Assembly: GCF_041690455.1 (NCBI RefSeq)
Contig: NZ_JAWLHI010000007.1
Span: 1,610 to 65,609 of the forward strand
Direction of reading: 5' to 3'
DNA length: 64,000 nt
DNA from: Marinobacter sp.
Lineage (GTDB): Bacteria > Pseudomonadota > Gammaproteobacteria > Pseudomonadales > Oleiphilaceae
The position numbers were made by a program, and so were the translations under genes. The notes below the pieces were generated by a model, which worked only from the letters and a program-made list of their open reading frames with translations, was not told the DNA's origin and ran no database searches. Of this stretch, positions 1 through 64,000 are shown in pieces. Within the stretch, counting starts at the first letter, position 1, and every line of letters starts with the position of its first letter.

Positions 1-456
1 GACAGCGTCAACAACCTCTACGATATCTACATCGATCTCCTGTGCATGCTGGGGCGCAAAGTCCTTGAGCGCTGGTCCGGCGAGGAACTGGGCGGCGTCA
101 TGGGCCAGGTCCGGGAGCTGCAGGCGGTGATCGACGCCCTCAACTCCAACAGTGCCGATGCGGCGGAACAGGTGATCGACGCCGGCTTCGGTGTCATGCG
201 TTACGCCTACCGTCTGGTGGAGAATCCTTTCCTCGAGGAAACCCTGGAGAACTTCCGGCCGGCCATCAGCCGTACCTATTTTGTGGCGCTGGAACATTTC
301 CGGGAAGAGATTGACGAGACGGCAACCTTCTTCCGCCAGCTGGCGGATGCGGCTACCGCCGGCGATGCCGACCGTCTCCAGGCGGCCATCCAGGCCTTCG
401 GCGAGCACCAGCGCCAGCAGGTCCTGAGTATTCTCAGGGACGAGGAGAGCGCCTGA
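1..456 (+). CDS. GntR-family transcriptional regulator, C-terminal (FCD-like) part; 5' end is outside the window
   Basis: Frame is open from base 1 to TGA at 454-456. Helical FCD-like C-terminus. A GntR gene directly upstream of smc-zipA-ligA is the known Pseudomonas-type arrangement. Confidence 0.6.
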   Translation, partial: DSVNNLYDIYIDLLCMLGRKVLERWSGEELGGVMGQVRELQAVIDALNSNSADAAEQVIDAGFGVMRYAYRLVENPFLEETLENFRPAISRTYFVALEHFREEIDETATFFRQLADAATAGDADRLQAAIQAFGEHQRQQVLSILRDEESA

Positions 457-457
457 T

Positions 458-3400
458 ATGCGCCTGAAGTCCATCAAGCTGTCCGGTTTCAAGTCTTTTG
501 TGGACCCGACCACGGTACCTTTCCCCTCCAACATGACCGCGGTGGTGGGGCCCAACGGCTGTGGCAAGTCGAACATCATTGACGCGGTTCGCTGGGTCAT
601 GGGGGAGAGTTCCGCCAAGTACCTCCGTGGCGAATCCATGACCGACGTTATCTTCAACGGTTCCAGCGCCCGCAAGCCCGTTGGCCAGGCCTCCATCGAA
701 CTGGTGTTCGACAACAGCGACGGCTCGGCGCCCGGCGAATTTGTCCGCTTCAACGAAATCTCCGTGCGCCGTCGGGTGTCCCGGGAAGGCCAGTCCGAAT
801 ACTTCATGAATGGTGCGAAATGCCGCCGCCGTGACATCACCGATCTGTTCCTGGGTACCGGTCTGGGGCCTCGCAGCTACGCCATCATCGAGCAGGGCAT
901 GATTTCCCGGCTCATCGAAGCCAAACCGGAAGAACTCCGGGTCTATATCGAGGAAGCCGCGGGAATTTCCAAGTACAAGGAACGGCGTCGGGAAACCGAG
1001 AACCGGATCCGCCGCACCCAGGAAAACCTCGAGCGCCTGACTGACCTGCGTGATGAACTGGCTCGCCAGCTGCAACATCTGGAACGCCAGGCGGCTGCCG
1101 CCGAGAAGTACAAGGCCTACAAGCAGGAAGAGCGCCAGAAGAAGGCGGAGCTGACGGTGCTGCGCTGGCAATCCCTGGATAATGACCTGCAGACCTGGCG
1201 TGGCAAGATCCGGGATACCGAGCTTGAACTGGAAAAACAGCTGACCGAACGGGTGAGCCTGGAAACCGCTCTCGAATCGCTCCGGGACAGTCATCAGGAC
1301 CGCACCGAACATTTCAATCGCGCCCAGGCCCGATACTACGAGGCCGGCGCCGATATTGCCCGTATCGAACAGAGCCTGGAACACCAGCGCGAGCGTAGCC
1401 GCCAGACCGCCACGGAACTGGACCAGGCCATGGCCAACGAGCGTGAGCTGGCGCGGGAACTGGAGCAGGACGAAGAAAAGCTGGCCGGTATCCAGGAAGA
1501 GCTGGACATGATGGAGCCGGAACAGGAAGCCCTGGCCATCCGCTCCGAGGAATCAGGCGAGAAGCTGCAGCAGGCCGAAGAAGCCATGAGCGACTGGCAG
1601 CACAAGTGGGAAGAGTTTAGTACCCGCTCTTCCGATGCGCGCCGTCAGGCGGAGCTGGCCCAGTCCCGCATCCGCTCTCTGGAAGACGCCATCGAACAGC
1701 TGCGGAACCGGAGCCGGAAACTGGAGGACGAGCGTGAACTGCTCGAAGGCCAGATGGACCGGGCGGAACTGGAAGGCCTGCTGGAGCAACAGGAAACTCT
1801 GGAGCTCCAGCGGGAAGAAGCCTCCGAGCGCATCGCGGATATCCAGGACGAACTCTACGAAGCCCGCCAGCAGCAGCGCGAGGCCGAAAATGCCCTGTCT
1901 GAGGAGCGCCAGCGGGTCCAGAGCCTTCGGGCGTCCCTTGAATCCCAGCAGGCATTGCTGGACGAACAACTGGGTAGTCAGGACGATCAGCTTCAGTCCT
2001 GGCTCTCCGACCATGACCTTTTGGACGCTCCGCGTGTGGCCTCACGCCTGCGGATTGACGACGGCTGGGAATTCGCCGTGGAGCAGGTCATCGGCCGGTT
2101 CACCCAGGGGCTTGCGCTGCCGGGCATCTCCGGACTTTCCGGTGCCATGGCGGAGGCCCCACGGGGATTGGCAGTGGTGGATGACGGTTCCGGGGATGCC
2201 GGCACTGGTACCGGGCTCGCCGCAAGGGTCTCTGGTGTGCCGGCGGTCACCGCGATGCTCGACGGAATCGACACCGCTGAAAACCTGGATGAGGCCCTGG
2301 CCACGCGCGCGAGCCTTGGCGCGGGGCAGAGTCTGATCACCCGGGAAGGTATCTGGGTCGCCCGTGACTGGATCCTGATGCCGGACTCGGATGCCGGTCA
2401 GGTGGGGGTCATCGAGCGTCAGAAAAAAGTGGCCGAACTGACGGAACAGCTTGCCAGCGCCGAGGCAGCCATGGAGACGGCAAATGAGCGTCTGGAGCAG
2501 CTCCAGGAGCGCGCCGAGCGGGCGCAAGCAACCCGCGAGGACGCCCAGGCGAAACTGTCCGATGCCGAGCGGGAACTCAGCAGCCTCGGCTCCCGGATCT
2601 CCGGGCTCAAGGCCCGGGCCGAACAGATCGATGCCCGGCTGCAACGGATTACCGAGGATCGGGAGGATGTGGCTGTCAGTCTTGAGGACCAGCAGGAAAG
2701 TCTGCAGATGGCCCGGGAGGAATGGCAGCAGGCACTGGCTTCCACGGAAGACAGTGACGAGGAAAAGGAAAGGTTGCTGGAACAGAGAGACACGCTCCGG
2801 GAGAACCTGGACCGACTGCGCCAGGAGGCCCGTCACGACCGGGACCATGCCCACCAGCTGCAGCTGCAGCTTCAGACCCTGAACAGTCAGCGTGAGGGCC
2901 TGAAACAGACCATTGATCGGATGCAGCTGCAGAAGGAGCGGATCCAGGAGCGCCTCGAGATCCTGCGGGAAGCGCGGGAGAACGCCGAAGAGCCCATGGA
3001 AGACTTGCAGATGCAGCTCGAGGGCCTGCTGGACCGTCGACTGGCGGAAGAGGAAAAACTGGGTGCAGCCCGGGACTCCCTGGAAGAGATTGACCGGGAG
3101 GTCCGTGAAAAGGAACAGGCCCGCAGCCGCATTGACCATGAGATCCAGGATGTCCGTGCCCGGCTGGAAAAACTCAAGATGGAGTCACAGGCACTGGAGA
3201 TCCGCTCCGGCAACCACATCGAGCAGCTCACGGAACTGGATGTGAAACTGCAGGAAATACTGGAGCAGCTGCCGGAAGGGGCCAATGAGAAGGACTGGGC
3301 CGACGAGCTTGAGAAGATCGGCAACCGGATCCAGCGGCTGGGTGCCATCAACCTGGCGGCCATCGAGGAATACCAGGTCCAGAGCGAGCGCAAGACCTAT

Positions 3401-3952
3401 CTGGACAGCCAGCACGAAGACCTGATGGAAGCCCTGGAAACGCTGGACAACGCGATCCGGAAGATCGACCGGGAAACCCGCCAGCGCTTCAAGGAAACCT
3501 TCGACCAGGTCAACGGCGGCCTGCAGGCACTGTTCCCGAAAGTGTTCGGGGGCGGTAATGCCTATCTGGAACTGACCGGTGAGGATCTGCTGGAAACCGG
3601 CGTCGCCATTATGGCGCGGCCGCCGGGCAAGAAGAACAGCACCATCCATCTGCTCTCCGGTGGTGAAAAGGCCCTGACAGCGATCGCACTGGTGTTTTCA
3701 ATCTTCCAGCTCAACCCGGCGCCTTTCTGTATGCTGGATGAGGTGGATGCGCCTCTGGACGATGCCAACGTCGGCCGCTACGCCAATATGGTCAAGGAGA
3801 TGTCGAAGCAGGTGCAGTTCATCTACATTACCCACAACAAGATCGCCATGGAGATGGCGGACCAGTTGATGGGTGTGACCATGCATGAACCGGGTTGTTC
3901 GCGGCTGGTGTCTGTGGATGTGGAAGAGGCGGCAGCCCTGGCCGAGGCCTGA
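458..3952 (+). CDS. smc: Chromosome segregation ATPase SMC
   Basis: 1164 aa; MRLKSIKLSGFKSF start, Walker A GPNGCGKS, long coiled coils with hinge, signature LSGGE, Walker B/D-loop MLDEVDAPLD. Confidence 0.98.
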   Translation: MRLKSIKLSGFKSFVDPTTVPFPSNMTAVVGPNGCGKSNIIDAVRWVMGESSAKYLRGESMTDVIFNGSSARKPVGQASIELVFDNSDGSAPGEFVRFNEISVRRRVSREGQSEYFMNGAKCRRRDITDLFLGTGLGPRSYAIIEQGMISRLIEAKPEELRVYIEEAAGISKYKERRRETENRIRRTQENLERLTDLRDELARQLQHLERQAAAAEKYKAYKQEERQKKAELTVLRWQSLDNDLQTWRGKIRDTELELEKQLTERVSLETALESLRDSHQDRTEHFNRAQARYYEAGADIARIEQSLEHQRERSRQTATELDQAMANERELARELEQDEEKLAGIQEELDMMEPEQEALAIRSEESGEKLQQAEEAMSDWQHKWEEFSTRSSDARRQAELAQSRIRSLEDAIEQLRNRSRKLEDERELLEGQMDRAELEGLLEQQETLELQREEASERIADIQDELYEARQQQREAENALSEERQRVQSLRASLESQQALLDEQLGSQDDQLQSWLSDHDLLDAPRVASRLRIDDGWEFAVEQVIGRFTQGLALPGISGLSGAMAEAPRGLAVVDDGSGDAGTGTGLAARVSGVPAVTAMLDGIDTAENLDEALATRASLGAGQSLITREGIWVARDWILMPDSDAGQVGVIERQKKVAELTEQLASAEAAMETANERLEQLQERAERAQATREDAQAKLSDAERELSSLGSRISGLKARAEQIDARLQRITEDREDVAVSLEDQQESLQMAREEWQQALASTEDSDEEKERLLEQRDTLRENLDRLRQEARHDRDHAHQLQLQLQTLNSQREGLKQTIDRMQLQKERIQERLEILREARENAEEPMEDLQMQLEGLLDRRLAEEEKLGAARDSLEEIDREVREKEQARSRIDHEIQDVRARLEKLKMESQALEIRSGNHIEQLTELDVKLQEILEQLPEGANEKDWADELEKIGNRIQRLGAINLAAIEEYQVQSERKTYLDSQHEDLMEALETLDNAIRKIDRETRQRFKETFDQVNGGLQALFPKVFGGGNAYLELTGEDLLETGVAIMARPPGKKNSTIHLLSGGEKALTAIALVFSIFQLNPAPFCMLDEVDAPLDDANVGRYANMVKEMSKQVQFIYITHNKIAMEMADQLMGVTMHEPGCSRLVSVDVEEAAALAEA

Positions 3953-4080
3953 TGCCGGCACTGGTTGAAATGCCATCAAGGATGACAAATATGCCATCTG
4001 GCCCGGCTGTGCGTTGTATTCATTACAGGCTTTTCTTAGAGTAGCAACATTATTGAACCTGCAGACAGGACGACAGCACT

Positions 4081-5148
4081 ATGTCTCTTAGGGAATGGTT
4101 AATCGCCATAGGTACCCTGGTTATTCTCGGCATCGTGATAGATGGTATTCGTCGGATGCGCCGGGCTCGGAAAGAGTCCATGGCCATTTCGTCGGGGATG
4201 GGTGCGGATGACCTCGACGAATCTCCCCTCGAAGAGGAGTACAACCCCGAGTTGCCCAATGGCGGAGCCCGGACGATCTCCCGTGACGTTCTGGAAGAGC
4301 GGGGTTACGTCAAGCCCGAAAGATCCAGCCGCTTTGGCAACCCGCCGCCCAAACCGACCCGGCCGGCGAAGGAAACTCGCAAGCCCGAACAGCCCGCCGA
4401 GCCTGAACCCGAAATGGCGGAGGACGAGCGTCTGTCGTCCGCCGATCAGGATGACTACATCCAGGACGCCGGCTGGGGCGCCCGTGACGATGAAGCGGTT
4501 GATGATGGTGTCGTAAGCGAGCCTCGCACCGTGGCGCCAGAACCAGCGCCCCGGCCTGCAGAGCCAGAGGTCACTGAAGAGCCCCGCTCTGCCAGGCACG
4601 CAGAGACAGAAAATGCGCCCCCGATTGTCACCAGCGAGGTTGAGGAGGACACCGCCCGGAGAACCCCCACCGCGCGGCGTTCTGACCAGCCACTGGCGGG
4701 TGCCAACCGTCCCGAGGCCCGGGAAGTGATTGTGATCAACATACTCGCCCGCAGTGGCGAGGAGTTCTCTGGCCCGGCCCTCAAGAAACTGTTCGAGGCC
4801 TGTGGGCTTGAACATGGCGACATGGATATCTACCACCGCCACGAGGAAGCGGACACCACCAGCCCGGTGCAGTTCAGCGTGGCCAATGCCGTGGAGCCCG
4901 GCACTTTCAAGCCCTCCGACATTCCGGGTATGAAGACGCCGGGGATCAGCTTTTTCATGAGCCTGCCCGGTCCGTCGAAGCCTCTGCAGGCCTTCGATTT
5001 CATGCTGGAGACCGCCCAGGCGGTGGTTCGTAACCTGGGAGGTGAACTCAAGGACGAACGGCGCAGCGTGATGACGCCGCAGACCATCGAGCATTGTCGC
5101 CAGCGCATCCGCGAGTTCGAGCGCAAGCAGCGATCCCATCGGGTTTGA
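4081..5148 (+). CDS. zipA: Cell division protein ZipA
   Basis: N-terminal TM anchor, Pro/Glu-rich linker, C-terminal ZipA domain (GDMDIYHRH, FSVANAVEPGTF, FFMSLPG); lies between smc and ligA. Confidence 0.95.
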   Translation: MSLREWLIAIGTLVILGIVIDGIRRMRRARKESMAISSGMGADDLDESPLEEEYNPELPNGGARTISRDVLEERGYVKPERSSRFGNPPPKPTRPAKETRKPEQPAEPEPEMAEDERLSSADQDDYIQDAGWGARDDEAVDDGVVSEPRTVAPEPAPRPAEPEVTEEPRSARHAETENAPPIVTSEVEEDTARRTPTARRSDQPLAGANRPEAREVIVINILARSGEEFSGPALKKLFEACGLEHGDMDIYHRHEEADTTSPVQFSVANAVEPGTFKPSDIPGMKTPGISFFMSLPGPSKPLQAFDFMLETAQAVVRNLGGELKDERRSVMTPQTIEHCRQRIREFERKQRSHRV

Positions 5149-5157
5149 GGGTCGTAA

Positions 5158-7254
<2,097 letters not shown>

Positions 7255-7439
7255 GCCTTGCATCACAAACGCGCAGCTGCCCGCAGACCAGGACGGTTTA
7301 CGGGCAGCGAATCTGAGAACTCGCGCAGATCCCGTCTTCGACAAATTGGCTACCATGGCGTTGTTCTGTAACGGTGTGTAAATAAGGCTCGATCGCCGGC
7401 TCACACCCATAATAACAACGCTCCGAAACGGACTTTTCC

Positions 7440-10208
7440 ATGTGCGCCGATAGTTGTTCCCGCATCGCTTCCGGTCTCCGCTTTACCGGCCTGATACTTC
7501 TCCTGACTGCTCTCGTTGGCTGTAAAACCGAGAAAGACCCGGATCAGCCAACCATCCTCGGGGCACCGCCGACCAACGCCTACCTGGGCGTGGAGTATTA
7601 CTACAACTGGGGCGCGTACGGGGGGGAAGGCATTCTCGATTACAGCCTGACCAACGCTCCGTCCTGGCTGGCGCTGGAGGACATCAGCAACAAGGCTCGC
7701 CAGGGTGTGATCATGTACGGCGTGCCCGGCCTGACCGGGGGCAGTCGGGGTGAGGCGGATCTCGGGAAGACCGAAGACATCAACCTGGTGACCACAGATG
7801 GCAGCCTGGCCGGTACTGCGCCGTTTGATATTGAAGTGCGATACAACCCCCTGGCTCTGGAGGCGGGTAACTTCACCGAGGGTGAGGTACCGGAACTTGC
7901 GACTCCGAGAGGGGAGCATTGCGCGGTGCCGGATCTGTCCGAGCCGGGAGAACATACCTTCACCATCAATACCTACGACGATTCCGGCGCGGTTGATGGC
8001 GAAAAGGAAGTCACCCTGCCTACCCGTCAGGTCGCCGTCAAGGTGACCCTCGACAAGCCCTCGGTGACCCGGGTTGGCGTCGCCTTTGAACTGAGCTCCC
8101 AATACGATCCCGGCATGTGTGATCCGTCGTTCACCGGCACCGCGCCTCACCAGCGTTGCGATTTCAGTGCTGCCAATGCCAGCGACGCCATCATCGGTAA
8201 GGACATTGTAGGCCTCGGCACCGGCTCTCCGGCGCCCGTGGATGAAAACGGCGATCCGCTCGGCTACCTCTCCTACGAAGCGGATGACAATGGCTATCTG
8301 ACCCGGGGAGTCGTCACCCTTGAGCCGGGAATCACCGAATGCTATATCCGCCTCGAAGTGGTGGAGGACAGTTTTGCCGAGCTTTCCGAGTCGGCACATC
8401 TGACCCTCACCGAGGTCCGCTCCGGCCTTGCCGGGCTTGGCCCTAACAACGGCGGGGTACAGGCCACCGTGACCATTGATGACAACGAACCGGTGGTGTC
8501 CCTGGAAACCCTGAACGGCGGGCTCAGGGACACCCTGAACGTGGGGGATGCCCGGGAATACCGTGCCAGGTTGACCGGCGAGCGGGAAGGAATCGTGCAG
8601 GCCCGCCTGATCCACTCCGAAAGTTCCACCGCGCGACTTGATAGCGAGTTTGTGATCGAGCAGCAGGAAGCCGGGCTCTGGGTGGAGAATCCAACCCTGA
8701 GTTTTCCGGCGGATCAGGATCAGGTCACCCTCCGTGTCCGTGTGCCTGCGGACAGCTACACCAACCCGGGTCTGGACGACCGTTTTATCCAGATGGCTCT
8801 GGACGAGGCCTACCAGGCCGGACGCGAGGGATTTGCACGGCCGGCGTCAGAGGATCTGCTGCGTATCAGCCTGAATGAACTGACAGCACCGATCGTTCTG
8901 CCGGCGGGCGGAGGTTTCCTGCCCACGGATATGGCCCTTGGTCACGACGGCCGGCTTTTCCTGGCCGGCTATGACAGTGCCGACGGCAACCGGGCCAAGG
9001 TCCGGATCTTTGACCAGAAAGGCAACCTGCTACAGGAGGCAGGCGTTACGCCGGAGGGTGTCAGTCTTGCGCCGTCGTCCCCGGTCATTGGTGTGGTGAA
9101 CAGGAAGGTTACCGAGAACAACACCAAGGTGGACCGGTATGAGTTCGTGGTTGCCTACAGCACTGACGAGAACATTCCGGGGGCAAATCGCGCGGAAGTA
9201 GATATGGGCCTTGAGGACGTCATTGCCTCCGTATTCTTGTTCAACGGTGATTTGAACGGTGGCGAGTACGTTCCTTACTGGACGCTACGCAGTGGCACCT
9301 CTGGTAACGACCGGACCCGGGATGCCGGGATCAATCCGGATTCCGGCTATGTGATCCTGTCCGGTGAAACCACCGGAACCTGGCCCGGACAAAGTTCGGC
9401 CGGTGGCGTAGACAGCTTCCTGCAACGGATTGATACTGTGCTGGACGGCGACACGCCGGTGCCCGAAGTCGCCTGGACCCGACAGGTGGGATCTGCCAGC
9501 GACGATGCCGTGGCGGGCAGTTCGGTGCTGTCCATGTCGCCCATGCTGTTCGGCTCGGCTGCAGGTTCCGTGGGTGGTGCCCAGGTGATCGGCGGGGAGG
9601 ATGCCTATTTCTATTCCTACGGCGGGGCGTCAACCACGCCGACCGTCTATCAGGTGGGAACTGCTGGTGATGAGTCGGTCACGGCCGGCCTGTTCAGTGG
9701 GAATCACCTCTGGCTGCTGGGCGCGAGTGATGGGGAGTACTCCGTCGCCACCGGCGAGGACGATGTTCAAACCCTGGTGCGTGAGCCGTTGTCCAGTCAG
9801 GCGGGCTTCCTGCTGTCCTATTCCCCGACCGGAGGCCTGAGCAGGGGGTTCACCTTGAACGACGCGGCGGACGCATCCAGTGAGTCTTTCCACGCCCTGA
9901 CCGGATTCGGTGGCGATATGGTGGCCGGAGGCGATACCACCGGCAATTTCACCGGAGATGCGGTTCCTTCATCCGGCCAGACCCAGGGCATCGTCAGCCG
10001 CATTTCGCTGGTCGAGCCGACCGCAACGGATGACAGCGAACCAAAGTTCCGCAACGAGTGGCGCTTCCAACTGACGACCGGAGAGACGTCTGTACAGCGA
10101 CTCGCCAATTACCGGGACGACGAAATCACGGCGTTGGTGCGTTCGGGGGACGACCGGATGATTACCCTGCTCAGTCCCGAGGGGCGGCTGCTGACGCCCC
10201 TGAACTGA
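7440..10208 (+). CDS. Large predicted lipoprotein with Ig-like, Calx-beta-like and beta-propeller-like repeats
   Basis: 922 aa ORF; lipobox LLTALVGC; Ig-like segment (PTILGAPPT..AYLGVEYYY..LTNAPSWL); C-terminal SBBP-like repeats (GGVDSFLQRID, WTRQVGSASDD, GGEDAYFY, QVGTAGDE). Start codon uncertain. Confidence 0.65.
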   Translation: MCADSCSRIASGLRFTGLILLLTALVGCKTEKDPDQPTILGAPPTNAYLGVEYYYNWGAYGGEGILDYSLTNAPSWLALEDISNKARQGVIMYGVPGLTGGSRGEADLGKTEDINLVTTDGSLAGTAPFDIEVRYNPLALEAGNFTEGEVPELATPRGEHCAVPDLSEPGEHTFTINTYDDSGAVDGEKEVTLPTRQVAVKVTLDKPSVTRVGVAFELSSQYDPGMCDPSFTGTAPHQRCDFSAANASDAIIGKDIVGLGTGSPAPVDENGDPLGYLSYEADDNGYLTRGVVTLEPGITECYIRLEVVEDSFAELSESAHLTLTEVRSGLAGLGPNNGGVQATVTIDDNEPVVSLETLNGGLRDTLNVGDAREYRARLTGEREGIVQARLIHSESSTARLDSEFVIEQQEAGLWVENPTLSFPADQDQVTLRVRVPADSYTNPGLDDRFIQMALDEAYQAGREGFARPASEDLLRISLNELTAPIVLPAGGGFLPTDMALGHDGRLFLAGYDSADGNRAKVRIFDQKGNLLQEAGVTPEGVSLAPSSPVIGVVNRKVTENNTKVDRYEFVVAYSTDENIPGANRAEVDMGLEDVIASVFLFNGDLNGGEYVPYWTLRSGTSGNDRTRDAGINPDSGYVILSGETTGTWPGQSSAGGVDSFLQRIDTVLDGDTPVPEVAWTRQVGSASDDAVAGSSVLSMSPMLFGSAAGSVGGAQVIGGEDAYFYSYGGASTTPTVYQVGTAGDESVTAGLFSGNHLWLLGASDGEYSVATGEDDVQTLVREPLSSQAGFLLSYSPTGGLSRGFTLNDAADASSESFHALTGFGGDMVAGGDTTGNFTGDAVPSSGQTQGIVSRISLVEPTATDDSEPKFRNEWRFQLTTGETSVQRLANYRDDEITALVRSGDDRMITLLSPEGRLLTPLN

Positions 10209-10212
10209 GGTG

Positions 10213-12090
10213 TCAGCCGGCCCGGCGCCGGCATATCCGGTCCGGCCGGACGCTGTGGGCGAGTGTCGCGGGCAGGCAGGCCGGTTGCCCGGTGAGCTGG
10301 TCCGCCACGTACTCGGCAAGAAGCGGCGCGTAGGTGAGCCCCTTGCTCCCCAGGCCGCTAAGCAGATAGACACCTTCAAGTGACTGCCCGTTGCAGTCTG
10401 CCATCATTCCGGCTACCGGCTGGTAATCGTGGGTGGTGCAGCGGAAGCCGACGCGTCCCTCGAAATCCCCGTTGCTTTCGTCTTCAGCAAACAAGCCCGG
10501 CAACATGTCGCCGAGCTGCTGGAGGTTCTCGGCGTTGGCCTCGCGGGTGACCGTGGGGTCGGCGCTGTGAAGGTCAAAGGTGGCCCCGGTCACGGCCAAG
10601 CCGTCCTGGCACGGATTAAGGTATTTCTGGCCACAGATAACCGCCTTGGGTGCCCGGATGGCTTCCTCGGGGAGGTGGGTTACCTGGCCCCGGATCGCCT
10701 TGAACCGATATTCACCCTTGAGCGGAATCAGTTCCGCCGTTTGGTGGCCTGCGGCGATCACCACACTCTCTGCGATGATGTCGGCGCCATTAAGGCTGGA
10801 CAGGTGCCATTTGCCGTTGCAGGGCATCAGCCGTTCCACCCGTGTGCCGAATCGGCAATCAATCAGGGCGTGACGGGCCAGCTCCCGGCAAAGGCTGCCG
10901 GGTGACAGCCAGCCATTATTGGGGAACCAGAGCCCACCGTTGGCGACGGAAGTACCGGTAAGTTCGGAGGCGGTGGCCGCGTCCACAGGGTACAGAAGCT
11001 CTTCGGGATACTGGTTGCGCTCCAGGAAACGAGCCTGCCGGTCCTGTTCCTGAGGATTCCACGCCATCTGTAGCAGGCCGGTCGTGTGCCAGAAGGAATC
11101 CCGGTAGGGTTCGTAGGCGCGCTGACTGAAGGTCAGGGCGGAGACGGCCAGTTCTGTCTGGGCGTTGAACTCGACGCCGAGCTTCACATACATTGCGCCC
11201 TGAAGATTTCCGGAGGCCGCGGCACCGGCAGTTTCTTCCGCATCAATGAGAGTGACCGCCACACCGCGACTGGCCAGATTCCGGGCCAGCAGGGTGCCAG
11301 CGATGCCCGCACCGATGATTGCCACGGTACCGGCAGGGGCAGGCGAATTGCTGGAAACGGTGCCAGGCAGCACCCCGGCGATCATGTCCCGCTTGCGTCC
11401 GTAGCCCGGTGTTTTGCGCATCTCGAAGCCTTCGTCCTCGAGCGCCCGGCGGATTCTGCCCACCGCGGTAAAGGTCGCCAGGGTCGTGCCCGGTTTACTG
11501 TGCTCGCGGATTAGCGCCATGGCCTGGTCCAGCCACATGTCGGGGTTCAGGGCCGGAGCAAAACCGTCCAGGAACCAGGCGTCGGCAGAGAATGACAGAG
11601 CCCCCCAGGCTTCCAGTACATCGCCAAAGTGCAGGGTCAGGCGCACCCGGCCTTCATCCAGTACCAGGCGGTGGGTACCCCGGACCAGGGACGGGTAACG
11701 CGCCAACAGTTCCGCAGCGAGCGGTGCCAGTTCGGGCCAGAGGTCCAGGGCGCGCTTGAGATCATCCCGTGTGAGTGGGTAGCGCTCGGCGGAGACGAAA
11801 TGCAGTACGGATCCGTTATCCGGCCGGTGCTCTTGCCAGGCTTGCCAGGCGGCAAGAAAATTGAGGCCGGTGCCGAAGCCGGTCTCCGCGATCACGAACG
11901 CACCTTGCGGAGGCACTACCTGGAAACGGTCGATCAGGTTGTTGTGGTCCAGAAAGACATAGCGGGTTTCTTCCAGGCCGTTATCGCGGCTGAAGTAGAC
12001 GTCCCCGAACCGGGCCGACTCCGGTATTCCATCCCGCCAGACGAGATCGGCGGGTTCGATTGCTGGCGGACGTACGGTGGATTCAGTCAT
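10213..12090 (-). CDS. mnmC: Bifunctional tRNA mnm5s2U34 biosynthesis protein MnmC
   Basis: N-terminal methyltransferase (FGDVYFS, ETGFGTGLNF, DAWFLDGFAP, GYGRKRDM) plus FAD oxidase domain (IIGAGIAG, ASGN, GLGSKG). Confidence 0.95.
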   Translation of the reverse strand: MTESTVRPPAIEPADLVWRDGIPESARFGDVYFSRDNGLEETRYVFLDHNNLIDRFQVVPPQGAFVIAETGFGTGLNFLAAWQAWQEHRPDNGSVLHFVSAERYPLTRDDLKRALDLWPELAPLAAELLARYPSLVRGTHRLVLDEGRVRLTLHFGDVLEAWGALSFSADAWFLDGFAPALNPDMWLDQAMALIREHSKPGTTLATFTAVGRIRRALEDEGFEMRKTPGYGRKRDMIAGVLPGTVSSNSPAPAGTVAIIGAGIAGTLLARNLASRGVAVTLIDAEETAGAAASGNLQGAMYVKLGVEFNAQTELAVSALTFSQRAYEPYRDSFWHTTGLLQMAWNPQEQDRQARFLERNQYPEELLYPVDAATASELTGTSVANGGLWFPNNGWLSPGSLCRELARHALIDCRFGTRVERLMPCNGKWHLSSLNGADIIAESVVIAAGHQTAELIPLKGEYRFKAIRGQVTHLPEEAIRAPKAVICGQKYLNPCQDGLAVTGATFDLHSADPTVTREANAENLQQLGDMLPGLFAEDESNGDFEGRVGFRCTTHDYQPVAGMMADCNGQSLEGVYLLSGLGSKGLTYAPLLAEYVADQLTGQPACLPATLAHSVRPDRICRRRAG

Positions 12091-12093
12091 GTT

Positions 12094-12711
12094 CTACTCG
12101 TCGTTGCTGACCACCGAAACCGTCTCGATGATAACCGGTTCGACCGGTACGTCTCTCATGCCACGGGCGTAGCCGGTTTCGACACCGGCGATGGCGTCAA
12201 CCACATCCATGCCTTCGGTAACCTCACCAAACACGGCGTAGCCTGCGCCACGGACGCCGGCATTGAGAGAGTCATTGTCGACCACGTTGATGAAAAACTG
12301 GGAAGTGGCCGAATCCGGATTGTTGGTGCGGGCCATGGCGATGGTGCCCCGCTGGTTCGGCAGGTCCTTGCTGGCTTCGTTGACGATCGGATCCCGGGTT
12401 GGTTTGCGTGACAGGTCCGCGGTAAATCCGCCGCCCTGGACCATGAAGCCGGGGATGACACGGTGAAACACCGTACCCTCATAGAATCCGTCCCGGGCGT
12501 ATTGAAGGAAGTTCTCTACGGTTTCGGGAGCCACATCGGGGCGAAGTTCGAGCACGAAGTCACCCTGGCTTGTTTCAAACCGGACTTCGGGCATTGTCGC
12601 ATCCTCGTCTCCCGATTGGGCCTGTGCCGGTGCGGAGACCAGGCAAAAAGCAGCCAGGGCGGCCAGCAGCGGGGAAACCAGTTGGCGGGAAAAAGGCATG
12701 TATTGAGTCAT
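12094..12711 (-). CDS. ppiA: Periplasmic cyclophilin-type peptidyl-prolyl isomerase
   Basis: FHRVIPGFMVQGGG, GTIAMART, SATSQFFIN, GYAVFG; signal peptide ending AQA. ATG at 12711 preferred over 12900. Confidence 0.9.
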   Translation of the reverse strand: MTQYMPFSRQLVSPLLAALAAFCLVSAPAQAQSGDEDATMPEVRFETSQGDFVLELRPDVAPETVENFLQYARDGFYEGTVFHRVIPGFMVQGGGFTADLSRKPTRDPIVNEASKDLPNQRGTIAMARTNNPDSATSQFFINVVDNDSLNAGVRGAGYAVFGEVTEGMDVVDAIAGVETGYARGMRDVPVEPVIIETVSVVSNDE

Positions 12712-12866
12712 ATCCGGGACACTCTCGATGTTGTAGGCAAAGTTCCGACCGGGTAAATCAGCGGGACCAGCTGGGCGAAGCAGGATGTTAGCAGATTGAT
12801 CCCACACAACGGCCAGCCGAAGGTGGTAAAATGCCACGTTAATTACGCGAATATAATAATGAGTCA

Positions 12867-13691
12867 ATGGAAACGATAAAGACAAGCGACTATCAGGCAT
12901 TGCAGGCCTATCTTCGGGATGCCTGCGGGATCCTGCTGAGGGACAGCGCTCAGGAGCTGGCCCGGCGACGCCTGCGGCCGGTACTGGATAATCATCAGTT
13001 GATCTCCATCGAGGATCTACTGGAAGGTCTGGACAGACCGGGGCGGTCCGGCCTGAAGGAAGCTGTCATTGATGCGATCACCATGAGCGAAAGCCGGTGG
13101 TTCGGCGACGCGTCGGTGTTTTCAATGCTGTGCGACCAGGTGTTACCCGACATCGCCGGGCGTACCCCGGGCAAGAGGGTGGCGATCTGGTCAGCGGCCT
13201 GTTCCACCGGCCAGGAGTCATACTCCCTGGCCATGGCCGCAAGCGAGTTCAAGGAGCGGAACCCCGGCAACCTGGCCGAGGCCAGGGTTTTGTCGACGGA
13301 TACCTCCCGTAGCGCCCTGGAGGTGGCCCGGCGGGCTCACTACGAACTCGGTCCTGAAGACACGGAAATTACTTCCCGGCGCAAGGAGCGTTTTTTCCAG
13401 TCCATCGAGAAGGGTGGCTGGCAAGTCAGCCCCGATATCCGTTCCCTGGTCGAGTTCCGTGAGCTGAACCTGCTTCAACGCACTTTGCCGGGCAAGTTCG
13501 ACGTGGTGATCTGCCAGAACGCCCTGGTTTACTACTCGGCAGAGAAGAGAAAGGCCATATTGGCCCGGTTTCATGCTTCCCTCAATCCCGGCGGCTACCT
13601 GATCGCCGGGTCCTCCGAGCTGGCGGGCGACATGCCCAGCCTGTACGAACCCATTGAGTGCCCCAGCGGCACCGCCTACAGGAAAAAGTAA
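12867..13691 (+). CDS. cheR: CheR-family SAM-dependent methyltransferase
   Basis: IWSAACSTGQESYSLAM, FRELNLL, FDVVICQNALVY, LNPGGYL. Confidence 0.85.
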   Translation: METIKTSDYQALQAYLRDACGILLRDSAQELARRRLRPVLDNHQLISIEDLLEGLDRPGRSGLKEAVIDAITMSESRWFGDASVFSMLCDQVLPDIAGRTPGKRVAIWSAACSTGQESYSLAMAASEFKERNPGNLAEARVLSTDTSRSALEVARRAHYELGPEDTEITSRRKERFFQSIEKGGWQVSPDIRSLVEFRELNLLQRTLPGKFDVVICQNALVYYSAEKRKAILARFHASLNPGGYLIAGSSELAGDMPSLYEPIECPSGTAYRKK

Positions 13692-13694
13692 TCC

Positions 13695-14900
13695 ATGCCT
13701 CTGAATGTCTGGGTGCTGGTGGCTGCGCAAGCGCTGGCCATGTGTACCGCACCGTTCATCATCGTCATCGGCAGCATCCAGGGCCGGGCCCTGGCACCGT
13801 CTGCTGAGTGGGCCACGCTTCCCGTGGGGCTTGTTGTGGTCGGGACGGTGCTTTCGGTCAAACTGGCCACCTGGTTGATGGAGCGGGTAGGGCGCAAACC
13901 GGTCATGCTGCTGGGGGCCATCATGGGCATCCTGGCCGGCGGTCTGGGTGCGCTGGCTTCCTGGCAGGGATCTTTCCCGCTGCTTTGTGTGGCCGCCGTC
14001 GTGGGTGGTAGTGGCCTTGCGGTGGTGCATCAGTACCGGTTTGCCGCGATGGAGTCGGTGCGTCCGGAGCTTGCAGCCTCGGCCGCAGCCAGGGTGCTTC
14101 TGGGCGGGCTCGGTGCAGCCTGGTTGGGGCCAGAAATTGCCACGCTCGGAGCCGGTCCGGATGAGACTCATCCGTTCATGGATAGCTGGCTTGGGCTGCT
14201 GGCGGTGCAGGCCGTGGCCCTGGTGACACTTTTCGCCGGCTATCGCTCGAAGGGCGAGCTGGTCCGGGAGGACCATGTTGGCGGCGGCCGGCCACTGCGG
14301 GAAATCCTGGTCAATCCCCTGGTACTGGCAGCGATCGGTGCTGCGGCCATCGGTTATGCGGTGATGGCCTTCATCATGACCGCGACCCCGCTCAGCATGA
14401 CCGAAATGGCCGGTCACAGCCTCGACGATGCCAAGACGGTCATCCAGCTCCACATCATGGCCATGTACCTGCCATCCCTGATCAGCGGCTGGCTGACCCG
14501 GGTAGTGGGCATTCCGCTGATGATGGTCGGCGGGCTGCTGGCCTATCTCGCATGCGTGCTGCTTGCGGCAGCCGGCATCAGCTTCCACCACTACCTGTGG
14601 GCGCTCCTGTTGCTGGGCATGGGCTGGAATTTTCTGTTTGTGGGTGGAACTGCCTTGTTGCCACAGGGCTACCAGGATTCCGAGCGTTTCCGGGTGCAGG
14701 GGCTCAATGACATCCTTGTGTTCGGCTCCCAGGCGACCGCGTCGCTGTCTGCGGGAGCGGTTTTTGCCTGGGTCGGGTGGTCCGGTCTGGTTATGGTCTC
14801 CGTACCTTTCCTGGTACTTCAGGGCATTCTCGTGATGCTTTGGCTTGCACGCTCCAGGGCAACCCAGAAGCTGCAGACAGGAGGCGCAGATGCAGATTGA
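13695..14900 (+). CDS. MFS transporter (RfnT-like subfamily)
   Basis: About 12 hydrophobic segments; MFS loop motif LMERVGRK; QYRFAA motif. Confidence 0.85.
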   Translation: MPLNVWVLVAAQALAMCTAPFIIVIGSIQGRALAPSAEWATLPVGLVVVGTVLSVKLATWLMERVGRKPVMLLGAIMGILAGGLGALASWQGSFPLLCVAAVVGGSGLAVVHQYRFAAMESVRPELAASAAARVLLGGLGAAWLGPEIATLGAGPDETHPFMDSWLGLLAVQAVALVTLFAGYRSKGELVREDHVGGGRPLREILVNPLVLAAIGAAAIGYAVMAFIMTATPLSMTEMAGHSLDDAKTVIQLHIMAMYLPSLISGWLTRVVGIPLMMVGGLLAYLACVLLAAAGISFHHYLWALLLLGMGWNFLFVGGTALLPQGYQDSERFRVQGLNDILVFGSQATASLSAGAVFAWVGWSGLVMVSVPFLVLQGILVMLWLARSRATQKLQTGGADAD

Positions 14901-14992
14901 TTTTGATGGCATGGACCCGAAAGAGGTCTATCACATCCTCACCCAGACCATTATTCCCCGACCGGCGTGATTGCCACAGGAGGTCCGAATCC

Positions 14993-15910
14993 ATGGAACA
15001 GCTCAACCTCCGGCATCTGTATTATTTCTGGGTGATCAGTCGGGAAGGCTCGATCGCCCGGGCCAGTGAGCTGCTCGATCTGGCGCCGCAAACCCTGAGC
15101 GGTCAGCTGGCCACCTTTGAGTCGGCCGTCGGAGGAAGGCTTTTCCTCCGCGAACGGCGGAAACTGGCGTTGACCGACCTCGGACGGATGATCCTCGGCT
15201 ATGCCGACGACATTTTCGCCCTTACCGGGGAGCTGACCGACACACTGCAACTTGCCCCCGCCGATCGTCCCCTGACGCTGGCCGCAGGTATCTCCGCCTC
15301 GATCCACAAGCTTATTGCCTATTACCTGTTGCAGCCGGCCATGGCGCTCAAACGACCGGTGCAGCTGGAATGCCGGACCGGAAGGACCGAGGATCTGGTA
15401 CTGAGCCTCAAGCGAAAAGAGCTGGATGTGGTTCTGGCGGACCGGATGCCGGGGCTGGATGAGCACGGTCCCTTCACGGTGCACCCGGTTGCCGGCTCCA
15501 GTATTAGCCTGTTTGCCGCCCCGGCGCTGGCTGCCAACCTGCGGGAAGGATTCCCCGATTCCCTGAATGGCCAGCCTCTGCTGGCCAATGCCACAGATGC
15601 GCCGTATTTCGAGCGCCTGATGAACTGGCTGTCACTGCAGGGTGTGCGAATGAAGCTGGTGGCCCGGGTTGATGACAGTGCCCTGATCAAGGTTTTCGGA
15701 CGTCAGGGTTATGGCGTCTTTGCCGCGCCCACGGTGATACGGCGAGAAGTCTGCCGGCAGTACGAGGTGGAGCACATCGCCTGTATTGAAGAAGTGCAGG
15801 ATGAATTGTTTGCCATCACCCGTGGCCGTAAGCTGGCCCACGAGGGCGTGCGGGCAATCTGTATGGACCCTGTCAATTTCAGCGCGCTTGGAACAGACCT
15901 GGAGAATTGA
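14993..15910 (+). CDS. nhaR: LysR-family regulator, NhaR-like
   Basis: MEQLNLRHLYYFWVISREGSIARASELL..PQTLSGQ helix-turn-helix; DDSALIKVFG motif; GGAGG RBS before ATG 14993. Confidence 0.75.
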   Translation: MEQLNLRHLYYFWVISREGSIARASELLDLAPQTLSGQLATFESAVGGRLFLRERRKLALTDLGRMILGYADDIFALTGELTDTLQLAPADRPLTLAAGISASIHKLIAYYLLQPAMALKRPVQLECRTGRTEDLVLSLKRKELDVVLADRMPGLDEHGPFTVHPVAGSSISLFAAPALAANLREGFPDSLNGQPLLANATDAPYFERLMNWLSLQGVRMKLVARVDDSALIKVFGRQGYGVFAAPTVIRREVCRQYEVEHIACIEEVQDELFAITRGRKLAHEGVRAICMDPVNFSALGTDLEN

Positions 15911-16014
15911 TGCATCGAAAAGTTCGATGTTAAAGGATCAAAAAAGCTTATTTTCTCGAAGTTGGGATCGGAGGAACATGGGAATCGTGAAGTGGCAACT
16001 CGGAGGATGCAGCC

Positions 16015-16386
16015 ATGAAAACGATTCACAAATTCCGCGTTGAAGCCGGAAAAGAGCCGACAACCCTGAACCTGAAAGAGGGCTACCGGGTAGTGCGCTG
16101 CGAATACATCGTCCCGCACAAGGCCGTGTACCTCTGGGTGGAACAGCCGCTGAATGTTGGCACACCGACAGTCGAGCGTCAGTTCCGGGTGGCCCTGTCC
16201 GGTGAGCCGGTGCCGGACCGTTTCGACTATCTCGGTACCGCACTGGACCCGTTCGGACCGGAGGCTTACCACGTGTTCGCCCTGCCGGCCGGGGAAAACG
16301 ATTTCCGCTATACGCCCGCGGACGATGGCGCAAGCAACGACCTCTTCAGCAGCGTCGGTTGGCAGTCCTCAGCAATGTCATCCTGA
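16015..16386 (+). CDS. Small hypothetical protein (DUF7352-like)
   Basis: 123 aa with GGAGG RBS and its own terminator; MKTIHKF..LWVE..RQFRV..YLGT..AYHVF pattern recalled from a DUF family. Confidence 0.6.
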   Translation: MKTIHKFRVEAGKEPTTLNLKEGYRVVRCEYIVPHKAVYLWVEQPLNVGTPTVERQFRVALSGEPVPDRFDYLGTALDPFGPEAYHVFALPAGENDFRYTPADDGASNDLFSSVGWQSSAMSS

Positions 16387-16399
16387 TGCGCACTCTCTT

Positions 16400-16419
16400 G
16401 GCCCTTCGGGGCCTTTTTT
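16400..16419 (+). terminator. Intrinsic terminator
   Basis: GGCCC-TTCG-GGGCC followed by TTTTTT. Confidence 0.75.
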
Positions 16420-16423
16420 CTTT

Positions 16424-17083
16424 CTACCGTGCTGCCAGGGGAAGGTGGCCGGTCTTGACCCAGATAACAGTTTCCTGCTCCACAAACGGGTGATGCTGGC
16501 TCATATGCGGGCTGCGGATCCAGGTGCCGGCAGGATAGCGGCCATGCTCATCGCAGAACTCACCAGAGAGCACAAAGATTTCTTCGCCGCCAAAGTGCCG
16601 GTGGGGCTGGAATACTTCGTTGGCGGGCCATTTCACCAGTGCCACGTGTTCGTGTTCAAAGTCATGCAGGGGCATCACTTGAAGCCCGCCAATGCCCGGT
16701 AACCACTCAGCCGTGCGCGTATCCACCCGGACGGTCTCCGTGTCTCTCTCGTCAAACTGGTGCAGCTTGACCAGCAGGGTACATCCCTCCTTGCTGAAGG
16801 GCGCGTGGCCGCTGCCGGGCGGGTTGCGCAGATAGGTGCCGGCCGGGTAGTCGCCGGTCTCGTCGGAGAAGACGCCTTCGAGTACCAGGATTTCCTCTCC
16901 CAGCGGGTGTTCGTGGCGCTTGAACGATGCTCCAGGCTCATAGCGGACCACGCTGGTTGCGTGACCCCGTTCGGCTTCTTCCCGGGCCAGTGGCTTCCGC
17001 ATGACACCGCCGGCAGGGCTGGGCACCCAGTCCATCTCTGCGGTACGGATCACCACCTTTTCACTGAAATCCATATTGAGCAT
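16424..17083 (-). CDS. ChrR-like tandem cupin protein
   Basis: Two cupin motifs (HEHPLGEEILVLEG; HRHFGGEEIFVLSG), each followed by YPAGT..R.P..S.H.PF; start ATG 17083. Confidence 0.85.
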   Translation of the reverse strand: MLNMDFSEKVVIRTAEMDWVPSPAGGVMRKPLAREEAERGHATSVVRYEPGASFKRHEHPLGEEILVLEGVFSDETGDYPAGTYLRNPPGSGHAPFSKEGCTLLVKLHQFDERDTETVRVDTRTAEWLPGIGGLQVMPLHDFEHEHVALVKWPANEVFQPHRHFGGEEIFVLSGEFCDEHGRYPAGTWIRSPHMSQHHPFVEQETVIWVKTGHLPLAAR

Positions 17084-17154
17084 GACAAACCTCTGATTGC
17101 TGAAGTGCCGGGAATACGCCAGCGGATGCGCGCTGGATGACCGCGCCAGGCCGA

Positions 17155-17685
17155 TTACTTGATGAGCGCCTGGATATCCCGGAAACGGGGGTGCCGGCAA
17201 TCGCGCATCCATTCAAAGGCAACCATTTCCAGAGTGACAATCCTGGCGCCACTCTCGTTCAGTCGATCCAGGGCCACATCCCGGTCAAAATCATTTCTCG
17301 AGCCGGTGGCATCTGCCACCACCCACACCTTGTAGCCGGCATCCAGGAGGCTCAGGGCGGTCTGCATCATACAGACATGGGTCTCACAGCCACCAATGAC
17401 AATATGCTGCCGACCTTCCGGTAGCTGATCGATGAGGCCATCCGGGCAGGCATCGAAATGGGTCTTGTCGAGAACCGAATCGCACAGTTCCCGCACCGAT
17501 TCGATATTGGGGCCGAGCTTGTCCGGCAGTTGCTCTGTACCGAGCACAGGAACCCCGAGGAGCCCTGCAATGGTTGCGAGCGTCGTGCACCGGTCAGCCA
17601 CTTCCTCGCCGAAGCTGATCGCGGGCATCAGCTTTTCCTGGAGATCAATCAGGATCAGGACAGATTGGCCTGCTTTCATCAGCAT
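17155..17685 (-). CDS. Isochorismatase-family hydrolase
   Basis: LIDLQEKL, TEQ.P..LG, K..F, GGCETHVCMMQT, VADATGSR. Confidence 0.88.
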   Translation of the reverse strand: MLMKAGQSVLILIDLQEKLMPAISFGEEVADRCTTLATIAGLLGVPVLGTEQLPDKLGPNIESVRELCDSVLDKTHFDACPDGLIDQLPEGRQHIVIGGCETHVCMMQTALSLLDAGYKVWVVADATGSRNDFDRDVALDRLNESGARIVTLEMVAFEWMRDCRHPRFRDIQALIK

Positions 17686-17815
17686 TGTTATTCTCCTTGT
17701 TCTGAGAGGGCAGTATTGTACGAGGCGTTCCTCTAACGATACTACTCAACTTGTTCAACCGTTAACCTGAAACCAGGCCAACGTGAAATTTTTTCGGTGA
17801 TTTCCGGATAGGGTG

Positions 17816-17844
17816 TTGCCAAGGGCCCGAAAAACCATTAAAGT
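17816..17844 (+). promoter_or_regulatory. Sigma70 stable-RNA promoter of tRNA-Ser
   Basis: TTGCCA-17 nt-TAAAGT followed by GC-rich discriminator TTGCGCCC. Confidence 0.65.
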
Positions 17845-17892
17845 TTGCGCCCTCAAATGAGCGGCAACACCGCTGATTTGAAACAGTTTATT

Positions 17893-17983
17893 GGAGAGGT
17901 GGCCGAGTGGCTGAAGGCGCACGCCTGGAAAGTGTGTATACGTTAATAGCGTATCGAGGGTTCGAATCCCTCCCTCTCCGCCA
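17893..17983 (+). tRNA. tRNA-Ser (GGA)
   Basis: GGAGAGG/CCTCTCC acceptor stem, anticodon arm CACGC-CTGGAAA-GTGTG, long variable arm, GGTTCGAATCC T-loop, encoded CCA. Confidence 0.97.
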
Positions 17984-17989
17984 ATACAG

Positions 17990-18014
17990 AACCCCAGCAT
18001 CGCTGGGGTTTTTT
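17990..18014 (+). terminator. Intrinsic terminator after tRNA-Ser
   Basis: AACCCCAGC-atc-GCTGGGGTT followed by a T run. Confidence 0.8.
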
Positions 18015-18159
18015 ATTGGCCGATTGGTAGGGTAAGAAGAACCTTCGCAGGTTCGACCGAAGGCGGCGAAGCAGCCTGAGGAACGTCGGAGCAACGCGAC
18101 GACGGCCCCGAAGGGGTGAGGCCCGCAGGGCCGAATAATCCTCCCTCTCCGCCAATACA

Positions 18160-18190
18160 AAACCCCGTCAGAAATGGCGGGGTTTTTTAT
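18160..18190 (+). terminator. Second intrinsic terminator after the repeat
   Basis: AAACCCCGTCA-gaaa-TGGCGGGGTTT followed by a T run. Confidence 0.8.
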
Positions 18191-18317
18191 TGGGCGTATT
18201 CCAGGTCTAAACTTGATGAGTATCACTTCTTGAGCGGTATCCACCCTTGCGGGTTTGATAGTCGGGAATAACCATATATAAAACAGGTATAACCTACTGA
18301 ACGAAAAGGAGTCGGAT

Positions 18318-18824
18318 ATGTCTCCACGCCCCTTCTGGTCACCCCTCTGGGCAGGCATTGCCCTGGGGTTGGCGTTATTTCTCACCTTTGTCCTGACCGG
18401 TCACGGCTTGGGCGCCAGTGGTTTCTTTACCCGGTTTACCGCGGAAGTTAGTCAGTGGCTGGCACCGGAGCTGACGGCGGCCAACCGGTACCTGGGCGAT
18501 TATGTCCGTGGTGAGCCACTGCAGGCCTGGATCACCTGGGAGGTGATCGGAGCGTTCATTGGTGCACTTGTCGGTGCGCTCTCCGGTCGAAGGTTCAGAC
18601 CACAGGTGGAACGGGGGCCCTCATCCGGAGTCGGTAGCCGGCTCGTGCTGGCTCTGATCGGTGGTATCCTGACCGGTCTCGGTGCCCGTCTGGCACGCGG
18701 CTGCACCAGTGGCCTCGGTCTTTCCGGCGGCGCTGCATTGGCGGTTGGGGGCTTTGTGTTCCTGATCTGCTTCTTCGCGGCGGGTTTCCTGTTCAGCTTC
18801 ATTGTACGGAGGTACTGGCAATGA
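18318..18824 (+). CDS. YeeE/YedE sulfur-transport family membrane protein (first half)
   Basis: W..AGI.LGL, G..LGAS, GARLARGCTSG motif; AAGGAG RBS. Confidence 0.88.
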   Translation: MSPRPFWSPLWAGIALGLALFLTFVLTGHGLGASGFFTRFTAEVSQWLAPELTAANRYLGDYVRGEPLQAWITWEVIGAFIGALVGALSGRRFRPQVERGPSSGVGSRLVLALIGGILTGLGARLARGCTSGLGLSGGAALAVGGFVFLICFFAAGFLFSFIVRRYWQ

Positions 18825-19432
18825 TCTGGCCCCTCTATGATTTCGGTGTTGCGTCCGGTTTGCTGGCCGGCTTCCTGTTCGGCTTTGTACTCGAAAATGC
18901 AGGGTTTGGCAGCCCCCGGAAACTCACCGGGCAGTTCCGGCTTGAAGACTGGTCCGTGTTCAAGGTGATGTTTACCGCGGTTATTGTGGCGGCCGTGCTG
19001 CTGTGGCTGTCGAAACAGTTCGGTTTGATGGGGGCCGGCAGCTACTACGTACCCACGCCGTTCTATGTCGCTATGGCGGTCGGCGGATTGTTGATTGGCG
19101 CAGGATTCGCTATTGGTGGCTATTGCCCGGGAACGTCGGTTGCCGGACTCGCCGGCGGTCGTATTGACGCTATCGTGTTCATGGTCGGAATGCTACTGGG
19201 CACCGCCTTGTTTGCCGCCTGGTTCGGCCCGCTGGAGGACCTCTATCTGGCCACTCCCGGTCCACAGGGGCAGACTCTGATGGATCTTACCGGCATTCCC
19301 GAATGGCTCATTATTCTCGTGCTGGCGGCAATGGCCTGGGGTGGTTTCAAGTTGGGTAGCAGACTCGAGCAAAAGCTGGGCGGGCCCTACCAGGCCTCCG
19401 ATCTTTATCCGGCGGACAACAAACAGAACTGA
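18821..19432 (+). CDS. YeeE/YedE sulfur-transport family membrane protein (second half)
   Basis: GFLFGFVLE..GF, D.SVFKVM, GFAIGGYCPGT motif; ATGA overlap with the upstream gene. Confidence 0.88.
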   Translation: MIWPLYDFGVASGLLAGFLFGFVLENAGFGSPRKLTGQFRLEDWSVFKVMFTAVIVAAVLLWLSKQFGLMGAGSYYVPTPFYVAMAVGGLLIGAGFAIGGYCPGTSVAGLAGGRIDAIVFMVGMLLGTALFAAWFGPLEDLYLATPGPQGQTLMDLTGIPEWLIILVLAAMAWGGFKLGSRLEQKLGGPYQASDLYPADNKQN

Positions 19433-19444
19433 AGGAGCACAGTC

Positions 19445-20257
19445 ATGACCAGTTACCGTTTCAAACGTGCCGCATTACCTGTAGCCATTACCATCGCCTT
19501 GGGCATGGGTGTTGCCGGGTGCTCCGATTCGCAGAACCCGGCCGCAACACAGGGTCAGACAAGCAGTCAGTCGTCGAGTGCCAATCCCTGTGCGGCCGCG
19601 AATCCGTGCGCGGCAGCCAGCCAGAGTGGGGCGAACCCCTGCGCGGCGGCCAACCCCTGCGCCGCAGCCAATCCATCAGCAAACCCCTGTGCGGCAAACT
19701 CCGGCTCGGGTAGTGGCACAGCCCAGCCAATGCCCGCAGCCGTTCCCAGATCGACCGCGCAAAATCCTGACCGGGCGCTTCCTTACGCAATTGAAAGTGA
19801 CCGGACAGAGGCGCCTTTCGGCAGTGAAATGCCTTCCGTGGTCAAAAACTACAACAGGCCATCGCCGTTTATTGCCGCTGGCGGCCATGTGGAGAAAGGC
19901 GCAATGGCAGAACTGAAGGCCCAGGGCTTCAATACCGTGGTCAGTCTGCTCACCGAAGAGGAAGGTGTGGCGGAGGAAAAGGCGGAGGCACATGCCGCCG
20001 GCCTGAATTTCTATGGGCTTGGCGTTTCAACCAGCGCGCCAACCCGGGCTCAGGTGGAGGCATTCTCGAAGATCGCATCTTCGCCGGCGAACTATCCGAT
20101 TCTGGTGCACTGTGCCAGCAGTAACCGGGTAGGGGCGATGTGGGCCCTGTACCGGTTCCAGATGGGTGTGCCTGCGGAGATTGCCATTGAGGAAGGGCGG
20201 GCTGCCGGTCTGAAAACGAGCCGGGAAGGTGCTGTTCGGGAACTCATGGGCCTCTGA
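19445..20257 (+). CDS. Lipoprotein: ANPCAA-repeat linker plus DUF442/PTP-fold Cys sulfurtransferase domain
   Basis: Lipobox GVAGC (Cys26); five ANPCAA repeats; C-terminal GF.TVVSL..EEE..VHCASSNRVGAMW matches the DUF442/Blh-type HCxxxxR loop. Confidence 0.8.
   Translation: MTSYRFKRAALPVAITIALGMGVAGCSDSQNPAATQGQTSSQSSSANPCAAANPCAAASQSGANPCAAANPCAAANPSANPCAANSGSGSGTAQPMPAAVPRSTAQNPDRALPYAIESDRTEAPFGSEMPSVVKNYNRPSPFIAAGGHVEKGAMAELKAQGFNTVVSLLTEEEGVAEEKAEAHAAGLNFYGLGVSTSAPTRAQVEAFSKIASSPANYPILVHCASSNRVGAMWALYRFQMGVPAEIAIEEGRAAGLKTSREGAVRELMGL
19580..19696 (+). repeat. Intragenic 18-nt (ANPCAA) repeats, five copies plus a degenerate ANPS
   Basis: gccaatccctgtgcggcc, gcgaatccgtgcgcggca, gcgaacccctgcgcggcg, gccaacccctgcgccgca, gcaaacccctgtgcggca. 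Confidence 0.95.
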
Positions 20258-20925
20258 TGGATTTTCAGCCTGACCTCTCGGCCCTGGCGGACGAAGAGCT
20301 CGAAAGCCTCCTGGATTCGGCCAGCCGGGTCCGGGAGTGCTATCGCGTGCTTGAGAAAGGCGGCCTGAATGTTGTGGGTGAGGTTTTGAAGGGCCAGGGC
20401 ACCTTCTACGAGATGGAGCATTACCCCAAGGGTGATGTCTTCGACCGGGACACCCGCAGCCAGTACTATTACCACGCCCACCGGCAGGACAACCCCGAAC
20501 ACGGCCATTTCCATACGTTCCTGAGGCTGCCGGACGGGGAGAAGGGCGAAGATCGCACCATGCACCTGATTGCCATCTCCATGGATGCCTGGGGCTTCCC
20601 GACCGGACTGTTTACCACCAATCGCTGGGTGACCGACGAGAAGTGGCATCCCTCCGACCAGATCATCCCCCGTCTTGGCGAGTTTGAAATCGACCATGCG
20701 TCACCAAGCTGGCCGGTAAACATCTGGATAACCCACTTTGTCCGGCTCTACCGGTTTCATATTGCAGCCATGCTGGAAGAACGTGATCGGGTCATCCAGT
20801 CCGTCGGGCGGCCGCTTGATGAGGTCCTGGAGAACCGGGACTTTGAGGTCCTCAGCAGCTGCGAGGTTGATGTTGAAGCGTGGCAGAAAACCCTGAACCA
20901 GGCCTTGCGACAACAGCATCGCTGA
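20257..20925 (+). CDS. Hypothetical protein with YYYHAH and HGHFHTF motifs (DUF6969-like)
   Basis: 222 aa; TGATG coupling to the upstream gene; His-rich motifs. Family name is from memory. Confidence 0.7.
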   Translation: MDFQPDLSALADEELESLLDSASRVRECYRVLEKGGLNVVGEVLKGQGTFYEMEHYPKGDVFDRDTRSQYYYHAHRQDNPEHGHFHTFLRLPDGEKGEDRTMHLIAISMDAWGFPTGLFTTNRWVTDEKWHPSDQIIPRLGEFEIDHASPSWPVNIWITHFVRLYRFHIAAMLEERDRVIQSVGRPLDEVLENRDFEVLSSCEVDVEAWQKTLNQALRQQHR

Positions 20926-20929
20926 AATG

Positions 20930-21208
20930 TCAGTAGCGTACCCCGAAATTCGAGAACTCCCCATTCGCCCGCTGCTCCTCAACCTCGATATCAGTGACCT
21001 TGGCCGCAGGGGGACCTTCCTGGCACCACTGGTGCAATTGCTGGAGCTCTTCCGGACTGCCTTCGGCAATCACCTCGACGCGTCCGTCCGGCAGGTTCCT
21101 GGCATAGCCGAACAGCCCCAGCCGATTGGCTTCCTTTTCGGTGGAGGCCCGGTAGTAGACACCCTGCACCTTGCCTGAGATCAGCATTTTCCAGCGTTTC
21201 TTGTCCAT
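20930..21208 (-). CDS. acyP: Acylphosphatase
   Basis: GKVQGVYYR, G.ARNL.DGRVEV, GPPAA.V. Confidence 0.92.
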   Translation of the reverse strand: MDKKRWKMLISGKVQGVYYRASTEKEANRLGLFGYARNLPDGRVEVIAEGSPEELQQLHQWCQEGPPAAKVTDIEVEEQRANGEFSNFGVRY

Positions 21209-21290
21209 AGCAGTCGCGCGACTCCGTTACATGTTAGCCTGAGACCAATCTAACGCCCCGGCCGGAAACGATTCAAGGAAGGGTAAAGCC

Positions 21291-22058
21291 ATGTTCACCA
21301 AACATAATAACACCGGATTTTCCGATGCACTGATTTGCGAGGCGGAGGGGCTGGAGAGCCTTCGTTCAGCACTGGTGCAGGCGGGTGTCACGGATGTGCG
21401 GATTCCGGAGGTGGTGCGGGTCGATAATAGTGTGCTGGAGATCACCGGCATCGAGTCCGAACCCGCCACTGCCGAAACCCTTGCCATGCTGGGAGAGGGG
21501 CTGGCGCTGATGCACCGGCTGAAACAGGATCGCTACGGCTGGGGACGGGACAACTACATCGGACTGTCGCCCCAGCCCAATGGCTGGTCGGACTCCTGGG
21601 GGGAGTTCTTCGTTTCAGACCGCCTGGGCTATCAGGTGAGTCGAATCCAAAATCCGGAGATTCGTGTTGAGTTCGAGGCGGTACTCGAGCGCCACGGCGA
21701 GTCTCTGGCACGGTGGCTCGACGATACCTGCGAGCATCCGAGCCTTTTGCACGGCGACCTCTGGAGCGGCAACGCTCTGTTTGATCGGAACACCCCCTGG
21801 CTTATTGATCCGGCAGTATATTGCGGTGACCGGGAGGCAGATCTGGCAATGACCGAAATGTTCGGCGGCTTCGGCGAGGCGTTCTACGAGGCCTACGACC
21901 GGATGTACGCCCGATCCCCGGATTATCCCCGCAAGAGGGACATCTACAACCTGTACCACTATCTGAACCACTACAACCTGTTTGGCGGCGGTTACCTCGG
22001 TGGTTGTCAGCGCGGTTTCGAGACGGTTCGTGCGGTCGGCTCTCAGATGATGCCGTAA
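21291..22058 (+). CDS. Fructosamine kinase family protein
   Basis: LLHGDLWSGN, IDPA.YCGDREADLAMT.MFGGF, YNLYHYLNH. Confidence 0.9.
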   Translation: MFTKHNNTGFSDALICEAEGLESLRSALVQAGVTDVRIPEVVRVDNSVLEITGIESEPATAETLAMLGEGLALMHRLKQDRYGWGRDNYIGLSPQPNGWSDSWGEFFVSDRLGYQVSRIQNPEIRVEFEAVLERHGESLARWLDDTCEHPSLLHGDLWSGNALFDRNTPWLIDPAVYCGDREADLAMTEMFGGFGEAFYEAYDRMYARSPDYPRKRDIYNLYHYLNHYNLFGGGYLGGCQRGFETVRAVGSQMMP

Positions 22059-22990
22059 CTGCGTAACAGGAAGACGCCAGCGGTAACTGTAACGCTGGCC
22101 ATCAGGGTGGTCAGGGCAATGATATTGGCCGCCAGGCGGTCATTGCCACCGAGCGCCTTGACCATCACGAAACTGGCGGCGGCGGTCGGACTGGCGAAGA
22201 ACAGGAACATCAGTCCCAGCTCCGGCCCCCGGAAACCGGCCAGCCAGCCCGCAGCGGTGCACAGGGCCGGCAACACGATCATTTTCATGGCGCTGGAGCC
22301 GAAAGCGGTCTTGCTGTCGCTGCGAATGGAGCTCAGGGACACGGTGGCGCCAATGCACAACAGGGCCAGCGGAAGGGTCAGGGACGCAAAATAGTCGGCG
22401 CTAGTCATGACCCAGGTGGGTAATCCGATATTCAGCCAGGCAAAGGGGATAGCCACCACAACGGCGATAATCAGAGGGTTACGGATAATGTCATGGATGA
22501 TCTTGCGCCAGCTGGCGGACTGGCCGGGTTGGTAGGCGATCAGCACCACCACCGACAGTGCGTTGTAAGAGATGATCACCAGGCCGAGCAGGATACCGCC
22601 GGCGGATAACCCGAAATCACCATACAGGTTGGCCGCCAGCGCCAGGCCGACAATCCCGCAGTTGCCCCGGAAAGCCCCTTGCACGTAGACCCCGCGATCC
22701 TCTCTTCGCACCCGCCAGGCCGCCCACAGCCAGGTCAGACCGAACCCGCCAAGGGTGGCTAGCAGGTAAAACAGCAGCAGTTCCGGATTCAGGGCGGTAC
22801 TCAGGTCGGCGCGGATGATGCTCAGGAATACCAGCGTCGGCAGTGTCGCCTTGAATACCAGGGCAGAGGCGGTATTGATGAAGGGGGCATCGATCCAGCC
22901 GATCCGCCGCAGCCCGAGCCCGATAAAGACCATGGCAAATACCGGCAAGGTGGTTTCCAGTGTCTGGAGAAAGATGTCGATCAGGTTCAT
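22043..22990 (-). CDS. AEC (auxin efflux carrier) family transporter
   Basis: LPVFAMVFIG, F..TLP.L.F, RGNCGIVGLAL, NPLII, PTAAAS..M; ATG 22990. Confidence 0.9.
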   Translation of the reverse strand: MNLIDIFLQTLETTLPVFAMVFIGLGLRRIGWIDAPFINTASALVFKATLPTLVFLSIIRADLSTALNPELLLFYLLATLGGFGLTWLWAAWRVRREDRGVYVQGAFRGNCGIVGLALAANLYGDFGLSAGGILLGLVIISYNALSVVVLIAYQPGQSASWRKIIHDIIRNPLIIAVVVAIPFAWLNIGLPTWVMTSADYFASLTLPLALLCIGATVSLSSIRSDSKTAFGSSAMKMIVLPALCTAAGWLAGFRGPELGLMFLFFASPTAAASFVMVKALGGNDRLAANIIALTTLMASVTVTAGVFLLRSYGII

Positions 22991-23077
22991 TGCGGGGCCA
23001 TGGCAAATAGTGCAGGGGTAATTCGAGGCGGCAGTGTATAATTTCCTTGAGGTTTTCCCAAGGATTTCACCAACAAG

Positions 23078-25135
23078 ATGCCCGGACCCAACGGTTTTCA
23101 GCGGAGTTCTCTCAGGATCCAGCCCTGCGGCTGCCTGTTGGTATTGAGCAGAACGCTGGACCGTATAGTCCAGTGCAGCGCCAATGCGGAGTACTTCCTG
23201 CAGGTACCGGCCGAAACCCTGCTTGACCAGTCCCCGGAGGGAGTTTTCGGCGCCCGGGTGCTGGCCCGCATTCGCCGAGAACTGGCAGAGGACGATGTGC
23301 TCAGCGGGCCGGTTTCCATTCGTAAGGAGAACAAAGGCCGCCAGATCCGCCTCCAGGTGAATGCTTTTCGTTCCGGAGCCTGGGTGGTGGTCGAAATCGA
23401 ACCCATAACGGGCCTTGGAACAAGACGGATGACCGGAAGGGTCAACCGCTGGCTTGGCAAGCTGGCCAATGCCCGTAATCCCGACGATCTGATGGATATC
23501 CTGGTGGACGGCGTTCGTGACCTGGTCCGGTTTGACCGGGTGGTGGTGGCGCACTTTGACGAACAGGGCCATGGCGTCTTTCTGGCCGAGAGCAAGCGCA
23601 AGGGCGTTTCACCCTTGCGGGGTCAGCGTTTTTCCGCATCCGCGTATCCTCCGGCGCAACGTTCAAAAATGACCCGGCACCAGGTGCGGAGTATTCCGGA
23701 CCTCGAGGCCGGCCTGGTGCCGGTGCTGGTTTCCGGCAAGATGAACCGTGAACAACTGGCGGACGTCGATGCCAGCGGGACGGTACTCCGGGCACCGTCC
23801 CGGAGGCAGACCGCGTACCTGAATTATTTCAGGGCCCAGGCGCTGCTCTCTATCGCGATTGTCGGTCCCTCGGGCCTCTGGGGCCTGGTTACCTGCACGT
23901 CGGAAAAGCCGGTTCCCCTTGCGCCGACCCTGAGGGACGCGGCACGCACCCTGGTTCTGATGGCCACCCAGCGCCTGTTCCTGCTGAAATCCCGGATGGA
24001 GGCCCAGTTCTTACAGCGCGTTCACAAGTCCAGGGATTTTCTGGCAGCTGATATCACAGTCGGGCTTTCTCCGGCCAGGATGCTTGAGAAATACGCCCCC
24101 GACTGGCTGGCATTGTTCCGCGCCAGTGGCATGGCCTATGCCAACAGCGGTGATATTGCCGCGCTCGGAGAGGTCCCTCCCACTGCTTCGCTCGAACAAC
24201 TGGTCGCCAGGCTGAACGCCGAACAACAGGGTCGATCTCCCTGGGTGTCGGCCAGGCTGAAAGAGGAGCCGCTGGCCAGGGGGCTGGAACTCGGTGCTGC
24301 CTGTGGCCTGCTGGCGGTTCCGCTACCGGGGGAGCGGGTCACCAGCTGGTTTATGGTCTTCCGGGGAGAACACGGTCGAGGCATATATTGGGAGGGCCGT
24401 CCGGAGGTGGATATTCTGACCAGCGCACCGGGGGAGGAGGAAACCTTCCGCAAGGCCTTCGGTTCCTGGCTGGAAGCCGTGGAAAGCAGCAGCGAACCCT
24501 GGAAACGTGTGGAGCGTCTCGCCGCGGTGGATCTGGCAGAGGACATGGCGCTGCTGGCATCAATCAGCGAAATTACCCGGCTGAACGAGTTGCTCAAGGC
24601 CGAGCAGGCTGCGTTGGCGCAGGCCAACGAGCAACTCAGTCATGCTGCGAGCCATGACTCCCTGACCGGTCTCTGGAACCGTTACCGGACCGAATATGAA
24701 CTGGACCGGGAGCTGGCGAAAGCAAGGCGCCATGGCTTGCCGTTTTCAGTGCTGCTGCTGGATGTCGATCATTTCAAAAACATCAATGACTCCTGGGGCC
24801 ACGCGGCCGGTGACGAGGTGCTGCGGGAAGTTGCGCGGAAGGTCACCGATGTGCTGCGCCAGGAGGATCATCTCGGGCGCTGGGGTGGTGAGGAGTTTGT
24901 CATTCTGGCGACAGGCGCGGGGCGCGCCGATGGGGTGGCCTTGGCCGAACGGGTTCGACAGGCAGTGGCCGAGGTGGCAGTGCCTGGAGTGGAATCCGCC
25001 ATTACTGCCAGTATCGGTGTCGCCAGCTGGCGCCCGGAAGATAAGCGCAAGTCCATTATCCAGCGGGCAGACCGGGCCATGTATGCCGCCAAGAATGGCG
25101 GCCGTAACCGGGTAGAGACCGACGAGGGCCTGTGA
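23078..25135 (+). CDS. Phytochrome-like PAS-GAF-PHY sensor fused to a GGDEF diguanylate cyclase; bilin-binding residues degenerate
   Basis: IQPCG, FDRVVV..FDEQGHG, LWGLVTC and FR.E..W.G.P match phytochrome folds. HDSLTGLWNR, DVDHFK.IND.WGH..GD and RQED..RWGGEEF form an intact GGDEF domain with I-site. Confidence 0.85.
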   Translation: MPGPNGFQRSSLRIQPCGCLLVLSRTLDRIVQCSANAEYFLQVPAETLLDQSPEGVFGARVLARIRRELAEDDVLSGPVSIRKENKGRQIRLQVNAFRSGAWVVVEIEPITGLGTRRMTGRVNRWLGKLANARNPDDLMDILVDGVRDLVRFDRVVVAHFDEQGHGVFLAESKRKGVSPLRGQRFSASAYPPAQRSKMTRHQVRSIPDLEAGLVPVLVSGKMNREQLADVDASGTVLRAPSRRQTAYLNYFRAQALLSIAIVGPSGLWGLVTCTSEKPVPLAPTLRDAARTLVLMATQRLFLLKSRMEAQFLQRVHKSRDFLAADITVGLSPARMLEKYAPDWLALFRASGMAYANSGDIAALGEVPPTASLEQLVARLNAEQQGRSPWVSARLKEEPLARGLELGAACGLLAVPLPGERVTSWFMVFRGEHGRGIYWEGRPEVDILTSAPGEEETFRKAFGSWLEAVESSSEPWKRVERLAAVDLAEDMALLASISEITRLNELLKAEQAALAQANEQLSHAASHDSLTGLWNRYRTEYELDRELAKARRHGLPFSVLLLDVDHFKNINDSWGHAAGDEVLREVARKVTDVLRQEDHLGRWGGEEFVILATGAGRADGVALAERVRQAVAEVAVPGVESAITASIGVASWRPEDKRKSIIQRADRAMYAAKNGGRNRVETDEGL

Positions 25136-25153
25136 CAGACCCCCGTCATTGGT

Positions 25154-27487
25154 TCAGGCCTTCAGCTGATCGCCCACGGGCAGCCGGCGAATCCGCTTGC
25201 CAGTGGCGGCATGGATGGCGTTGCACAGCGCCGGGGCCACCGGGGGCAGGCCGGGCTCACCAACCCCACCCATGGGTTCGTCCTGGCGGTCCATCAGGTG
25301 GATATGGATTTCCCTGGGTGCGTCGGGCATCCGGGGCAACAGGTACGTATCGAAGTTGTCCTGTTGGGCAACACCATCCCTGAAGGTGACTTCGCTCATC
25401 AGGGCGATGCCGATGCCCATCACGCAGGCACCTTCGAGCTGGGAACGGATCCGCTCCGGATTGGCCTGCCGGCCGCAGTCAAAGGCGATGTCGGCCCGGT
25501 GGATGATCACGTTGCCCGTGTCATCGACTTCCACATCAAACACGATGGCCGTATAGGATACGAAGCTGTGATGGAAGGCCAGTCCCATGCCGCGGCCTTC
25601 CGGTAGCTCCTTACCCCAGCCGGCAGCCTCTGTGGCTTTCTCGACCACGGCACGCATGCGTCCGGTATCAATGGGATACATCTCCGGGTCTTCACCGTAG
25701 TTCCAGCCATCACCCACCGTCAGGTTATGGATTTCCCGCCCCGGGCCAAGCAGTTCGAGTACGTAATCCCGGTGGTCCCTGCCTGCGGCGACCGAGACCT
25801 CGTGGGCAAAACTCTGGATGGCCCAGGCATGGGGAAGGTTGTACACCGAACGGAACCAGCCGATTCTCACATGGGCCGGTGCCGGCGGGTTCTCCAGCCG
25901 GATGGCGGGAATACTGAATGGCATGGTGTTAAAACCCATGCCGAGTTCGAATTCGCCCTTGTGTTTCGGGTCCGGGGCGAACAGGGAGCCGATGCTGGGA
26001 GACAGGGTGCGATGGCGCCATGCCAGGGCCTTTCCGTCACTGTCGAGCCCCGCTTCGAGATGATCCACTGACACCGCGTGGAAATAGGCGTGGTGAATAT
26101 CGTCTTCCCGTGTCCATTGCAGTCGCACGGGTCGCCCCTCAAAGGCCTGAGCCACGCGAGCGGCTTCCGCGGCATAATCCGGCTTGGATTTGCGGCCGAA
26201 ACCACCGCCGAGCAGGGTGACATTGACCCTTACCTTTTCCCGATCCAGACCCAGTTGACCAGCGACGGTGTCGCGGGTGGCACGGGGATTCTGGACAGGG
26301 GCCCAGACTTCCGCCTCGCCGTTTTTCACCAGGACGGTCGCCACCATCGGTTCCATGGGGGATTGGGCCAGATGGGGCATGTAGTAGGTCGCAGAGACCC
26401 TCTTGCTTGCCTGCTTCAGGGCGCCTTCGACGTCGCCGCGGCCCCGGATAACCCGGCCGGGCGATTGGGCACGTTCCTCGAGCGTCTGGCGATAGGACTC
26501 GGAGGTGTAGCTGGCGTTGTCTCCGGCGGGGCCGTTGTCCCATTGGATCTTCAGCTTCTTGCGGCCCTCGATGGCTGCCCAGGTATTGGTGGCGACCACC
26601 GCCACACCACCGAGCGGACTGAAACCGGCCGGTTGTCCGGTACCCTGGATTTCGAGGGTTTTCTCCACGCCCGGCACTTTCAGGGTTTCCGAGTCATCGT
26701 AGCTTTTGACTTTGCCGCCATAAACCGGAGGGCGGGCAATGACCGCATATAGTGGGTTTTCCACCTCGACATCGGCACCGAAGATCGCCTTGCCGGTAAC
26801 GATGTCTTCGCCGTCAATGGCCTTGGGGTAGGCGGACTCCAGCCTGCCGTTGATGTAGCCGGATTCGCGGCCGATATAACGCAGTTCGTCATCGGTTTTC
26901 AGTACCAGGTCGTTGCGGCCTGGTACTTCCAGTTCACGGGCGGCTTCCGCAAGCTCGCCAAAGCCCAGTTCCCGGCCGGACGGCGTATGAATGATCTTGT
27001 GAATGTCCGTTTGTACCTCGTGCAAGGGCACCGACCACTGGTTGGCGGCGGCCTGTTCCAGCATCAGCCGGGCGGCGGCCGCGGCACGACGCATGGGATC
27101 GTACCAGTGGCGCATACTGCGGGAACCGTCGGTATTCTGGTTGCCGTATTTTTCCTGGTTGGCCTCCGCCTGACGGACCTTCACCCGGTCCCAGTCTGCA
27201 CCCAGTTCATCGGCGGCCAGTAACACCATGCTGGTACGGATACCCTGGCCCATTTCGGCCCGGTTATTGACGACGGTGACCGTCCCGTCGGAATCAATAT
27301 GAATGAAGACGTTAGGATCATCCACCCAGCCGCCAGGCATGGCGCCGGCGCCGAACTGGGCCTTTTCATTGGCCAGGGGCATATCCCAGCGCGCGGCCAG
27401 CACGAGGGCCGAGCCACCGGCCAGTCCCATGAGAAAGCGGCGACGGCTCACATTCGCCAGCAGGAGTTTGTCGTTGGATCTGTTCAT
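25154..27487 (-). CDS. Xanthine dehydrogenase-family molybdopterin subunit (IorB-like)
   Basis: SRRRFL twin-arginine-like leader; [28 protein letters not shown] motifs. Confidence 0.9.
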
Positions 27488-27945
27488 GCCTGGTCCTCCT
27501 TGCCGGCCGCCCGCTCAATGGCAGCGAGAATCCGGTTGTAGGTACCGCAGCGGCACAGGTTACCTGCCATGGCATCGACGATCTCGCTGGTATCCGGGTT
27601 GGGCGTTTTCTTCAGAAGGGCGGTGGCGTTCATGATCTGGCCACCCTGGCAGTAGCCACACTGGGCGACACCGAGGTCCAGCCAGGCCTGCTGGACCTTG
27701 CTGCCCACCAGATCGTCGGCCATGGCTTCGATGGTTGTGATCTCGCCTTTAGCGGCAGACACCGGTGTCACACAGGAACGGATGGCCGTGCCGTTCAGGT
27801 GCACGGTACAGGCACCACACTGGGACACACCGCAGCCGAACTTGGTGCCTTTCATGCCGACCACATCCCTGATGGCCCAGATCAGCGGCATGTTGTCCGG
27901 GACGTCCAGTTCGTGTTGCTCGCCGTTGATGTTGAGCGTAACCAT
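27484..27945 (-). CDS. (2Fe-2S) subunit (IorA-like)
   Basis: GTKFGCGVSQCGAC, SCV, QCGYCQGGQ, NLCRCGTY. Confidence 0.93.
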   Translation of the reverse strand: MVTLNINGEQHELDVPDNMPLIWAIRDVVGMKGTKFGCGVSQCGACTVHLNGTAIRSCVTPVSAAKGEITTIEAMADDLVGSKVQQAWLDLGVAQCGYCQGGQIMNATALLKKTPNPDTSEIVDAMAGNLCRCGTYNRILAAIERAAGKEDQA

Positions 27946-28016
27946 GGAGCTCTCTCTGTCAGTTGGATTAAGGGCTTTCCTTCACTGTAGCTGTACGCAA
28001 GTGAAAGGCAAAAAGC

Positions 28017-28358
28017 TCAGAATCCCGAGAGAAAGCCGGTTTGCTGGATGGTCATGTAAGCGGCGGTGCCGGCGGCAATGGAAAGCAGGGCATTACGCCG
28101 CCAGAGGTGAATGGCCACCACCAGCAATCCGGGAAGAACTGCATCCAGGCCGGGGAGGGCGGCATTCCAGTTGCCTGAGCGGGTGAGGAAAACCGTTGCC
28201 AGCAAGGCCATGACCGCAGCCGGCAGGTAGCGGCCAAGATGCTTGATCAGCGGGTGTTCGGTGTGCCGTTCGAAAAACACGAACGGAATCACACGGGTGG
28301 CAAAGGTGGCGATGGCCGCGACGGCAATGAATGAAAGCAGGTAGGACATGTCAGCCAT
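28017..28358 (-). CDS. azlD: Branched-chain amino acid exporter small subunit (AzlD)
   Basis: TFATRVIPF, LGRYLP.AVM.LL, LLSIAAGT..YM; start overlaps the azlC stop. Confidence 0.8.
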   Translation of the reverse strand: MADMSYLLSFIAVAAIATFATRVIPFVFFERHTEHPLIKHLGRYLPAAVMALLATVFLTRSGNWNAALPGLDAVLPGLLVVAIHLWRRNALLSIAAGTAAYMTIQQTGFLSGF

Positions 28359-29061
28359 GGTTTGTGCCCTCGGTTGCACCGGTGTCCCTCAGACGACGGT
28401 AGTGCACCAGCAGCATGGCAGTCACGATGACAATAGCGCCGATGAGCTGATGTGACGGAGACAATAACAGCATGGCGATACCGGCCGCAGCGGCACCGGT
28501 CCAGATCGGGAAACCGTCTTTCAGGGCCTTGTATTGCTCGATAGTGAGCACGATAAACAGGGCGACCAGGGCGAATTCTATGCCGGTGCTGTCGAAAGCC
28601 ACGTTGTCGCCCAGCAGGGCGCCGATGGCACATCCAATCACCCAGTAACACTGGTTGAATCCGGTAATGCGGAAGTCCAGCTCCTGCTCATGATGGCGGT
28701 CGGGGCCGCGGGGGCGGCTGGTAAGCAGGGAATAGGTTTCGTCTGTCAGCCCGAAGATCAGGTAGGCCTTGCGCCAGCCGGCACCCCGGAACTGGCCCAG
28801 CAGCGACAGGCCGTAGAACAGGTGCCGGGCGTTCAGGACGAACATGGCGACAAACACCTCGACCATGCCTGCCCCGACTGCAAGCAGGCTGACCGCGAGA
28901 ATCTGGCCGGCCCCGGCATAGATGAGCACACCCATCAGTGGCGCTGCCCACCAGGGGTAGTCCAGCTGGGTCGAGAACAGCACGCCGAAGGCCATTCCAA
29001 GGGGAATGTAACCGAACAGAATGGGCAAGGTGAGGCGAAAGACAGACTGGTTCATTAGCAT
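28351..29061 (-). CDS. azlC: AzlC-family exporter subunit
   Basis: PILFGYIPLGMAFG, YAGAGQ, NARHLFYG, LTDETY. Confidence 0.9.
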   Translation of the reverse strand: MLMNQSVFRLTLPILFGYIPLGMAFGVLFSTQLDYPWWAAPLMGVLIYAGAGQILAVSLLAVGAGMVEVFVAMFVLNARHLFYGLSLLGQFRGAGWRKAYLIFGLTDETYSLLTSRPRGPDRHHEQELDFRITGFNQCYWVIGCAIGALLGDNVAFDSTGIEFALVALFIVLTIEQYKALKDGFPIWTGAAAAGIAMLLLSPSHQLIGAIVIVTAMLLVHYRRLRDTGATEGTNHG

Positions 29062-29183
29062 CCAAACCGTTGAAAGCGACGCATGATAGTGAATCAGGTC
29101 GGCATTTTGAAGCTGAGCTGTTGTTACAGGGCTTCTACCCGGAGCGTTATATCCTTAACATACCCGTACTCACAGGAGGGATA

Positions 29184-29435
29184 ATGACCGACGAAGCAGC
29201 CCTGCAACCAGAGCCGGACCCGCGAGAAGAGAAATTCGTGGTGGAGACGGAACTACTCACCGAGGACCAGCTTCAGGGGCTGGTTGAGGAGTACTGCACC
29301 CGCTACCATGGCCTCAATGACACCGAAAACCCTTTTTCCGAGAGAGAACGTGTCATGGCAGCCGTCCGGCGGGGCGATCTGGTGGTCTGGTTCGATCCGG
29401 TAGAAAATAGTGCCGGACTGGGCGTGCCCGAGTAG
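29184..29435 (+). CDS. YheU-family small protein
   Basis: L..DQLQGLVEEYCTR..G, V..AVRRGDLVVWFD; GGAGG RBS before 29184. Confidence 0.7.
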   Translation: MTDEAALQPEPDPREEKFVVETELLTEDQLQGLVEEYCTRYHGLNDTENPFSERERVMAAVRRGDLVVWFDPVENSAGLGVPE

Positions 29436-29481
29436 GGTAGAATCCCGCTGTATTTCCTGAAGCCGTGTGCGAGGTGGAATC

Positions 29482-30141
29482 TTGATCAGCGTATTGGTTG
29501 TCGACGACCACGAACTGGTGCGTTCCGGAATTACCCGGATGCTGGCGGACAACCCCGACCTTGATGTGGTGGGTCAGGCATCGTCCGGAGAAGACGCCAT
29601 TGAGTTCGTGCGCAAGCAACGGCCTGACATTGTTCTCATGGATATCCGCATGCCCGGTATCGGCGGGCTGGAAGCCACCCGCCGGATTCTCCGAATCGAT
29701 GATTCCATCCGCGTGATCGTGGTGACCGCCTGCGCCGATGACCCCTATCCGACCCGTGTGATGCAAAGCGGCGCCAGTGCCTACATCACCAAGGGCGCTG
29801 ACATCCAGGAGATGGTGCGCGCCATCCGTCAGGCCCATTCCGGCCAGCGTTATATCAGCCCTGAAATCGCCCAGAAGATGGCGCTCAAGCAGATCTCCGG
29901 AGATAAGGATGAGAATGGCGAGCTATCGCTGTTCGAGCGGCTGTCCGAGCGGGAAATGCAGATCGCGATGATGGTGGTGGACTGCCAGAAGGTCCAGGAC
30001 ATCTCCGACAAGCTGTGCCTGAGCCCCAAGACCGTCAACAGCTACCGCTACCGGATCTTTGAAAAGCTGGAAATCTCCAGTGACGTGGAACTGGCCCTGA
30101 TGGCCGTGCGGCTTGGATTACTGGATGCCGACAAGGTCTGA
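29482..30141 (+). CDS. uvrY: UvrY/GacA response regulator
   Basis: VLVVDDHELVRSGI, DIRMPGIGGLEAT, LSEREMQI, LSPKTVNSYRYRIFEKL; upstream of uvrC. TTG start inferred. Confidence 0.93.
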   Translation: MISVLVVDDHELVRSGITRMLADNPDLDVVGQASSGEDAIEFVRKQRPDIVLMDIRMPGIGGLEATRRILRIDDSIRVIVVTACADDPYPTRVMQSGASAYITKGADIQEMVRAIRQAHSGQRYISPEIAQKMALKQISGDKDENGELSLFERLSEREMQIAMMVVDCQKVQDISDKLCLSPKTVNSYRYRIFEKLEISSDVELALMAVRLGLLDADKV

Positions 30142-31987
30142 CCCCAAGCCCGAGCAGAACGGGGAGTTCGACAGCAAAAACTTCCTGAAACAGTTGACCG
30201 AAAGGCCCGGCGTCTACCGCATGTATGACGCGGCGGGGGAGGTGCTGTACGTCGGCAAGGCCCGCAATCTGAAAAAGCGGGTCAGCAGCTATTTCCGCAA
30301 AACCGGCCTGGCACCCAAGACCGAGGCCCTGGTCGCCAGGATCGATTCTATCGAGGTCACCATTACCGGCAGCGAGACCGAAGCCCTGCTGCTGGAACAG
30401 AACCTGATCAAGTCCCTGCGGCCGCCCTATAACATCCTCCTGCGGGACGACAAGTCCTATCCCTATATCTATCTTTCCTCCCATCAGGACTATCCATCCC
30501 TTACCTTTCGAAGGGGGCGGACCAAGAAAGGCGGCGGTACCTGGTTCGGGCCTTTCCCGAGCTCCGGTGCGGTCAAGGAAAGTCTTAATATTTTGCAGAA
30601 GGTATTCCGTATAAGATCCTGTAGTGAAAGCTATTTCAGGAATCGAACCAGGCCCTGTCTGCAGTACCAGATCAACCGCTGCACGGCGCCTTGTGTGGGC
30701 TTTATCACCCCCGAGGAATACCAGGAAGATATCCGCCATGCCACCATGTTCCTGGAGGGCAAGAACCCGGCCATCATCCACGATCTGATGAATGCCATGG
30801 AAACGGCCTCGAAGAATCTTGAGTTCGAGAAGGCAGCCGCCTACCGTGACCAGATCAACCACCTGCGCCACGTCCAGGAGCAGCAATCCGTTGACAGTGC
30901 CGGGGGCGATGCGGATGTCATAGCCATTGCCCAGGATGCGGGAATCGTCTGTATTGTGGTGATTATTGTGCGTGGCGGCCGGGTGTTGGGCACCAAGGAT
31001 TATTTCCCCCGGTATTCGATCGAGCAGACCGAAGGCGAATTGCTCAGCGCTTTCCTGGGTCAGTATTATTTCGGCGGTAATACCCGCCGTGAGATTCCCC
31101 GGGATATCCTGGTACCGGTCGAGGTTGAGGGCCAGGAGTTGCTGGCCCAGGCGCTCTCCGAGGCGGCTAACCGTGAAACCCGGATCCGTGGTAATGTGCG
31201 CGGAGAACGGCGCCGCTGGCTGGAACTGGCCATGACCAATGCCCGGCAGACCCTGCTGACGCACCTGGCCAGCAAAGAAACTGTTTACCGCCGTTTGCTG
31301 GCGCTGCGGGACCTGCTGGAGCTACCGGAAACCCCGTCGCGGATGGAATGTTTCGACATCAGCCATAGCCACGGGGAAAACACGGTCGCATCCTGTGTCG
31401 TTTTCGACGAGAATGGCCCGCTAAAGAGCGACTATCGACTATATAACATTGAAAACGTGACGGCCGGCGACGACTATGGCGCCATGCGCCAGGTGCTTAC
31501 CAGACGGTACAAGCGGATGGTCGCGGGAGAGGGCAAGCGTCCCGACCTGGTGTTCATCGATGGCGGCAAGGGCCAGTTGAATGTCGCCAGGGAGGTTTTC
31601 GATGAGCTCGGAATCTCGGATATCCCGCTGATCGGTGTCGCCAAGGGCGTCACCCGTCGGGCGGGGATGGAGCAGCTGATTGATGCCATGACCGGAGATC
31701 TTTTCCGGGTACCGGCGGATTCGCCCGCGTTGCACCTGATCCAGCATATCCGGGACGAGTCCCACCGGTTCGCCATTACCGGTCACCGGGCGCGGCGGGA
31801 CAAGAAACGCCGGCAGTCGACCCTTGAGGGAATCGAGGGCGTGGGGCCGAAACGCCGCCGTGAACTGATCCGCTACTTTGGCGGCATCCAGGAGATCCGC
31901 AAGGCCAGCGTCGACGAGATGACAAAGGTGCAGGGCATCAGCAAGGCCCTGGCGGAAACGATTTACGCAGTATTGCATGACGAATAG
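30125..31987 (+). CDS. uvrC: Excinuclease ABC subunit C (start 30113 or 30125)
   Basis: GIY-YIG (PGVYRM..YVGKA), UVR domain, [29 protein letters not shown], HhH. Confidence 0.97.
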
Positions 31988-31994
31988 GAAGCCC

Positions 31995-32546
31995 ATGAAC
32001 CTGCCAAACCTGCTCACACTCTCCCGCATCGTGATGATCCCCGTGTTTGTGGTGGTGTTCTACCTGCCGGTGGAGTGGAGCTACATCGTCAGTGCCCTGA
32101 TTTTCGCCCTGGCAGGGATGACGGACTGGCTGGATGGGTACCTGGCCCGCAAGCTCAACCAGAGCACGCCGTTTGGCGCCTTCCTGGATCCCGTTGCGGA
32201 CAAGCTTATGGTGGCGGTGGCCCTGGCGGTGCTGATTGAAGAGCACTCGGCTGCGCTGCTGACTATTCCGGCCACGGTCATCATCGGCCGGGAAATCGTG
32301 ATTTCCGCGCTACGGGAATGGATGGCGGAAATGGGCAGTCGGGCGAGCGTGGCGGTTTCCTACATCGGAAAGATCAAGACAACCGCTCAGATGGCGGCCA
32401 TTGTCGGTTTGCTGGCATTCCCCCCGGGGGAGACCCTGGCCTATTTGGCCATCGCGCTGCTGTATGTGGCCGCGGTACTGACCCTGTGGTCCATGATCCT
32501 TTACCTCAAAGCTGCCTGGAAGGATCTGTTTCCGGGCAGTGAATAA
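31995..32546 (+). CDS. pgsA: Phosphatidylglycerophosphate synthase
   Basis: [46 protein letters not shown]. Confidence 0.96.
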
Positions 32547-32568
32547 CCGGAATGGCCGGCCTTCGGGT

Positions 32569-33177
32569 TCAGTTTTCCTCCAGGCATCGGTGTACCCAGA
32601 GCAAGGTTTCCGCCGCGAGCTGATTGGCGGTTGTGCTGAAAACCCCGACTACCTCATCCAGTTCCCCGCTCGCCGCTGGCTGGGCCAGCCGGCTGTCGCG
32701 CACACACAGGCTCTGGCGTGACCGGTTATCCAGCACTTCTGTGTGCAGCTCAATCACCACCCGCGTTTCCCCTTCGAATTTCTCCGCCTGGAAGGCAGAC
32801 AACTCGCTGATCAGCGTCAGGTCCGTGCTGGCGGCACTGGTATCGGTCACAACATTGGCAAAACCACGGCTCTGGCGCAGGGTGTCGATCAGGTAATCGC
32901 GAACCAGTATTGGTGCGCTGTCGCGCCAGCGGGCGTTGCCATACATCTGGAATTCATGGGGGGTGGGTTTGGTCAGGATGCGGGTTCCATTAACAGGCTC
33001 GGACGCCAGGGGAGTGTCCACCCTCAGGGTTCTGGCATGACGGATTTCCAGGCGCTGAACCGGGTCCACCGAGCCCAGATCCATGACACGGGGCGCCTCG
33101 GGGGTCGGGAAGATGGTACAGGCCGTCATGGCAAATGACGCTATCACCGGGATGACAACCCTAAAACAACTTCTCAT
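32569..33177 (-). CDS. PqiC-like auxiliary lipoprotein of an MCE/ABC system
   Basis: Lipobox MTAC, Y..ARW, L..ELSAFQ; last gene of the operon. Confidence 0.75.
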   Translation of the reverse strand: MRSCFRVVIPVIASFAMTACTIFPTPEAPRVMDLGSVDPVQRLEIRHARTLRVDTPLASEPVNGTRILTKPTPHEFQMYGNARWRDSAPILVRDYLIDTLRQSRGFANVVTDTSAASTDLTLISELSAFQAEKFEGETRVVIELHTEVLDNRSRQSLCVRDSRLAQPAASGELDEVVGVFSTTANQLAAETLLWVHRCLEEN

Positions 33178-34112
33178 TGCTCAACTTCCTCGATGTTGGA
33201 ACCACCCAGCAGGGTGCCTGCGGGGTTGGCCTCCAGGCGCGTAGCGAACTGGTTCAGGTTGCGCAGGGCGCTGCGCAGTTCCCGGATTGCCGGCGTCAGC
33301 TCACCCAGTCCCTGCAGACCGGCATCCAGTGCACCTTCGTTGTTCCGGGTCAGATTATCGAGGCGGGCCAGAGGCGGCTGAAGCGTGGATAGCGCCCGGT
33401 CCATGGAGTTGAGCACCGGCGCGACCTTTTCCAGCAGGATGGCATTGGCATTGTCGGACACACTGGAGACCTTGATCGCGGCTTCTTCCGCCCGCACACC
33501 GGCGGCATTGAACTGCTCCATCAGCCCCAACAGTTCTTCCCGCTGGGCCAGCAGTGAATCGGTTGCCATCCGGGTGTTATCCAGGATGCCGGCCATGTTT
33601 TCCAGATTTTTCTCGGAGAATAGCTCGTTGGCATTGGTGAGCAGAATCTCGGTTTTCTCGATCAGTGCCTCGCCATTGGTCAGCAGGCTGCTGAAGGCCG
33701 AAGGATCTGCCGTGATCAGGGGCGGGTTGCTGCGGCTTCCCTCGAGTACGGGGCTGTCTTTGGTACCACCCCGGAACTGCACACTCATACTGCCGGTGAT
33801 GTTGGCGAGAATCAGGCCCGCGTGGGTATCCTTGCGAATGGGCACTTCCTTGTCGACCCGGACCAGCACACGAACGTGACTCGGATTGTCCGGGTCCAGG
33901 GTCAACTCGAGCACCTCGCCTACCGGTACGCCGCTGTAAAGCACCGGATTGCCTTCGGAAAGGCCGGAGATCGGGTGATCGAAGCCGATCTGGTAATAGG
34001 CCCATTCGCGGTCCGCTGACGACTTTCCCAGCCAGAGCGCGAACACAAGCGCGGCGCTGACTGCCAGAACAGTGAACAAACCAATGATCACATGGTGTGC
34101 CCGGGGCTCCAT
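33174..34112 (-). CDS. MlaD/MCE-family protein
   Basis: ME.RAHHVIIGLF, GL..G.PVLYSGVPVG.V MCE domain with a long helical extension. Confidence 0.88.
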   Translation of the reverse strand: MEPRAHHVIIGLFTVLAVSAALVFALWLGKSSADREWAYYQIGFDHPISGLSEGNPVLYSGVPVGEVLELTLDPDNPSHVRVLVRVDKEVPIRKDTHAGLILANITGSMSVQFRGGTKDSPVLEGSRSNPPLITADPSAFSSLLTNGEALIEKTEILLTNANELFSEKNLENMAGILDNTRMATDSLLAQREELLGLMEQFNAAGVRAEEAAIKVSSVSDNANAILLEKVAPVLNSMDRALSTLQPPLARLDNLTRNNEGALDAGLQGLGELTPAIRELRSALRNLNQFATRLEANPAGTLLGGSNIEEVEQ

Positions 34113-34948
34113 CAGACGCTCTCTCCCTGTTGCCTCGGTGTTCGATCAGCCGCGGCGTAGCTCGCGGCCCGGCCTCGTGGGCCATTGAAGTATTCCTGTA
34201 TCCATTCATCCGGGTTGGCGGCAACGGTTTCCAGGGTGTCTGCCACCAGCACCCGCTTTTGTGATAACACGGCGACCCGGTCACAGGTGGAGTAAAGGGT
34301 GTCCAGGTCATGTGTGACCAGGAAAACCGTCAGGCCCAGGGCATTGCGGAGGGTTACGATCAGCTCATCGAAAGCCGCCGCGCCAATCGGGTCCAGACCC
34401 GCCGTGGGCTCATCCAGAAACAGGATCTCCGGGTCCAGGGCCAGCGCCCGTGCCAGGCTCGCACGTTTGACCATACCACCGGACAGTTCCGCTGGATACT
34501 TGAGGGCTGCATCCGTTGGCAGTCCGGTCAGGGCAAGTTTCATGCGTGCCACCCGCTCGGCATCCGGGCGCTTGAGCCCGGCATGTTCGATCAGCGGAAC
34601 GGCGATGTTTTCCTGGAGGTTCAGCGAGGTAAACAGCGCGCCTCCCTGAAACAGGACACCAAACCGCTGCTCCATTCTGGAACGGGCCCTTGGAGATAGG
34701 GCGTCCAGCGTTTGGCCCAAGACACGGATGTCACCGGATGTGGGTTTGCGCAGACCGATGATGCTGCGCAGCAGCACCGATTTCCCGGTCCCGGAACCAC
34801 CCACGACGCCGAGGATTTCTCCCCGGTACAGATCCAGGTCCAGATCCTCGTGGACAACGGGTTCCCCGAAACGGTTGCAGAGGTTGCTGACCTCGATAAT
34901 CGCTTCCGCATCATGCTGTGACTGCCTGGTGCCTTCTACTGCCGCCAT
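34112..34948 (-). CDS. ABC ATP-binding protein (MlaF-like)
   Basis: GGSGTGKS, LSGGM, FLDEPTAGLD, VTHD. Confidence 0.9.
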   Translation of the reverse strand: MAAVEGTRQSQHDAEAIIEVSNLCNRFGEPVVHEDLDLDLYRGEILGVVGGSGTGKSVLLRSIIGLRKPTSGDIRVLGQTLDALSPRARSRMEQRFGVLFQGGALFTSLNLQENIAVPLIEHAGLKRPDAERVARMKLALTGLPTDAALKYPAELSGGMVKRASLARALALDPEILFLDEPTAGLDPIGAAAFDELIVTLRNALGLTVFLVTHDLDTLYSTCDRVAVLSQKRVLVADTLETVAANPDEWIQEYFNGPRGRAASYAAADRTPRQQGESV

Positions 34949-34951
34949 CGC

Positions 34952-36115
34952 TTACCACCCCATTTCCATAAAGAATAGCGCAGCAATGGCATCCAGCAGT
35001 ATTACGATGAAGATGGACTGCACCACGCTGGAGGTGGTGTGTTCGCCCACCGATTGGGCGCTGCCGCCTACCTTGAAACCTTCCAGGCAGCCGATGACGG
35101 CGATCAGGAAGGCAAAGACAGGTGCCTTGGAGATGCCCACCAGGAAATGGCGCAGGGCGATGTCCCGCTCAACAATGGCCAGGAACTGGGTGAGGGTGAT
35201 ATCCAGTGACAGTACGCACACCAGGGCACCGCCCACCATGCCGGCCATCATGCCGACAAAGGTCAGGATCGGAAGGCTGATCATCATGGCCAGGACACGG
35301 GGCAGCACCAGCAGTTCAATGGGGCTGAGCCCCAGGGTGCGGATGGCATCCAGCTCCTCGTTGACCTTCATGGCGCCGATATGGGCGGTGAACGAACTGG
35401 CAGTGCGGCCTGCCAGCAGGATGGCGGCGAGCAGCACACCGAATTCCCGCAGGAACGAGAAGGCCACCAGGTTGACGGTGTAAATGGTGGCACCGAAATC
35501 CTCCAGTACCGTGGCACCGAGAAAGGCGACGACGGCACCAACGAGAAAGGTCAGCAGGGCAACGATAGGCAAGGCATTCAAGCCGGTGTCTTGGATGGCG
35601 GCGACAAACGGCGTTATCCGCCAGCGTTTCGGCCGCGGCAGCACCCAGGCCATGGTGGCAAGGGTCTGGCCGATGAACCCGAGCAACACCCAGACCAGAT
35701 GGCCGAGCGCTTCCACTTGCTGGCCGGTGTGACCCAGGAACAGGCGAATCGGTGAAACCTTGGGCGGTACCGGTTCCTGCCAGTCTTCCAGGGATCGGGC
35801 TACGGCCAGCAGCAGCGCCGCCTTTTCCTCCGCCAGGGTCTCTTGCGCGGCAACATGCTGCTCCAGGGTTGCTGGTCCGAGAAAGGATGCCAGTACCGAG
35901 GCCCCGGCCGTGTCGATGTGCTCCAAAGCCGAAAGGTCCAGTCTCTTGGGAGACCTGGCCCCTGTGGGGAGTGCGGCCAGCTGCTGCAACAGCGAGTGAT
36001 AGCCCGAAAGGATCCAGTCGCCGGCAATGGTCAGCCCGCCGGACTCGAACACGGCGTTACCGGGCCGGGATTCGGTAGAGTCATGTGCCTGGGACTGGGA
36101 AGCGTGTGGTTCCAT
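34952..36115 (-). CDS. MlaE-family permease with an N-terminal STAS-like domain
   Basis: L.HIDTAGA (STAS), REFG.LL.AIL.AGR..S.F.A.IGAMKVNEELDA. Confidence 0.9.
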   Translation of the reverse strand: MEPHASQSQAHDSTESRPGNAVFESGGLTIAGDWILSGYHSLLQQLAALPTGARSPKRLDLSALEHIDTAGASVLASFLGPATLEQHVAAQETLAEEKAALLLAVARSLEDWQEPVPPKVSPIRLFLGHTGQQVEALGHLVWVLLGFIGQTLATMAWVLPRPKRWRITPFVAAIQDTGLNALPIVALLTFLVGAVVAFLGATVLEDFGATIYTVNLVAFSFLREFGVLLAAILLAGRTASSFTAHIGAMKVNEELDAIRTLGLSPIELLVLPRVLAMMISLPILTFVGMMAGMVGGALVCVLSLDITLTQFLAIVERDIALRHFLVGISKAPVFAFLIAVIGCLEGFKVGGSAQSVGEHTTSSVVQSIFIVILLDAIAALFFMEMGW

Positions 36116-36168
36116 CTTTGGATACGTCCGGGCCTCGGGAAGTTATTGAATATCAAGCTAATGACAGC

Positions 36169-36783
36169 TTAGAGATTCAACTGCTTATCCGCCAGTATCT
36201 TTCGATCTTCCGCATCGTGGCTGGCCAGGACCAGAACTTTGCCAGCAGCCTTGTGCCGGAGCAGCAAGGACCGTAACTGGGTACGTGCCTCCGCATCCAG
36301 GCCCGTCAGAGGCTCATCCAGAAGCAGGATGGGCTGGTCCCGCAGCAGGGCGCGAAGCAGTGCCACACGCTGACGTTGCCCGCCGGACAGGTCCCCGGGC
36401 ATGCGACTTTCAAAGCCGGCCATGCCGACGCTGGCAAGCCCTTTGACGATAGTCTGTTTCTGCTCCGTACTCAGCCTGAGTCCGGGATGCATGCCCAGGC
36501 CAATGTTGGTCTGTACGTCCAGGTGTTCGAACAGGTTATGCTCCTGGAACAGGCTGGTTACCGGTCGATTCCAGGGTGCCAGGTTATTCAGTAAGTCTCC
36601 TTCCCAGCGAATGGTGCCGGATTCCGGAGTCAGGAAGCCGGCGAGCAGGTTCAGGAGGGTGGATTTCCCGGAACCGCTGGGGCCGTTAATAGCAATGCAT
36701 TGCCCATGGTCGACATGGAAGGTGAATCGCCAGGTGGTTTCCGTGTCCGGGTAGCGGAAGGTCAGGTCCTTCACATCAAGCAT
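36169..36783 (-). CDS. thiQ: Thiamine ABC transporter ATPase
   Basis: GPSGSGKSTLLNL, LFQEHNLFEHL, LSGGQRQR, LLDEP; within the TPP-regulated operon. Confidence 0.9.
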   Translation of the reverse strand: MLDVKDLTFRYPDTETTWRFTFHVDHGQCIAINGPSGSGKSTLLNLLAGFLTPESGTIRWEGDLLNNLAPWNRPVTSLFQEHNLFEHLDVQTNIGLGMHPGLRLSTEQKQTIVKGLASVGMAGFESRMPGDLSGGQRQRVALLRALLRDQPILLLDEPLTGLDAEARTQLRSLLLRHKAAGKVLVLASHDAEDRKILADKQLNL

Positions 36784-38458
36784 GGCGGGCCTCTGCAAGA
36801 GTTTTTAGCGCATCGTGCTGATGTCTGCGCTGTTTGCGTCTGTAACCGGGCAAATTGAATGCTGCAAAGACCAGCAGCAGCAAAGTTACCAGCCACAGGG
36901 CGGTGCCGGCCGCAAGTTCCATGCGATAACTGCCCAGTTGCTGGTAAAGCAGCACCGGCACCGTGGGCTGTCCCGGCGTGCCGAACAAGGCAATCACACC
37001 GAAGTCTCCCAGGGACAGGCCGGTGCCATAGGCCATGGCCAGAGCGAGTGGGCGCTTGAGGCGGGGCCAGTGCAGCCACCGCCAGCGATACCACCCTAAT
37101 AATCCAAGCTGGTCCGCCTGCCGTGCCGTAGGCTCATCCAGGCCCGTTAGCGGGCCTTTCAGAAGTTGGGTGACAAAAGGCAGGGCCATCAGGCCATTGA
37201 TCAGGGCGACCAGTGCCAGGCCCTGAAAGGAGTGTCCCAGGGCCGGACGGAAAAGCAGGAAAAGGCCGGTGCCCAGCACGATGGGGGGGACCATGAGCGG
37301 TACCGCGGTTGCGACCGAGGATAACCTGGAGAGGTTTGTGCCACCCCGAGTGGCGAGGGCCAGCACAAGGAGTGCCGACAGAACCGAGAACACGCCGGCG
37401 GGGAGGGCGATGGCGAAGCTCCGCAGCGTTGCGTCCGCCAGATCAGCCAGAGGGTTACCGCCGTCAACTGCAACAGTGACAAGCCCCGGCAGGCCCCGAA
37501 ACAGGATTGCAGCAAGCGGTAGAAGGAGAAAGAGGGTAAAGCACAGAAGCAGCACCACATCGCGAAACCGCACAATGCCCTGGCTATCTGGTCGGGGGAT
37601 GGCTTCTGAAAAACGCCGTTCCGGCGACAGGTTAGCGGACAAACCTCGACGCACCATCAGGAGCCAGATGGCGCCACAAATGGTCAGCTGTACAATCGCC
37701 AGCAGGGCCGCCCGACCGAAGTCGAATTCAAAGCGCAGAGACTGGTAAATCGCCACTTCCAGGGTAGTGGAAGCAGGACCGCCGCCGAGCGTCATGACGA
37801 TGGCAAAGCTGGTAAAGCAGAGGGTAAATACCAGGGCTGCGATGCCCGGCAACACCCGGCGCACGGCCGGCCAGTCCAGGATGCGCCAGAGCCACCAGCC
37901 TGTCAGACCGAGCTGGCTGGCGACGCGTCGCCGGGGCGCGGGGACTGATTCCAGTGCCTGGAGCAGAATACGGCCCGCCAACGGGGCATTGAAGAATACG
38001 TGGGCCAGCACGATGCCGTTAAGTCCGTAGAGATTCCAGCGGACTGTGGTCCAGTGTTCAACCACCGAGGTCAGCCAGCCGTGCCGGCCATAGACCCCCA
38101 CCAGCCCCGATACCGCCACGATCGTTGGCAGAACCAGGCTCAGCTCCATTATTCGTAACAGCAGGTTCCTGCCCGGGAACCGGGGCTGTCTGACCAGGGC
38201 AAGCGCAATGAACAGCCCCAGACCCAGGCTGAGGACTGTGGACAGGATGGCCTGCCAGACCGTGAAGCGGATGACATTGCTGAGATAACGGTTCTGCCAG
38301 AGCTCGGACATTTCCGGCAGTTGGGCCTGCCAAAGCAGCGCGGCCACGCCGGCGATGGTCAATGCCAGCAGGCTGCCGGCGATGATCAGGCCAGGGCCGA
38401 TCTGCCAGCCCGGGTGGCTGAATGGTGCCTGGGTGGCTCTGAACGGGAATTGACGCAT
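36776..38458 (-). CDS. thiP: Thiamine ABC transporter permease
   Basis: FTVWQA.LST, YG..GW, AHVFFNAPL, GGGP..TTLEVAIYQ, SLGDFG. Confidence 0.92.
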   Translation of the reverse strand: MRQFPFRATQAPFSHPGWQIGPGLIIAGSLLALTIAGVAALLWQAQLPEMSELWQNRYLSNVIRFTVWQAILSTVLSLGLGLFIALALVRQPRFPGRNLLLRIMELSLVLPTIVAVSGLVGVYGRHGWLTSVVEHWTTVRWNLYGLNGIVLAHVFFNAPLAGRILLQALESVPAPRRRVASQLGLTGWWLWRILDWPAVRRVLPGIAALVFTLCFTSFAIVMTLGGGPASTTLEVAIYQSLRFEFDFGRAALLAIVQLTICGAIWLLMVRRGLSANLSPERRFSEAIPRPDSQGIVRFRDVVLLLCFTLFLLLPLAAILFRGLPGLVTVAVDGGNPLADLADATLRSFAIALPAGVFSVLSALLVLALATRGGTNLSRLSSVATAVPLMVPPIVLGTGLFLLFRPALGHSFQGLALVALINGLMALPFVTQLLKGPLTGLDEPTARQADQLGLLGWYRWRWLHWPRLKRPLALAMAYGTGLSLGDFGVIALFGTPGQPTVPVLLYQQLGSYRMELAAGTALWLVTLLLLVFAAFNLPGYRRKQRRHQHDALKTLAEARHA

Positions 38459-39462
38459 TATGGGATCATGGCGTTGAGCCATTCATCCAGCCAGGGTTTG
38501 CGTTTTTCAGCGACGATGGCCGGATCGATAAACAGGGTAGTGTCCGGCTGGATCAGGCGATCGAACACCTCGGGTAACTCATCCCCCAGATCGATGGCCG
38601 GGTACATCACGTTTTTCAGGGGAATATGGCGCTGGAAGTCCGCTGTCAGGATGAACTGCAGAAATTCCCGGGCCAGCGCTTTCTGGTCCGAGGGTTCAAC
38701 CAGTGCCGCCACTTCCACCTGCATGTAATGCCCCTCCTCGAATTCCGCCGCCTGGTAGCGGTCGGTCTTGTCGATGGCCATGTGGTAGGCCGGAGAGGTG
38801 GAGTAGGAGAGAATCATGGGCGCTTCACCGTTCATGAACAGCGAGAAGTAGCCATCACTCCAGCTCTTTGTAGTCGTCAGAATGTTGTCACTGAGGGCTT
38901 GCCACTTTTCGCCGGCCTGGTCGCCGTAGACGGCCTTCATCCAGAGCAGCAGGCCAAGGCCCGGTGAGCTGGTCCGTGGATCCTGGATGATGATCTGGAG
39001 TTCTTCCGGGGCGTTGACCAGTTCCTCCAGGCTTTTCGGAGGGTTGGGCAACTGTTCGGTGTCATAGACGAAGGCAAAATAGCCCCAGTCGTAGGGCACG
39101 AACAGGGAATCCTGCCAGTCGACGGGCAGATCAAGAGACTCGAGTCCGATGCTGTGCGGGGCGAGCAGGCCGGTCTGGCGGGCGGTTTCCATGGTGCCGG
39201 TGTCCAGCCCGAGAACCACGTCTGCGTCGGTGGAATTCCCCTCAAGGCGGAGCCGCTGGAGTATGTCGCCGCCGCTATCAAGGACCACATATTCAAGGGT
39301 GCAGCTGCAGTGTTGCTCGAACGCTTCCTTGACGCCCGGTCCGGGTCCCCATTCTGCGGCGAATGATGGATGGGTGTAGACGGTCAGGGTCTCGTTGCCC
39401 TGGGAACTGGCCAGCAGGGGCAGCGCGATGCCAGCGAAGAGGGTCAGGGGGCGTCTCAGCAT
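38458..39462 (-). CDS. thiB: Thiamine ABC transporter substrate-binding protein
   Basis: LTVYT..SF.AEWGPG, ADVVLGLD, PYDWGYFAFVY, DPRTSSPGLG, SYSTSPAYH; directly below the TPP riboswitch. Confidence 0.94.
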   Translation of the reverse strand: MLRRPLTLFAGIALPLLASSQGNETLTVYTHPSFAAEWGPGPGVKEAFEQHCSCTLEYVVLDSGGDILQRLRLEGNSTDADVVLGLDTGTMETARQTGLLAPHSIGLESLDLPVDWQDSLFVPYDWGYFAFVYDTEQLPNPPKSLEELVNAPEELQIIIQDPRTSSPGLGLLLWMKAVYGDQAGEKWQALSDNILTTTKSWSDGYFSLFMNGEAPMILSYSTSPAYHMAIDKTDRYQAAEFEEGHYMQVEVAALVEPSDQKALAREFLQFILTADFQRHIPLKNVMYPAIDLGDELPEVFDRLIQPDTTLFIDPAIVAEKRKPWLDEWLNAMIP

Positions 39463-39522
39463 GGCTCGTATCCTCGGATTCGATGTGGGGAACCATGCCG
39501 CGGTTTCACCGGTGCGGTGAAT

Positions 39523-39612
39523 ACTCAATCCCTTCGCCGGTACGAGCCGGATCAGGTTCCGCGGGTATGGTCTCAGCCCTCCATTCTTCGTGGGAAGGGC
39601 ACCCCGTTGAGT
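39523..39612 (-). ncRNA. TPP riboswitch
   Basis: Minus strand reads ACTCAACGGGGTGC...GCTGAGA-CCATACCC..GAACCTGATCCGG..TACCGGCGAAGGGATTGAGT, with P1 pairing ACTCAA/TTGAGT, upstream of thiB. Confidence 0.93.
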
Positions 39613-39764
39613 GACGCACAGTATAACACGCCAGCCCCTATCGCCTGCCAGTCATCGAATTTACCTATCAGCGTCATTGTGTCGCATATAGCCATAAGAC
39701 CTATGCTTAGAACAAAAAGTATGGTTTAGTGTGTGACGTAACGACAGACACTCCCCACGGAGGA

Positions 39765-40637
39765 ATGACTATGCAAATGCCTGTAGTCACACATTTCTTT
39801 GATGAACCTACCAATACGTTCAGTTACGTAGTAAAAGATCCCGAAAGCAAGGCCTGCGCCATCGTGGATTCCGTGCTGGATTTCGACTACGCCGCCGGCC
39901 GGACCGATGTCCGTTCTGCCGACGAAATCATCCGCTTCATAAACGATGGCGGACTGAAGGTCGAGTGGATACTCGAAACCCACGTTCACGCTGACCATCT
40001 TTCTGCAGCGCCTTACCTGCAGGAACAGCTCGGTGGCAAGACCGGCATCGGCCAGAAGATCGTCGACGTGCAGGAAATTTTCGGCAAAGCCTTTAATGCC
40101 GGAACCGAGTTTGCCCGTGACGGCAGCCAGTTTGATCGGCTGTTCGAGGAAGGGGATACCTTCCAGATCGGCAACCTCGAAGGGCAGGTGTTGCATACTC
40201 CGGGCCATACGCCCGCGTGCCTGACCTACGTTATCGGTGACGCAGCCTTTGTCGGCGACACCCTGTTTGCGCCGGATTCCGGCACCGCCCGTTGTGACTT
40301 TCCCGGCGGTGACGCTCACACCCTTTATCGCTCTGTCCAGAAGGTTCTGGCCCTGTCCGGTGAGACGCGGATCTTCCTGTGCCACGACTACAAGGCACCG
40401 GGCCGGGACGAGTTCCAGCATGAGACAACCGTTGCCGAGCAACGGGCCAGCAATATCCACGTTCGCGAAGGTATGACCGAGGATGATTTCGTCCGGCTCC
40501 GGACCGAACGGGACGCCACGCTCAACATGCCCCGACTGATCCTGCCGTCGGTGCAGGTGAACATGCGGGCCGGTGAGATGCCCCCCGCTGAGGACAACGG
40601 ACAGGTATACCTGAAAGTACCTATCAACCGCTTCTGA
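39765..40637 (+). CDS. pdo: Persulfide dioxygenase, Blh-like MBL fold (start 39765 or 39771)
   Basis: FFDEPTNTFSYVV, LETHVHADH, TPGHTPAC, GDTLF..GTARCDF, LCHDY, LILPSVQVN. Confidence 0.85.
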   Translation: MTMQMPVVTHFFDEPTNTFSYVVKDPESKACAIVDSVLDFDYAAGRTDVRSADEIIRFINDGGLKVEWILETHVHADHLSAAPYLQEQLGGKTGIGQKIVDVQEIFGKAFNAGTEFARDGSQFDRLFEEGDTFQIGNLEGQVLHTPGHTPACLTYVIGDAAFVGDTLFAPDSGTARCDFPGGDAHTLYRSVQKVLALSGETRIFLCHDYKAPGRDEFQHETTVAEQRASNIHVREGMTEDDFVRLRTERDATLNMPRLILPSVQVNMRAGEMPPAEDNGQVYLKVPINRF

Positions 40638-40650
40638 CAGAGGGGACGCC

Positions 40651-41067
40651 ATGAAGATTCATTATCTTGAACCGGAGTTCGCGGTTGCCGATACCGTGGC
40701 TATCGAGGATCTCCTTGAAATCCGGGAAAAAGGTTTCCGGACGGTTATCTGTAACCGGCGTCCGGGCGAGGAAGGTTACGCGGGTGAGGCAGCCTACGCA
40801 GAAGCGGCCGCAAAAGCCGGCCTTGACTGGGTATGTGTCCCGGTAGCATCCGGCGAGTATTCCGAAGCAGATGTGGAAGAGTTCGGAAAAGCGCTGGAAA
40901 GTGTGCCTTCGCCAATCCTCGGGTTCTGCCGGACCGGCCGTCGCGCCGTTCACATGTGGGCCCAGGCTCGCGCCCGGGAACCACAGTGCAGTATCCCGAT
41001 GCTCCTCAAGGCGGCCCATGAGGCCGGTCATGATCCTCAGCCCATCCGGGAACTGCTGGAAAAGTAA
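40651..41067 (+). CDS. DUF442/TIGR01244-family sulfurtransferase
   Basis: GFRTVICNRRPGEE, GFCRTGRRA (CxxGxR loop). Confidence 0.88.
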   Translation: MKIHYLEPEFAVADTVAIEDLLEIREKGFRTVICNRRPGEEGYAGEAAYAEAAAKAGLDWVCVPVASGEYSEADVEEFGKALESVPSPILGFCRTGRRAVHMWAQARAREPQCSIPMLLKAAHEAGHDPQPIRELLEK

Positions 41068-41128
41068 CGTTTGAATATTGAGCTCGACGGACAGGGAGGT
41101 CCCTTGCTATTGCGGAGTTGAAGACCAG

Positions 41129-42391
41129 ATGAAATCAAATCAAGACCTCGACCAATCCTCCCTGAAATACCATGATGTGGTTATCATTGGGGCCGGGGCT
41201 GGCGGAATTGCGACCGCTGCAAGCCTGTTGAAACGCCAGAAGGACCTGGACATCGCAATCATTGATTCCTGTGAAATTCATTATTACCAGCCGGGCTGGA
41301 CCATGGTTGGTGGCGGTGTGTTTTCCGCCGAAAGCACACGACGCAAGACCGAATCCGTCATTCCCCGGGGTTGCCACTGGTATCGGGTGACAGCGGAGCA
41401 TGTGGACCCTGAGGCCCAAGTGGTTACACTGACTGATCGCCGGCGTATCGGCTATCAACGGCTGGTGGTGGCCCCCGGTCTGGTACTGGACTGGGGCGAG
41501 GTAGCAGGTCTTGAAGAAACTCTCGGCCAGAACGGCGTTACTTCAAACTATCGCTACGATCTCGCACCCTATACCTGGTCGTTGGTGGAACAGCTTGAAA
41601 AAGGCAAGGCCCTGTTTGTGCAGCCCCCGATGCCGATCAAATGTGCCGGTGCTCCCCAGAAGGCCATGTACCTGTCAGCTGATGAGTGGCGCCGCAAAGG
41701 CCGGCTGAATAGCATCGATGTTTCCTACCATTCCGCGGGCCAGGTGCTCTTCGGTGTCGAGGATTACGTGCCCGAGCTGCAGAAATATGTGGATCGCTAC
41801 GGGATCGACCTGCGTTTTGAAGAACGTCTCATTGCTGTTGATGGTAAGGATAAGATCGCTCATTTTGTAAAGCGCACTGGAGATCTGCAGGAAATCGTTG
41901 ATCGCCCGTTTGATATGCTTCATGTTGTTCCTGCCCAGCGCGCCCCTCACTTTATAGCTGAATCAGGGCTGGCCAACTCAGAGGGCTGGACCGATCTCGA
42001 TTCAGAAACCCTCCAGCATGTCCGATACCCATCAATATTCGGGCTGGGGGATGCCAGCGGAACACCTAATGCCAAAACAATGGCGGCGGTGCGAAAGCAG
42101 GCCCCGGTGGTGGCGGCAAATCTCGTTGCCTCACTGCTGGATCAAGAGCTTCCTGCCGCCTATCTCGGCTATGGCTCCTGTCCGCTGACGGTAGAGCGGG
42201 GCAGGATCGTCCTTGCCGAATTCGGCTATGGCGGCAAGCTCCAGCCGAGCTTCCCGAGCTGGATCAATGACGGCACCAAGGCAACCCGAATGGCCTGGTG
42301 GTTGAAGGCGAAGCAGCTGCCCTGGCTTTACTGGAACGGGATGCTCAAGGGTCGGGAATGGATGGCGGCACCAGCCGCACGAAAGGTCTGA
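41129..42391 (+). CDS. sqr: Sulfide:quinone oxidoreductase (type II-like)
   Basis: IIGAGAGG, YYQPGWT, KCAGAPQK, GLGDA, YGSCP, LAEFGY. Confidence 0.88.
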   Translation: MKSNQDLDQSSLKYHDVVIIGAGAGGIATAASLLKRQKDLDIAIIDSCEIHYYQPGWTMVGGGVFSAESTRRKTESVIPRGCHWYRVTAEHVDPEAQVVTLTDRRRIGYQRLVVAPGLVLDWGEVAGLEETLGQNGVTSNYRYDLAPYTWSLVEQLEKGKALFVQPPMPIKCAGAPQKAMYLSADEWRRKGRLNSIDVSYHSAGQVLFGVEDYVPELQKYVDRYGIDLRFEERLIAVDGKDKIAHFVKRTGDLQEIVDRPFDMLHVVPAQRAPHFIAESGLANSEGWTDLDSETLQHVRYPSIFGLGDASGTPNAKTMAAVRKQAPVVAANLVASLLDQELPAAYLGYGSCPLTVERGRIVLAEFGYGGKLQPSFPSWINDGTKATRMAWWLKAKQLPWLYWNGMLKGREWMAAPAARKV

Positions 42392-42409
42392 TATCAGGGA
42401 GTGAGAAAC

Positions 42410-44149
42410 ATGTCGGATCGGTTAACCCGGTTCCTGCCTATTCTGAACTGGCTTAAGGACTATCGGGGCGACACGTTTGTCAGCGACGCGCTGGCAGCAG
42501 TAATTGTCACCCTGATGCTGGTGCCCCAGGCGCTGGCCTATGCCTTGCTGGCAGGTCTTCCGCCCGAGGTTGGTTTGTATGCCAGTATGATCCCGCTGGT
42601 GGCGTACGCACTGTTCGGAACCAGTGCAACGCTTGCTGTCGGGCCTGTGGCCGTTGCCTCCCTGATGACCGCTTCTGCACTCGGTGGCATCGCCGAAGCG
42701 GGCACTCCCGAGTATGTCGGTGCCGCGCTGGTACTGGCCTCGCTCTCCGGCCTGATGCTTTTTGCCATGGGCCTCCTGCGGCTTGGTTTTCTGGCCAATT
42801 TCCTCAGTCATCCGGTGATATCCGGGTTTGTGACTGCTTCGGGCATCCTCATCGCCGGCAGTCAACTTGGCCATATTCTGGGTATCCAGGGCGGCGGCCA
42901 CAACCTGGTGGAAATGGTCCAGGGGCTATGGCAGCAGCTGGGCGGGATCAATCCGATGACTCTGGTAATCGGTGGGGGCGCCCTGGTCTTCCTCTATCTC
43001 TGTCGCAAGTTCCTCAAGCGAGGCCTGACCGGCATTGGATTGTCTGAGCGCCTGGCGGACCTGACCACCAAGGCCGCGCCGGTGACCGCGGTCATCGTCA
43101 CCACGGCGGCCGCCTGGTATTTCGATCTTGGCTCTGCAGGGGTAAACCTGGTGGGTGAAGTGCCCAGTGGCCTTCCGGATATCAGCCTGCCGTCCATGGA
43201 TCCGGATATCTGGGCAACCCTGGTGCCCGCCGCCATCCTGATCAGTCTCGTCGGTTTTGTGGAGTCTGTTTCGGTTGCGCAGACCCTTGCGGCCAAGCGG
43301 CGTCAGCGGATTGATCCTGATTCCGAGCTGATTGCCCTGGGCCTGGCCAACGTGGCCGCAGGCGTTAGCGGTGGTTCGCCGGTATCCGGCGGATTCTCAA
43401 GATCCGTGGTCAACTTCGAGGCCGGTGCCCAGACGCCGATTGCCGGTGCGCTGACCGCTGTCGGTATTGCCGTGGCAACGCTTACGCTGACCGGCCTACT
43501 CGCGTTCCTGCCCAAGGCGACCCTGGCAGCGACCATTATCATCGCTGTGAGCACGCTGATTGACCTGCCGGCGATCCGGCGGACTCTGGCGTATTCGAAG
43601 GCGGACGGAACAGCGATGTTGGCCACGATTATTCTGACCCTGGCGCACGGGGTCGAGGCCGGCATTATTGTGGGTGTTGCGCTGTCGATCGGGCTGTACC
43701 TGTATCGCACCAGCCGACCTCACAGCGCCGTGGTGGGACGGATACCGGGTACAGAACATTTCCGCAACGTTCAGCGCCACAAGGTCGAAATCGACGACAG
43801 TACCGTTGTGCTGCGAGTTGACGAGAGCCTGTATTTCGCTAACGCCCGCTATCTCGAGGAAACGGTTCTGGAGCTGGTGTCCGACAACCCGGAAATGAAG
43901 AATCTGGTGCTGGCCTGCCAGGCGGTCAATGAAATTGATGCTTCTGCCTTGGAAAGCCTGGAAGCGATCAACAGCCGTCTGGAAGATGCGGGTATTCGCT
44001 TGCATCTGTCCGAAGTTAAAGGGCCGGTTATGGATCGCCTGAAACGGACGCATTTCTGTGAGGAGCTGACGGGTCAGATTTTTCTCAGTACGTACGACGC
44101 ATGGAAGGCACTCGCAAAAAAGCCAACTATCCTTTTTAAAACTAACTGA
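42410..44149 (+). CDS. SulP/SLC26 anion transporter with STAS domain
   Basis: PQALAYA.LAGLPPE.GLY, GPVA, HPVISGF, GGFSRS..N, R.DESLYFAN. Confidence 0.93.
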   Translation: MSDRLTRFLPILNWLKDYRGDTFVSDALAAVIVTLMLVPQALAYALLAGLPPEVGLYASMIPLVAYALFGTSATLAVGPVAVASLMTASALGGIAEAGTPEYVGAALVLASLSGLMLFAMGLLRLGFLANFLSHPVISGFVTASGILIAGSQLGHILGIQGGGHNLVEMVQGLWQQLGGINPMTLVIGGGALVFLYLCRKFLKRGLTGIGLSERLADLTTKAAPVTAVIVTTAAAWYFDLGSAGVNLVGEVPSGLPDISLPSMDPDIWATLVPAAILISLVGFVESVSVAQTLAAKRRQRIDPDSELIALGLANVAAGVSGGSPVSGGFSRSVVNFEAGAQTPIAGALTAVGIAVATLTLTGLLAFLPKATLAATIIIAVSTLIDLPAIRRTLAYSKADGTAMLATIILTLAHGVEAGIIVGVALSIGLYLYRTSRPHSAVVGRIPGTEHFRNVQRHKVEIDDSTVVLRVDESLYFANARYLEETVLELVSDNPEMKNLVLACQAVNEIDASALESLEAINSRLEDAGIRLHLSEVKGPVMDRLKRTHFCEELTGQIFLSTYDAWKALAKKPTILFKTN

Positions 44150-44169
44150 CGTTCCTGCTGGAGGTTCCC

Positions 44170-45600
44170 ATGGAACTTGATCCTCTGTTGCTATCGCGAA
44201 TCCAGTTCGCGTTTGTGGTGTCATTTCACGCCATCTTTCCGGTGTTTACCATCGGTTTGGCCTCCTATATTGCGGTGCTGGAGGCCCTGGGCTTCAAGAC
44301 CGGCAATCCGGTGTGGCTGAAGCTCTCGGGCTTCTGGACCAAGGTCTTTGCCGTGGTGTTCGGCATGGGCGTGGTCTCGGGCATCGTGATGTCGTTCCAG
44401 TTCGGAACCAACTGGAGCAACTTCTCCCAGGCCACCGCCAACTTCCTCGGGCCGGTACTCAGCTATGAGGTGATCACCGCCTTCTTCCTGGAAGCCGCGT
44501 TCCTGGGCGTGCTGCTGTTCGGCCGCGACAAGGTTCCGCCCGGCGTGCACCTGTTCGCGGCCATCATGGTGGCCACCGGCACCTTCATCTCGTCGTTCTG
44601 GATTCTCTCGGCCAACAGCTGGATGCAGACTCCGGCCGGCTTCGAGCTGATTGACGGCGTGTTCCATGTCACCTCCTGGAGCGAGGCGATCTTCAACCCT
44701 TCCTTCCCATACCGCTTCATGCATATGGGGCTGGCCTCGTTCCTGACCGGCAGTTTCGTGGTGGCCGGTGTCAGTGCCTGGTACCTCCTCCGTGGCCGGG
44801 AAGTGGAAGCCAACCGCAAGGCGCTGTCCATGTGCCTGTGGCTGATCCTGTTCATCGCCCCGGCCCAGCTGATTGTGGGTGACTTCCACGGCCTGAGCAC
44901 CCTGGAGCATCAGCCCACCAAGGTGGCCGCGATGGAAGGCAACTGGGAGACCTCCTCCAACGTACCGCTGCTGCTGTTCGCCATTCCCGACCAGGACGCC
45001 CAGACCAACCATTTCGAGATCGGCATTCCCAGCCTGGCCAGTATGATCCTGACCCACGAGTGGGACGGGGTGGTACCCGGCCTGAAGGATGTGCCACGGG
45101 CGGAACAACCGCCGGTGGCCATCGTGTTCTGGTCGTTCCGGATCATGGTCGGTATCGGCACCCTGATGATCCTGGTGGGTCTGACCGGCCTGGCGCTGCG
45201 TCGCGGGGGTCGTTACTTCCAGTCCACCTGGTTCCTGCAGGTGCTGCGGGTGATGAGCATTGCCCCGTTCATTGCGGTGCTGACCGGCTGGTTTGTGACC
45301 GAAGTGGGTCGGGCCCCCTGGCTGGTGTACGGCATCATGGACCAGGCGGCGGCGGTCACCCCTTCACTGACCGGCGGCATGGCGTTGTTCACCCTGATCG
45401 GCTACATCGTGGTCTATGCGGCGGTGTTCTCCGCGGGTGTCTACTACCTGATGCGGGTGCTGTACGTGGGCCTGGAAGACCAGGATGACGAGGAAGAGCA
45501 CGAGGCGGACCGTCCGGCACGACCACTTTCCGCGGCTCATGTACCGTTCGAATACGGCGAAGACAAACACCGCAACCCGGCCAAGCAGGGAGGTCACTGA
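44170..45600 (+). CDS. cydA: Cytochrome bd-type quinol oxidase subunit I (short Q-loop, CioA-like)
   Basis: SRIQF..SFH, FQFGTNW, ANSWMQTP, RFMH, QPTKVAAMEG, SFRIM, EVGRAPW; heme-ligand positions are present. Confidence 0.95.
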   Translation: MELDPLLLSRIQFAFVVSFHAIFPVFTIGLASYIAVLEALGFKTGNPVWLKLSGFWTKVFAVVFGMGVVSGIVMSFQFGTNWSNFSQATANFLGPVLSYEVITAFFLEAAFLGVLLFGRDKVPPGVHLFAAIMVATGTFISSFWILSANSWMQTPAGFELIDGVFHVTSWSEAIFNPSFPYRFMHMGLASFLTGSFVVAGVSAWYLLRGREVEANRKALSMCLWLILFIAPAQLIVGDFHGLSTLEHQPTKVAAMEGNWETSSNVPLLLFAIPDQDAQTNHFEIGIPSLASMILTHEWDGVVPGLKDVPRAEQPPVAIVFWSFRIMVGIGTLMILVGLTGLALRRGGRYFQSTWFLQVLRVMSIAPFIAVLTGWFVTEVGRAPWLVYGIMDQAAAVTPSLTGGMALFTLIGYIVVYAAVFSAGVYYLMRVLYVGLEDQDDEEEHEADRPARPLSAAHVPFEYGEDKHRNPAKQGGH

Positions 45601-45602
45601 TT

Positions 45603-46604
45603 ATGGAACTCTTCGATCTGCCCCTGATCTGGGCATTCATTATCGGCTTCGGCATCATCATGTATGTGCTGATGGACGGCTTCGACCTGGGTGTCGGCAT
45701 CCTGTTCCCGTTCGCCCCGAGCGAGGGAGACCGGGACACCATGATGAACTCGGTGGCCCCGGTGTGGGACGGCAACGAGACCTGGCTGGTGCTGGGTGGT
45801 GCCGGCCTGCTAGCCGCCTTCCCGATGGTGTACACCATCTTCCTGCCGGCGCTGTACATCGGTGTGTTCCTGCTGCTGGCCGGTCTGATTTTCCGGGGCG
45901 TGGCTTTCGAGTTCCGGTTCAAGGCCCGCACTTCCCGCTACCTGTGGAACTGGGCTTTTGCCGGCGGCTCCACCATCGCCTCCTTCGCCCAGGGCGCGGT
46001 GGTCGGTGCCTACATCCAGGGCTTCAATACCGTGGACGGCGTGTACGTTGGCGGCGCCCTGGACTGGCTGACGCCGTTCACCGTCCTCACTGGCCTGGGC
46101 ATGCTGGCCGGCTACTCCCTGCTGGGGTCCACCTGGCTGATCATGAAGACCGAAGGCCGGCTGCAGGAATGGGCCTACCGGATCACCCTGCCACTGCTGG
46201 CCGCGGTGCTGATCATCTTCGGCATCATCAGCGTCTGGACCCCGTTCGTGGACGATCTGGTGCGCGAGCGCTGGTTCTCCAACCTGACCGTGATCTGGAT
46301 CCTGCCGGTGCTGACCCTGCTGTGTGCCTTCCAGATCTTCCGGTCGGTGCGCAACCGCTTTGAAGGCATGCCGTTTGTGGCCACCATGGGGTTGTTCATC
46401 ACCACCTACCTGGGCCTGGTGGTCAGCCGCTGGCCGTACGTGGTACCGCCGGAGTACACCCTGTGGGATGCGGCCTCGGCCTATGGTTCGCAGATGTTCC
46501 TGCTGCTGGGGACGCTGCTGGTGGTGCCCATCGTGATCACCTACACCGCCTGGACCTACTGGGTCTTCCGCGGCAAGGTGCGTGCCGGTGAGGGATACCA
46601 CTGA
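45603..46604 (+). CDS. cydB: Cytochrome bd-type oxidase subunit II
   Basis: MDGFDLG.GIL, PVWDGNETWL, FRGVAFEFR, YT.WTYWVFRGK. Confidence 0.95.
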   Translation: MELFDLPLIWAFIIGFGIIMYVLMDGFDLGVGILFPFAPSEGDRDTMMNSVAPVWDGNETWLVLGGAGLLAAFPMVYTIFLPALYIGVFLLLAGLIFRGVAFEFRFKARTSRYLWNWAFAGGSTIASFAQGAVVGAYIQGFNTVDGVYVGGALDWLTPFTVLTGLGMLAGYSLLGSTWLIMKTEGRLQEWAYRITLPLLAAVLIIFGIISVWTPFVDDLVRERWFSNLTVIWILPVLTLLCAFQIFRSVRNRFEGMPFVATMGLFITTYLGLVVSRWPYVVPPEYTLWDAASAYGSQMFLLLGTLLVVPIVITYTAWTYWVFRGKVRAGEGYH

Positions 46605-46605
46605 C

Positions 46606-46638
46606 AAAAAAGCCGCCTCCTGACCGGAGGCGGCTTTT
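46606..46638. terminator. Bidirectional intrinsic terminator
   Basis: AAAAGCCGCCTCC-tgacc-GGAGGCGGCTTTT between convergent genes. Confidence 0.8.
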
Positions 46639-46670
46639 CAATTTTTAAGTCCTGCCAATTGAGTGGCTGG

Positions 46671-47051
46671 TCAGTCGAAATCAGGCAGTTCCGGTTTCAC
46701 CACCGGCTTGCCAGCTTCCTGCCACGCCTCGATTCCTCCGGAAATGGACTGTACGTGGATATAGCCCATTTCTTTCATGGCTTTGGCCGAGAGGGCAGAG
46801 CGGCCACTGTTCTTGCAGTAGATCACCATATTCAGCCCCCGATCTTCCAGGGCTGGATCATTGGTCAGCTTGAATTCCAGAATACCCCGGGGAATGTTGA
46901 CGGCGCCCGGAATATGGCCGGCGTGGTACTCGTCAGCTTCCCGAACATCAATCAGCATGTCTGCCTGCTTGATGGCGTCTTCGGATTTCTCCAAAGGTAC
47001 TTCCCGTATCTCGGCCTTCGCGGCCTGAACCATGTCATGAACATTCTTCAT
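46671..47051 (-). CDS. Single-domain rhodanese
   Basis: IDVRE..EY..GHIPGA, YCKNSGRS. Confidence 0.9.
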   Translation of the reverse strand: MKNVHDMVQAAKAEIREVPLEKSEDAIKQADMLIDVREADEYHAGHIPGAVNIPRGILEFKLTNDPALEDRGLNMVIYCKNSGRSALSAKAMKEMGYIHVQSISGGIEAWQEAGKPVVKPELPDFD

Positions 47052-47077
47052 CGTGAAATACCCCGTTCATCTTTGGT

Positions 47078-47110
47078 AAAAAAGCCGCTACCGCAAAAGC
47101 GATAGCGGCT
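47078..47110 (-). terminator. Intrinsic terminator after peroxiredoxin copy 1
   Basis: Minus strand AGCCGCTATCGC-tttt-GCGGTAGCGGCT followed by a T run. Confidence 0.7.
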
Positions 47111-47143
47111 GCATTCAGTATAGCGGAATCGCATTCGAGCCGG

Positions 47144-47797
47144 TTACAGAGACTTGGTGCAGAAATAGAAGTCCTTGCACTCGTAGTCACCGGACTCGAC
47201 GCGTGAGTTGGCGCCGTCAGCGGTCTTGGCCGGCGGAACGATGACCTTGTCGCCTTTCTTCCAGCCTTCCGGAGTAGCCACACCGTGCTCGTCACTGGTC
47301 TGCAGGGCTTCCAGCAGGCGCAGGAACTCGGGGATGGAACGGCCGTTGCTCATCGGGTAGTACACCATGGCCCGCAGGATGCCGTTCGGGTCGATGATGA
47401 AGGTGGCGCGAACCGCGGAGGTGTCGCCGGCACCCGGATGGATCATACCGTAGGCCTTGGCCACGTCCATCTTCAGGTCTTCGATGATCGGGAACGGAAT
47501 TTCAACGCCCCAGTTCTGTTTGATATTGCGCATCCAGGCAATGTGGGAGTGGATGCTGTCGATGGACAGACCCAGCAGCTCACAGTTCAGCTTGGCGAAT
47601 TCCGGCGCCGCTTCAGCGAAGGCCATGAATTCGGTGGTGCAAACGGGAGTGAAGTCAGCCGGGTGGGAAAACAGAACCAGCCACTTGCCCTTGTAATCAC
47701 TCAGGGATTTCTCGCCATCGGTGGTCAGCGCTTTGAAATCCGGAGCCGGTTCGTTGATGCGCGGCAGGCCGGCTACAGATGCTGCTTGAGTATCCAT
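47144..47797 (-). CDS. Peroxiredoxin (Prx6-class, PVCTTE), copy 1
   Basis: FSHPADFTPVCTTE, GRSIPE, ATP.GW, C-terminal CKDFYFC. Confidence 0.93.
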   Translation of the reverse strand: MDTQAASVAGLPRINEPAPDFKALTTDGEKSLSDYKGKWLVLFSHPADFTPVCTTEFMAFAEAAPEFAKLNCELLGLSIDSIHSHIAWMRNIKQNWGVEIPFPIIEDLKMDVAKAYGMIHPGAGDTSAVRATFIIDPNGILRAMVYYPMSNGRSIPEFLRLLEALQTSDEHGVATPEGWKKGDKVIVPPAKTADGANSRVESGDYECKDFYFCTKSL

Positions 47798-47867
47798 AGA
47801 AATGTCCTCTTGAGATTGGGTTGTCAGTTGACTGTTCCAAGATATATTTCGCGCTAAATTCCAGCAA

Positions 47868-47904
47868 GGCATAAAGATATATCGCAACGATATATCTAAT
47901 CTAT
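47868..47904 (-). promoter_or_regulatory. Putative OxyR-like (LysR-type) operator upstream of prx copy 1
   Basis: Minus strand ATAG-attagat-ATAT-cgttgcg-ATAT-atcttta; spacing matches ATAG-N7-CTAT-N7-ATAG, and the same pattern recurs upstream of copy 2. Confidence 0.55.
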
Positions 47905-48027
47905 GGCTGCTACCGTGGCAATTGGCAAGGGCTAAAAGCCGGCTGCAATCCCTGTTACCAGCTATCATTCGGGTTAAAAGGACTGGATCCGATGCTGGCC
48001 AGAAACACGAAAAAGGGGTAAAGACCG

Positions 48028-48699
48028 GTGGCGAAAATTGAGCCTTTCGAAGCGCACCATGAACGTTATGAATCCTGGTTCGATAGGCACCGCGAAGCCT
48101 ATGTATCGGAGCTCCTGGCTGTCAGGGCTTTTGTTCCCCTGGAAGGAAAGGGTCTGGAGGTGGGGATCGGCAGCGGGAGGTTCTCGGCGCCTCTGGGGGT
48201 ACAGTACGGGATAGATCCATCCCCGGCGATGCTTAACTACGCCCGTTCCTGTGGTATGAACGTGGCCGTCGCCATAGCAGAGCAGCTCCCGTTCAAGGCC
48301 TGTGTTTTTGATTACGCCCTGGTGGTGACCACCATCTGTTTTGTCGATTCAGCCAGCGACATGCTTGCCGAGATCCATCGGGTCCTGACGCCGGAGGGCA
48401 AATTGATCATCGGTCTGATCGACCGGGAAAGTGAACTCGGAGCGTTCTACCAAAAGCATAAGGCTGAAAGTGTTTTTTATCGCGATGCCGAGTTTTTCTC
48501 TGCAGCAGAAGTCGAGCGTCTGTTGGAGGATAACGGATTTACGGTGAACGCGCGGGCCCAGACACTTTTCAGGCCGCTTCCGGAGACCACAGAGATCGAA
48601 CCGACACTTCCGGGAAGAGGTAAGGGCGCTTTCGTGGTAATCACAGGTAAAAAAGCCGGACCTCTCGGTCCGGCAAAGGGCTGTGAATCAGTCGTTTGA
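48028..48699 (+). CDS. Class I SAM-dependent methyltransferase
   Basis: GLEVGIGSGRF, GIDPS, AEQLPF..FD, EIHRVL.PEG; GTG start. Confidence 0.85.
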   Translation: MAKIEPFEAHHERYESWFDRHREAYVSELLAVRAFVPLEGKGLEVGIGSGRFSAPLGVQYGIDPSPAMLNYARSCGMNVAVAIAEQLPFKACVFDYALVVTTICFVDSASDMLAEIHRVLTPEGKLIIGLIDRESELGAFYQKHKAESVFYRDAEFFSAAEVERLLEDNGFTVNARAQTLFRPLPETTEIEPTLPGRGKGAFVVITGKKAGPLGPAKGCESVV

Positions 48700-48716
48700 G
48701 TAAAGCGAAGTCTTGC

Positions 48717-49370
48717 TTACAGGGACTTGGTGCAGAAGTAGAAGTCCTTGCACTCGTAGTCACCAGACTCGACTCGGGCGTTGGCGCTGTCAGCGGTCTT
48801 GGCCGGCGGAACGATGACCTTGTCACCTTTCTTCCAACCTTCCGGAGTGGCCACACCGTGTTCTTCACTGGTCTGCAGGGCTTCCAGCAGGCGCAGGAAC
48901 TCGGGGATGGAGCGGCCGTTGCTCATCGGGTAGTAGACCATGGCGCGCAGGATGCCGTTCGGATCGATGATGAAGGTGGCGCGAACCGCGGAGGTGTCGC
49001 CGGCACCCGGATGGATCATGCCGTAGGCCTTGGCCACGTCCATCTTCAGGTCTTCGATGATCGGGAACGGAATTTCAACGCCCCAGTTCTGTTTGATATT
49101 GCGCATCCAGGCAATGTGGGAGTGGATGCTGTCGATGGACAGACCCAGCAGCTCACAGTTCAGCTTGGCGAATTCCGGCGCCGCTTCAGCGAAGGCCATG
49201 AATTCGGTGGTGCAAACCGGAGTGAAGTCGGCCGGGTGGGAGAACAGAACCAGCCACTTGCCCTTGTAATCGCTCAGGGACTTCTCGCCGTCGGTGGTCA
49301 GGGCTTTGAAATCCGGAGCCGGTTCGTTGATGCGCGGCAGGCCCGCGACAGGTGCTGCTTGAGTTTCCAT
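48717..49370 (-). CDS. Peroxiredoxin (Prx6-class), copy 2
   Basis: Same motifs as copy 1; 5 substitutions in 217 aa. Confidence 0.93.
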   Translation of the reverse strand: METQAAPVAGLPRINEPAPDFKALTTDGEKSLSDYKGKWLVLFSHPADFTPVCTTEFMAFAEAAPEFAKLNCELLGLSIDSIHSHIAWMRNIKQNWGVEIPFPIIEDLKMDVAKAYGMIHPGAGDTSAVRATFIIDPNGILRAMVYYPMSNGRSIPEFLRLLEALQTSEEHGVATPEGWKKGDKVIVPPAKTADSANARVESGDYECKDFYFCTKSL

Positions 49371-49442
49371 AATAGATTCCTCTTGAGGGTTGGTTGTCCT
49401 GTTGACGGGTTCCAAGATAGGGCTACGGACTAATGCATTCAA

Positions 49443-49479
49443 GGAATAACCTTATATCGCCGCGATATATTGCATCTAT
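49443..49479 (-). promoter_or_regulatory. Putative OxyR-like operator upstream of prx copy 2
   Basis: Minus strand ATAG-atgcaat-ATAT-cgcggcg-ATAT-aaggtta. Confidence 0.55.
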
Positions 49480-49643
49480 CGTCATGCGAAATGACCGCAG
49501 CTATTTTCTAAGTCCATGAAATAGAGAAGGAAATTAGAAATAACAGAAGGCCGGATTCTCTGTGGCGCAAAGGCTTGGGACGTCTATACTGTTTGCATTG
49601 ATGAAAATTCCTGTTCCACGGACTGTCTAAGGAGAAACCGATC

Positions 49644-50687
49644 ATGATATTCCGGCAACTGTTTGATGATGTATCTTCGACCTTTACTTATCTCCTGGCG
49701 GATGAGGACAAAAAAGAAGCAATCCTGATCGACGCAGTGTTCTCCCAGGCCAAGAGGGACCTGGCATTGATCGATGAACTCGGTCTGACACTGGTGCTCG
49801 CCGCTGACACCCACGCCCACGCGGACCACATCACCGCAGCCTGGCTGCTCAAACAGAAAACCGGTTGCAAGATTGCCTCCGCCAAAGCCATCGGGGCTGA
49901 CCATGTTGATGTGCCGCTTGAGGATGGTCAGGAATTCGGAGTTGCAGGGATCACACTTCGGGCGATATCCACGCCGGGTCATACAGACGGCTGCATGAGC
50001 TATGTCATGGCGGACCAATCGATGGTGTTTACCGGAGATGCCTTGTTGATCCGGGGTTGCGGCCGCAGTGATTTCCAACAGGGAAGTGCCCATAAACTTT
50101 TCGAGTCCATCACCAACAAACTGTTCTCCCTGCCGGATTCCTGCGTGGTTTACCCGGCCCACGACTACCATGGCCGGAGCGTCAGTTCTATCGGGGAAGA
50201 AAAAGCGTTCAATGCCCGTGTGGGCGGAGGGGCGAACGAAACGGATTTTGTGGAATACATGAATGCCATGAAGCTTCCTCATCCCAAAAAAATCGACGAG
50301 GCTTTGCCAGCCAACCTCCGTAGTGGTTGTCCTGAAGATGGAAAGCTTCCGGAAGAGCCCGATTGGGCTGATATCCGGCTGACTTACGCCGGCGTTCCGG
50401 AAATCGGGGAGGAGTGGCTGGAACACCATCTGGATGAGGTCACGGTTCTTGATGTCAGGCTTGCGGAGGAGGTCAAGGACTGCCCGGTTACTGAAACACT
50501 GGTGGATCTTCACATCCCTCTGGACCAGCTCAGGTCGCGAGTGGGCGATGTCCCCAGGGAAAAACCGGTGGTTGCGCTCTGTCGCTCCGGCCGGAGGTCG
50601 GCCATGGCCGTCAATATCCTCAAGGACAACGGTTTTGACAAGGTGGCAAGTCTGAGCCGAGGGCTCATGGAAATAACAAGAAATTAA
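49644..50687 (+). CDS. ETHE1-like persulfide dioxygenase fused to a C-terminal rhodanese
   Basis: FRQLFD..SSTFTYLL, DTHAHADH, PGHTDGC, GDALLIRGCGR.DFQ, YPAHDY; rhodanese loop LCRSGRRS. Confidence 0.88.
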   Translation: MIFRQLFDDVSSTFTYLLADEDKKEAILIDAVFSQAKRDLALIDELGLTLVLAADTHAHADHITAAWLLKQKTGCKIASAKAIGADHVDVPLEDGQEFGVAGITLRAISTPGHTDGCMSYVMADQSMVFTGDALLIRGCGRSDFQQGSAHKLFESITNKLFSLPDSCVVYPAHDYHGRSVSSIGEEKAFNARVGGGANETDFVEYMNAMKLPHPKKIDEALPANLRSGCPEDGKLPEEPDWADIRLTYAGVPEIGEEWLEHHLDEVTVLDVRLAEEVKDCPVTETLVDLHIPLDQLRSRVGDVPREKPVVALCRSGRRSAMAVNILKDNGFDKVASLSRGLMEITRN

Positions 50688-50744
50688 GGAAATAGCGTCT
50701 TTATTTAAACTGATTTCTTGATTCAGGAAGGACTGAGCTCCTGC

Positions 50745-51479
50745 ATGGATGATACTTTCTGGACGGCTCTGACAACGAGTATCCTGGCGGCACTGGTCAC
50801 ATCGATCGGTATTTTCACGATCCGCCGTTTTGCAGACTGGGGGCATCGGAACACCACCTACTTTATATGCTTTGCTGCAGGTGTTCTGATTTCCGCCTCC
50901 TTTTTGCACATTATTCCGAAATCCTTTTCAATGAATCCGGATGCACCGGTCTGGCTCCTGGTGGGTTTCATGGGACTCCACCTTTTCAACCGCTTCCTGA
51001 CGGCCTTTGTCTGCGAGAGGGACCCGGCCAAGAAGGACTATGTGATTGGCATCATCCCGATGCTGGGGATCGGGTTCCACTCGTTTATTGACGGGTTTAT
51101 CTATTCAATCTCGTTCACCGTGAGCATCTTTACCGGCTATCTCGCAACGGTGGGTATGGTTCTGCACGAGTTTCCGGAAGGAATCATTACCTATCTTCTG
51201 CTTGTGCGGGGCGGGATTACTCCGAAACTGGCCATGCCCCTCGCGTTTCTTGCAGCGGCGGCTACAACCCCTCTGGGAATGCTGGTTTCCTATCCCCTTG
51301 TTAACGACATTGATCCGGAGTCGCTGGGGGCCTTGCTGTCGTTGTCCGCAGGCGCCCTCGTCTACGTCGGTGCAACCCATCTGCTGCCTAGGGCCGAGCA
51401 GGAACAAAAGAAGTTCAGCCTGGTTGCCCTGGCAGGAGGGGTGCTGGTTGCTGCGGTGATTGTCGCGTCCAAAGCGTGA
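50745..51479 (+). CDS. ZIP-family metal transporter
   Basis: FAAGVLI..SF.H, FHSFIDG, LHEFPEG, GALVYV. Confidence 0.88.
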   Translation: MDDTFWTALTTSILAALVTSIGIFTIRRFADWGHRNTTYFICFAAGVLISASFLHIIPKSFSMNPDAPVWLLVGFMGLHLFNRFLTAFVCERDPAKKDYVIGIIPMLGIGFHSFIDGFIYSISFTVSIFTGYLATVGMVLHEFPEGIITYLLLVRGGITPKLAMPLAFLAAAATTPLGMLVSYPLVNDIDPESLGALLSLSAGALVYVGATHLLPRAEQEQKKFSLVALAGGVLVAAVIVASKA

Positions 51480-51616
51480 ATTTAAACAGCATTTTTGGCG
51501 ATTTTTTGTCCTGTTTTTCTGGTTCACTCCACCAGATGGTCTATCTTTGTAGTGTGCTGGTCAGGATCAACGTTTCGTCGACCGACCGCAGATGTGGCAG
51601 TTGGAGGACAATAAAA

Positions 51617-52603
51617 ATGGAAGTTATTCGTGTGCTGAGAAAAGGATCTGTGGTTCTGGGAGCTTCTGCCCTTGCTGCGTGTGGCGGCGGAGGTGGGGGC
51701 AGTGATGGTGATACTGCGGTTGCGCTGACTTGTGAATCGGCTGCTCTTCCAGTGTACGAGCTTATGCTGGATTCGAATAAATATTCAGGTCAGGAAGTTA
51801 CGATAATTAATGCTGATGATGTCGCGAACATGCTGGGCATCTATGGTGATGTTGAGGTTGGAACAGCTCTTATCAATAACGTCCGAACAGCATTAACGAA
51901 TCAGAGTGGTGATAAGCCTGTTTGCGTAAACGAAGAGGAAGGTGGCACGGCAACCCTGAGTGTTTCCGGTTCCGGAAGCAAGGTCGAAGAGCGTTGGGTT
52001 TTTAACAGTTGCGTTGTGAGTACTTCAGACTTTGGGCAGGTCAGTCTCTCCGGAACCTACCGAAACGGCGAAGAGATTACAGACAAGACCAGCAAAGTCC
52101 GAAGAGGTGAAGAATTTCAAATCTACGAAGATTTACAAGGTAAAATTGTCGACCCCCAAACCGCAACGCCTTTCACGATAAACGGTCAGTCATCCGTGGT
52201 TTTTGAGGTTGAATTGGCCTCGGGCGATGGCTGTGTGAAGGAGAACGTTTCGGGCCTGGAATTTCAGTCGTTTGACGGGGATTACGTTGCGCTTACGGGG
52301 TCCGAAACCTTTCTGAAAAAATCCGGATCGATGACGGAGATCAGAATTAAAGGAACTCTCGTTGGCTCCTCCGTTGGCGGTTACCTCGAAGTGTCAGCAC
52401 CGGAGCCCGTTGTCTTTGCAGATTCTCAAAAATGTCCTCAGGAAGGCATCATCAGAGTCTTAAGTGACGGAGAAGCTCGAGTCCTTTATGGCGACAGCGC
52501 CGGCGGGACGGCAACGGGTGTGGCGGTATGGATTAACAATCAATTAGAACAGAGTTATGACGACTGCCAGAAAATTGGCGTGGCGCCTCTCTCTGCTGAT
52601 TAA
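51617..52603 (+). CDS. Hypothetical lipoprotein
   Basis: GGAGG RBS; lipobox LAAC followed by GGGGGGS; six further Cys; beta-rich sequence. Confidence 0.75.
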   Translation: MEVIRVLRKGSVVLGASALAACGGGGGGSDGDTAVALTCESAALPVYELMLDSNKYSGQEVTIINADDVANMLGIYGDVEVGTALINNVRTALTNQSGDKPVCVNEEEGGTATLSVSGSGSKVEERWVFNSCVVSTSDFGQVSLSGTYRNGEEITDKTSKVRRGEEFQIYEDLQGKIVDPQTATPFTINGQSSVVFEVELASGDGCVKENVSGLEFQSFDGDYVALTGSETFLKKSGSMTEIRIKGTLVGSSVGGYLEVSAPEPVVFADSQKCPQEGIIRVLSDGEARVLYGDSAGGTATGVAVWINNQLEQSYDDCQKIGVAPLSAD

Positions 52604-52623
52604 CTGAAAAGGAATTCGATACT

Positions 52624-53232
52624 ATGAAAACCAGAACCCTTTTGCTGGGCATTACGGCCGGCTTTATATACGCCTCCGGCGCTCAGGCAGTGGAGTTCTA
52701 TCCCGGGTATTTTGGTATCTCTGTCGGCCAGGCTGAAGTCGATGATTTCTGCTCGGGCGCCGAAATCTCCTCATGCGATGATAGTTCTGTGACGGGCCGT
52801 ATCTATGGCGGAACAGAGTACATTGGATTCGCAAACTTCGAATTCGGCTATCGTTACATCGATGAGGTGTCCGCGTCCGGGACAGTTGAGGGCCTCGGCT
52901 TTGCTTCCGCCGAGGTCGACGGCCACTTTTTCGATGCGACCCTACAACTGGGAATGCCAAGAACGGGCCGTTTCAAGGTGTTTGCCAAAGCAGGCGCCAT
53001 GTTCTGGCAGCTGAACTATGAAGCTACGGCGCAGACCATCGCGGGTAATCTTCGCTTCAGCGATGACGACACCGGCGTATCGCTCAGAACCGGCCTCGGT
53101 GCCAGTTTCAATGTCTCCGACAATTTCCGTGTAAGAGCCGACTGGGACTTTCTCATGGATGTTGGTGATGAAGACGAAACTGGTGAGTTCGACATCAACG
53201 TCTTCAGTATCGGCCCGGAGTTCTTGTTCTGA
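52624..53232 (+). CDS. Outer-membrane beta-barrel protein (OmpA-TM-like)
   Basis: Signal peptide ending AQA; alternating beta-strand pattern; C-terminal Phe. Confidence 0.8.
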   Translation: MKTRTLLLGITAGFIYASGAQAVEFYPGYFGISVGQAEVDDFCSGAEISSCDDSSVTGRIYGGTEYIGFANFEFGYRYIDEVSASGTVEGLGFASAEVDGHFFDATLQLGMPRTGRFKVFAKAGAMFWQLNYEATAQTIAGNLRFSDDDTGVSLRTGLGASFNVSDNFRVRADWDFLMDVGDEDETGEFDINVFSIGPEFLF

Positions 53233-53241
53233 CGTGAAAAT

Positions 53242-53271
53242 GGGGTCAGATGAAAGCGTTCATCTGACCCC
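53242..53271. repeat. Perfect palindrome (REP-like or terminator)
   Basis: GGGGTCAGATGA-aagcgt-TCATCTGACCCC, without a U-tract. Confidence 0.6.
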
Positions 53272-53403
53272 GCCTTCTCCGACTTTTCCGCTTTCTTCTG
53301 CAGCCCAAAGCTCCCGCCAATCATAGAGTTGTGCATTTTTCTTCAGGTACGGGTAACCTTGATTGCGTGTTGAGAGAGCATGCATTCGGACAGGGGAATA
53401 TTT

Positions 53404-54525
53404 GTGCCCAGATTTCTTCATACCGCGGACTGGCAGATGGGCCGGTCGTTCAGTCGTTTTGAAACGGAAGATGGCGCTGCGCTGGTAGAGGCCCGTTACG
53501 CAGCCATCGAAAGGCTGGCACAACTGGCTGTCGAGCAGGAATGCGATGCAGTGCTGGTGGCGGGCGATGTGTTCGATGCCCAGGGAGTATCCGACCGGAC
53601 TATCCGCCGGGTATTCAATGCCACCAGTGCGTTCAAGGGCCCCTGGGTCATGCTCCCCGGTAACCACGATGCGGCCCTTGCCGAGAGCGTCTGGACCCGG
53701 GCCCAACGTTTGAAGGCAGTACCCGATAACATTCAGCTGGCGCTTGAGCCGGATGTGATCCTGCTGAAAGAGCAGGGCATCGCAGTGCTCAGCGCACCGC
53801 TGACCCAGCGCCATACCTATAGTGACCTGACCGAAGACTTCAGCGAGCGTGAGACACCCGCCGGCCTTGTTCGGGTGGGGCTTGCCCATGGCAGTGTTCA
53901 GGGTGTCCTCCCGGATGAAGTGGACGCGACCAATCCGATTGCTCCGGACAGGGCGGAGCAGGCCAACCTTGATTACCTGGCTCTGGGCGATTGGCATGGC
54001 GCCAAGCAGATCAATGAGCGAACCTGGTACAGCGGTACGCCAGAACCGGAACGCTTCCGGAACAACGAAGCAGGCTATGCCCTGGTTGTCGATATCTCCG
54101 AGCCCGGCGCGGTGCCTGAGATCAGGAACGTTGATACCGCCCGTTATCGTTGGCATCAGTGGCGGGAAACGCTATCTGTGCCCTCGGACCTGGACGGGTT
54201 GATCCAGCGTATGGAAGAGCTTCTGGAAGCGTCGGTTCTGGATATCCGCCTCGATGGCGCGATTACCCTGGATGGCCTGCAGCGTCTTGATCACGCGCTT
54301 TCGTTGGCGGAGGCTCGGTTCCGAAGCGTCAGGTGTGACCGGGCTGACCTCCAGCTCGAACCCACGGAAGACGATATCGCGGCGCTCAACGCCGATGGCT
54401 ACCTGGGGGAAACCATTGAGGAATTGAGGCAGCTCCAACTGGGAGGCAGTCCCGAACCGGCAAGGGATGCGCTGGCGATCCTTACGGGCCTGCTCACCAG
54501 CGGTAAGCAGGAGGTAAACCAGTGA
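53404..54525 (+). CDS. SbcD/Mre11-like metallophosphoesterase nuclease (YhaO-type)
   Basis: FLHTADWQMG, VAGDVFD, PGNHD, AHGS, ALGDWHG, YSGTPEP. Confidence 0.9.
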   Translation: MPRFLHTADWQMGRSFSRFETEDGAALVEARYAAIERLAQLAVEQECDAVLVAGDVFDAQGVSDRTIRRVFNATSAFKGPWVMLPGNHDAALAESVWTRAQRLKAVPDNIQLALEPDVILLKEQGIAVLSAPLTQRHTYSDLTEDFSERETPAGLVRVGLAHGSVQGVLPDEVDATNPIAPDRAEQANLDYLALGDWHGAKQINERTWYSGTPEPERFRNNEAGYALVVDISEPGAVPEIRNVDTARYRWHQWRETLSVPSDLDGLIQRMEELLEASVLDIRLDGAITLDGLQRLDHALSLAEARFRSVRCDRADLQLEPTEDDIAALNADGYLGETIEELRQLQLGGSPEPARDALAILTGLLTSGKQEVNQ

Positions 54526-57170
54526 GACTCGAAAGACTGAGGATCGAACAGGTTCGCCAATTCCGGAATCCGATTGCCCTTGAAGGGCTCCAGCCAGGTA
54601 TCAATTTGATCCACGGCCCGAACGAATCCGGCAAAAGCACCCTGGTGCGAGCCATCCGGGCCGCCTTTTTTGAACGCCACCGCTCCAAATCCGTTGAAGA
54701 TCTGCGTCCCTGGGGCGACTCTGCAGCGGCCCCGTCGATTGAACTGGGTTTCGAGCACGGCGGCCACCAGTGGTCACTGACCAAAAGTTTCCTCCAGCGA
54801 AAGCGTTGTGATCTGCAGGTTGATGGCCAGAGTTTCAGTGGTGAAGAAGCCGAAGAGAAACTTGCGGAGTTGCTGGGTTATCAGTTCCCCAAGAAAGGTG
54901 CGAGCAAGGAGGAGCACTGGGGTATCCCTGGGTTGCTCTGGGTCGAGCAGGGTACCGGCCAGGATATCGAAAAGGCTGTTGAACACGCCGGAGATCACCT
55001 GAAATCCGCCCTCAACAATCTGGTTGGTGAAGTGGCCAGCACCGGCGGCGATGAGGTTATCCAGGCCGTGGAGAAGCAGCGGGCAGAGCTGCTTACCGGA
55101 ACCGGAAAACCCCGGGGGGAATACCTGCAGCTTGAAAAGGATCGTGCTGCACTGGAGGCCGAGATTGCCGAGCTGCAAGCCCGGATCGAGCAATACCAGG
55201 CCCAGGTGGATCGCCTTGGCACACTGACGGCGGAGTTTGAGCGAGCGAACCGTGACCGGCCCTGGGAAGAGGCCCGCCACAGGATGGAGGAGGCCCAGGA
55301 GAAATTCCGTCAGGTCGAGTCACTTCAGGCGCAACAGGTGAGAGAGCGGGAGACCCTCGATCATGTACGCCAGAATCTGAATTTACTCCGTCAGAACCTG
55401 GAGCAGATGAAAAGTCAGGGCAAGAAACTGGCGCAACGGGAAACCGATCTCCGTAAGGCCCAAGAGACCCTGGCCGAGGAAGAGGCTCGAACCCCTGCTC
55501 TCGACAAGGCTCTTGCGGATGCGCGTGGCGACTATGACGCGGCGATCAAAACCGTCGAACAGGCCCGTCAGCTGGAAACTCTGAGTAGGCTGAAGCAGGA
55601 AGTTACCCGGCTGGATAGCCAGTACAAAACACTCCGGCAAAATCTGGACAAGGCCACAGATTTCCAGCAAAAACTGGACGAGGCCAGTAAACAGAAGCAG
55701 GAGAACAGGATTGATCCGGATTTGGTGCAACACGCCAGGGTTACCCAACGCCAGCTTGACGAAGAAGCAATCAGGTCCCAGACCATAGCCACACGCCTTA
55801 CCTGGAAGCTGGAGCAGGGACATAGTCTGCATCTCAGCGAGGAGAGCATCGAGGGGGAGGGTGAACGTCGCCTCCTGGAGGAGACCACATTGGAGATTCC
55901 CGGTGTGGGGCGCCTCGGAATTACGCCGGGGGGTGAAGATCTGGCGAGCGTCCGCCGAACACTGGCGCATCTTGAACAAACCCTTGGCGAACATCTTCGG
56001 GCACTCGGTGTAAGTAGCGTTGAAGACGCGGAACAGAAGCTGGCGCGGTTTCGGGACGCGGAGAACAGGCTGAAGCACACCGAGGACCTGTTGGTGTCGG
56101 TTGCGCCCCAGGGGCTGGAACGTCTTCGGACTGAAACCCGGGATACCCTGGCAGACCTGGAGGCTCGAAAAGGGGAACTCGAAACATTGCTGAAGTCAGC
56201 GGGAACGACTGGCGCCGATCTCCCGAGCCTCGCTGAGGCCGAAAGGGCAAGGAAAAATGCGGAGCAGCGTCTTTCAGAAGCTGAAACTGCCCGAAGCAAA
56301 CACCAGACGGCCATCCTGACCGCCAGGCAGCATGTTGCGAACGCCAATCGGGAATGGCAGCAGCTCAGGGAGGAACTGCACAATTCCGAGAGCCAGCGCC
56401 AGTTTCGTGAACTTGCCGACAAGATCTCGGAATCGGAGAAGCGGGAAGCGACAGTGCTGGGGAACCTGGAAGCACTGGACAAAAAGATCCGTGAGGCCCG
56501 GCCGGAGCTGCTTCAACAGGACATCCAGCGCTTCCGGCAGGCGGCGGAAACACAGCAGAAAGCCCAGGAAAACCGGGAGCGGGAACTTCGGGATACCCGG
56601 GTCCGGCTGGAAGCCTGGGGAGCAGAAGGTCTTGAGGAACAGCTCAGTGAGAAATCCGGGGATTTTGAGCATATCAACCGCCGGTATGGCGAGCTGCACC
56701 GGCGTGCCGAGGCACTTGATCTGCTGTTGAATGTGCTCACTCGCAAACGCCAGGCATTGACCCGTCGTCTGCAGGCACCATTGCAGAAGCACCTGGATCA
56801 TTACCTTTCAGTACTTTTCCCGGAGGCAACACTGGAGGTGGACGAGCATCTCATGCCGGGCAGGTTTACCCGTGGAAATGAGCTGGGACAGATGACGGAA
56901 CTGAGTTTCGGGGCACGGGAGCAAATGGGGCTGATCAGCCGGTTGGCGTATGCGGACCTGTTACAGGAAGCGGGGCGACCGACGCTGATTATCCTGGACG
57001 ATACCCTGGTGCACTCCGATGCGGAGCGGCTGGATGGAATGAAACGGATTCTGTTCGATGCGGCGCAGCGGCATCAGATTCTGTTGTTCACCTGCCACCC
57101 GGAAAACTGGCAGGATCTGGGTGTCGAGCCCAGGGATCTGCAGGCGCTGAAGAGCCAGGCAGTCCCCTGA
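54522..57170 (+). CDS. SbcC/Rad50-like coiled-coil ATPase (YhaN/AAA_27-type)
   Basis: Walker A GPNESGKST, long coiled coil, signature LSFGAREQ, Walker B ILDDTLVHSD, H-loop FTCH; GTGA overlap with the nuclease gene. Confidence 0.88.
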   Translation: MRLERLRIEQVRQFRNPIALEGLQPGINLIHGPNESGKSTLVRAIRAAFFERHRSKSVEDLRPWGDSAAAPSIELGFEHGGHQWSLTKSFLQRKRCDLQVDGQSFSGEEAEEKLAELLGYQFPKKGASKEEHWGIPGLLWVEQGTGQDIEKAVEHAGDHLKSALNNLVGEVASTGGDEVIQAVEKQRAELLTGTGKPRGEYLQLEKDRAALEAEIAELQARIEQYQAQVDRLGTLTAEFERANRDRPWEEARHRMEEAQEKFRQVESLQAQQVRERETLDHVRQNLNLLRQNLEQMKSQGKKLAQRETDLRKAQETLAEEEARTPALDKALADARGDYDAAIKTVEQARQLETLSRLKQEVTRLDSQYKTLRQNLDKATDFQQKLDEASKQKQENRIDPDLVQHARVTQRQLDEEAIRSQTIATRLTWKLEQGHSLHLSEESIEGEGERRLLEETTLEIPGVGRLGITPGGEDLASVRRTLAHLEQTLGEHLRALGVSSVEDAEQKLARFRDAENRLKHTEDLLVSVAPQGLERLRTETRDTLADLEARKGELETLLKSAGTTGADLPSLAEAERARKNAEQRLSEAETARSKHQTAILTARQHVANANREWQQLREELHNSESQRQFRELADKISESEKREATVLGNLEALDKKIREARPELLQQDIQRFRQAAETQQKAQENRERELRDTRVRLEAWGAEGLEEQLSEKSGDFEHINRRYGELHRRAEALDLLLNVLTRKRQALTRRLQAPLQKHLDHYLSVLFPEATLEVDEHLMPGRFTRGNELGQMTELSFGAREQMGLISRLAYADLLQEAGRPTLIILDDTLVHSDAERLDGMKRILFDAAQRHQILLFTCHPENWQDLGVEPRDLQALKSQAVP

Positions 57171-57173
57171 AAA

Positions 57174-57204
57174 CGAAAAAAGGCAGCCGAAGCTGCCTTT
57201 TTCG
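57174..57204. terminator. Bidirectional intrinsic terminator
   Basis: CGAAAAAAGGCAGC-cgaa-GCTGCCTTTTTCG between convergent genes. Confidence 0.8.
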
Positions 57205-57219
57205 TGTCTTGGCTGTTAT

Positions 57220-57426
57220 TTACAGACCAATCACGTTTTCCGCCTGGGGACCTTTCTGGCCCTGGGTAACGGTGAACTCGACCTGCTGGCCTTCAGCCAG
57301 AGTCTTGAAACCGCCGCCCTGAATAGCGCTGTAGTGAACGAATACGTCCGGGCCGCTTTCGCGAGTGATGAAGCCGAAGCCCTTTGATTCGTTGAAGAAC
57401 TTGACAGTGCCGGTAGTAGTAGACAT
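57220..57426 (-). CDS. cspA: Cold-shock protein (CspA family)
   Basis: [15 protein letters not shown] (RNP1), DVFVHYSAI (RNP2), GPQAENV; paralog identity uncertain. Confidence 0.92.
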
Positions 57427-57802
57427 AGATAAAAATCCTGAATTCAATATTTTCAATGTGCCGCCAGGAATCGTTGTGATTACTGTTCAGCGTTGTGCGG
57501 GAAACAAAAAACTGGCGGAATCAAAAACAGGACTTGCTAATGCTTGGCAGTGTCTTATTTATGAAATGCTTTGCTAAATCTTTCCAACGAGGCCCACTGT
57601 ACTCCTGCTGTTACCAAAAGCCCAGCTTTTTCTCGTAGGCATTTACACGTCCTGGGGGATGGTCCCTTTTTGTTGCAAATGATAACAGTTGCATACACAG
57701 AAGGAGGATCATCTTACAAAATACCGTCAATATCGCCTTGCTGACCGGCAGAGTCCGAACCACATTTAAGGCGTATCAACACTGAACAAGGATGTAGTAC
57801 TG

Positions 57803-58588
57803 ATGATCAAGCTACAGCAATCTGTGGTTCTCTGCATACTTCTGTTGATCTCCGGTTTTCTGCAAGCGGAAGAAGGGTTCCCCGGAAGAAAGCTCTATCC
57901 CACGGTTGGTACCATTGAGTTGGATGAACTCCGGCAGCAACTGGACGAACTGACCGTTGTGGATGTCCGCTCCCGATTCGAATACGACACGCTCCACATA
58001 GCCGGTGCCCACCATGTTGCCCTCTCGGACCGGGATTTCGCTACCCGGGTTGCGAGCTTGGAAGCTGAATCCGGAAAACCCCTGGTCTTTTACTGTAACG
58101 GCCGAACCTGCGAAAAATCCTACCGGGCGGTGGCCAAGACAGAGCATGAAAGCACTTCAGCGCCTCGGTCTTTCGATGCCGGAATCTTCGATTGGGCCCG
58201 CGCCAATCCGGACCGTACCGTTCTGCTCGGCCAGCCACTGGACGATGCCGGCAAACTGCTCACCCGGGAAAAATTCGAGGCCCACCTGTTGCCGCCCGAT
58301 CAGTTCGGCCGCGAACTCCAGGCAGCCGGCTTTGCGGTCGATGCCCGAGATTCCAAGGAGCGGGCCGGGCTGGCACTTTTTATGGGCTGGGAGAAACGAA
58401 TTCCTTTCGACAACCGCGAGAAATGGGACCGACTGCTTTCCGAACGCACTGATAACAACAAGCCCTTGTTGATCTACGATGCGGTGGGCAAGCAGGTGCA
58501 GTGGTTGCAGTACTTCCTGGAAGCCAGGGGAGTGCAGAACTATTACTTCATGGCCGGCGGTGCTAAAGCCTTTTTCGATACCCTGTGA
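57803..58588 (+). CDS. Exported tandem rhodanese-like protein
   Basis: Signal peptide; VDVRS.FEY..LHIAGA, FYCNGRTCEKS; second domain (VDARD..YDAVG) lacks the catalytic Cys. Confidence 0.78.
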   Translation: MIKLQQSVVLCILLLISGFLQAEEGFPGRKLYPTVGTIELDELRQQLDELTVVDVRSRFEYDTLHIAGAHHVALSDRDFATRVASLEAESGKPLVFYCNGRTCEKSYRAVAKTEHESTSAPRSFDAGIFDWARANPDRTVLLGQPLDDAGKLLTREKFEAHLLPPDQFGRELQAAGFAVDARDSKERAGLALFMGWEKRIPFDNREKWDRLLSERTDNNKPLLIYDAVGKQVQWLQYFLEARGVQNYYFMAGGAKAFFDTL

Positions 58589-58711
58589 CACTTTTCCGGC
58601 TGTTTATTCTCTGTGCCAGATTGTGCGCCGTGCTGGTTCTGGCACCAGTTCGGCTCGGCGCACAAACTTTAACCAACAAATCCCTATAAAACAGAAACTT
58701 GAAAAAAAGTA

Positions 58712-58739
58712 TTGACGCCGGAACCGTAATCCGTAGAAT
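58712..58739 (+). promoter_or_regulatory. Sigma70 promoter of the tRNA-Gly/Cys operon
   Basis: TTGACG-16 nt-TAGAAT, A-rich UP element upstream, GC-rich discriminator. Confidence 0.75.
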
Positions 58740-58776
58740 ACGCAGCCGTTGACGAGGCAACGCCTCTGAAGACAGA

Positions 58777-58852
58777 GCGGGAATAGCTCAGTTGGTAGAG
58801 CACAACCTTGCCAAGGTTGGGGTCGCGAGTTCGAATCTCGTTTCCCGCTCCA
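58777..58852 (+). tRNA. tRNA-Gly (GCC)
   Basis: GCGGGAA/TTCCCGC acceptor stem, CAACC-TTGCCAA-GGTTG anticodon arm, GTTCGAATC, CCA; 76 nt. Confidence 0.98.
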
Positions 58853-58939
58853 ATTTCTCTCCGGTCAGCCGGTTGGAAATCACAATTCAAGTCTCTCAAT
58901 GCCTCCTGAGAGCAAAAGCCAGCATCACAGGCTTTCCCC

Positions 58940-59013
58940 GGCGCGGTGGCAGAGTGGTTATGCAGCGGACTGCAACTCCGTGTACGCCGGTTCGATTCCG
59001 ACCCGCGCCTCCA
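58940..59013 (+). tRNA. tRNA-Cys (GCA)
   Basis: GGCGCGG/CCGCGCC acceptor stem, GCGGA-CTGCAAC-TCCGT anticodon arm, GTTCGATTC, TCCA; 74 nt. Confidence 0.98.
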
Positions 59014-59120
59014 TTTTTACCCTTTAAAATCAACAAATTACTTTATCCCCATTTAGTTGATTTTCTCACCCAAAAAATATCCAAATTAAACCCAAAATAT
59101 TATCCGCTTCAATCCGTGGC
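59014..59120. mobile_element. Probable genomic-island junction at the tRNA-Cys 3' end
   Basis: Abrupt AT-rich tract with an inverted repeat (AAAATCAAC/GTTGATTTT) and ACCCAAAA direct repeats, followed by defence genes. No integrase seen. Confidence 0.55.
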
Positions 59121-59166
59121 ATAAGAGCGGACAAGTGAATGTGCAGGGCATCTTGAGCAAGCGTGA

Positions 59167-60078
59167 TTAGTTGTCTGTTGTGACCAAAAACACAGCCTCT
59201 TGCTCTAACGCCTTACCGCTCAGCTTAAGCGCCTCAATCAGCTCCAGCACCTCATCCGGTTCCTGATCCAAATTTAAACTTTCCTCGGCATTGGCTACAT
59301 ATTTAAGATTATTTCGCCATACCTCAGAATTGCCATAGCGCTCCAGTTTGCGTTTCCAGTCAGGCATTAGCCATAGTTCGGCGTCCTCACCCAGCGCTTT
59401 GCGCAGGCGGGCATAGTTCTCTAGTCCGACGCCATCGTAGTCTGGAAACATGAGAATCCGTGGACTTCGTTTTTTCCCGCATAGCCACTCTATCAGTCGT
59501 TCACTGAGCTGGCCCTGATAATAGAGTACAGATCCGTGCAAGTCTTCGGGCACCCAGCTGGTGTCATCCAGCAACCCCTGGTTCTCCACCAGCCACAAGG
59601 GGCTGTCGGTGGCCAGAGGCGTTTCATTCTGGCTGATATCGATGGCGAGGGCGCCGGCGATGGATGTCAGCTGCCATAGGTCGAGCAACTCTCCATCACG
59701 ATTCCAGATTACGCCCGGTATTGTTGCCTTCAGTAGTCGGTAAGAAGCTGCGTGTGAACTCTTTCGACCTTTGGTGGACCGGGTAAGCGCGAGGTTTTGT
59801 GCCCGAACTGGATCCGCCTGGTTGGCTGAATTTACATCGGGCCGCAACTCCCGAAGGTGTTGCTCAAAAACCGGTGAGTTGCTGACGCGATAAACGAAGC
59901 CATTGCCCCGACGCAGCTTGGTGACACATGCGGTTCTGCCGAGAAACTCCTCAAGAACGCGCTTCTGTGAGGGGGTGAACCGTGATCCAAGACATTCTCC
60001 ATCGGAATCCTCAAGTTTAATCAATGCTTCTCTGAGTGACCTGTTCATTGATGAAAGCTCATACCTCGACAGCTTCAA
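59167..60078 (-). CDS. jetD: Wadjet toprim nuclease JetD/MksG-like (start 60078 or 60048)
   Basis: LVENQ, Y..G and FPDYDGVGL..Y toprim (DUF2220-like) motifs; last gene of the condensin operon. Confidence 0.75.
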   Translation of the reverse strand: MKLSRYELSSMNRSLREALIKLEDSDGECLGSRFTPSQKRVLEEFLGRTACVTKLRRGNGFVYRVSNSPVFEQHLRELRPDVNSANQADPVRAQNLALTRSTKGRKSSHAASYRLLKATIPGVIWNRDGELLDLWQLTSIAGALAIDISQNETPLATDSPLWLVENQGLLDDTSWVPEDLHGSVLYYQGQLSERLIEWLCGKKRSPRILMFPDYDGVGLENYARLRKALGEDAELWLMPDWKRKLERYGNSEVWRNNLKYVANAEESLNLDQEPDEVLELIEALKLSGKALEQEAVFLVTTDN

Positions 60079-62830
60079 GCGGCTGCAGAATCTGCCAGTG
60101 CTTGCGGCTGATGTGGTTTTTTCCGTTGCTCAACTGTTGGATAGGGACGCAGTAATGAGCGGTAATCAACGGTGAAGGGGAAGCGAACATAAGAGCGAAT
60201 CCGAATTCGGAAGCGGTTTTGATCAAACTTCTCTGGTTTGCAGCATCCAGCGCCAGGGCTTCGTCCAGGTAGCAAAGGGCTTGAACATTACGGCTCTTAT
60301 CCTGCATCAGGTGGAGCATGGCCAGGCCGGTCACCAACTTGGCCATGAGCACGGTACCGTTGGAAGCTGCGCTGTCGATGTCGTCAAAGCTTTCTACGTC
60401 CTGGTTTTCTTTGCCCAGCTCGAAAGTGAGGCGAAACAAATCGGCAACCTTCAGCCCTTGTCGAGCGCTACCTTCGTCGATCAGTAACTGGCGGGCTTGG
60501 TCCAGCTGTCGATCGTCCAGTACGCTGGATTGGTTGAAGAGCTCGAAGGATTCGCCAGACTCCACTTTTTCTGCCGTTTGGATCAACAAGTCGATCGCTT
60601 CGACAAGGTGATTCTCGTGAACCGGCTGAATGCGGAAGACCTTGAGATCCGACAGTTTCCTGCGGCTGATCAGACGGTTGAATTCATGCATGGCGTTTTG
60701 GAATGACTGCAGGTTGTCCCGAAGATCCCTGAGGCTGGCCGTCACAGTGACCACGGCACTGCGGGCTTTCTTTTCCAGGGCTTCTGCCTCTCGGGCCAGA
60801 TGATGGCGGAACTCTACCATCAACCGGATTTCCTCTTCCGGGTTGGGGGCATACTGGAATTTCGTCAGGCCACCGCTATGCAGCGTGATGCGTCGGTGCT
60901 GCAGATCCCGGTCCAGTTCTTTTAACTGATAGCAGTCCTGCTGATAGTTACGCAGCGTTTGCGCCAGTTGGTCGAGCGGTAGCTCCGGGTTGCCAACCCA
61001 GGGGGTATAGGGCAGGTCAGCAAGCCAGTTGAACTGCTCGTCGGTGTCGCCACGGTTCTGGCGGATACGATCTATCTCCTGGTGAGCGGTATCCAGTGCT
61101 TGCCGCTGCTTGGCGACTTCCTGGATCTGCTCCCTGAGCGTCTGTTGCTGGGCACCCGCCTGTTTCTGAGCGTGCTCTATCTCTGCCAGCTCTTGATTGG
61201 TTGCCTCCATTGCTTTCAGGCGATCCGGGCGCGATTTCTGAAGTTGAGCCAGTTCGTCAAACTGTTCCAGGTCCTTTTCCAGGCGTTTTACTTCCTGCTC
61301 CAGTTCTACCTTGCGCTTCTTCTGAGTGCCCAATTCTTCGGTGGCGGCCTTTTGTTCCTGCAATTGCCGGTGCCGGTCTTGGCAATCCTCAATCAGTTGG
61401 GCAATCTCTTCGTCTGATCGCTGTTCATACTGCGGCGCTTGGTGTTCAACAGACAGATTCAGCCCGGGTAGTTGAAACCGATCTTCGCGCATTTCCTGCA
61501 GCCATTGGCGCAGCTGGCCCGAATCCAGTTGATAGTCCCCAGGCGGCAAGGTAAGCAGTTGGCGGTTGAGCCCTCGGTTGAGAATACTGATCTGCTCTTC
61601 GGAGAGGTGCTGTTTAAGTGTGAGATAAAGATTGTCCGAGAGTGTTTCCTGTTCCTTGCGCAGTGCTGATAGCTCCTGCTCCTCCCGCCGCAATTGATGA
61701 TCAGTGGCGGTCGCAGACTGCCCATGGGCATTGGCGAGTAAAGCAATCTGACGGTCGCGTTCTGCGGTGGCACTAGCAAGTTGCTGCTCAAGCTGGCTGC
61801 GGTCATTGACCAGCGCGAACCGGTTCTCCAGTTCGTCACGGCGCTGCTCGTCCTTGTTCAGTGCCTCCAACTGCTGATTGAGCTCACTCTGGCGGCGGGT
61901 CTGCTCCCTGTCCCTCTGAAGCAATTCTGCTTCCTGCTTGTGCAATTTCCCATGCTGATGCTGGAGGCTTTCGCTTTCTTTCTGGTAATGGTTCTGCCAG
62001 CGTTGCAGGCCATCGTCGATGAGCGGTCGGCGGGCAATGATTCGGCCTCTGGTGGCGAGTCGTTCGTCCTGCTGGCGTTCCAGGTCGTCAATCTGAGTTT
62101 GCTGGTTTTTGGCGGCCCGGTATTGTTCCCGATCCTGGTTCACCTCGGCAAAAGCCTTATCCCATTCATGTTTGAAATCCACCACGGAGTCCGGCAACAG
62201 ACGGCTGAAGATCTGCAGCAGGTGGCGTTTTACTTCGCCGGAACTGAGTTTGTCGAGACGTAGGGTGCGGGTAAGAACCTGACGGTAGGCGTTTGCATCC
62301 TTGCGGTTCTCTAGCCGGAAAATGGTAAATTCGGAGCTGGACTGTCCCCGCTTTCGGGCACCGCCGTAGACCATTTCGGCAAACTCAGTCGATGAGTAGA
62401 AATTGGCCGTTCGCCCGTGATGAGCCAGCTGCTCCAACAGCTGTGGCTGCGTCACCAGCTTGCCATTGGCCAGCCTGTACTCCTCAATTTTCAGAGGGCC
62501 CCGATAGGCAAAATAGGCGTAGTCATGACTAAAGCCCTTGCCCACACATCCCAGCACCACAGAGCCAGCTTCAGGTAAAGTGACTTCTAGCAGGATATAG
62601 CTGCTATTGGATGGGAAGTAGAAACGTCTCGCTTTGTCTTTGTCGTGGGCACCAAAATCCAGGTGCCGCTTGTCGATAATCAGCAGATATTGCAGGGCAT
62701 TAATCAGGCTGGTCTTGCCAGTATTGTTGGGGGCAATGAGAGAAACTGACTCATCCAGAGGGAGCTCTGCGCGCTCATAGCCGGCGCTGTTGAGAAGTAC
62801 CAGCTGCTGGAAGCCGTAATCGGAACTCAT
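60059..62830 (-). CDS. jetC: Wadjet SMC-like ATPase JetC/MksB
   Basis: Walker A APNNTGKTS, FYF.SN.SYILLEV, coiled coils, ASNGT signature variant, Walker B YLDEA; resembles Pseudomonas MksB. Confidence 0.85.
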   Translation of the reverse strand: MSSDYGFQQLVLLNSAGYERAELPLDESVSLIAPNNTGKTSLINALQYLLIIDKRHLDFGAHDKDKARRFYFPSNSSYILLEVTLPEAGSVVLGCVGKGFSHDYAYFAYRGPLKIEEYRLANGKLVTQPQLLEQLAHHGRTANFYSSTEFAEMVYGGARKRGQSSSEFTIFRLENRKDANAYRQVLTRTLRLDKLSSGEVKRHLLQIFSRLLPDSVVDFKHEWDKAFAEVNQDREQYRAAKNQQTQIDDLERQQDERLATRGRIIARRPLIDDGLQRWQNHYQKESESLQHQHGKLHKQEAELLQRDREQTRRQSELNQQLEALNKDEQRRDELENRFALVNDRSQLEQQLASATAERDRQIALLANAHGQSATATDHQLRREEQELSALRKEQETLSDNLYLTLKQHLSEEQISILNRGLNRQLLTLPPGDYQLDSGQLRQWLQEMREDRFQLPGLNLSVEHQAPQYEQRSDEEIAQLIEDCQDRHRQLQEQKAATEELGTQKKRKVELEQEVKRLEKDLEQFDELAQLQKSRPDRLKAMEATNQELAEIEHAQKQAGAQQQTLREQIQEVAKQRQALDTAHQEIDRIRQNRGDTDEQFNWLADLPYTPWVGNPELPLDQLAQTLRNYQQDCYQLKELDRDLQHRRITLHSGGLTKFQYAPNPEEEIRLMVEFRHHLAREAEALEKKARSAVVTVTASLRDLRDNLQSFQNAMHEFNRLISRRKLSDLKVFRIQPVHENHLVEAIDLLIQTAEKVESGESFELFNQSSVLDDRQLDQARQLLIDEGSARQGLKVADLFRLTFELGKENQDVESFDDIDSAASNGTVLMAKLVTGLAMLHLMQDKSRNVQALCYLDEALALDAANQRSLIKTASEFGFALMFASPSPLITAHYCVPIQQLSNGKNHISRKHWQILQPLEAVEV

Positions 62831-63420
62831 AGGTAATTATCCTCGTCATCCTGATCGCTAGCCCAGGAAACATCTTCATCCTGATCCACCTGGCTGGCCA
62901 GTTCTTCGTAATGATCCAGGTAACGACACACAGCAGGCAACAGCTGCCAGGCTCCGCTATCGTAACGGGCAAAGCCGAAGTTTTCTGCGGTTCTCATCAG
63001 GCTCGCCAGGCCGGACAGATCCAGCTCTTCTACCTTCAGCAAGTCCTGGTGTTGCTCGAAAACCGTTGTCAGCAGGGTTTGATCGATTCGCCAATGCTCG
63101 AATTTCATCAGCGGAATGCCGGCATCCGCTTGAGTATCAAAGATGACCATGAACAACAGGGCCAGTTGCCGGGTGGCTTTGTTTGTATTGCTGCTGCCGT
63201 CGTCCTGATGGAACCAGGCGAAGCCCCGGCCATCAAGGCGAAGGTCAAAACCCAGTGCGGTAAAAATGGCCACATAATCGTCGAGGTTGCGTTCAAGCTC
63301 TTCCCACAATACTGGTTCTGAGATCCGGTTGAGATGCCGGCCCCGGTTGAACCACCGAAAAAGATGGGCCAGGTTTGGCAGGTTGCTAGCGATTTGTTGG
63401 AATTGGCTGGTATTACTCAC
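62827..63420 (-). CDS. jetB: Wadjet KITE subunit JetB/MksE
   Basis: 197 aa; ALGFDLRLDGRGFAWF and RQLALLFMVIFD resemble MksE; ATGA overlap with jetC. Confidence 0.75.
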   Translation of the reverse strand: MSNTSQFQQIASNLPNLAHLFRWFNRGRHLNRISEPVLWEELERNLDDYVAIFTALGFDLRLDGRGFAWFHQDDGSSNTNKATRQLALLFMVIFDTQADAGIPLMKFEHWRIDQTLLTTVFEQHQDLLKVEELDLSGLASLMRTAENFGFARYDSGAWQLLPAVCRYLDHYEELASQVDQDEDVSWASDQDDEDNYL

Positions 63421-64000
63421 GAGTTTTATTCACCGGTTGTGTCAGACGGTAGGGCCAGTAGTGCACTGAAATCAGGGAAAGGGCGGATATTGTAGGCTGC
63501 GCTTCCAGCTCCATCTCCCATAGGTCCTCTCGTGCCAGGTCATGATAGAGCCGCAGAAGAACCTGGTCAGGCAGGGAGGGGTAGTGGTGCTTCAGCCACT
63601 CCAAAAGGTTGCCGACCGGGAGGTCCTTTAACAACTGTTGCCGGAGCTGTTCTTCGTCAATCCACTCAGCAATGGTTATGGGTGCCGCATCGACTTCGCC
63701 CGGGAACTCCCGTTCAAAAGGCTCAAAGTTCCTCGCTTCCGCCATGATTGTTTTTATTTCGTCGCCTACAGACACACTGCGGCTTTGATTCACGCGCCAC
63801 ACCGGCAGCCAAGACTGATCCTGGCGTTTGCGAAAGGTGCGGTTGAGCCCTTTTTTGCGAACCTGTCCCAACAACCGGCTGATAGCTGAGGAAAGATTGT
63901 TGTGTTGGCGTGCCTCTTCTCGGAGGGGCAACAGAATTTCAGCACATTGCTGAGCCGTGATTCGCCCCAGTCGTCGCAGTTCCTTGGCCTGATAACCAAC
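63413..64000 (-). CDS. jetA: Wadjet kleisin JetA/MksF, C-terminal part; 5' end is outside the window
   Basis: Frame is open from the window edge (VGYQAKELRRLGRI...) to the stop at 63413; occupies the first position of the operon and overlaps the jetB start. Confidence 0.65.
   Translation of the reverse strand, partial: VGYQAKELRRLGRITAQQCAEILLPLREEARQHNNLSSAISRLLGQVRKKGLNRTFRKRQDQSWLPVWRVNQSRSVSVGDEIKTIMAEARNFEPFEREFPGEVDAAPITIAEWIDEEQLRQQLLKDLPVGNLLEWLKHHYPSLPDQVLLRLYHDLAREDLWEMELEAQPTISALSLISVHYWPYRLTQPVNKTRE

What the first reader, a model, noticed from the sequence alone, without database searches (positions are those of the whole stretch)
19580..19696. Five ANPCAA repeats: a Cys-bearing tether conserved at protein level
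Seen: the repeats differ at synonymous positions (aat/aac, ccc/ccg, tgt/tgc) yet keep N-P-C-A-A, which points to selection on the peptide. They lie in a disordered linker between the lipid anchor and the catalytic domain. Inference: a multivalent persulfide-carrying arm (SoxY-like in concept), a Cu/soft-metal sponge, or a substrate for post-translational Cys modification, possibly by the coupled His-motif protein.
Basis: partly seen in the sequence, partly recalled or inferred. Interest (0 to 1): 0.68.

Follow-up and report, generated by a model that had tools for sequence, protein, structure and literature searches.

The report
Exported NPCA cysteine-repeat arm
The five Asn-Pro-Cys-Ala-Ala units are real and belong to a widespread, unnamed cysteine-repeat module of exported bacterial proteins that sits beside sulfur-handling enzymes, sulfur importers and an unknown histidine-rich protein, so it probably carries sulfur across the cell envelope.

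Summary
Window 19580-19696 encodes five NPCAA units and one decayed NPS unit. They lie in the disordered arm of a 270-aa Marinobacter lipoprotein whose C-terminal domain is a DUF442-type sulfurtransferase with a CX4R loop.

The gene follows two half-size YeeE/YedE genes. This is the YedE1E2/PmpAB type, published as a zero-valent sulfur importer. The gene's stop overlaps the start of DUF6969.

The repeat is not peculiar to this protein. NPCA arrays occur as small secreted proteins, and they flank SoxA/TsdA-like haem domains. More rarely they are fused to YHS (seleno)protein, cytochrome P460, DM13 or DUF6789 domains. No Pfam or NCBIfam model covers them, and no paper in the searchable library mentions them.

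- Among 80 homologous loci, all 55 evaluable repeat-bearing genes lie downstream of the YeeE pair, and none of the 22 repeat-less genes do.
- Four independent repeat losses each coincide with loss of that context.
- 56 of 62 evaluable DUF6969 loci carry an NPC-repeat gene within 3 kb. The background was zero in about 970 kb.

Best reading (0.4): a multivalent cysteine arm carrying sulfane sulfur between a loading enzyme and the importer. Main rival (0.25): DUF6969, a confidently modelled protein with no PDB fold match, modifies the cysteines before export. The chemistry is untested.

The parts
18318..18824 (+). Half-size YeeE/YedE membrane protein (168 aa), C-terminal-half type (PmpA/YedE-like)
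   Evidence: Pfam Sulf_transp PF04143 at 75.3 bits, profile positions 176-309 of 310. It aligns to residues 232-326 of S. thermophila YeeE (6LEO), and its Cys in 'ARGCTSG' lands on Cys293. Its stop overlaps the next start (ATGA at 18821-18824).
18821..19432 (+). Half-size YeeE/YedE membrane protein (203 aa), N-terminal-half type (PmpB/YedE-like)
   Evidence: Pfam Sulf_transp at 56.9 bits, profile positions 4-145 of 310, plus DUF6691. Contains a 'GGYCPGTS' Cys motif. Always paired with the previous gene in related loci.
19445..20257 (+). Gene for the 270-aa lipoprotein: signal peptide, NPCA-repeat arm and DUF442-type sulfurtransferase domain
   Evidence: ORF. 372 homologues. Orthologues at 81-94% identity in Marinobacter genomes.
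19445..19522 (+). Lipoprotein signal peptide with lipobox VAGC (Cys26 codon at 19520-19522; Ser at +2)
   Evidence: Read from the translation. The gammaproteobacterial orthologues keep the lipobox, while alphaproteobacterial ones have 'AQA'-type signal peptides instead.
19580..19696 (+). Array of five NPCAA units (Cys49, 55, 66, 72, 82) plus one decayed NPS unit (19670-19678)
   Evidence: pLDDT below 50 across the array.
19772..20254 (+). DUF442 / PTP-fold sulfurtransferase-like domain (residues about 110-270). Catalytic loop HCASSNR, Cys223 codon at 20111-20113
   Evidence: PF22741 at 41.7 bits and PF04273 at 30.9 bits, both above cut-off. TIGR01244 at 47.9 bits, below its cut-off of 85.85. 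Best fold matches are the DUF442 structures 3GXH and 2F46. The CX4R loop aligns without a gap to 2F46 and 3GXH but needs a gap against the CX5R phosphatase TpbA. C223, N227 and R228 are invariant in 37 sequences.
20257..20925 (+). DUF6969 protein (222 aa), no signal peptide, cluster of invariant His residues. Its start shares one base with the lipoprotein stop (TGATG)
   Evidence: PF22308 at 245.8 bits. Overlap confirmed. Invariant residues include C28, H55, H73, H75, R76, E81, H82, H84, H86, H103, D146 and H147. AlphaFold2 pLDDT 89.9 and pTM 0.90. No PDB fold or sequence match.

Best explanation
The five NPCAA units are one copy of a widespread but undescribed exported module, here called the NPCA repeat. 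It is an intrinsically disordered array that displays one reactive cysteine per 5-10 residues in the periplasm.

In this Marinobacter operon the array is the arm of a lipid-anchored DUF442-type sulfurtransferase. The gene lies directly after the two halves of a YedE1E2/PmpAB-type sulfur importer and directly before DUF6969.

**Proposed mechanism**
1. The catalytic Cys223 takes sulfane sulfur from thiosulfate or polysulfide, as DUF442 domains do.
2. The sulfur moves onto the arm cysteines as persulfide or short polysulfide. Five carriers per molecule raise capacity and reach.
3. The flexible arm presents the sulfur to the pore cysteines of the YeeE-type heterodimer.
4. The sulfur is imported and handled in the cytoplasm by DUF6969.

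In most related systems the loading enzyme is instead a SoxA/TsdA-like His/Cys haem domain flanked by NPCA arrays. This suggests that the carrier is the constant part and the loader is exchangeable.

**Shown:** the anatomy, the domain identities, the conservation and the genomic couplings.

**Inferred:** every chemical step, the direction of transport, and the role of DUF6969.
For: **Conservation**
- N-P-C-A is invariant in 239 units from 58 orthologues, with all synonymous codons used. Copy number ranges from 2 to 9.

**Coupling to the transporter**
- 55 of 55 evaluable repeat-bearing orthologues lie downstream of the YeeE_A-YeeE_B pair, against 0 of 22 repeat-less ones.
- On a tree of the catalytic domains, four independent repeat losses (Halomonadaceae, L047, L055, L072) each coincide with loss of that gene context.

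**The fused domain is a DUF442-type domain**
- Fold and CX4R loop.
- DUF442 domains have measured thiosulfate:cyanide and thiosulfate:GSH sulfurtransferase activity (PMC5823870). They become persulfidated by polysulfide and exchange sulfur with other carrier proteins (PMC11094781).

**The transporter type**
- Half-size YedE1E2 pairs import zero-valent sulfur and need their single Cys each (PMC10812762). PmpA and PmpB match the two halves of YeeE (PMC11582611).
- The window's half A places its Cys on YeeE Cys293.

**A second sulfur-specific loader on the same repeats**
- The commonest NPCA fusion partner is a SoxA/TsdA cytochrome domain: PF21342 above cut-off, and a profile hit to SoxA 1H31 at E = 1.4e-9.
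- The invariant Cys of that domain aligns with the SoxA haem-ligand Cys.
- SoxAX normally couples thiosulfate to the carrier Cys of SoxY. PMC11582611 states that how periplasmic carrier-bound sulfur reaches YeeE-type importers is unknown.

**The same trio recurs with repeats on a separate protein**
- NPCA-only peptide, then DUF6969, then full-length Sulf_transp.
- NPCA-haem protein followed by a YeeE-like gene.
- A full-length YeeE in 19 of 80 DUF6969 loci.

**No preference for even Cys numbers**
- 27 odd against 31 even, which argues against purely structural disulfide pairs.
Against: - No chemistry was tested.
- The periplasm is oxidising, so free thiols need a reductant. None is encoded in this operon.
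- DUF6969 is tied more tightly to NPCA genes (90%) than to YeeE genes (14 of 39 loci with at least 2.5 kb on both sides). That fits a protein acting on the repeats themselves better than one acting on imported cargo.
- Some NPCA genes lie next to copper-related systems: bufferin clusters in 4-5 of 80 DUF6969 loci plus L004 and L034, and YHS proteins.
- NPCA arrays are also fused to cytochrome P460, DM13 and YHS domains, which are not known sulfur enzymes.
- The window domain scores below the curated TIGR01244 cut-off.
- The co-variation statistics are not corrected for phylogeny beyond the count of four independent losses.
Confidence: 0.4

Rival explanations
1. The NPCA cysteines are substrates for post-translational modification. 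DUF6969 is a cytoplasmic metalloenzyme with invariant His residues. It would modify the Cys of each unit before Sec or lipoprotein export. This parallels how MNIO enzymes convert the Cys of Sec-signal-bearing bufferins and EGKCG-repeat oxazolins into thiooxazole or oxazolone-thioamide metal ligands. The mature array would then be a metallophore-like or redox-active polymer, and the attached domain a passenger or partner.
For: - 56 of 62 evaluable DUF6969 loci have an NPC-repeat gene within 3 kb, usually just upstream on the same strand. The background is zero in about 970 kb.
- Stop and start overlap in the window and in Oceanisphaera.
- DUF6969 adjacency is 42 of 58 repeat-bearing against 0 of 22 repeat-less orthologues.
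- DUF6969 has eight invariant His and one invariant Cys, a confident model and no known fold.
- A strictly invariant four-residue context (N-P-C-A) looks like an enzyme recognition motif.
- There is a precedent for pre-export modification of Sec-signal precursors with repeated Cys motifs (PMC12452194, PMC11626156).
- An NPCA-only peptide sits directly upstream of BufA1-MNIO-HvfC-DoxX.
- Period-5 NPCA arrays score 25-28 bits against NF038108, 'Cys-every-fifth RiPP peptide CefA', whose cut-off is 30.
- Exported FGE-sulfatase-family proteins lie in 18 of 80 DUF6969 loci. Characterised FGE enzymes oxidise Cys.
Against: - No known maturase family (MNIO, radical SAM, YcaO) is in the window.
- DUF6969 has no detectable relation to any enzyme.
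- 16 of 58 repeat-bearing orthologues, and the cyanobacterial NPCA lipoproteins, have no DUF6969 nearby.
- This reading does not explain why the repeats track the YeeE pair, or why the two main fusion partners are both sulfur-transfer catalysts.
- The window protein itself does not hit CefA.
Confidence: 0.25
2. The array is an unmodified thiolate sponge or chaperone for a soft metal such as Cu(I), Hg or Ag. It would buffer the metal in the periplasm.
For: - Some NPCA-only proteins carry His-rich inserts (P0126, P0128, P0286).
- Neighbourhoods include a bufferin cluster behind an ECF sigma factor, YHS-domain proteins, two-component systems and a cupredoxin-like protein in 29 of 80 DUF6969 loci.
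- Repeat-less Halomonadaceae orthologues have His-bearing linkers instead.
Against: - The window operon has no metal efflux, chaperone or sensor gene.
- The fused and neighbouring families with known activities are sulfur-specific: DUF442, SoxA/TsdA and YeeE.
- Single, evenly spaced Cys without CxxC or CxC pairs are not the usual Cu(I)/Hg site.
- The cupredoxin-like and CusF-like matches are far below threshold.
Confidence: 0.12
3. Same thiol relay, but the cargo is selenium. Selenite would be captured as selenotrisulfide on the arm and handed to a YedE-type importer for selenophosphate synthesis.
For: - Half A scores higher against the YedE/FdhT selenium model (55 bits) than against TsuA (45 bits), though both are far below cut-off.
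- NPCA arrays are fused to the 'YHS domain-containing (seleno)protein' family NF041384 at 146 bits.
- One NPCA-DUF6969-Sulf_transp cluster lies next to a Pyr_redox_2/SelD-type (AIRS) fusion, a DinB_2 protein and a VTT/DedA protein.
Against: - Only one locus shows a SelD neighbour.
- No selenium-utilisation gene was seen in the window.
- DUF442 and SoxA-type domains are documented with sulfur substrates.
Confidence: 0.08
4. The repeats are only a low-complexity spacer, possibly stiffened by disulfides. They would set the distance between the membrane anchor and the enzyme.
For: The region is predicted to be disordered. Copy number varies even within Marinobacter, from 3 to 5.
Against: - N-P-C-A is invariant across classes while the spacers vary freely.
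- The repeats persist in orthologues without a lipid anchor.
- They occur alone or on both sides of other domains.
- There is no even-number bias.
- Their loss is tied to gene context.
Confidence: 0.05

Closest known systems
SoxY carrier arm of the Sox thiosulfate-oxidation system (SoxYZ)
   Same: A periplasmic protein presents a cysteine on a flexible peptide with a short conserved motif. Sulfur adducts are built on that cysteine by SoxAX and then passed on. PMC11582611 proposes hand-over from SoxY to a YeeE-like importer and then to a cytoplasmic DUF442 rhodanese. NPCA arrays are fused to SoxA-like haem domains and to a DUF442-like domain, and they are encoded beside YeeE-type genes.
   Different: SoxY has one Cys in a C-terminal GGCGG motif on a folded Ig-like protein paired with SoxZ. 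Here there are 2-41 internal NPCA units in a disordered array, with no SoxY or SoxZ domain. The carrier is fused to its presumed loader, and the DUF442-like domain is periplasmic rather than cytoplasmic.
Bufferins and oxazolins (MNIO-modified, Sec-exported Cys-motif RiPPs; Buf_EGKCG repeats)
   Same: Both have Sec-type signal peptides and variable numbers of a short Cys-containing repeat (up to dozens). Both are sometimes fused to extra domains. In both, the gene lies directly upstream of a conserved cytoplasmic metal-binding protein. Some NPCA genes lie inside or beside bufferin clusters.
   Different: The motif is NPCA, not EGKCG or the bufferin core. There is no MNIO (PF05114) or DUF2063 partner in the window. 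The adjacent protein is DUF6969, with an unrelated and unmatched fold. No modification has been shown.
Blh DUF442 domain / Rhd442 / SQR-fused DUF442 sulfurtransferases
   Same: PTP-like fold, six-residue CX4R active-site loop, Pfam PF04273 membership, and genomic association with YeeE-family transporters.
   Different: The characterised members are cytoplasmic with a CRxGxR loop. This subfamily is exported, has a C-x-S-[SA]-N-R loop, carries the NPCA arm, and scores below the TIGR01244 cut-off.
YedE1E2 / PmpAB half-size YeeE-family transporters
   Same: Two adjacent genes match the C- and N-terminal halves of YeeE, each with the conserved Cys. In published operons a cytoplasmic sulfur enzyme (PDO) follows the pair.
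   Different: Here the pair is followed by an exported sulfurtransferase with a Cys-repeat arm and by DUF6969, instead of a persulfide dioxygenase.
NCBIfam NF038108 'Cys-every-fifth RiPP peptide CefA'
   Same: A regular spacing of Cys in a small peptide. Period-5 NPCA arrays come within 2-5 bits of the cut-off.
   Different: No tested NPCA protein reaches the cut-off, and the window protein gives no hit. The typical NPCA spacing is 6-10 residues, and the neighbouring genes differ.

Membership tests
DUF442 / TIGR01244-type sulfurtransferase domain (PF04273) | Sequence match above the curated cut-off | tested here: met
   PF04273 at 30.9 bits against a cut-off of 26.1, and PF22741 at 41.7 against 27. 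The stricter NCBIfam TIGR01244 gives 47.9 against 85.85, which is not met. This makes it a divergent subfamily.
DUF442 / TIGR01244-type sulfurtransferase domain (PF04273) | PTP-like fold closest to the solved DUF442 structures | tested here: met
   The top Foldseek hits are 3GXH and 2F46 (probability 1.0, target TM 0.72-0.73), ahead of true phosphatases.
DUF442 / TIGR01244-type sulfurtransferase domain (PF04273) | Six-residue CX4R loop (rhodanese-like), not the seven-residue CX5R phosphatase loop | tested here: met
   HCASSNR aligns without a gap to YCRTGTR of 2F46 and HCLANYR of 3GXH. TpbA (HCKHGNNR) needs a one-residue gap. The loop residues differ from the published CRxGxR motif (PMC11094781).
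DUF442 / TIGR01244-type sulfurtransferase domain (PF04273) | Sulfurtransferase activity dependent on the loop Cys | not testable with these tools
   Needs an enzyme assay.
YedE1E2 / PmpAB half-size YeeE-family pair | Two adjacent genes matching the C- and N-terminal halves of Sulf_transp | tested here: met
   Profile positions 176-309 and 4-145 of PF04143, at 75.3 and 56.9 bits.
YedE1E2 / PmpAB half-size YeeE-family pair | One conserved Cys per half at the YeeE Cys293 and Cys91 positions | tested here: inconclusive
   The Cys of half A aligns with 6LEO Cys293. Half B has a 'GGYCPG' motif but gave no PDB alignment.
SoxY-type sulfur carrier | SoxY fold with a C-terminal GGCGG motif and a SoxZ partner | tested here: not met
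   No SoxY or SoxZ Pfam or NCBIfam match. The motif is an internal NPCA in a disordered region. This bears on membership only. The functional analogy stands or falls on experiment.
Bufferin / oxazolin MNIO-dependent RiPP precursors | Adjacent MNIO (PF05114) and DUF2063/HvfC partner | tested here: not met
   None is present in the operon or elsewhere in the 64 kb window. They are present only in a minority of related loci.
Bufferin / oxazolin MNIO-dependent RiPP precursors | Exported precursor with a repeated Cys-containing motif | tested here: met
   A lipobox or Sec signal plus 2-41 NPCA units. The motif differs from EGKCG and DUF2282.
NF038108 Cys-every-fifth RiPP peptide CefA | Score of at least 30 bits | tested here: not met
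   The window protein gives no hit at E up to 10. The best NPCA proteins score 25.5-27.9 bits.
Bacterial lipoprotein | Signal peptide ending in a lipobox [LVI][ASTVI][GAS]C | tested here: met
   K7-R8, a hydrophobic stretch, then V23-A24-G25-C26. The motif is conserved in gammaproteobacterial orthologues. Lipidation itself is not testable here.

The most novel reading that the evidence does not exclude
DUF6969 founds a new class of cytoplasmic metalloenzyme with a fold unseen in the PDB. It would modify the cysteine of every N-P-C-A unit in Sec- or lipoprotein-exported proteins before export. This would create protein-scale arrays of a new Cys-derived group, up to 41 per chain. NPCA/DUF6969 would then be a RiPP-like system parallel to, but unrelated to, the MNIO/bufferin-oxazolin systems. 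Its products would work with SoxA-like haems, DUF442 sulfurtransferases and YeeE importers.
Probability: 0.25. Interest if true: 0.9.

Novelty: new variant of a known kind. Interest (0 to 1): 0.75.

Why it matters
**An open step in sulfur import.** How sulfur held on periplasmic carriers, or insoluble zero-valent sulfur, is handed to YeeE/YedE-type importers is an acknowledged gap. PMC11582611 says 'by unknown means'. From my own knowledge, thiol-bearing envelope proteins that mobilise elemental sulfur have long been postulated but not identified.

**A concrete candidate.** The NPCA repeat is easy to recognise. It is fused to two different sulfur-loading catalysts and co-inherited with the importer. 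That makes the hand-over step testable with a four-gene operon from a culturable Marinobacter.

**An uncharacterised gene neighbourhood.** The work also defines a set of recurring partners for which I found no curated model of the repeat and no literature:
- NPCA-repeat proteins
- DUF6969, with thousands of members, a confident model and no known fold
- SoxA-like mono-haem proteins
- a cupredoxin-like family without a Pfam model
- FGE-like proteins

**The alternative.** If the main rival is right, this is a new Cys-modification chemistry.

Tried and rejected
- **Literature.** Searches for NPCAA, ANPCAA, NPCAP, NPCAAK and similar strings, and for DUF6969, PF22308 and 'Cys-every-fifth', returned nothing relevant. 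The MNIO landscape paper does not mention an NPC motif.
- **Family models for the repeats.** Pfam at E up to 1 and NCBIfam at E up to 10 gave only sub-threshold CefA hits.
- **My first guess that DUF6969 is a cupin.** Rejected. The confident model has no PDB fold match (best E = 0.15, TM about 0.2) and no sequence match.
- **Periplasmic tyrosine phosphatase (TpbA-like).** Considered, because TpbA is among the fold hits. Disfavoured by the CX4R loop and the better DUF442 matches.
- **Translated DNA repeat.** Rejected for this locus. Such false positives do exist among the profile hits (P0281, P0343, P0356, P0403, P0407).
- **Promoter and terminator scan of 17900-21300.** Uninformative.
- **Public sequencing runs.** Only metagenomes sharing 5-10% of words were found, with no isolate RNA-seq, so co-transcription could not be checked.
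- **Single-sequence search with the repeat segment.** It recovered only short repeat-only proteins at weak E-values. The profile search was needed to see the fusions.
- **Exact-sequence cluster look-ups.** They gave no informative names.
- **Neighbours of repeat-less orthologues.** An ArsR-family regulator in one case, and a Redoxin and a cytochrome c in another. These added little.
Full report
**1. The observation**

The + strand ORF 19445..20257 encodes a 270-aa protein. It starts with a lipoprotein signal: K7-R8, a hydrophobic stretch, then the lipobox V23-A24-G25-C26. A Ser/Gln/Ala-rich stretch follows.

That stretch holds five N-P-C-A-A units, with Cys at residues 49, 55, 66, 72 and 82. 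One decayed unit, N-P-S, starts at residue 76. Tandem Repeats Finder sees a period-18 array of 5.3 copies at 67% identity.

Codons differ between units exactly as described: AAT/AAC, CCC/CCG and TGT/TGC. This is the only ORF in six frames of the window with two or more NPC. In 908 kb of related loci, only its orthologues have three or more.

An AlphaFold2 model built on 37 homologues gives block-mean pLDDT below 55 for residues 1-90 and about 69 for 91-110. pLDDT exceeds 90 from about residue 130.

**2. The protein and its operon**

The folded C-terminal domain matches PF22741 and PF04273 (DUF442) above their cut-offs. It matches TIGR01244, 'sulfur transferase', below its cut-off. Its best structural matches are the two solved DUF442 proteins, 3GXH and 2F46.

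Its catalytic loop H-C223-A-S-S-N-R228 is of the CX4R type. It aligns without a gap to the DUF442 structures, whereas the periplasmic CX5R phosphatase TpbA needs a gap. C223, N227 and R228 are invariant in the family.

DUF442 domains have measured sulfurtransferase activity, with thiosulfate as donor and cyanide or GSH as acceptor (PMC5823870). They also become persulfidated by polysulfide and exchange sulfur with carrier proteins (PMC11094781).

Two half-size YeeE/YedE genes lie upstream, at 18318..18824 and 18821..19432. They match the C-terminal and N-terminal halves of the Sulf_transp profile. The Cys of the first aligns with the essential Cys293 of S. thermophila YeeE.

Such pairs (YedE1E2, PmpAB) are reported to import zero-valent sulfur, and each needs its single Cys (PMC10812762, PMC11582611).

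DUF6969 lies downstream at 20257..20925. The genes overlap or nearly abut:
- ATGA at 18821-18824
- a 12-nt gap at 19433-19444
- TGATG at 20255-20259

A tRNA-Ser lies upstream and a convergent acylphosphatase gene downstream. The closest genomes are Marinobacter, with M. pelagius at 94% amino-acid identity.

**3. The repeats in the orthologues**

Of 372 homologues, most carry N-P-C-A-[A/P] units. Alphaproteobacterial ones have an ordinary signal peptide instead of a lipobox.

I examined 80 loci from species-representative genomes.
- 58 genes have 2-9 units. Of these, 55 lie directly downstream of the YeeE_A-YeeE_B pair. The other three are cut by contig ends.
- 22 genes have no units. None lies downstream of the pair: 7 lie upstream of it and 15 are elsewhere.
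- DUF6969 follows in 42 of 58 repeat-bearing loci and 0 of 22 repeat-less loci (Fisher p = 8e-10, not corrected for phylogeny).

On a neighbour-joining tree of the catalytic domains there is one basal repeat-less clade and one repeat-bearing clade. Within the repeat-bearing clade there are four independent losses: Halomonadaceae, L047, L055 and L072. Each loss coincides with loss of the upstream transporter pair.

Across 239 units, N, P, C and A are invariant while every synonymous codon is used. Position +4 is Pro or Ala, spacers vary, and unit-to-unit spacing ranges from 5 to 21 residues. Copy numbers are odd as often as even, 27 against 31.

So the repeats are under selection as a peptide, they tolerate copy-number change, and they are not lost freely.

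**4. The repeat is a general exported module**

A search with the repeat segment alone found 56-83-aa proteins made only of a signal peptide or lipobox plus NPCA units.

An exhaustive profile search gave 265 cluster representatives at E up to 0.001. Most are such small proteins. The rest are fusions:
- a SoxA/TsdA-type cytochrome c domain flanked on both sides by arrays, which is the commonest fusion
- the YHS (seleno)protein domain NF041384
- cytochrome P460
- DM13
- the membrane family DUF6789
- an unassigned beta-rich domain of about 90 aa

A profile of the haem domain hits SoxA structures: 1H31 at E = 1.4e-9 and 2C1D at 4.6e-7. It also hits TsdA at 8e-3. Its invariant Cys ('MVQxCM') aligns with the Cys that, by my residue count, is the axial ligand Cys114 of haem 1 in Rhodovulum SoxA. 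The ligand assignment is from my own knowledge of that structure.

No Pfam model matches the repeats. The nearest NCBIfam model, 'Cys-every-fifth RiPP peptide CefA', is approached only by period-5 arrays, at 25-28 bits against a cut-off of 30. The window protein does not hit it. I found no literature.

**5. DUF6969 is the constant partner**

Two DUF6969 genes picked at random, in Oceanisphaera and Novimethylophilus, each turned out to be preceded by an NPCA-SoxA-like-NPCA gene. In one case there was an NPCA-only gene as well.

A separate NPCA-only gene heads a cluster with DUF6969, DUF302 and a full-length Sulf_transp gene, behind an ECF sigma/anti-sigma pair.

I then examined 80 metagenomic DUF6969 loci. 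Of these, 62 have at least 1.5 kb of upstream sequence. In 56 of them (90%) an ORF with three or more NPC lies within 3 kb:
- haem-type plus NPCA-only: 26
- haem-type alone: 18
- NPCA-only: 10
- DUF442-type: 2

Other recurrent neighbours are as follows:

| Neighbour | Loci out of 80 |
|---|---|
| cupredoxin-like protein with no Pfam model | 29 |
| full-length YeeE | 19 |
| FGE-sulfatase-family proteins | 18 |
| DUF3179 | 14 |
| ECF sigma factors | 12 |
| glutaredoxin | 7 |
| DUF547 | 7 |
| bufferin clusters | 4-5 |

DUF6969 has no signal peptide. It has invariant C28, H55, H73, H75, R76, E81, H82, H84, H86, H103, D146 and H147. The model is confident (pLDDT 89.9, pTM 0.90). It has no fold or sequence relative in the PDB.

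The window's operon is therefore a minority variant of a larger system. In this variant the DUF442-like domain replaces the SoxA-like haem domain, and the importer is split in two.

**6. Mechanism**

The most economical reading treats the NPCA array as the constant carrier. A thiosulfate- or sulfane-sulfur-specific catalyst loads it, either DUF442-type non-oxidatively or SoxA-type oxidatively. The array then presents sulfur to a YeeE-type pore, and DUF6969 acts in the cytoplasm.

This reading explains four things:
- the exchange of two unrelated sulfur catalysts on the same repeats
- the co-loss of repeats and transporter context
- the multivalency
- the disorder

It also matches the published but incomplete SoxY-to-SoxT-to-Rhd442 model (PMC11582611).

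By the E. coli +2 rule, Ser at +2 would send the lipoprotein to the outer membrane. An arm of about 85 residues could then span the periplasm. This is inference from established knowledge, and the rule is unverified for Marinobacter.

Every chemical step is inferred. I give this reading 0.4.

**7. Rivals**

The main rival (0.25) starts from the fact that DUF6969 is tied more tightly to NPCA genes (90%) than to YeeE genes (14 of 39 loci with enough flanking sequence). A cytoplasmic protein can meet exported repeats only before export.

Bufferins and EGKCG-repeat oxazolins set exactly this precedent with MNIO enzymes (PMC11626156, PMC12452194). An NPCA peptide sits in a bufferin cluster, and FGE-like Cys oxidases recur nearby.

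The other rivals are weaker:
- an unmodified metal sponge (0.12)
- a selenium version of the relay (0.08)
- an inert spacer (0.05)

Their evidence is listed in the Rival explanations section.

**8. Comparison with known systems, and novelty**

The repeat works most like the SoxY arm but fails SoxY membership: no SoxY fold and no GGCGG. It looks most like oxazolin repeats but lacks MNIO and DUF2063.

The catalytic domain is a divergent, exported DUF442 member. The transporter is a YedE1E2/PmpAB-type pair.

I file the finding as a new variant of a known kind, namely a Cys-based periplasmic carrier or a Cys-repeat exported precursor. The whole NPCA/DUF6969 neighbourhood is undescribed in the sources I could search. 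If DUF6969 proves to be a maturase, it would be categorically new.

**9. Verdict**

Interest 0.75.

Noticed in passing
L004 6001-6231 (soil metagenome); also L134, L135, L136, L144 and L034: An NPCA-only 76-aa secreted peptide with a His-rich insert lies directly upstream of a bufferin cluster (BufA1, MNIO, HvfC, DoxX) behind an ECF sigma factor. Bufferin clusters also lie within 5 kb of DUF6969 in four metagenomic loci, and beside one DUF442-type orthologue.
   Followed up: partly
L139 5808-6338; L087 5176-5694 (-); L090 5355-5882; 29 of 80 DUF6969 loci: A secreted protein of about 175 aa ('TQTGCQF...YIFRVTN.DVPY.LGF.LRG...SCPLNPTPDYPL') recurs just downstream of DUF6969 and next to NPCA-only peptides. 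It has no Pfam model, only cupredoxin-like hits far below threshold.
   Followed up: partly
L153 3922-4947, L142 4096-4983, L146 6364-7230; 18 of 80 DUF6969 loci: Exported FGE-sulfatase-family proteins (PF03781) lie between NPCA genes and DUF6969 in a subset of loci. Characterised FGE enzymes oxidise a peptide Cys, which suggests the repeat cysteines may be enzyme substrates.
   Followed up: no
L146 7401-8750: A 450-aa protein carries 41 NPC units (mostly 'ACNPCNPCAAK') fused to a cytochrome-P460-like C-terminal domain. This was the largest array seen.
   Followed up: no
L001 5098-5748 (-), L087 4558-5169 (-): Cyanobacterial NPCA-only lipoprotein genes are divergently paired with a cupin that has an 'SPIHNHATWG' motif. 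It resembles thiol dioxygenases by motif, but Pfam gives only sub-threshold cupin and CDO_I hits. A HAMP-HisKA/OmpR two-component pair lies nearby.
   Followed up: partly
JGI 3300075153 contig carrying P0142 (no DNA available): An NPCA-only gene, an unknown 221-aa gene, DUF6969, DUF302 and full-length Sulf_transp lie together. The neighbours include a Pyr_redox_2/AIRS (SelD-like) fusion, a DinB_2 protein and a VTT/DedA protein. This hints at a possible selenium link.
   Followed up: no
L017, L019-L023, L026, L032 (Halomonadaceae orthologues): Repeat-less 211-214-aa orthologues keep the lipobox, mostly followed by a short His-bearing linker (for example C-A-H-F-Q-A-D-D-A-D-R-H-Q). In L019 the gene is divergent from an ArsR-family (HTH_5) regulator.
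   Followed up: partly
window 17893-17983: tRNA-Ser (GGA) lies directly upstream of the four-gene operon. In Marinobacter relatives the flanking genes vary while the four genes stay together.
   Followed up: partly
window 7440-10208 (+) and 13218-14912 (-): Two long ORFs (922 aa and 564 aa) have no Pfam match at E up to 1e-5. I did not establish whether both are real genes. The second overlaps ORFs on the other strand.
   Followed up: no
window 23078-25135 (+), 42401-44149 (+), 10213-12090 (-): Other genes in the window are a 685-aa ORF whose C-terminal part reads like a diguanylate cyclase (by eye, not scanned against any library), a SulP/STAS sulfate permease, and an MnmC-like tRNA modification enzyme (Methyltransf_30 plus DAO). 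None is evidently tied to the operon.
   Followed up: no
P0281, P0343, P0356, P0403, P0407 (profile-search hits): Several hits to the NPCA profile are translations of repetitive DNA (for example 'FNPCARVMPCG' units). They are false positives, and a future census must filter them.
   Followed up: partly

What the first reader, a model, noticed from the sequence alone, without database searches (positions are those of the whole stretch)
23078..25135. Phytochrome-derived diguanylate cyclase with all bilin-binding residues replaced
Seen: the PAS-GAF-PHY layout is recognisable, but the N-terminal C-x-x-EPI attachment Cys is absent (an in-frame TGA at 23048 blocks extension). PASDIP reads SASAYP (about residues 186-191), SPIH reads SRRQ, CHH reads CTS, and PRxSF reads FRKAF. 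The GGEEF site and RxxD I-site are intact, and no heme oxygenase gene is adjacent. Inference: a repurposed light-independent sensor (other ligand or redox via the new CGC/C residues) controlling c-di-GMP.
Basis: partly seen in the sequence, partly recalled or inferred. Interest (0 to 1): 0.62.

Follow-up and report, generated by a model that had tools for sequence, protein, structure and literature searches.

The report
Light-blind phytochrome-derived diguanylate cyclase
A Marinobacter gene encodes a c-di-GMP synthase whose sensor descends from a red-light phytochrome, has lost the residues and the partner enzyme needed to carry its pigment, and is still kept intact by selection, so it probably now regulates the enzyme without light.

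Summary
ORF 23078-25135 (+, 685 aa) is PAS-GAF-PHY-GGDEF. Its closest solved relative is IsPadC, the biliverdin phytochrome-activated cyclase (E 4e-97; model TM 0.70-0.76).

- **Lost:** the N-terminal Cys, DIP (AYP), His260 (Q), His290 (T) and PRxSF (FRKAF). These are about 100% conserved in 102 canonical relatives.
- **Overstated:** "all residues replaced". Only 12 of 20 pocket positions changed, and both propionate-anchoring Arg remain.
- **Heme oxygenase:** none in the 64-kb window or near 11 other Cys-less loci. All 6 canonical loci checked have one.
- **Not decaying:** the sensor module has dN/dS 0.06-0.09, the same as the cyclase domain and neighbouring genes. It keeps the PadC "+14" coiled-coil linker with two overlapping heptad registers, GGEEF and RxxD.
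- **Clade:** it is the most degenerate tip of a robust Marinobacter + Halomonadaceae clade.
- **Prior notice:** one member, HmPadC+14, was mentioned in 2022 as "missing all essential motifs" but could not be purified.

Best reading: a light-independent, still switch-competent cyclase with an unknown input. The Cys residues also occur in canonical relatives, and the old pocket is no more conserved than the rest of GAF. I rate it a new variant of a known kind, of moderate interest.

The parts
23078..25135 (+). Whole gene: 685-aa PAS-GAF-PHY-coiled coil-GGDEF protein (Cys-less PadC-like diguanylate cyclase)
   Evidence: ORF list and sequence; Pfam; IsPadC 5LLW/6ET7 E 4e-97 over residues 13-679; AF2 pLDDT 87, Foldseek TM 0.70-0.76 to IsPadC
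23048..23050 (+). In-frame TGA that closes the reading frame 30 nt upstream of the ATG; no alternative start in between
   Evidence: Read directly from the sequence; orthologues P0001-P0006 start at the same position
23037..23042 (+). Perfect TATAAT hexamer 36 nt upstream of the ATG, preceded by TG. A possible -10 box, unverified
   Evidence: Read from the sequence. The consensus scan did not call a promoter here because there is no -35 match
23114..23404 (+). PAS_2 domain (residues 13-109), includes IQPCGC (14-19; nt 23117-23134)
   Evidence: Pfam PF08446 E 6.8e-13; dN/dS 0.04-0.07 against the closest orthologues
23480..23965 (+). GAF domain (residues 135-296) with the remodelled former bilin pocket
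   Evidence: Pfam PF01590 18.8 bits, below the gathering score; pocket table; dN/dS 0.08-0.09
23633..23650 (+). SASAYP in place of PASDIP (Asp207->A189, Ile208->Y190, Pro209 kept)
   Evidence: D and I are 102/102 in canonical sequences
23798..23809 (+). SRRQ in place of SP(I/V)H (Pro258->R242, Val/Ile259->R243, His260->Q244). R242 and Q244 are 16/16 in Marinobacter
23894..23902 (+). CTS in place of CH(H) (His290->T274)
24029..24550 (+). PHY domain (residues 318-491)
   Evidence: Pfam PF00360 E 1.2e-23; dN/dS 0.05-0.11
24386..24475 (+). PHY tongue (residues 437-466): WEG for W(G/A)G, FRKAF (nt 24446-24460) for PRxSF, WLE kept
   Evidence: AF2 pLDDT <50 for 441-462, whereas a canonical relative modelled with the same alignment gives a beta-hairpin at pLDDT about 70
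24533..24658 (+). Coiled-coil sensor-effector linker, L486 to D527 = 42 residues ('+14' class), with two overlapping heptad registers
   Evidence: Counted as in PMC9587094; continuous helix 477-525 in the model; same length throughout the clade
24647..25111 (+). GGDEF domain (residues 524-678) with RxxD I-site (RQED, nt 24857-24868) and GGEEF (nt 24884-24898)
   Evidence: Pfam PF00990 164.8 bits over the full-length model; TIGR00254 167 bits; catalytic motifs invariant in the clade
22043..22990 (-). Neighbour only: divergently transcribed AEC/Mem_trans transporter. It shows that the place a bphO gene occupies in canonical loci is absent here
   Evidence: Pfam PF03547; synteny with L081, L082, L085

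Best explanation
The gene encodes a cytoplasmic diguanylate cyclase that descends from a biliverdin phytochrome-activated cyclase (PadC) and no longer works as a bilin photoreceptor.

Shown:
- The PadC architecture and fold are present.
- The attachment Cys, DIP, His260, His290 and PRxSF are lost.
- The bphO partner gene is lost.
- Purifying selection on the PAS-GAF-PHY module is as strong as on the catalytic domain.
- The 42-residue (+14) coiled-coil linker is preserved with two overlapping heptad registers.
- GGEEF and the RxxD I-site are preserved.

Inferred mechanism:
- The protein is a parallel dimer like IsPadC.
- The chromophore-free PAS-GAF-PHY module acts as the dimerisation and allosteric unit.
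- The state of that unit, set by the remodelled GAF pocket and tongue contact rather than by bilin isomerisation, fixes or shifts the register of the coiled coil. The register determines whether the two GGDEF domains meet productively.
- c-di-GMP feeds back through the RxxD site.

Input: because the two-register linker is kept, I think it is still a switch that answers to some non-light cue. That cue is unknown. If there is none, the module simply sets a constitutive activity level.

Sub-probabilities: not a bilin photoreceptor about 0.9; functional, selected cyclase about 0.85; still a signal-responsive switch rather than a fixed scaffold about 0.55.
For: Homology and fold:
- IsPadC E 4e-97 over 667 residues.
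- AF2 pLDDT 87 and Foldseek TM 0.70-0.76 to 5LLW/6ET7.

Loss of bilin residues:
- Pairwise alignment and a 102-sequence comparison.
- The NCBIfam BphP equivalog scores 134 bits against a cut-off of 1040.

Loss of heme oxygenase:
- PF01126 or tblastn-positive HO sits next to all 6 canonical PadC loci examined (L004, L005, L006, L010, L086, L087).
- None is found in the window or in L001-3, L081-85, L088, L089.

Selection:
- PSM omega is 0.060, 0.090 and 0.088 at dS about 0.41-0.43 for the three closest pairs.
- GGDEF omega is 0.069-0.090.
- Ten neighbouring genes have omega 0.008-0.13.
- The ORF is intact in all 16 Marinobacter clusters at 56-96% identity.

Transmission gear:
- The linker is 42 residues = +14 and has the same length across the clade.
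- Registers at offsets 3 and 6 are hydrophobic (8/11 and 6/11), the same two offsets as in IsPadC.
- Linker omega is 0.02-0.10.

Catalysis:
- The full-length GGDEF model scores 164.8 bits.
- DxLT, DxDxFKxxND, RxxD, GGEEF and KxGRN are invariant in the clade.

Literature:
- Canonical PadCs with 7n linkers are strongly inhibited until the sensor switches (PMC9587094).
- Apo-IsPadC is unstable (PMC6433076).
- So a stable bilin-free descendant must have re-adapted its sensor.
Against: - No biochemical data exist for any member. The one homologue that was tried (HmPadC+14) expressed too poorly to purify.
- Both propionate-anchoring Arg (R204, R238), plus S241, Y247, S258 and F185, are retained. Some carboxylate-bearing ligand, even a tetrapyrrole held non-covalently, is therefore not excluded.
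- The old pocket is not significantly more conserved than the rest of GAF, so there is no positive sign of where an input would act.
- No conserved operon partner points to a cue.
- The tongue is modelled with very low confidence, and it is degenerate or shortened in the Halomonadaceae relatives. Three of those relatives appear to be pseudogenes. This fits a module that may be only a scaffold.
- dN/dS is pairwise Nei-Gojobori only.
- The dimer and the register switch are inferred by homology, not modelled.
Confidence: 0.65

Rival explanations
1. The former bilin pocket has been re-lined to bind a different, probably anionic, small molecule. Ligand binding replaces light as the trigger of the tongue and coiled-coil switch, making this a chemoreceptor phytochrome.
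For: - In the window protein the 20 pocket positions gain +3 net charge (D207A, P258R, V259R) while both original Arg are kept. Side-chain volume changes by only about -30 A^3, so the cavity is not obviously filled.
- R242, Q244, P240 and L256 are 16/16 in Marinobacter, and Y190 and F251 are 15/16.
- The two-register linker is kept.
- GAF is under strong purifying selection.
Against: - Pocket positions are not significantly more conserved than the GAF average (p about 0.07-0.09; about 0.3 for the changed set).
- Charge and volume changes are inconsistent across the wider Cys-less clade (-1 to +3; -119 to +167 A^3).
- No metabolic or transport gene is consistently linked.
- No coordinates were available to measure a cavity.
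Confidence: 0.25
2. One reading: a thiol or redox (or metal) sensor that uses the Cys of IQPCGC and other cysteines.
For: C17 and C19 are 15/16 and C33 is 13/16 in Marinobacter. The CGC combination is specific to this genus-level clade.
Against: - C19 is present in 4/19 canonical PadCs and 8/10 other Cys-less forms.
- C17 also occurs in motif-intact relatives, and in only 4/9 Halomonadaceae-type proteins.
- C273 and C409 are ancestral.
- The motif lies at the start of the first PAS strand. From the canonical fold (established knowledge, not measured here) that is outside the chromophore pocket.
Confidence: 0.1
3. It still holds a bilin or another tetrapyrrole non-covalently and remains some kind of photoreceptor or tetrapyrrole sensor.
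For: R204 (R222), R238 (R254), S241, Y247, S258 and F185 are kept. The two Arg are 16/16 in Marinobacter and nearly universal in all Cys-less forms. Early-branching Cys-less relatives such as P0039 still have DIP, H260 and H290.
Against: - There is no Cys at either attachment position.
- D207A, H260Q, H290T, Y176A and Y216M remove the residues that protonate and tune the chromophore. I208Y, P258R and V259R project into the site.
- No heme oxygenase lies in 64 kb or near any Cys-less locus.
- The PRxSF/Asp207 contact is gone.
Confidence: 0.06
4. The sensory region is a decaying relic, or the whole gene is on its way to becoming a pseudogene, and is drifting neutrally.
For: Three Halomonadaceae homologues are interrupted: an in-frame stop in L007 and two frameshifts each in L008 and L009. 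The GAF Pfam score is below threshold.
Against: - In the window's lineage, omega for PAS, GAF and PHY is 0.04-0.11 at unsaturated dS. That equals the catalytic domain and the neighbouring genes.
- The ORF is intact and syntenic across Marinobacter species down to 56% identity.
- The replaced residues are themselves fixed.
Confidence: 0.03

Closest known systems
IsPadC, phytochrome-activated diguanylyl cyclase of Idiomarina sp. A28L (PDB 5LLW, 5LLX, 6ET7)
   Same: Same PAS-GAF-PHY-coiled coil-GGDEF architecture and fold (E 4e-97; about 31% identity; TM 0.70-0.76). Both have GGEEF and RxxD. Both have a heptad-compatible linker with two overlapping registers at the same offsets.
   Different: - IsPadC has Cys17, DIP, SPLH, CHH and PRKSF and binds biliverdin. 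The window protein has none of these motifs intact.
- The window protein's linker is one heptad longer (42 against 35).
- The window gene has no adjacent heme oxygenase.
- Its tongue is not modelled as a hairpin.
HmPadC+14 of Halomonas meridiana (WP_159340624; Boehm et al. 2022, PMC9587094)
   Same: [quoted passage not shown] The window protein has the same properties. Halomonadaceae-type proteins are the sister group of the Marinobacter clade (95/100 bootstrap).
   Different: - HmPadC+14 itself was not retrieved here, so identity to it was not measured.
- Halomonadaceae-type relatives keep Asp207 (DFP) and His290 and have a degenerate or shortened tongue.
- The Marinobacter proteins have gone further in the pocket (AYP/DYP, RRQ, CT) but keep a full-length tongue.
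- HmPadC+14 was never purified or assayed.
Canonical Marinobacter PadCs (MpPadC+2 of M. persicus, MsPadC+2 of Marinobacter sp. T13-3; PMC9587094)
   Same: Same genus and same domain architecture.
   Different: They bind biliverdin, photoconvert and belong to the +2 linker family. The window protein is in the +14 family and is bilin-motif-less, so it is not a decayed copy of that lineage.
Closest motif-intact relatives found here (P0019, P0032, P0038; also P0022 and P0024 of Haliea sp. E1-2-M8)
   Same: 35-43% identity in the sensor, the same +14 linker in P0019, P0022, P0024 and P0038, and very similar linker sequence.
   Different: They keep C-x-x-EP(V/I), DIP, SPVH and PRxSF. P0022 and P0024 have bphO immediately upstream. 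Haliea sp. E1-2-M8 carries both a canonical copy and a Cys-less copy, P0066.

Membership tests
PadC (phytochrome-activated diguanylate cyclase) as defined in PMC9587094 | Conserved biliverdin-binding Cys in the N-terminal segment (C17 of IsPadC) | tested here: not met
   There is no Cys in residues 1-16. The aligned position is about G3. Upstream extension is blocked by TGA 23048-50. Longer Marinobacter homologues also lack it.
PadC (phytochrome-activated diguanylate cyclase) as defined in PMC9587094 | DIP motif in the GAF pocket | tested here: not met
   A189-Y190-P191. D and I are 102/102 in canonical sequences.
PadC (phytochrome-activated diguanylate cyclase) as defined in PMC9587094 | [quoted passage not shown] | tested here: not met
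   FRKAF at 457-461. P, R, S and F are each 102/102 in canonical sequences.
PadC (phytochrome-activated diguanylate cyclase) as defined in PMC9587094 | GGDEF/GGEEF motif | tested here: met
   GGEEF at 603-607. PF00990 scores 164.8 bits over the full model.
PadC (phytochrome-activated diguanylate cyclase) as defined in PMC9587094 | PAS-GAF-PHY-linker-GGDEF architecture, homologous to IsPadC, with a linker length in one of the observed classes | tested here: met
   E 4e-97 and TM 0.70-0.76 to IsPadC. The linker is 42 = +14.
PadC (phytochrome-activated diguanylate cyclase) as defined in PMC9587094 | Biliverdin binding and red/far-red regulation of cyclase activity | not testable with these tools
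   This needs protein expression, spectroscopy and an enzyme assay.
Bacteriophytochrome photosensory module (BphP) | Chromophore-tuning residues Asp207, His260, His290, Tyr176 and Tyr216 (DrBphP numbering, from memory) | tested here: not met
   They read A189, Q244, T274, A158 and M198. The NCBIfam BphP equivalog scores 134 bits against a cut-off of 1040.
Bacteriophytochrome photosensory module (BphP) | Linked heme oxygenase (bphO). Typical of the family, not strictly defining | tested here: not met
   No HO in the 64-kb window (tblastn E<=1, two seeds) or in syntenic loci. HO was present at 6/6 canonical PadC loci.
Catalytically competent GGDEF diguanylate cyclase with product inhibition | GG(D/E)EF active site, metal and substrate residues, RxxD I-site five residues upstream | tested here: met
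   RQED-HLGRW-GGEEF is present. DxLT, DxDxFKxxND and KxGRN are invariant in the clade. Enzyme activity itself was not tested.
Cys-less, motif-less PadC-like clade (HmPadC+14 type) | PadC homology with loss of Cys, DIP and PRxSF, retention of GGEEF and a +14 linker | tested here: met
   Motif tables. Marinobacter + Halomonadaceae-type monophyly is 95/100 and the Marinobacter clade is 100/100. Linker length is 42.

The most novel reading that the evidence does not exclude
A whole clade of former phytochromes in marine and halophilic Gammaproteobacteria (Marinobacter, Halomonadaceae, Methylophaga, Haliea) has turned the bilin pocket into a binding site for a different, probably anionic, metabolite. 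It still uses the phytochrome tongue and two-register coiled coil to switch a diguanylate cyclase. That would be a chemically gated 'dark phytochrome'.
Probability: 0.25. Interest if true: 0.75.

Novelty: new variant of a known kind. Interest (0 to 1): 0.5.

Why it matters
Phytochromes are treated as obligate bilin photoreceptors, and surveys of PadCs filter out sequences that lack the Cys, DIP and PRxSF motifs.

This work shows that such sequences are not scattered wrecks:
- They form a robust clade.
- They consistently lack the heme-oxygenase partner.
- In Marinobacter they are under purifying selection over the whole sensor.
- They keep the register-switching linker intact.

If the module still switches, it offers a natural experiment on two questions. 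The first is what the phytochrome tongue and spine machinery does without a chromophore. The second is how an apo-stable PAS-GAF-PHY fold is built, given that apo-IsPadC is unstable.

There are also two practical points:
- It could serve as a scaffold for non-optical, ligand-gated c-di-GMP tools.
- Genome annotators should not infer 'red-light sensing' in Marinobacter or Halomonas from PAS_2/PHY domain hits alone.

If it is only a fixed dimerisation scaffold, it is an ordinary case of sensor-domain degeneration.

Tried and rejected
1. **Shared synteny as proof of bphO deletion.** Haliea has Mem_trans(-)|bphO|padC and the window has Mem_trans(-)|padC-like. The two transporters are not orthologous (23% identity, E 0.13), so this is a coincidence.
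2. **Genome-contig scan with the clade alignment.** It was swamped by the GRWGGEEF pattern. It gave only 10 full-length relatives and no Marinobacter locus. Marinobacter DNA was fetched by exact-protein look-ups instead.
3. **Exact look-ups.** The window protein and P0021 are not on record.
4. **Plasmid search.** No match. The gene sits in a conserved chromosomal neighbourhood.
5. **Expression or TSS evidence.** Only metagenomes holding at most 17% of the words were found, with no isolate RNA-seq, so nothing can be said about transcription.
6. **Promoter and terminator scan.** Nothing was called in the 87-nt spacer. A perfect TATAAT at 23037-23042 is visible by eye only.
7. **Is the old pocket a conservation hot spot?** It is not significant, so I did not adopt the new-ligand reading as the main explanation.
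8. **Simple 'pocket filled by bulky side chains' idea.** Net volume change is only -30 A^3 in the window protein and varies in sign between lineages, so this was not adopted.
9. **Single origin of all Cys-less forms.** Bootstrap support is only 48/100, and P0052 is a separate loss, so a single origin is not claimed.
10. **Literature.** Four full-text searches found no characterisation of a bilin-less PadC or phytochrome. The only mention is the HmPadC+14 remark in PMC9587094.
Full report
**1. What is in the sequence.**

ORF 23078..25135 on the + strand encodes 685 aa. The triplet at 23048-23050 is an in-frame TGA, and there is no ATG, GTG or TTG between it and the ATG at 23078. On the other strand a 315-aa AEC/Mem_trans transporter gene begins at 22990. 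The spacer is therefore only 87 nt. It holds a perfect TATAAT at 23037-23042, but the promoter scan did not call it because there is no -35 match.

Pfam finds PAS_2 (13-109), a sub-threshold GAF (135-296; 18.8 bits against a cut-off of 22.4), PHY (318-491) and a full-length GGDEF (524-678; 164.8 bits). NCBIfam's BphP equivalog scores 134 bits against a cut-off of 1040, while TIGR00254 GGDEF scores 167 bits.

The best solved relative by far is IsPadC, the biliverdin phytochrome-activated diguanylyl cyclase of Idiomarina sp. A28L. PDB entries 5LLW and 6ET7 match at E 4e-97, with query residues 13-679 aligned to 29-682. An AlphaFold2 model has mean pLDDT 87, and Foldseek places it on IsPadC at TM 0.70-0.76 over about 680 columns.

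**2. Check of the observation.**

I checked each motif in the pairwise alignment with IsPadC. I also checked it in a MAFFT alignment with 176 relatives, including 19 motif-intact PadCs and 83 motif-intact BphPs.
- PASDIP is SASAYP at 186-191.
- SP(I/V)H is SRRQ at 241-244.
- CH(H) is CTS at 273-275.
- PRxSF is FRKAF at 457-461.
- W(G/A)G is WEG.
- There is no Cys before C17.
- The position of the Cph1-type GAF Cys is R243.

RQED (RxxD) and GGEEF are intact. In the canonical set, D207, I208, P209, R222, R254, Y263 and each fixed letter of PRxSF are 102/102, and H260 is 100/102. The combination seen here is therefore not chance variation of a working photoreceptor. DrBphP numbering is used from memory.

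The title's 'all bilin-binding residues replaced' is too strong. Of 20 pocket positions, 12 changed:

| DrBphP residue | Window protein |
|---|---|
| Y176 | A |
| P204 | S |
| D207 | A |
| I208 | Y |
| Y216 | M |
| V256 | P |
| P258 | R |
| V259 | R |
| H260 | Q |
| M267 | F |
| S272 | L |
| H290 | T |

The other 8 are kept, including both Arg that anchor the propionates (R204 and R238 here).

**3. It is one tip of a clade, and the clade has been glimpsed before.**

The word-indexed search returned the following:
- Marinobacter proteins at 96-56% identity, including Marinobacter sp. DUT-1, M. pelagius and M. lipolyticus.
- Halomonas and Billgrantia proteins at 45-37%.
- Motif-intact PadCs at 41-34% (P0019, P0022, P0024).
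- Ordinary BphP histidine kinases below 30%.

The exhaustive search of 50%-identity representatives gave 4354 hits. Among the best 75 hits plus the first-search proteins, about 35 lack the Cys. Named sources include Halomonadaceae bacterium T82-2, Modicisalibacter luteus, Methylophaga sp. and Haliea sp. E1-2-M8.

A neighbour-joining tree of the sensor module puts the Cys-less proteins inside the PadCs, next to P0019, P0032 and P0038. The losses look stepwise:
- Cys and PRxSF are missing in all of them.
- DIP, His260 and then His290 disappear toward the Marinobacter tip.
- The Marinobacter tip is the most degenerate.

Bootstrap support is 100/100 for the Marinobacter clade. It is 95/100 for Marinobacter plus the Halomonadaceae-type proteins. 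It is only 48/100 for all Cys-less forms together, and P0052 is a separate loss. I therefore do not claim a single origin for all of them.

Boehm et al. 2022 (PMC9587094) define PadCs by the N-terminal Cys, DIP, PRxSF and GGDEF/GGEEF. They mention one outlier, HmPadC+14 of Halomonas meridiana (WP_159340624, 670 aa, linker 42). [quoted passage not shown] Four full-text searches found nothing further.

**4. Heme oxygenase.**

Canonical PadC loci carry a PF01126 gene:
- Immediately upstream in L086 (Haliea) and L087.
- By tblastn in L004 (Oceanimonas), L006 (Thioalkalivibrio) and L010.
- 3 kb downstream in L005.

The same two BphO queries find nothing at E<=1 in the whole 64-kb window or in L001-L003, L007-L009 and L081-L085. 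Pfam-annotated neighbourhoods show none in L081-L085, L088 or L089. That is 6 of 6 canonical loci against 0 of 11 intact Cys-less loci. The Cys-less set includes the Methylophaga-like P0039, which still has DIP, His260 and His290.

The caveat is that only two seeds were used, so a very divergent or non-PF01126 heme-degrading enzyme elsewhere in the genome would be missed.

**5. Is the sensor drifting?**

I fetched orthologous DNA from five Marinobacter sources (L081-L085) and computed Nei-Gojobori dN/dS per domain.

| Comparison | Region | dN/dS | dS |
|---|---|---|---|
| Window vs L084 (96% aa) | PAS | 0.037 | |
| Window vs L084 | GAF | 0.094 | |
| Window vs L084 | PHY | 0.046 | |
| Window vs L084 | linker | 0.021 | |
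| Window vs L084 | GGDEF | 0.090 | |
| Window vs L084 | PSM (all three sensor domains) | 0.060 | 0.41 |
| Window vs L081 (93% aa) | PSM | 0.090 | |
| Window vs L081 | GGDEF | 0.080 | |
| L084 vs L081 | PSM | 0.088 | |

Ten neighbouring genes compared between the window and L081 give 0.008-0.13, and the gene of interest gives 0.086. The sensor is therefore under purifying selection as strong as on the catalytic domain, and the 'neutral drift' refutation condition is not met in this lineage.

The picture differs in parts of the Halomonadaceae. The homologue in Halomonas olivaria TYRC17 has an in-frame stop. Those in Vreelandella lionensis and V. azerica have two frameshifts each. These are either real pseudogenes or assembly errors.

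**6. The transmission gear is intact.**

I counted the linker as in PMC9587094, from the residue aligned to I495 of IsPadC to the D of DxLT, inclusive. It runs L486-D527 and is 42 residues, the '+14' class. This is the same as HmPadC+14 and as the nearest canonical relatives P0019, P0022, P0024 and P0038, and it is constant across the Marinobacter and Halomonadaceae-type proteins.

Two overlapping heptad registers have hydrophobic or Asn cores: offset 3 has 8/11 and offset 6 has 6/11. The same two offsets are the best in IsPadC, each at 6/9. In the PadC literature, two overlapping registers are what is thought to allow register switching. PadCs with 7n linkers are efficiently inhibited until the sensor switches.

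The model shows one continuous helix from 477 to 525. The tongue keeps W438, G440, R458, F461 and W464-x-E466 but is modelled at pLDDT below 50 (441-462), with a short helix at 455-461. As a control I modelled the canonical relative P0022 with the very same 28-sequence alignment. Its tongue came out as a beta-hairpin at pLDDT about 70. This is weak, model-level evidence that the tongue no longer docks in the canonical Pr manner. That fits the loss of the Asp207 partner and of the PRxSF Pro and Ser.

**7. What replaced the pocket, and what that does and does not say.**

Within 16 Marinobacter sequences the new residues are largely fixed:
- P240, R242, Q244 and L256 are 16/16.
- Y190 and F251 are 15/16.
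- R243 is 13/16.

In the window protein the 20 pocket positions gain +3 net charge and change side-chain volume by only about -30 A^3. That would suit an anionic ligand in a persisting cavity.

Three results count against reading much into this:
- The pocket positions are not significantly more conserved than the rest of GAF (p about 0.07-0.09 for all 20; about 0.3 for the 12 changed).
- The charge and volume changes differ in sign among lineages (-1 to +3; -119 to +167 A^3).
- No gene is consistently linked in Marinobacter.

The Marinobacter neighbourhood is a conserved chromosomal stretch between flagellar and chemotaxis genes (flgA, flgM, flgN, cheV-like, cheR) and uvrY/gacA-like-uvrC-pgsA. 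The immediate neighbours vary.

Clade-specific invariant residues outside the pocket cluster in the last PAS strands and the PAS-GAF connector: R88, Q93, G114, R116, R117, G120 and W125. I could not interpret them.

**8. How it most likely works.**

Shown:
- Homology and fold.
- Loss of the pigment apparatus and of bphO.
- Purifying selection on every domain.
- A preserved two-register +14 linker.
- Preserved catalytic and I-site motifs.

Inferred: the protein is a parallel dimer like IsPadC. Its chromophore-free PAS-GAF-PHY module is the allosteric and dimerisation unit that sets the coiled-coil register, and with it the productive encounter of the GGDEF domains. c-di-GMP feeds back through RxxD.

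Apo-IsPadC is unstable (PMC6433076). The lineage must therefore have re-adapted the sensor to be stable without pigment, which fits the fixed replacement residues.

Probabilities:

| Claim | Probability |
|---|---|
| Not a bilin photoreceptor | about 0.9 |
| A functional, selected cyclase | about 0.85 |
| Still a signal-responsive switch rather than a fixed scaffold | about 0.55 |
| New ligand in the old pocket | about 0.25 |
| Thiol or redox sensing | about 0.1 |
| Residual tetrapyrrole binding | about 0.06 |
| Decay | about 0.03 |

**9. Comparison, membership and novelty.**

The protein works like, and descends from, a PadC. By the published definition it is not a PadC, because three of four defining motifs were tested and not met. 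It belongs with the HmPadC+14-type outlier.

As far as the searchable literature shows, four things are new here:
- These proteins form a robust, taxonomically coherent clade.
- Loss of the motifs goes with loss of bphO.
- The Marinobacter branch is under strong purifying selection across the sensor.
- The register-switch linker is retained.

I rate it a new variant of a known kind, with interest 0.5. It is a good, testable case of a photoreceptor module that has been re-used without its chromophore. The phenomenon of degenerate sensor domains is familiar, however, and no new input has been identified.

Noticed in passing
window 25154-27945 (- strand): A molybdopterin-binding oxidoreductase large subunit (777 aa, MoCoBD_1/2) and a [2Fe-2S] small subunit (153 aa) sit between the PadC-like gene and azlD. 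The pair is present in the window, L084 and L085. It is absent at the same place in Marinobacter sp. DUT-1 (L081) and M. pelagius (L082), so this is an insertion/deletion polymorphism directly downstream of the gene.
   Followed up: partly
window 19445-20257 (+): A 270-aa protein has a signal peptide and lipobox-like N-terminus. It then carries about 5 tandem copies of an 18-nt unit (GCCAACCCCTGCGCGGCA, nt 19580-19671) encoding Cys-containing ANPCAA repeats. Its C-terminus is a DSP-PTPase/BLH_phosphatase-like domain (PF22741, PF04273). In syntenic loci it follows two Sulf_transp genes.
   Followed up: partly
window 22043-23572 (- strand): The 509-aa ORF listed on the minus strand is an over-extension. 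The real gene is the 315-aa AEC/Mem_trans transporter at 22043-22990, with 97% identity to L081's 315-aa gene. The upstream part merely runs antisense through the 5' end of the PadC-like gene.
   Followed up: yes
L007 (Halomonas olivaria TYRC17), L008 (Vreelandella lionensis RHS90), L009 (Vreelandella azerica TBZ9), each about 10000-12000: The Cys-less PadC-like gene is interrupted: an in-frame stop in L007 and two frameshifts each in L008 and L009. These are either genuine pseudogenes, meaning the gene is being lost in some Halomonadaceae, or assembly errors.
   Followed up: partly
L086 (Haliea sp. E1-2-M8) and protein P0066: The same Haliea strain encodes a canonical bphO-PadC operon (P0024) and a separate Cys-less, motif-poor PadC-like protein (P0066). 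This suggests that at least some bilin-less forms coexist with a working photoreceptor copy.
   Followed up: no
L086 8098-10260, L087 2704-5361, L088 8042-11872: GGDEF-EAL genes with PAS or GAF sensors lie directly beside PadC or PadC-like genes. This holds in two canonical loci and in the Cys-less Billgrantia azerbaijanica locus, but not in Marinobacter. It may be a conserved cyclase/phosphodiesterase pairing.
   Followed up: no
window 23339-23452 (residues 88-125 of the protein): Residues invariant in the Marinobacter + Halomonadaceae-type clade but rare in canonical phytochromes cluster in the last PAS strands and the PAS-GAF connector: R88, Q93, G114, R116, R117, G120 and W125. No explanation so far.
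   Followed up: no
L011, L012, L013 (Halomonas sp., Vreelandella titanicae BH1, Halomonas sp. UBA3074): Further Halomonadaceae relatives match only from about residue 240-290 onward (part of GAF, PHY, GGDEF) at 30-32% identity. They may be a shorter, PAS-less derivative family.
   Followed up: no

What the first reader, a model, noticed from the sequence alone, without database searches (positions are those of the whole stretch)
39765..46604. Sulfide-oxidation operon extended by its own bd-type oxidase
Seen: pdo-DUF442-sqr-sulP-cydA-cydB are co-oriented with short gaps (20 nt between sulP and cydA), and the first clear terminator follows cydB. Established: SQR feeds sulfide electrons to quinone, PDO and sulfurtransferases clear sulfane sulfur, and bd oxidases tolerate sulfide that blocks heme-copper oxidases. 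Inference: a self-contained H2S-to-O2 respiratory/detox cassette. cydAB looks more GC3-rich by eye, suggesting later recruitment.
Basis: partly seen in the sequence, partly recalled or inferred. Interest (0 to 1): 0.62.

Follow-up and report, generated by a model that had tools for sequence, protein, structure and literature searches.

The report
Sulfide operon carrying spare bd oxidase
A Marinobacter sulfide-detoxification operon has picked up a promoterless second copy of the cell's own sulfide-tolerant cytochrome bd oxidase, so a link usually made by gene regulation is here built into one apparent transcription unit.

Summary
Window 39771-46604 (+) encodes a persulfide dioxygenase, a DUF442 sulfurtransferase, a type II SQR, a SulP/STAS permease, CydA and CydB. 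Gaps are 2-61 nt. The only strong terminator (-24.3 kcal/mol) starts 4 nt after cydB.

New findings:
- **Origin.** cydAB is a 2,443-nt promoterless duplicate (44160-46602, ribosome-binding site to stop codon) of Marinobacter's own cydABDC genes. It sits between sulP and the operon terminator.
- **Spread.** The same junction occurs in at least five Marinobacter lineages.
- **Loss.** It was lost by deletion in two close relatives; one keeps 36 cydB codons.
- **Two copies.** One 903-kb contig carries both copies 127 kb apart, 99.0% identical, while its flanks are only 83% identical to the window. This indicates gene conversion.
- **GC3.** The high GC3 (0.83/0.89) is real, but the canonical cydAB has it too, so it does not mark foreign DNA.
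- **Second case.** Vreelandella/Halomonas independently placed a cydAB paralogue lacking cydDC beside a different SQR.

Co-transcription, sulfide induction and function remain untested. "Self-contained" overstates the case: cydDC and any regulator lie elsewhere. Sulfide induction of cydAB and an SQR-bd link through the quinone pool are already published. I found no report of the operon fusion. I rate it a new variant of a known kind, of moderate interest.

The parts
39648..39770 (+). Conserved 5' leader and regulatory region of the operon. The promoter and operator were not resolved. GGAGG ribosome-binding site at about 39760.
   Evidence: About 125 nt upstream of pdo stay conserved in loci with three different upstream neighbours: thiB, SelO and thioredoxin (alignment A3). 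No sigma-70 consensus hit. No repeat found.
39771..40637 (+). pdo: persulfide (sulfur) dioxygenase, P. putida/P. aeruginosa type, 288 aa.
   Evidence: PF00753. It matches the dioxygenase half of NF040641 Blh at 406 bits. PDB 9g8t 6.7e-121 and 4ysk 2.8e-114. The HVHADH metal motif is present.
40651..41067 (+). DUF442 (rhodanese-like) sulfurtransferase, 138 aa, free-standing.
   Evidence: PF04273. TIGR01244 scores 95.8 bits against a cut-off of 85.85. The CRTGRR active-site motif aligns to PDB 2f46.
41129..42391 (+). sqr: type II sulfide:quinone oxidoreductase, 420 aa (the ORF is extendable to a TTG at 41078).
   Evidence: Human SQOR 6oi5 scores 8.6e-84, against 1e-10 for the A. ferrooxidans and Aquifex SQRs. 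The GAGAGG FAD motif and both catalytic Cys (PIKCAGAPQK, GSCPLT) are aligned.
42410..44149 (+). sulP: SLC26/SulP anion transporter with a C-terminal STAS domain, 579 aa. Presumed carrier of sulfite or thiosulfate.
   Evidence: PF00916 2e-100 plus PF01740. TIGR00815 scores 441.6 bits against a cut-off of 380. Orthologues are 579 aa.
44160..46602 (+). Duplicated unit: a promoterless copy of the housekeeping cydAB, from 10 nt before the cydA ATG to the cydB stop codon.
   Evidence: Nucleotide homology to the canonical cydABDC loci of other Marinobacter begins and ends exactly here. The same boundaries separate the two copies on one contig.
44170..45600 (+). cydA: cytochrome bd-type quinol oxidase subunit I, 476 aa, short Q-loop.
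   Evidence: PF01654 1e-161. Best PDB match is E. coli bd-II AppC at 2.2e-85, with about 60 residues of the Q-loop missing. The H19, E99/E107, H186 and FRIM (R391/M393) equivalents are aligned.
45603..46604 (+). cydB: cytochrome bd-type quinol oxidase subunit II, 333 aa.
   Evidence: PF02322 7.5e-96. TIGR00203 scores 161.8 bits against a cut-off of 117.3.
46608..46648 (.). Bidirectional intrinsic terminator shared by the operon and the convergent rhodanese gene.
   Evidence: 13-bp stem, dG -24.3 kcal/mol, z -6.0. It is conserved in the other S loci and in the DUT-1 deletion allele, but absent after the canonical cydB (alignment A2).
46671..47051 (-). Single-domain rhodanese, convergent neighbour. 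It is kept next to the array in every related locus.
   Evidence: PF00581 6e-21. Synteny.
47144..47797 (-). 1-Cys peroxiredoxin, a neighbour of the sulfur island. A second copy lies at 48717-49370.
   Evidence: PF00578, PF10417 and NF009668. The duplicate was seen.
49644..50687 (+). Second persulfide-dioxygenase-like MBL protein fused to a rhodanese domain. Part of the same sulfur neighbourhood but not of the operon.
   Evidence: PF00753 plus PF00581. Weak Blh and GloB hits.

Best explanation
This is the heterotroph-type sulfide-oxidation operon of a Marinobacter: pdo, a DUF442 sulfurtransferase, type II sqr and sulP. An ancestor of one subclade inserted a promoterless duplicate of its own cydAB, a short-Q-loop cytochrome bd-type quinol oxidase, between sulP and the operon terminator.

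Shown here:
- The gene identities and the exact 2,443-nt duplicated unit.
- The shared junction in several species, and a second canonical cydABDC copy in the same genomes.
- Near-identity of the two copies within a genome.
- Secondary loss by deletion in two relatives.

Inferred:
- The copy brings no upstream DNA of its own and lies 20 nt behind sulP, so it is transcribed by read-through from the operon promoter.
- When the operon is on, SQR passes sulfide electrons to quinone and the co-made bd oxidase re-oxidises the quinol with O2. Sulfide blocks haem-copper oxidases but not bd oxidases.
- PDO, DUF442 and the neighbouring rhodanese turn the sulfane sulfur into sulfite and thiosulfate, which SulP probably carries across the membrane.
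- Assembly of the extra oxidase depends on CydDC encoded at the canonical locus.
- The two copies encode the same enzyme, so the gain is regulatory: one oxidase under two inputs.
For: - Identities.
- Layout and terminator.
- Window homology to canonical Marinobacter cydAB loci is confined to 44160-46602. All of those loci continue into cydDC, which the window copy lacks.
- The same array and an identical sulP-cydA junction occur in M. pelagius, HL-58, C1S70 and three metagenome assemblies, with three different upstream contexts.
- Both copies sit on one 902,877-bp contig and are 99.0% identical over exactly that unit. That genome's flanks are 83% identical to the window.
- The tree groups copies by genome, not by locus: pelagius S and C are sisters at 98% bootstrap.
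- dN/dS is 0.02-0.07, and no residue is specific to the operon copies.
- Loss was by deletion. DUT-1 keeps the last 36 cydB codons and the terminator. M. szutsaonensis lost 44119-46670 and has a frameshifted sqr.
- cydAB is present only where an intact sqr is adjacent: 7 loci with it, 3 without.
- No sigma-70-like site lies in the 1 kb before cydA. An FNR/ANR-like box upstream of the canonical copy is not carried over.
- Independent parallel: a distinct Vreelandella/Halomonas cydAB clade without cydDC sits behind a different SQR, next to prx-pdo-duf442-sulP.
Against: - No transcript data. No RNA run holds this genome, and the metagenome contigs are uninformative about co-transcription.
- The promoter, operator and regulator were not identified.
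- A cryptic promoter inside the sulP 3' end cannot be excluded.
- Frequent conversion from the selected canonical copy could keep the operon copy intact without selection on it, so the low dN/dS is weaker evidence of function than it looks.
- The copy has been deleted at least twice, once in a strain whose sqr is intact (DUT-1). It is therefore dispensable in some lineages.
- Whether the window's own genome has the canonical cydABDC copy is unknown.
- The sulfide insensitivity of this short-Q-loop enzyme is extrapolated from E. coli bd.
Confidence: 0.65

Rival explanations
1. The adjacency is a neutral by-product of a duplication. The extra cydAB is expressed from its own cryptic promoter in the sulP 3' end, or constitutively, and serves as extra oxidase dosage with no specific tie to sulfide.
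For: - The copy encodes the same protein as the canonical one, with no locus-specific residues.
- It has been lost twice, once with sqr intact.
- No transcription data are available.
Against: - Only the ribosome-binding site and ORFs were copied, with no native upstream DNA.
- The gap is 20 nt, and no promoter-like site lies in the preceding 1 kb.
- The junction is retained across lineages whose flanking genes differ by up to dS 1.2-2.8.
- The copy is never found without an adjacent intact sqr.
- An independent sqr-cydAB pairing exists in Vreelandella.
Confidence: 0.17
2. The operon copy is functionally inert or decaying. Its ORFs look intact only because gene conversion from the canonical cydAB keeps overwriting them.
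For: - The copies are 99.0% identical within one genome, and the tree follows genomes rather than loci.
- Deletions occurred in two relatives, and a deletion allele is seen in metagenomes.
Against: - The unit is complete, with an intact ribosome-binding site and both reading frames, in all seven carrier loci. Two of these loci end inside cydA, so only the junction and cydA start are seen there.
- In M. pelagius the copies differ by 4.4%, yet dN/dS between them is 0.024.
- Conversion does not protect against whole-unit deletion, yet the unit persists in most lineages of the subclade.
Confidence: 0.1
3. cydAB was acquired horizontally from a GC-richer foreign genome, as the GC3 excess might suggest.
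For: cydAB GC3 is 0.83/0.89, against 0.60-0.69 for the four upstream genes.
Against: - The nearest relatives are Marinobacter's own canonical cydAB: 93% nt and 97-99% aa.
- Those canonical genes have the same GC3 (0.876/0.904) while their cydDC partners do not.
- The copy nests inside the Marinobacter clade with 100% bootstrap.
Confidence: 0.03

Closest known systems
SQR-PDO sulfide-oxidation operons of heterotrophic bacteria (Cupriavidus pinatubonensis pdo-sqr; A. baumannii FisR-controlled pdo-sqr-tauE; Blh/BigR operon of Xylella and Agrobacterium)
   Same: - It has a type II SQR, a persulfide dioxygenase and a DUF442/rhodanese sulfurtransferase.
- It also has an anion transporter for the oxidised sulfur product.
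- PDO and DUF442 together match the two halves of the Blh model NF040641.
- Free-standing DUF442 proteins in sqr-pdo operons are described in PMC9163753.
   Different: - A terminal oxidase sits inside the operon.
- No FisR, BigR/SqrR or CstR gene is adjacent.
- The transporter is SulP/STAS rather than TauE.
- DUF442 is split from PDO and lies downstream of it.
Sulfide-induced cytochrome bd (cydAB) of E. coli, M. tuberculosis and A. baumannii
   Same: - The logic is the same: a sulfide-tolerant quinol oxidase is made when sulfide is present.
- It is predicted to take SQR-derived electrons through the quinone pool (PMC7315123; PMC5702731).
   Different: - In those organisms the link is regulatory and acts on the single, separately located cydAB(DC/X) locus.
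- Here a second, promoterless copy is physically fused to the sulfide operon, while the canonical cydABDC stays elsewhere.
Canonical gammaproteobacterial cydABDC locus (short-Q-loop, CIO-like bd oxidase)
   Same: - The protein is essentially identical: 97-99% aa, with no copy-specific residues.
- The ribosome-binding site is the same.
   Different: - cydDC is lacking.
- The native upstream region is lacking, including an FNR/ANR-like box seen in M. pelagius.
- Membership of the cyanide-insensitive (CIO) subgroup was not tested.
Vreelandella/Halomonas sqr-orf113-cydA-cydB-ahpD cluster (L032, L055, L074)
   Same: A cydAB paralogue without cydDC is placed directly behind an SQR gene and beside prx-pdo-duf442-sulP.
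   Different: - It is of independent origin. Its CydA forms its own clade inside the Halomonadaceae.
- The SQR is only 34% identical and of another type.
- A 113-aa ORF and a gap of about 190 nt separate sqr from cydA.
- The paralogue has diverged rather than being homogenised.

Membership tests
Cytochrome bd-type quinol oxidase (CydAB) | Full-length subunit I and subunit II domains | tested here: met
   PF01654 covers positions 1-414 of 418 (E 1e-161). PF02322 covers 1-302 of 302 (E 7.5e-96). TIGR00203 is above its cut-off.
Cytochrome bd-type quinol oxidase (CydAB) | Haem-ligand and key residues of subunit I (E. coli numbering H19, E99, E107, H186, R391/M393) | tested here: met
   The alignment to E. 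coli AppC (7ose) shows H in 'sfHaif', E in 'syEvitaFFLEaaf', H in 'rfmHmg' and the 'FRIM' motif, all aligned to the same residues. This was read from the printed alignment, not from a structure.
Cytochrome bd-type quinol oxidase (CydAB) | CydDC assembly transporter available | tested here: not met
   It is not present in cis: the terminator follows cydB by 4 nt. It is present in trans in relatives that carry both copies (L001 and L091). It is unknown for the window's own genome. This is a requirement for function, not a criterion of family membership.
Cytochrome bd-type quinol oxidase (CydAB) | Sulfide-insensitive O2 reduction | not testable with these tools
   Extrapolated from E. coli bd (Forte 2016 and Korshunov 2016, as cited).
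Type II sulfide:quinone oxidoreductase (SQOR-like) | Closest to the eukaryotic/heterotroph SQOR group rather than type I | tested here: met
   Human SQOR scores 8.6e-84 over residues 13-412. The A. ferrooxidans and Aquifex SQRs score about 1e-10.
Type II sulfide:quinone oxidoreductase (SQOR-like) | FAD-binding GxGxxG and the two catalytic cysteines | tested here: met
   IIGAGAGG is present. The Cys in PIKCAGAPQK aligns with PVKCAGAPQK, and the Cys in GSCPLT aligns with TSCPLV of human SQOR.
Persulfide dioxygenase (ETHE1/PDO) | MBL fold with the HxHxDH metal site and close similarity to characterised PDOs | tested here: met
   9g8t 6.7e-121 and P. putida PDO 4ysk 2.8e-114. HVHADH is aligned. 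NF040641 dioxygenase half scores 406 bits.
DUF442 / TIGR01244 sulfurtransferase | Model score above cut-off and an active-site Cys loop | tested here: met
   TIGR01244 scores 95.8 bits against 85.85. CRTGRR aligns to CRTGTR of 2f46.
SulP/SLC26 anion transporter | Sulfate_transp core plus a C-terminal STAS domain | tested here: met
   PF00916 covers 1-380 of 380, plus PF01740. TIGR00815 scores 441.6 bits against 380.45. The substrate is not testable here.
Single operon (one transcription unit pdo to cydB) | Co-orientation, short gaps, no internal terminator, one terminator at the end | tested here: met
   Gaps are 13, 61, 18, 20 and 2 nt. The only strong hairpin is at 46608-46638. The internal gaps are unstructured.
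Single operon (one transcription unit pdo to cydB) | A transcript spanning sulP-cydA that responds to sulfide | not testable with these tools
   No RNA run holds this or the HL-58-like sequence. The metatranscriptome contigs do not resolve the junction.
Cyanide-insensitive oxidase (CIO) subgroup of bd oxidases | Short Q-loop, about 335-aa subunit II, and clustering with Pseudomonas CioAB | tested here: inconclusive
   The short Q-loop (about 60 residues fewer than AppC) and the 333-aa CydB were seen. No comparison with CioAB sequences was made.

The most novel reading that the evidence does not exclude
A housekeeping respiratory oxidase has been duplicated as a bare ribosome-binding-site-to-stop cassette into a sulfide-oxidation operon. 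The copy is kept sequence-identical to its parent by ongoing gene conversion. The cell therefore runs one enzyme under two regulatory programmes, low O2 and sulfide, which makes SQR-driven sulfide respiration independent of sulfide-poisoned haem-copper oxidases. The same solution arose independently in the Halomonadaceae, which suggests a general selective pressure to co-express SQR with a bd oxidase in sulfidic-oxic interfaces.
Probability: 0.5. Interest if true: 0.6.

Novelty: new variant of a known kind. Interest (0 to 1): 0.5.

Why it matters
The idea that bd oxidases let bacteria keep respiring, and keep SQR turning over, in the presence of sulfide rests mainly on regulation and inhibition studies in a few model organisms. 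Here evolution has written that coupling into gene order, at least twice. This is independent comparative support for the idea.

It also offers a clean genetic system. The two cydAB copies encode the same protein and differ only in context, so deleting one or the other separates the oxidase's sulfide role from its housekeeping role. Natural deletion alleles (DUT-1, M. szutsaonensis) already exist for comparison.

The locus is also a compact example of concerted evolution between a regulatory paralogue and its parent gene. It warns that a codon-usage or GC3 anomaly can mark an intragenomic duplicate of a strongly biased gene rather than foreign DNA.

Tried and rejected
- **Exact-protein look-ups.** The window's own SulP (with a wrong GTG start) and CydB found nothing. 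The source genome is not in the collection, so its second cydAB copy could not be checked.
- **RNA evidence.** No run holds more than 24% of the words of the region. One metatranscriptome and three metagenomes were laid at 85% likeness. They gave a mixture of related species and both cydAB copies, which cannot show co-transcription.
  - The HL-58-like metagenome locus has no RNA run.
- **Promoter and operator.** There is no sigma-70 consensus hit upstream of pdo. No direct or inverted repeat lies in 39617-39775. By eye there is no sigma-54 -24/-12 motif. No FNR/ANR box lies near the operon.
- **Regulator.** No HTH, sigma-54-activator or CsoR-type gene lies within about 10 kb in the window or in related loci.
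- **Junction search in metagenome contigs.** A pattern search gave only one further locus, so the arrangement is rare in that collection.
- **Foreign origin of cydAB.** Rejected.
- **Assembly artefact.** Rejected. Both copies lie on one 903-kb contig, and the array is seen in several independent assemblies.
- **Literature.** Five full-text searches found the regulatory SQR-bd link but no description of an sqr-cydAB operon. This is absence within that library only.

Full report
**1. What is in the window**

The stretch 39771-46604 on the + strand holds six co-oriented genes. Pfam, NCBIfam and PDB searches identify them as follows.

| Gene | Coordinates | Main evidence |
|---|---|---|
| pdo (persulfide dioxygenase) | 39771-40637 | PF00753; dioxygenase half of the Blh model NF040641, 406 bits; PDB 9g8t 6.7e-121 and 4ysk 2.8e-114; HVHADH present |
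| DUF442 sulfurtransferase, free-standing | 40651-41067 | TIGR01244 above cut-off; CRTGRR loop |
| sqr (sulfide:quinone oxidoreductase) | 41129-42391 | Human SQOR 8.6e-84 against about 1e-10 for type I SQRs; FAD motif and both catalytic cysteines aligned, so type II |
| sulP (SulP/SLC26 permease with STAS) | 42410-44149 | TIGR00815 above cut-off |
| cydA | 44170-45600 | PF01654 1e-161; short Q-loop; haem-ligand residues aligned to E. coli AppC |
| cydB | 45603-46604 | PF02322 7.5e-96 |

- Gaps between the genes are 13, 61, 18, 20 and 2 nt.
- The only strong terminator starts 4 nt after cydB: 46608-46648, a 13-bp stem, -24.3 kcal/mol, z -6.0.
- The internal gaps fold no better than shuffled sequence.
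- Upstream lies the divergent thiBPQ operon with its TPP riboswitch at 39512-39616 on the - strand.
- Downstream, convergent, lie a rhodanese gene (46671-47051) and a 1-Cys peroxiredoxin gene.

This includes the GC3 impression: cydA is 0.834 and cydB 0.889, against 0.60-0.69 for the four upstream genes. These are the two highest values of 30 long ORFs in the window.

**2. Where the cydAB genes came from**

The window is from a Marinobacter. Its CydA is 97% identical in protein sequence to that of M. pelagius.

I fetched 80 genome loci encoding relatives of this CydA. None had sulP or sqr directly upstream in the same orientation. Nearly all of the close gammaproteobacterial loci (47 of them) continue from cydB straight into cydD-cydC.

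Nucleotide homology between the window and these canonical Marinobacter loci runs only from 44160 to 46602. That is from 10 nt before the cydA ATG to the cydB stop codon.

Looking from the other side, I examined the closest SulP orthologues and their contigs.

- The array pdo-DUF442-sqr-sulP-cydA(-cydB)|rhodanese occurs in:
  - M. pelagius 114J, where the contig ends inside cydA;
  - Marinobacter sp. HL-58, which has a different upstream neighbour;
  - two metagenome assemblies.
- In sp. C1S70 and one further metagenome contig, sqr-sulP-cydAB|rhodanese occurs without pdo and DUF442.
- One more junction hit came from a pattern scan of metagenome contigs.
- The sulP-cydA junction sequence is the same in all of them. 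It differs from the canonical upstream region up to the shared GGAGGTTCCCATG (alignment A1).
- The terminator after cydB belongs to the host site, not to the canonical locus (alignment A2).

The simplest reading is a single ancestral insertion of a promoterless cydAB unit between sulP and the operon terminator.

**3. Two copies per genome, evolving in concert**

M. pelagius 114J carries both the operon copy (L081) and a canonical cydABDC (L001) on different contigs.

A 902,877-bp JGI contig carries both copies 127 kb apart (L093 and L091). This rules out an assembly artefact. On that contig the two copies are 99.0% identical (24 mismatches) over exactly the same 2,443-nt unit. That genome's operon flanks are only 83% identical to the window, while its cydAB is 93% identical.

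In M. pelagius the two copies are 95.6% identical, whereas the operon copies of the window and of M. pelagius are 93.3% identical. A neighbour-joining tree groups copies by genome rather than by locus. The pelagius copies are sisters at 98% bootstrap. The whole subclade has 100% support inside Marinobacter.

No amino-acid position distinguishes operon copies from canonical copies. dN/dS is 0.02-0.07. This pattern is best explained by recurrent gene conversion between the copies.

It also explains the GC3 anomaly. The canonical cydAB of M. pelagius has GC3 0.876/0.904, while its cydDC has 0.73/0.71. The bias belongs to cydAB itself and is not a sign of foreign origin.

**4. Losses**

- **Marinobacter sp. 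DUT-1.** SulP is 97% identical, but cydAB is missing. The locus retains the last 36 codons of cydB and the terminator, so it lost the unit by deletion.
- **M. szutsaonensis.** It lacks window 44119-46670, has a truncated sulP 3' end and carries a 275-nt frameshifting deletion in sqr. Contigs with the same 44118-to-46671 joint occur in three environmental runs.
- **An uncultured Marinobacter.** It has pdo-DUF442-sulP with neither sqr nor cydAB.

Across the loci examined, the operon cydAB is present only where an intact sqr is adjacent. C1S70 shows that pdo and DUF442 need not be adjacent.

**5. An independent parallel**

In Vreelandella/Halomonas (L032, L055, L074), a cydAB without cydDC lies behind a different SQR (34% identity) and a 113-aa ORF. 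It is followed by an AhpD-like gene and is convergent with prx-pdo-DUF442-sulP-(disulfide reductase). These CydA proteins form their own clade nested among canonical Halomonadaceae copies. This is therefore a separate duplication, and in this case the copy has diverged.

Idiomarina and a Pseudomonas MAG have cydABDC a few kb from sqr/pdo or pdo/sulP genes.

**6. How it most likely works**

Shown: the anatomy and the history described above.

Inferred:
- The unit carries no native upstream DNA. The FNR/ANR-like box seen about 160 nt upstream of the canonical M. pelagius cydA is absent from it.
- It sits 20 nt behind sulP, with no promoter-like site in the preceding 1 kb.
- It is therefore probably expressed by read-through from the operon's promoter. 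That promoter lies in a leader of about 125 nt that travels with the operon in three different genomic contexts.
- When the operon is on, SQR reduces quinone and the co-expressed bd oxidase re-oxidises it with O2 despite sulfide.
- PDO, DUF442 and rhodanese process the sulfane sulfur. A role for free DUF442 in stimulating PDO is described in PMC9163753.
- SulP probably moves sulfite or thiosulfate across the membrane.
- CydDC must come from the canonical locus.

Published work already shows that sulfide induces cydAB in A. baumannii, E. coli and M. tuberculosis. It also predicts an SQR-CydAB link through the quinone pool (PMC7315123; PMC5702731).

**7. Caveats**

- No transcript evidence could be obtained.
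- The promoter, operator and regulator are unidentified.
- Gene conversion weakens dN/dS as evidence of selection on the operon copy.
- The unit is dispensable in some lineages.
- Whether the window's own genome has a canonical copy is unknown.

**8. Comparison with what is known, and verdict**

The components are ordinary members of their families; the membership table gives the tests. The coupling of SQR with a sulfide-tolerant bd oxidase is an established idea.

What I did not find in five literature searches is the physical fusion into one operon, the origin of the oxidase as a promoterless duplicate of the housekeeping genes, or its maintenance by concerted evolution.

I rate it a new variant of a known kind.

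Noticed in passing
window 47144-47797 (-), 48028-48699 (+), 48717-49370 (-): The 1-Cys peroxiredoxin gene is duplicated (96% aa identity between copies). The two copies flank a class-I SAM methyltransferase gene. The same prx-MTase-prx arrangement is in L092 and L093, whereas HL-58 (L087) has a single prx and no methyltransferase.
   Followed up: partly
window 49644-50687 (+): A second persulfide-dioxygenase-like MBL protein is fused to a C-terminal rhodanese domain, 3 kb downstream of the operon. The neighbourhood is a broader sulfur island: rhodanese, two peroxiredoxins and the PDO-rhodanese fusion.
   Followed up: partly
window 39512-39616 (-): A TPP riboswitch (70.6 bits) lies ahead of the divergent thiBPQ thiamine ABC transporter. 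Its promoter must share the roughly 150-nt intergenic region with the pdo promoter.
   Followed up: partly
window 51476-52603 (+): A 375-aa ORF with markedly low GC (0.49, GC3 0.47, against a window mean GC3 of 0.70) and no Pfam or NCBIfam hit. It sits next to a ZIP transporter gene (50718-51479). It may be a recent acquisition.
   Followed up: no
L001 8829-8842: An FNR/ANR-like box, TTGTTTTAAATCAA, lies about 160 nt upstream of the canonical cydABDC of M. pelagius. This suggests O2-limitation control of the housekeeping copy. The sulfide-operon copy does not carry it.
   Followed up: partly
L083 11747-11855 (Marinobacter sp. DUT-1): The cydB remnant (last 36 codons) differs from the window's CydB at 8 residues. 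That is far more than intact copies differ from each other. It may preserve an older, unhomogenised state of the inserted copy, or it may simply be decaying.
   Followed up: partly
L085 6718-7986 (Marinobacter sp. C1S70): The locus is a mosaic. SulP, CydA and CydB are 95-98% identical to the window, but the SQR is only 75% identical, and pdo/DUF442 are absent upstream. This suggests recombination within the operon.
   Followed up: no
window 44118/46671 joint in runs X20, X1, X4: Environmental contigs carry the same cydAB-less deletion allele as M. szutsaonensis. Both alleles therefore circulate in nature.
   Followed up: no
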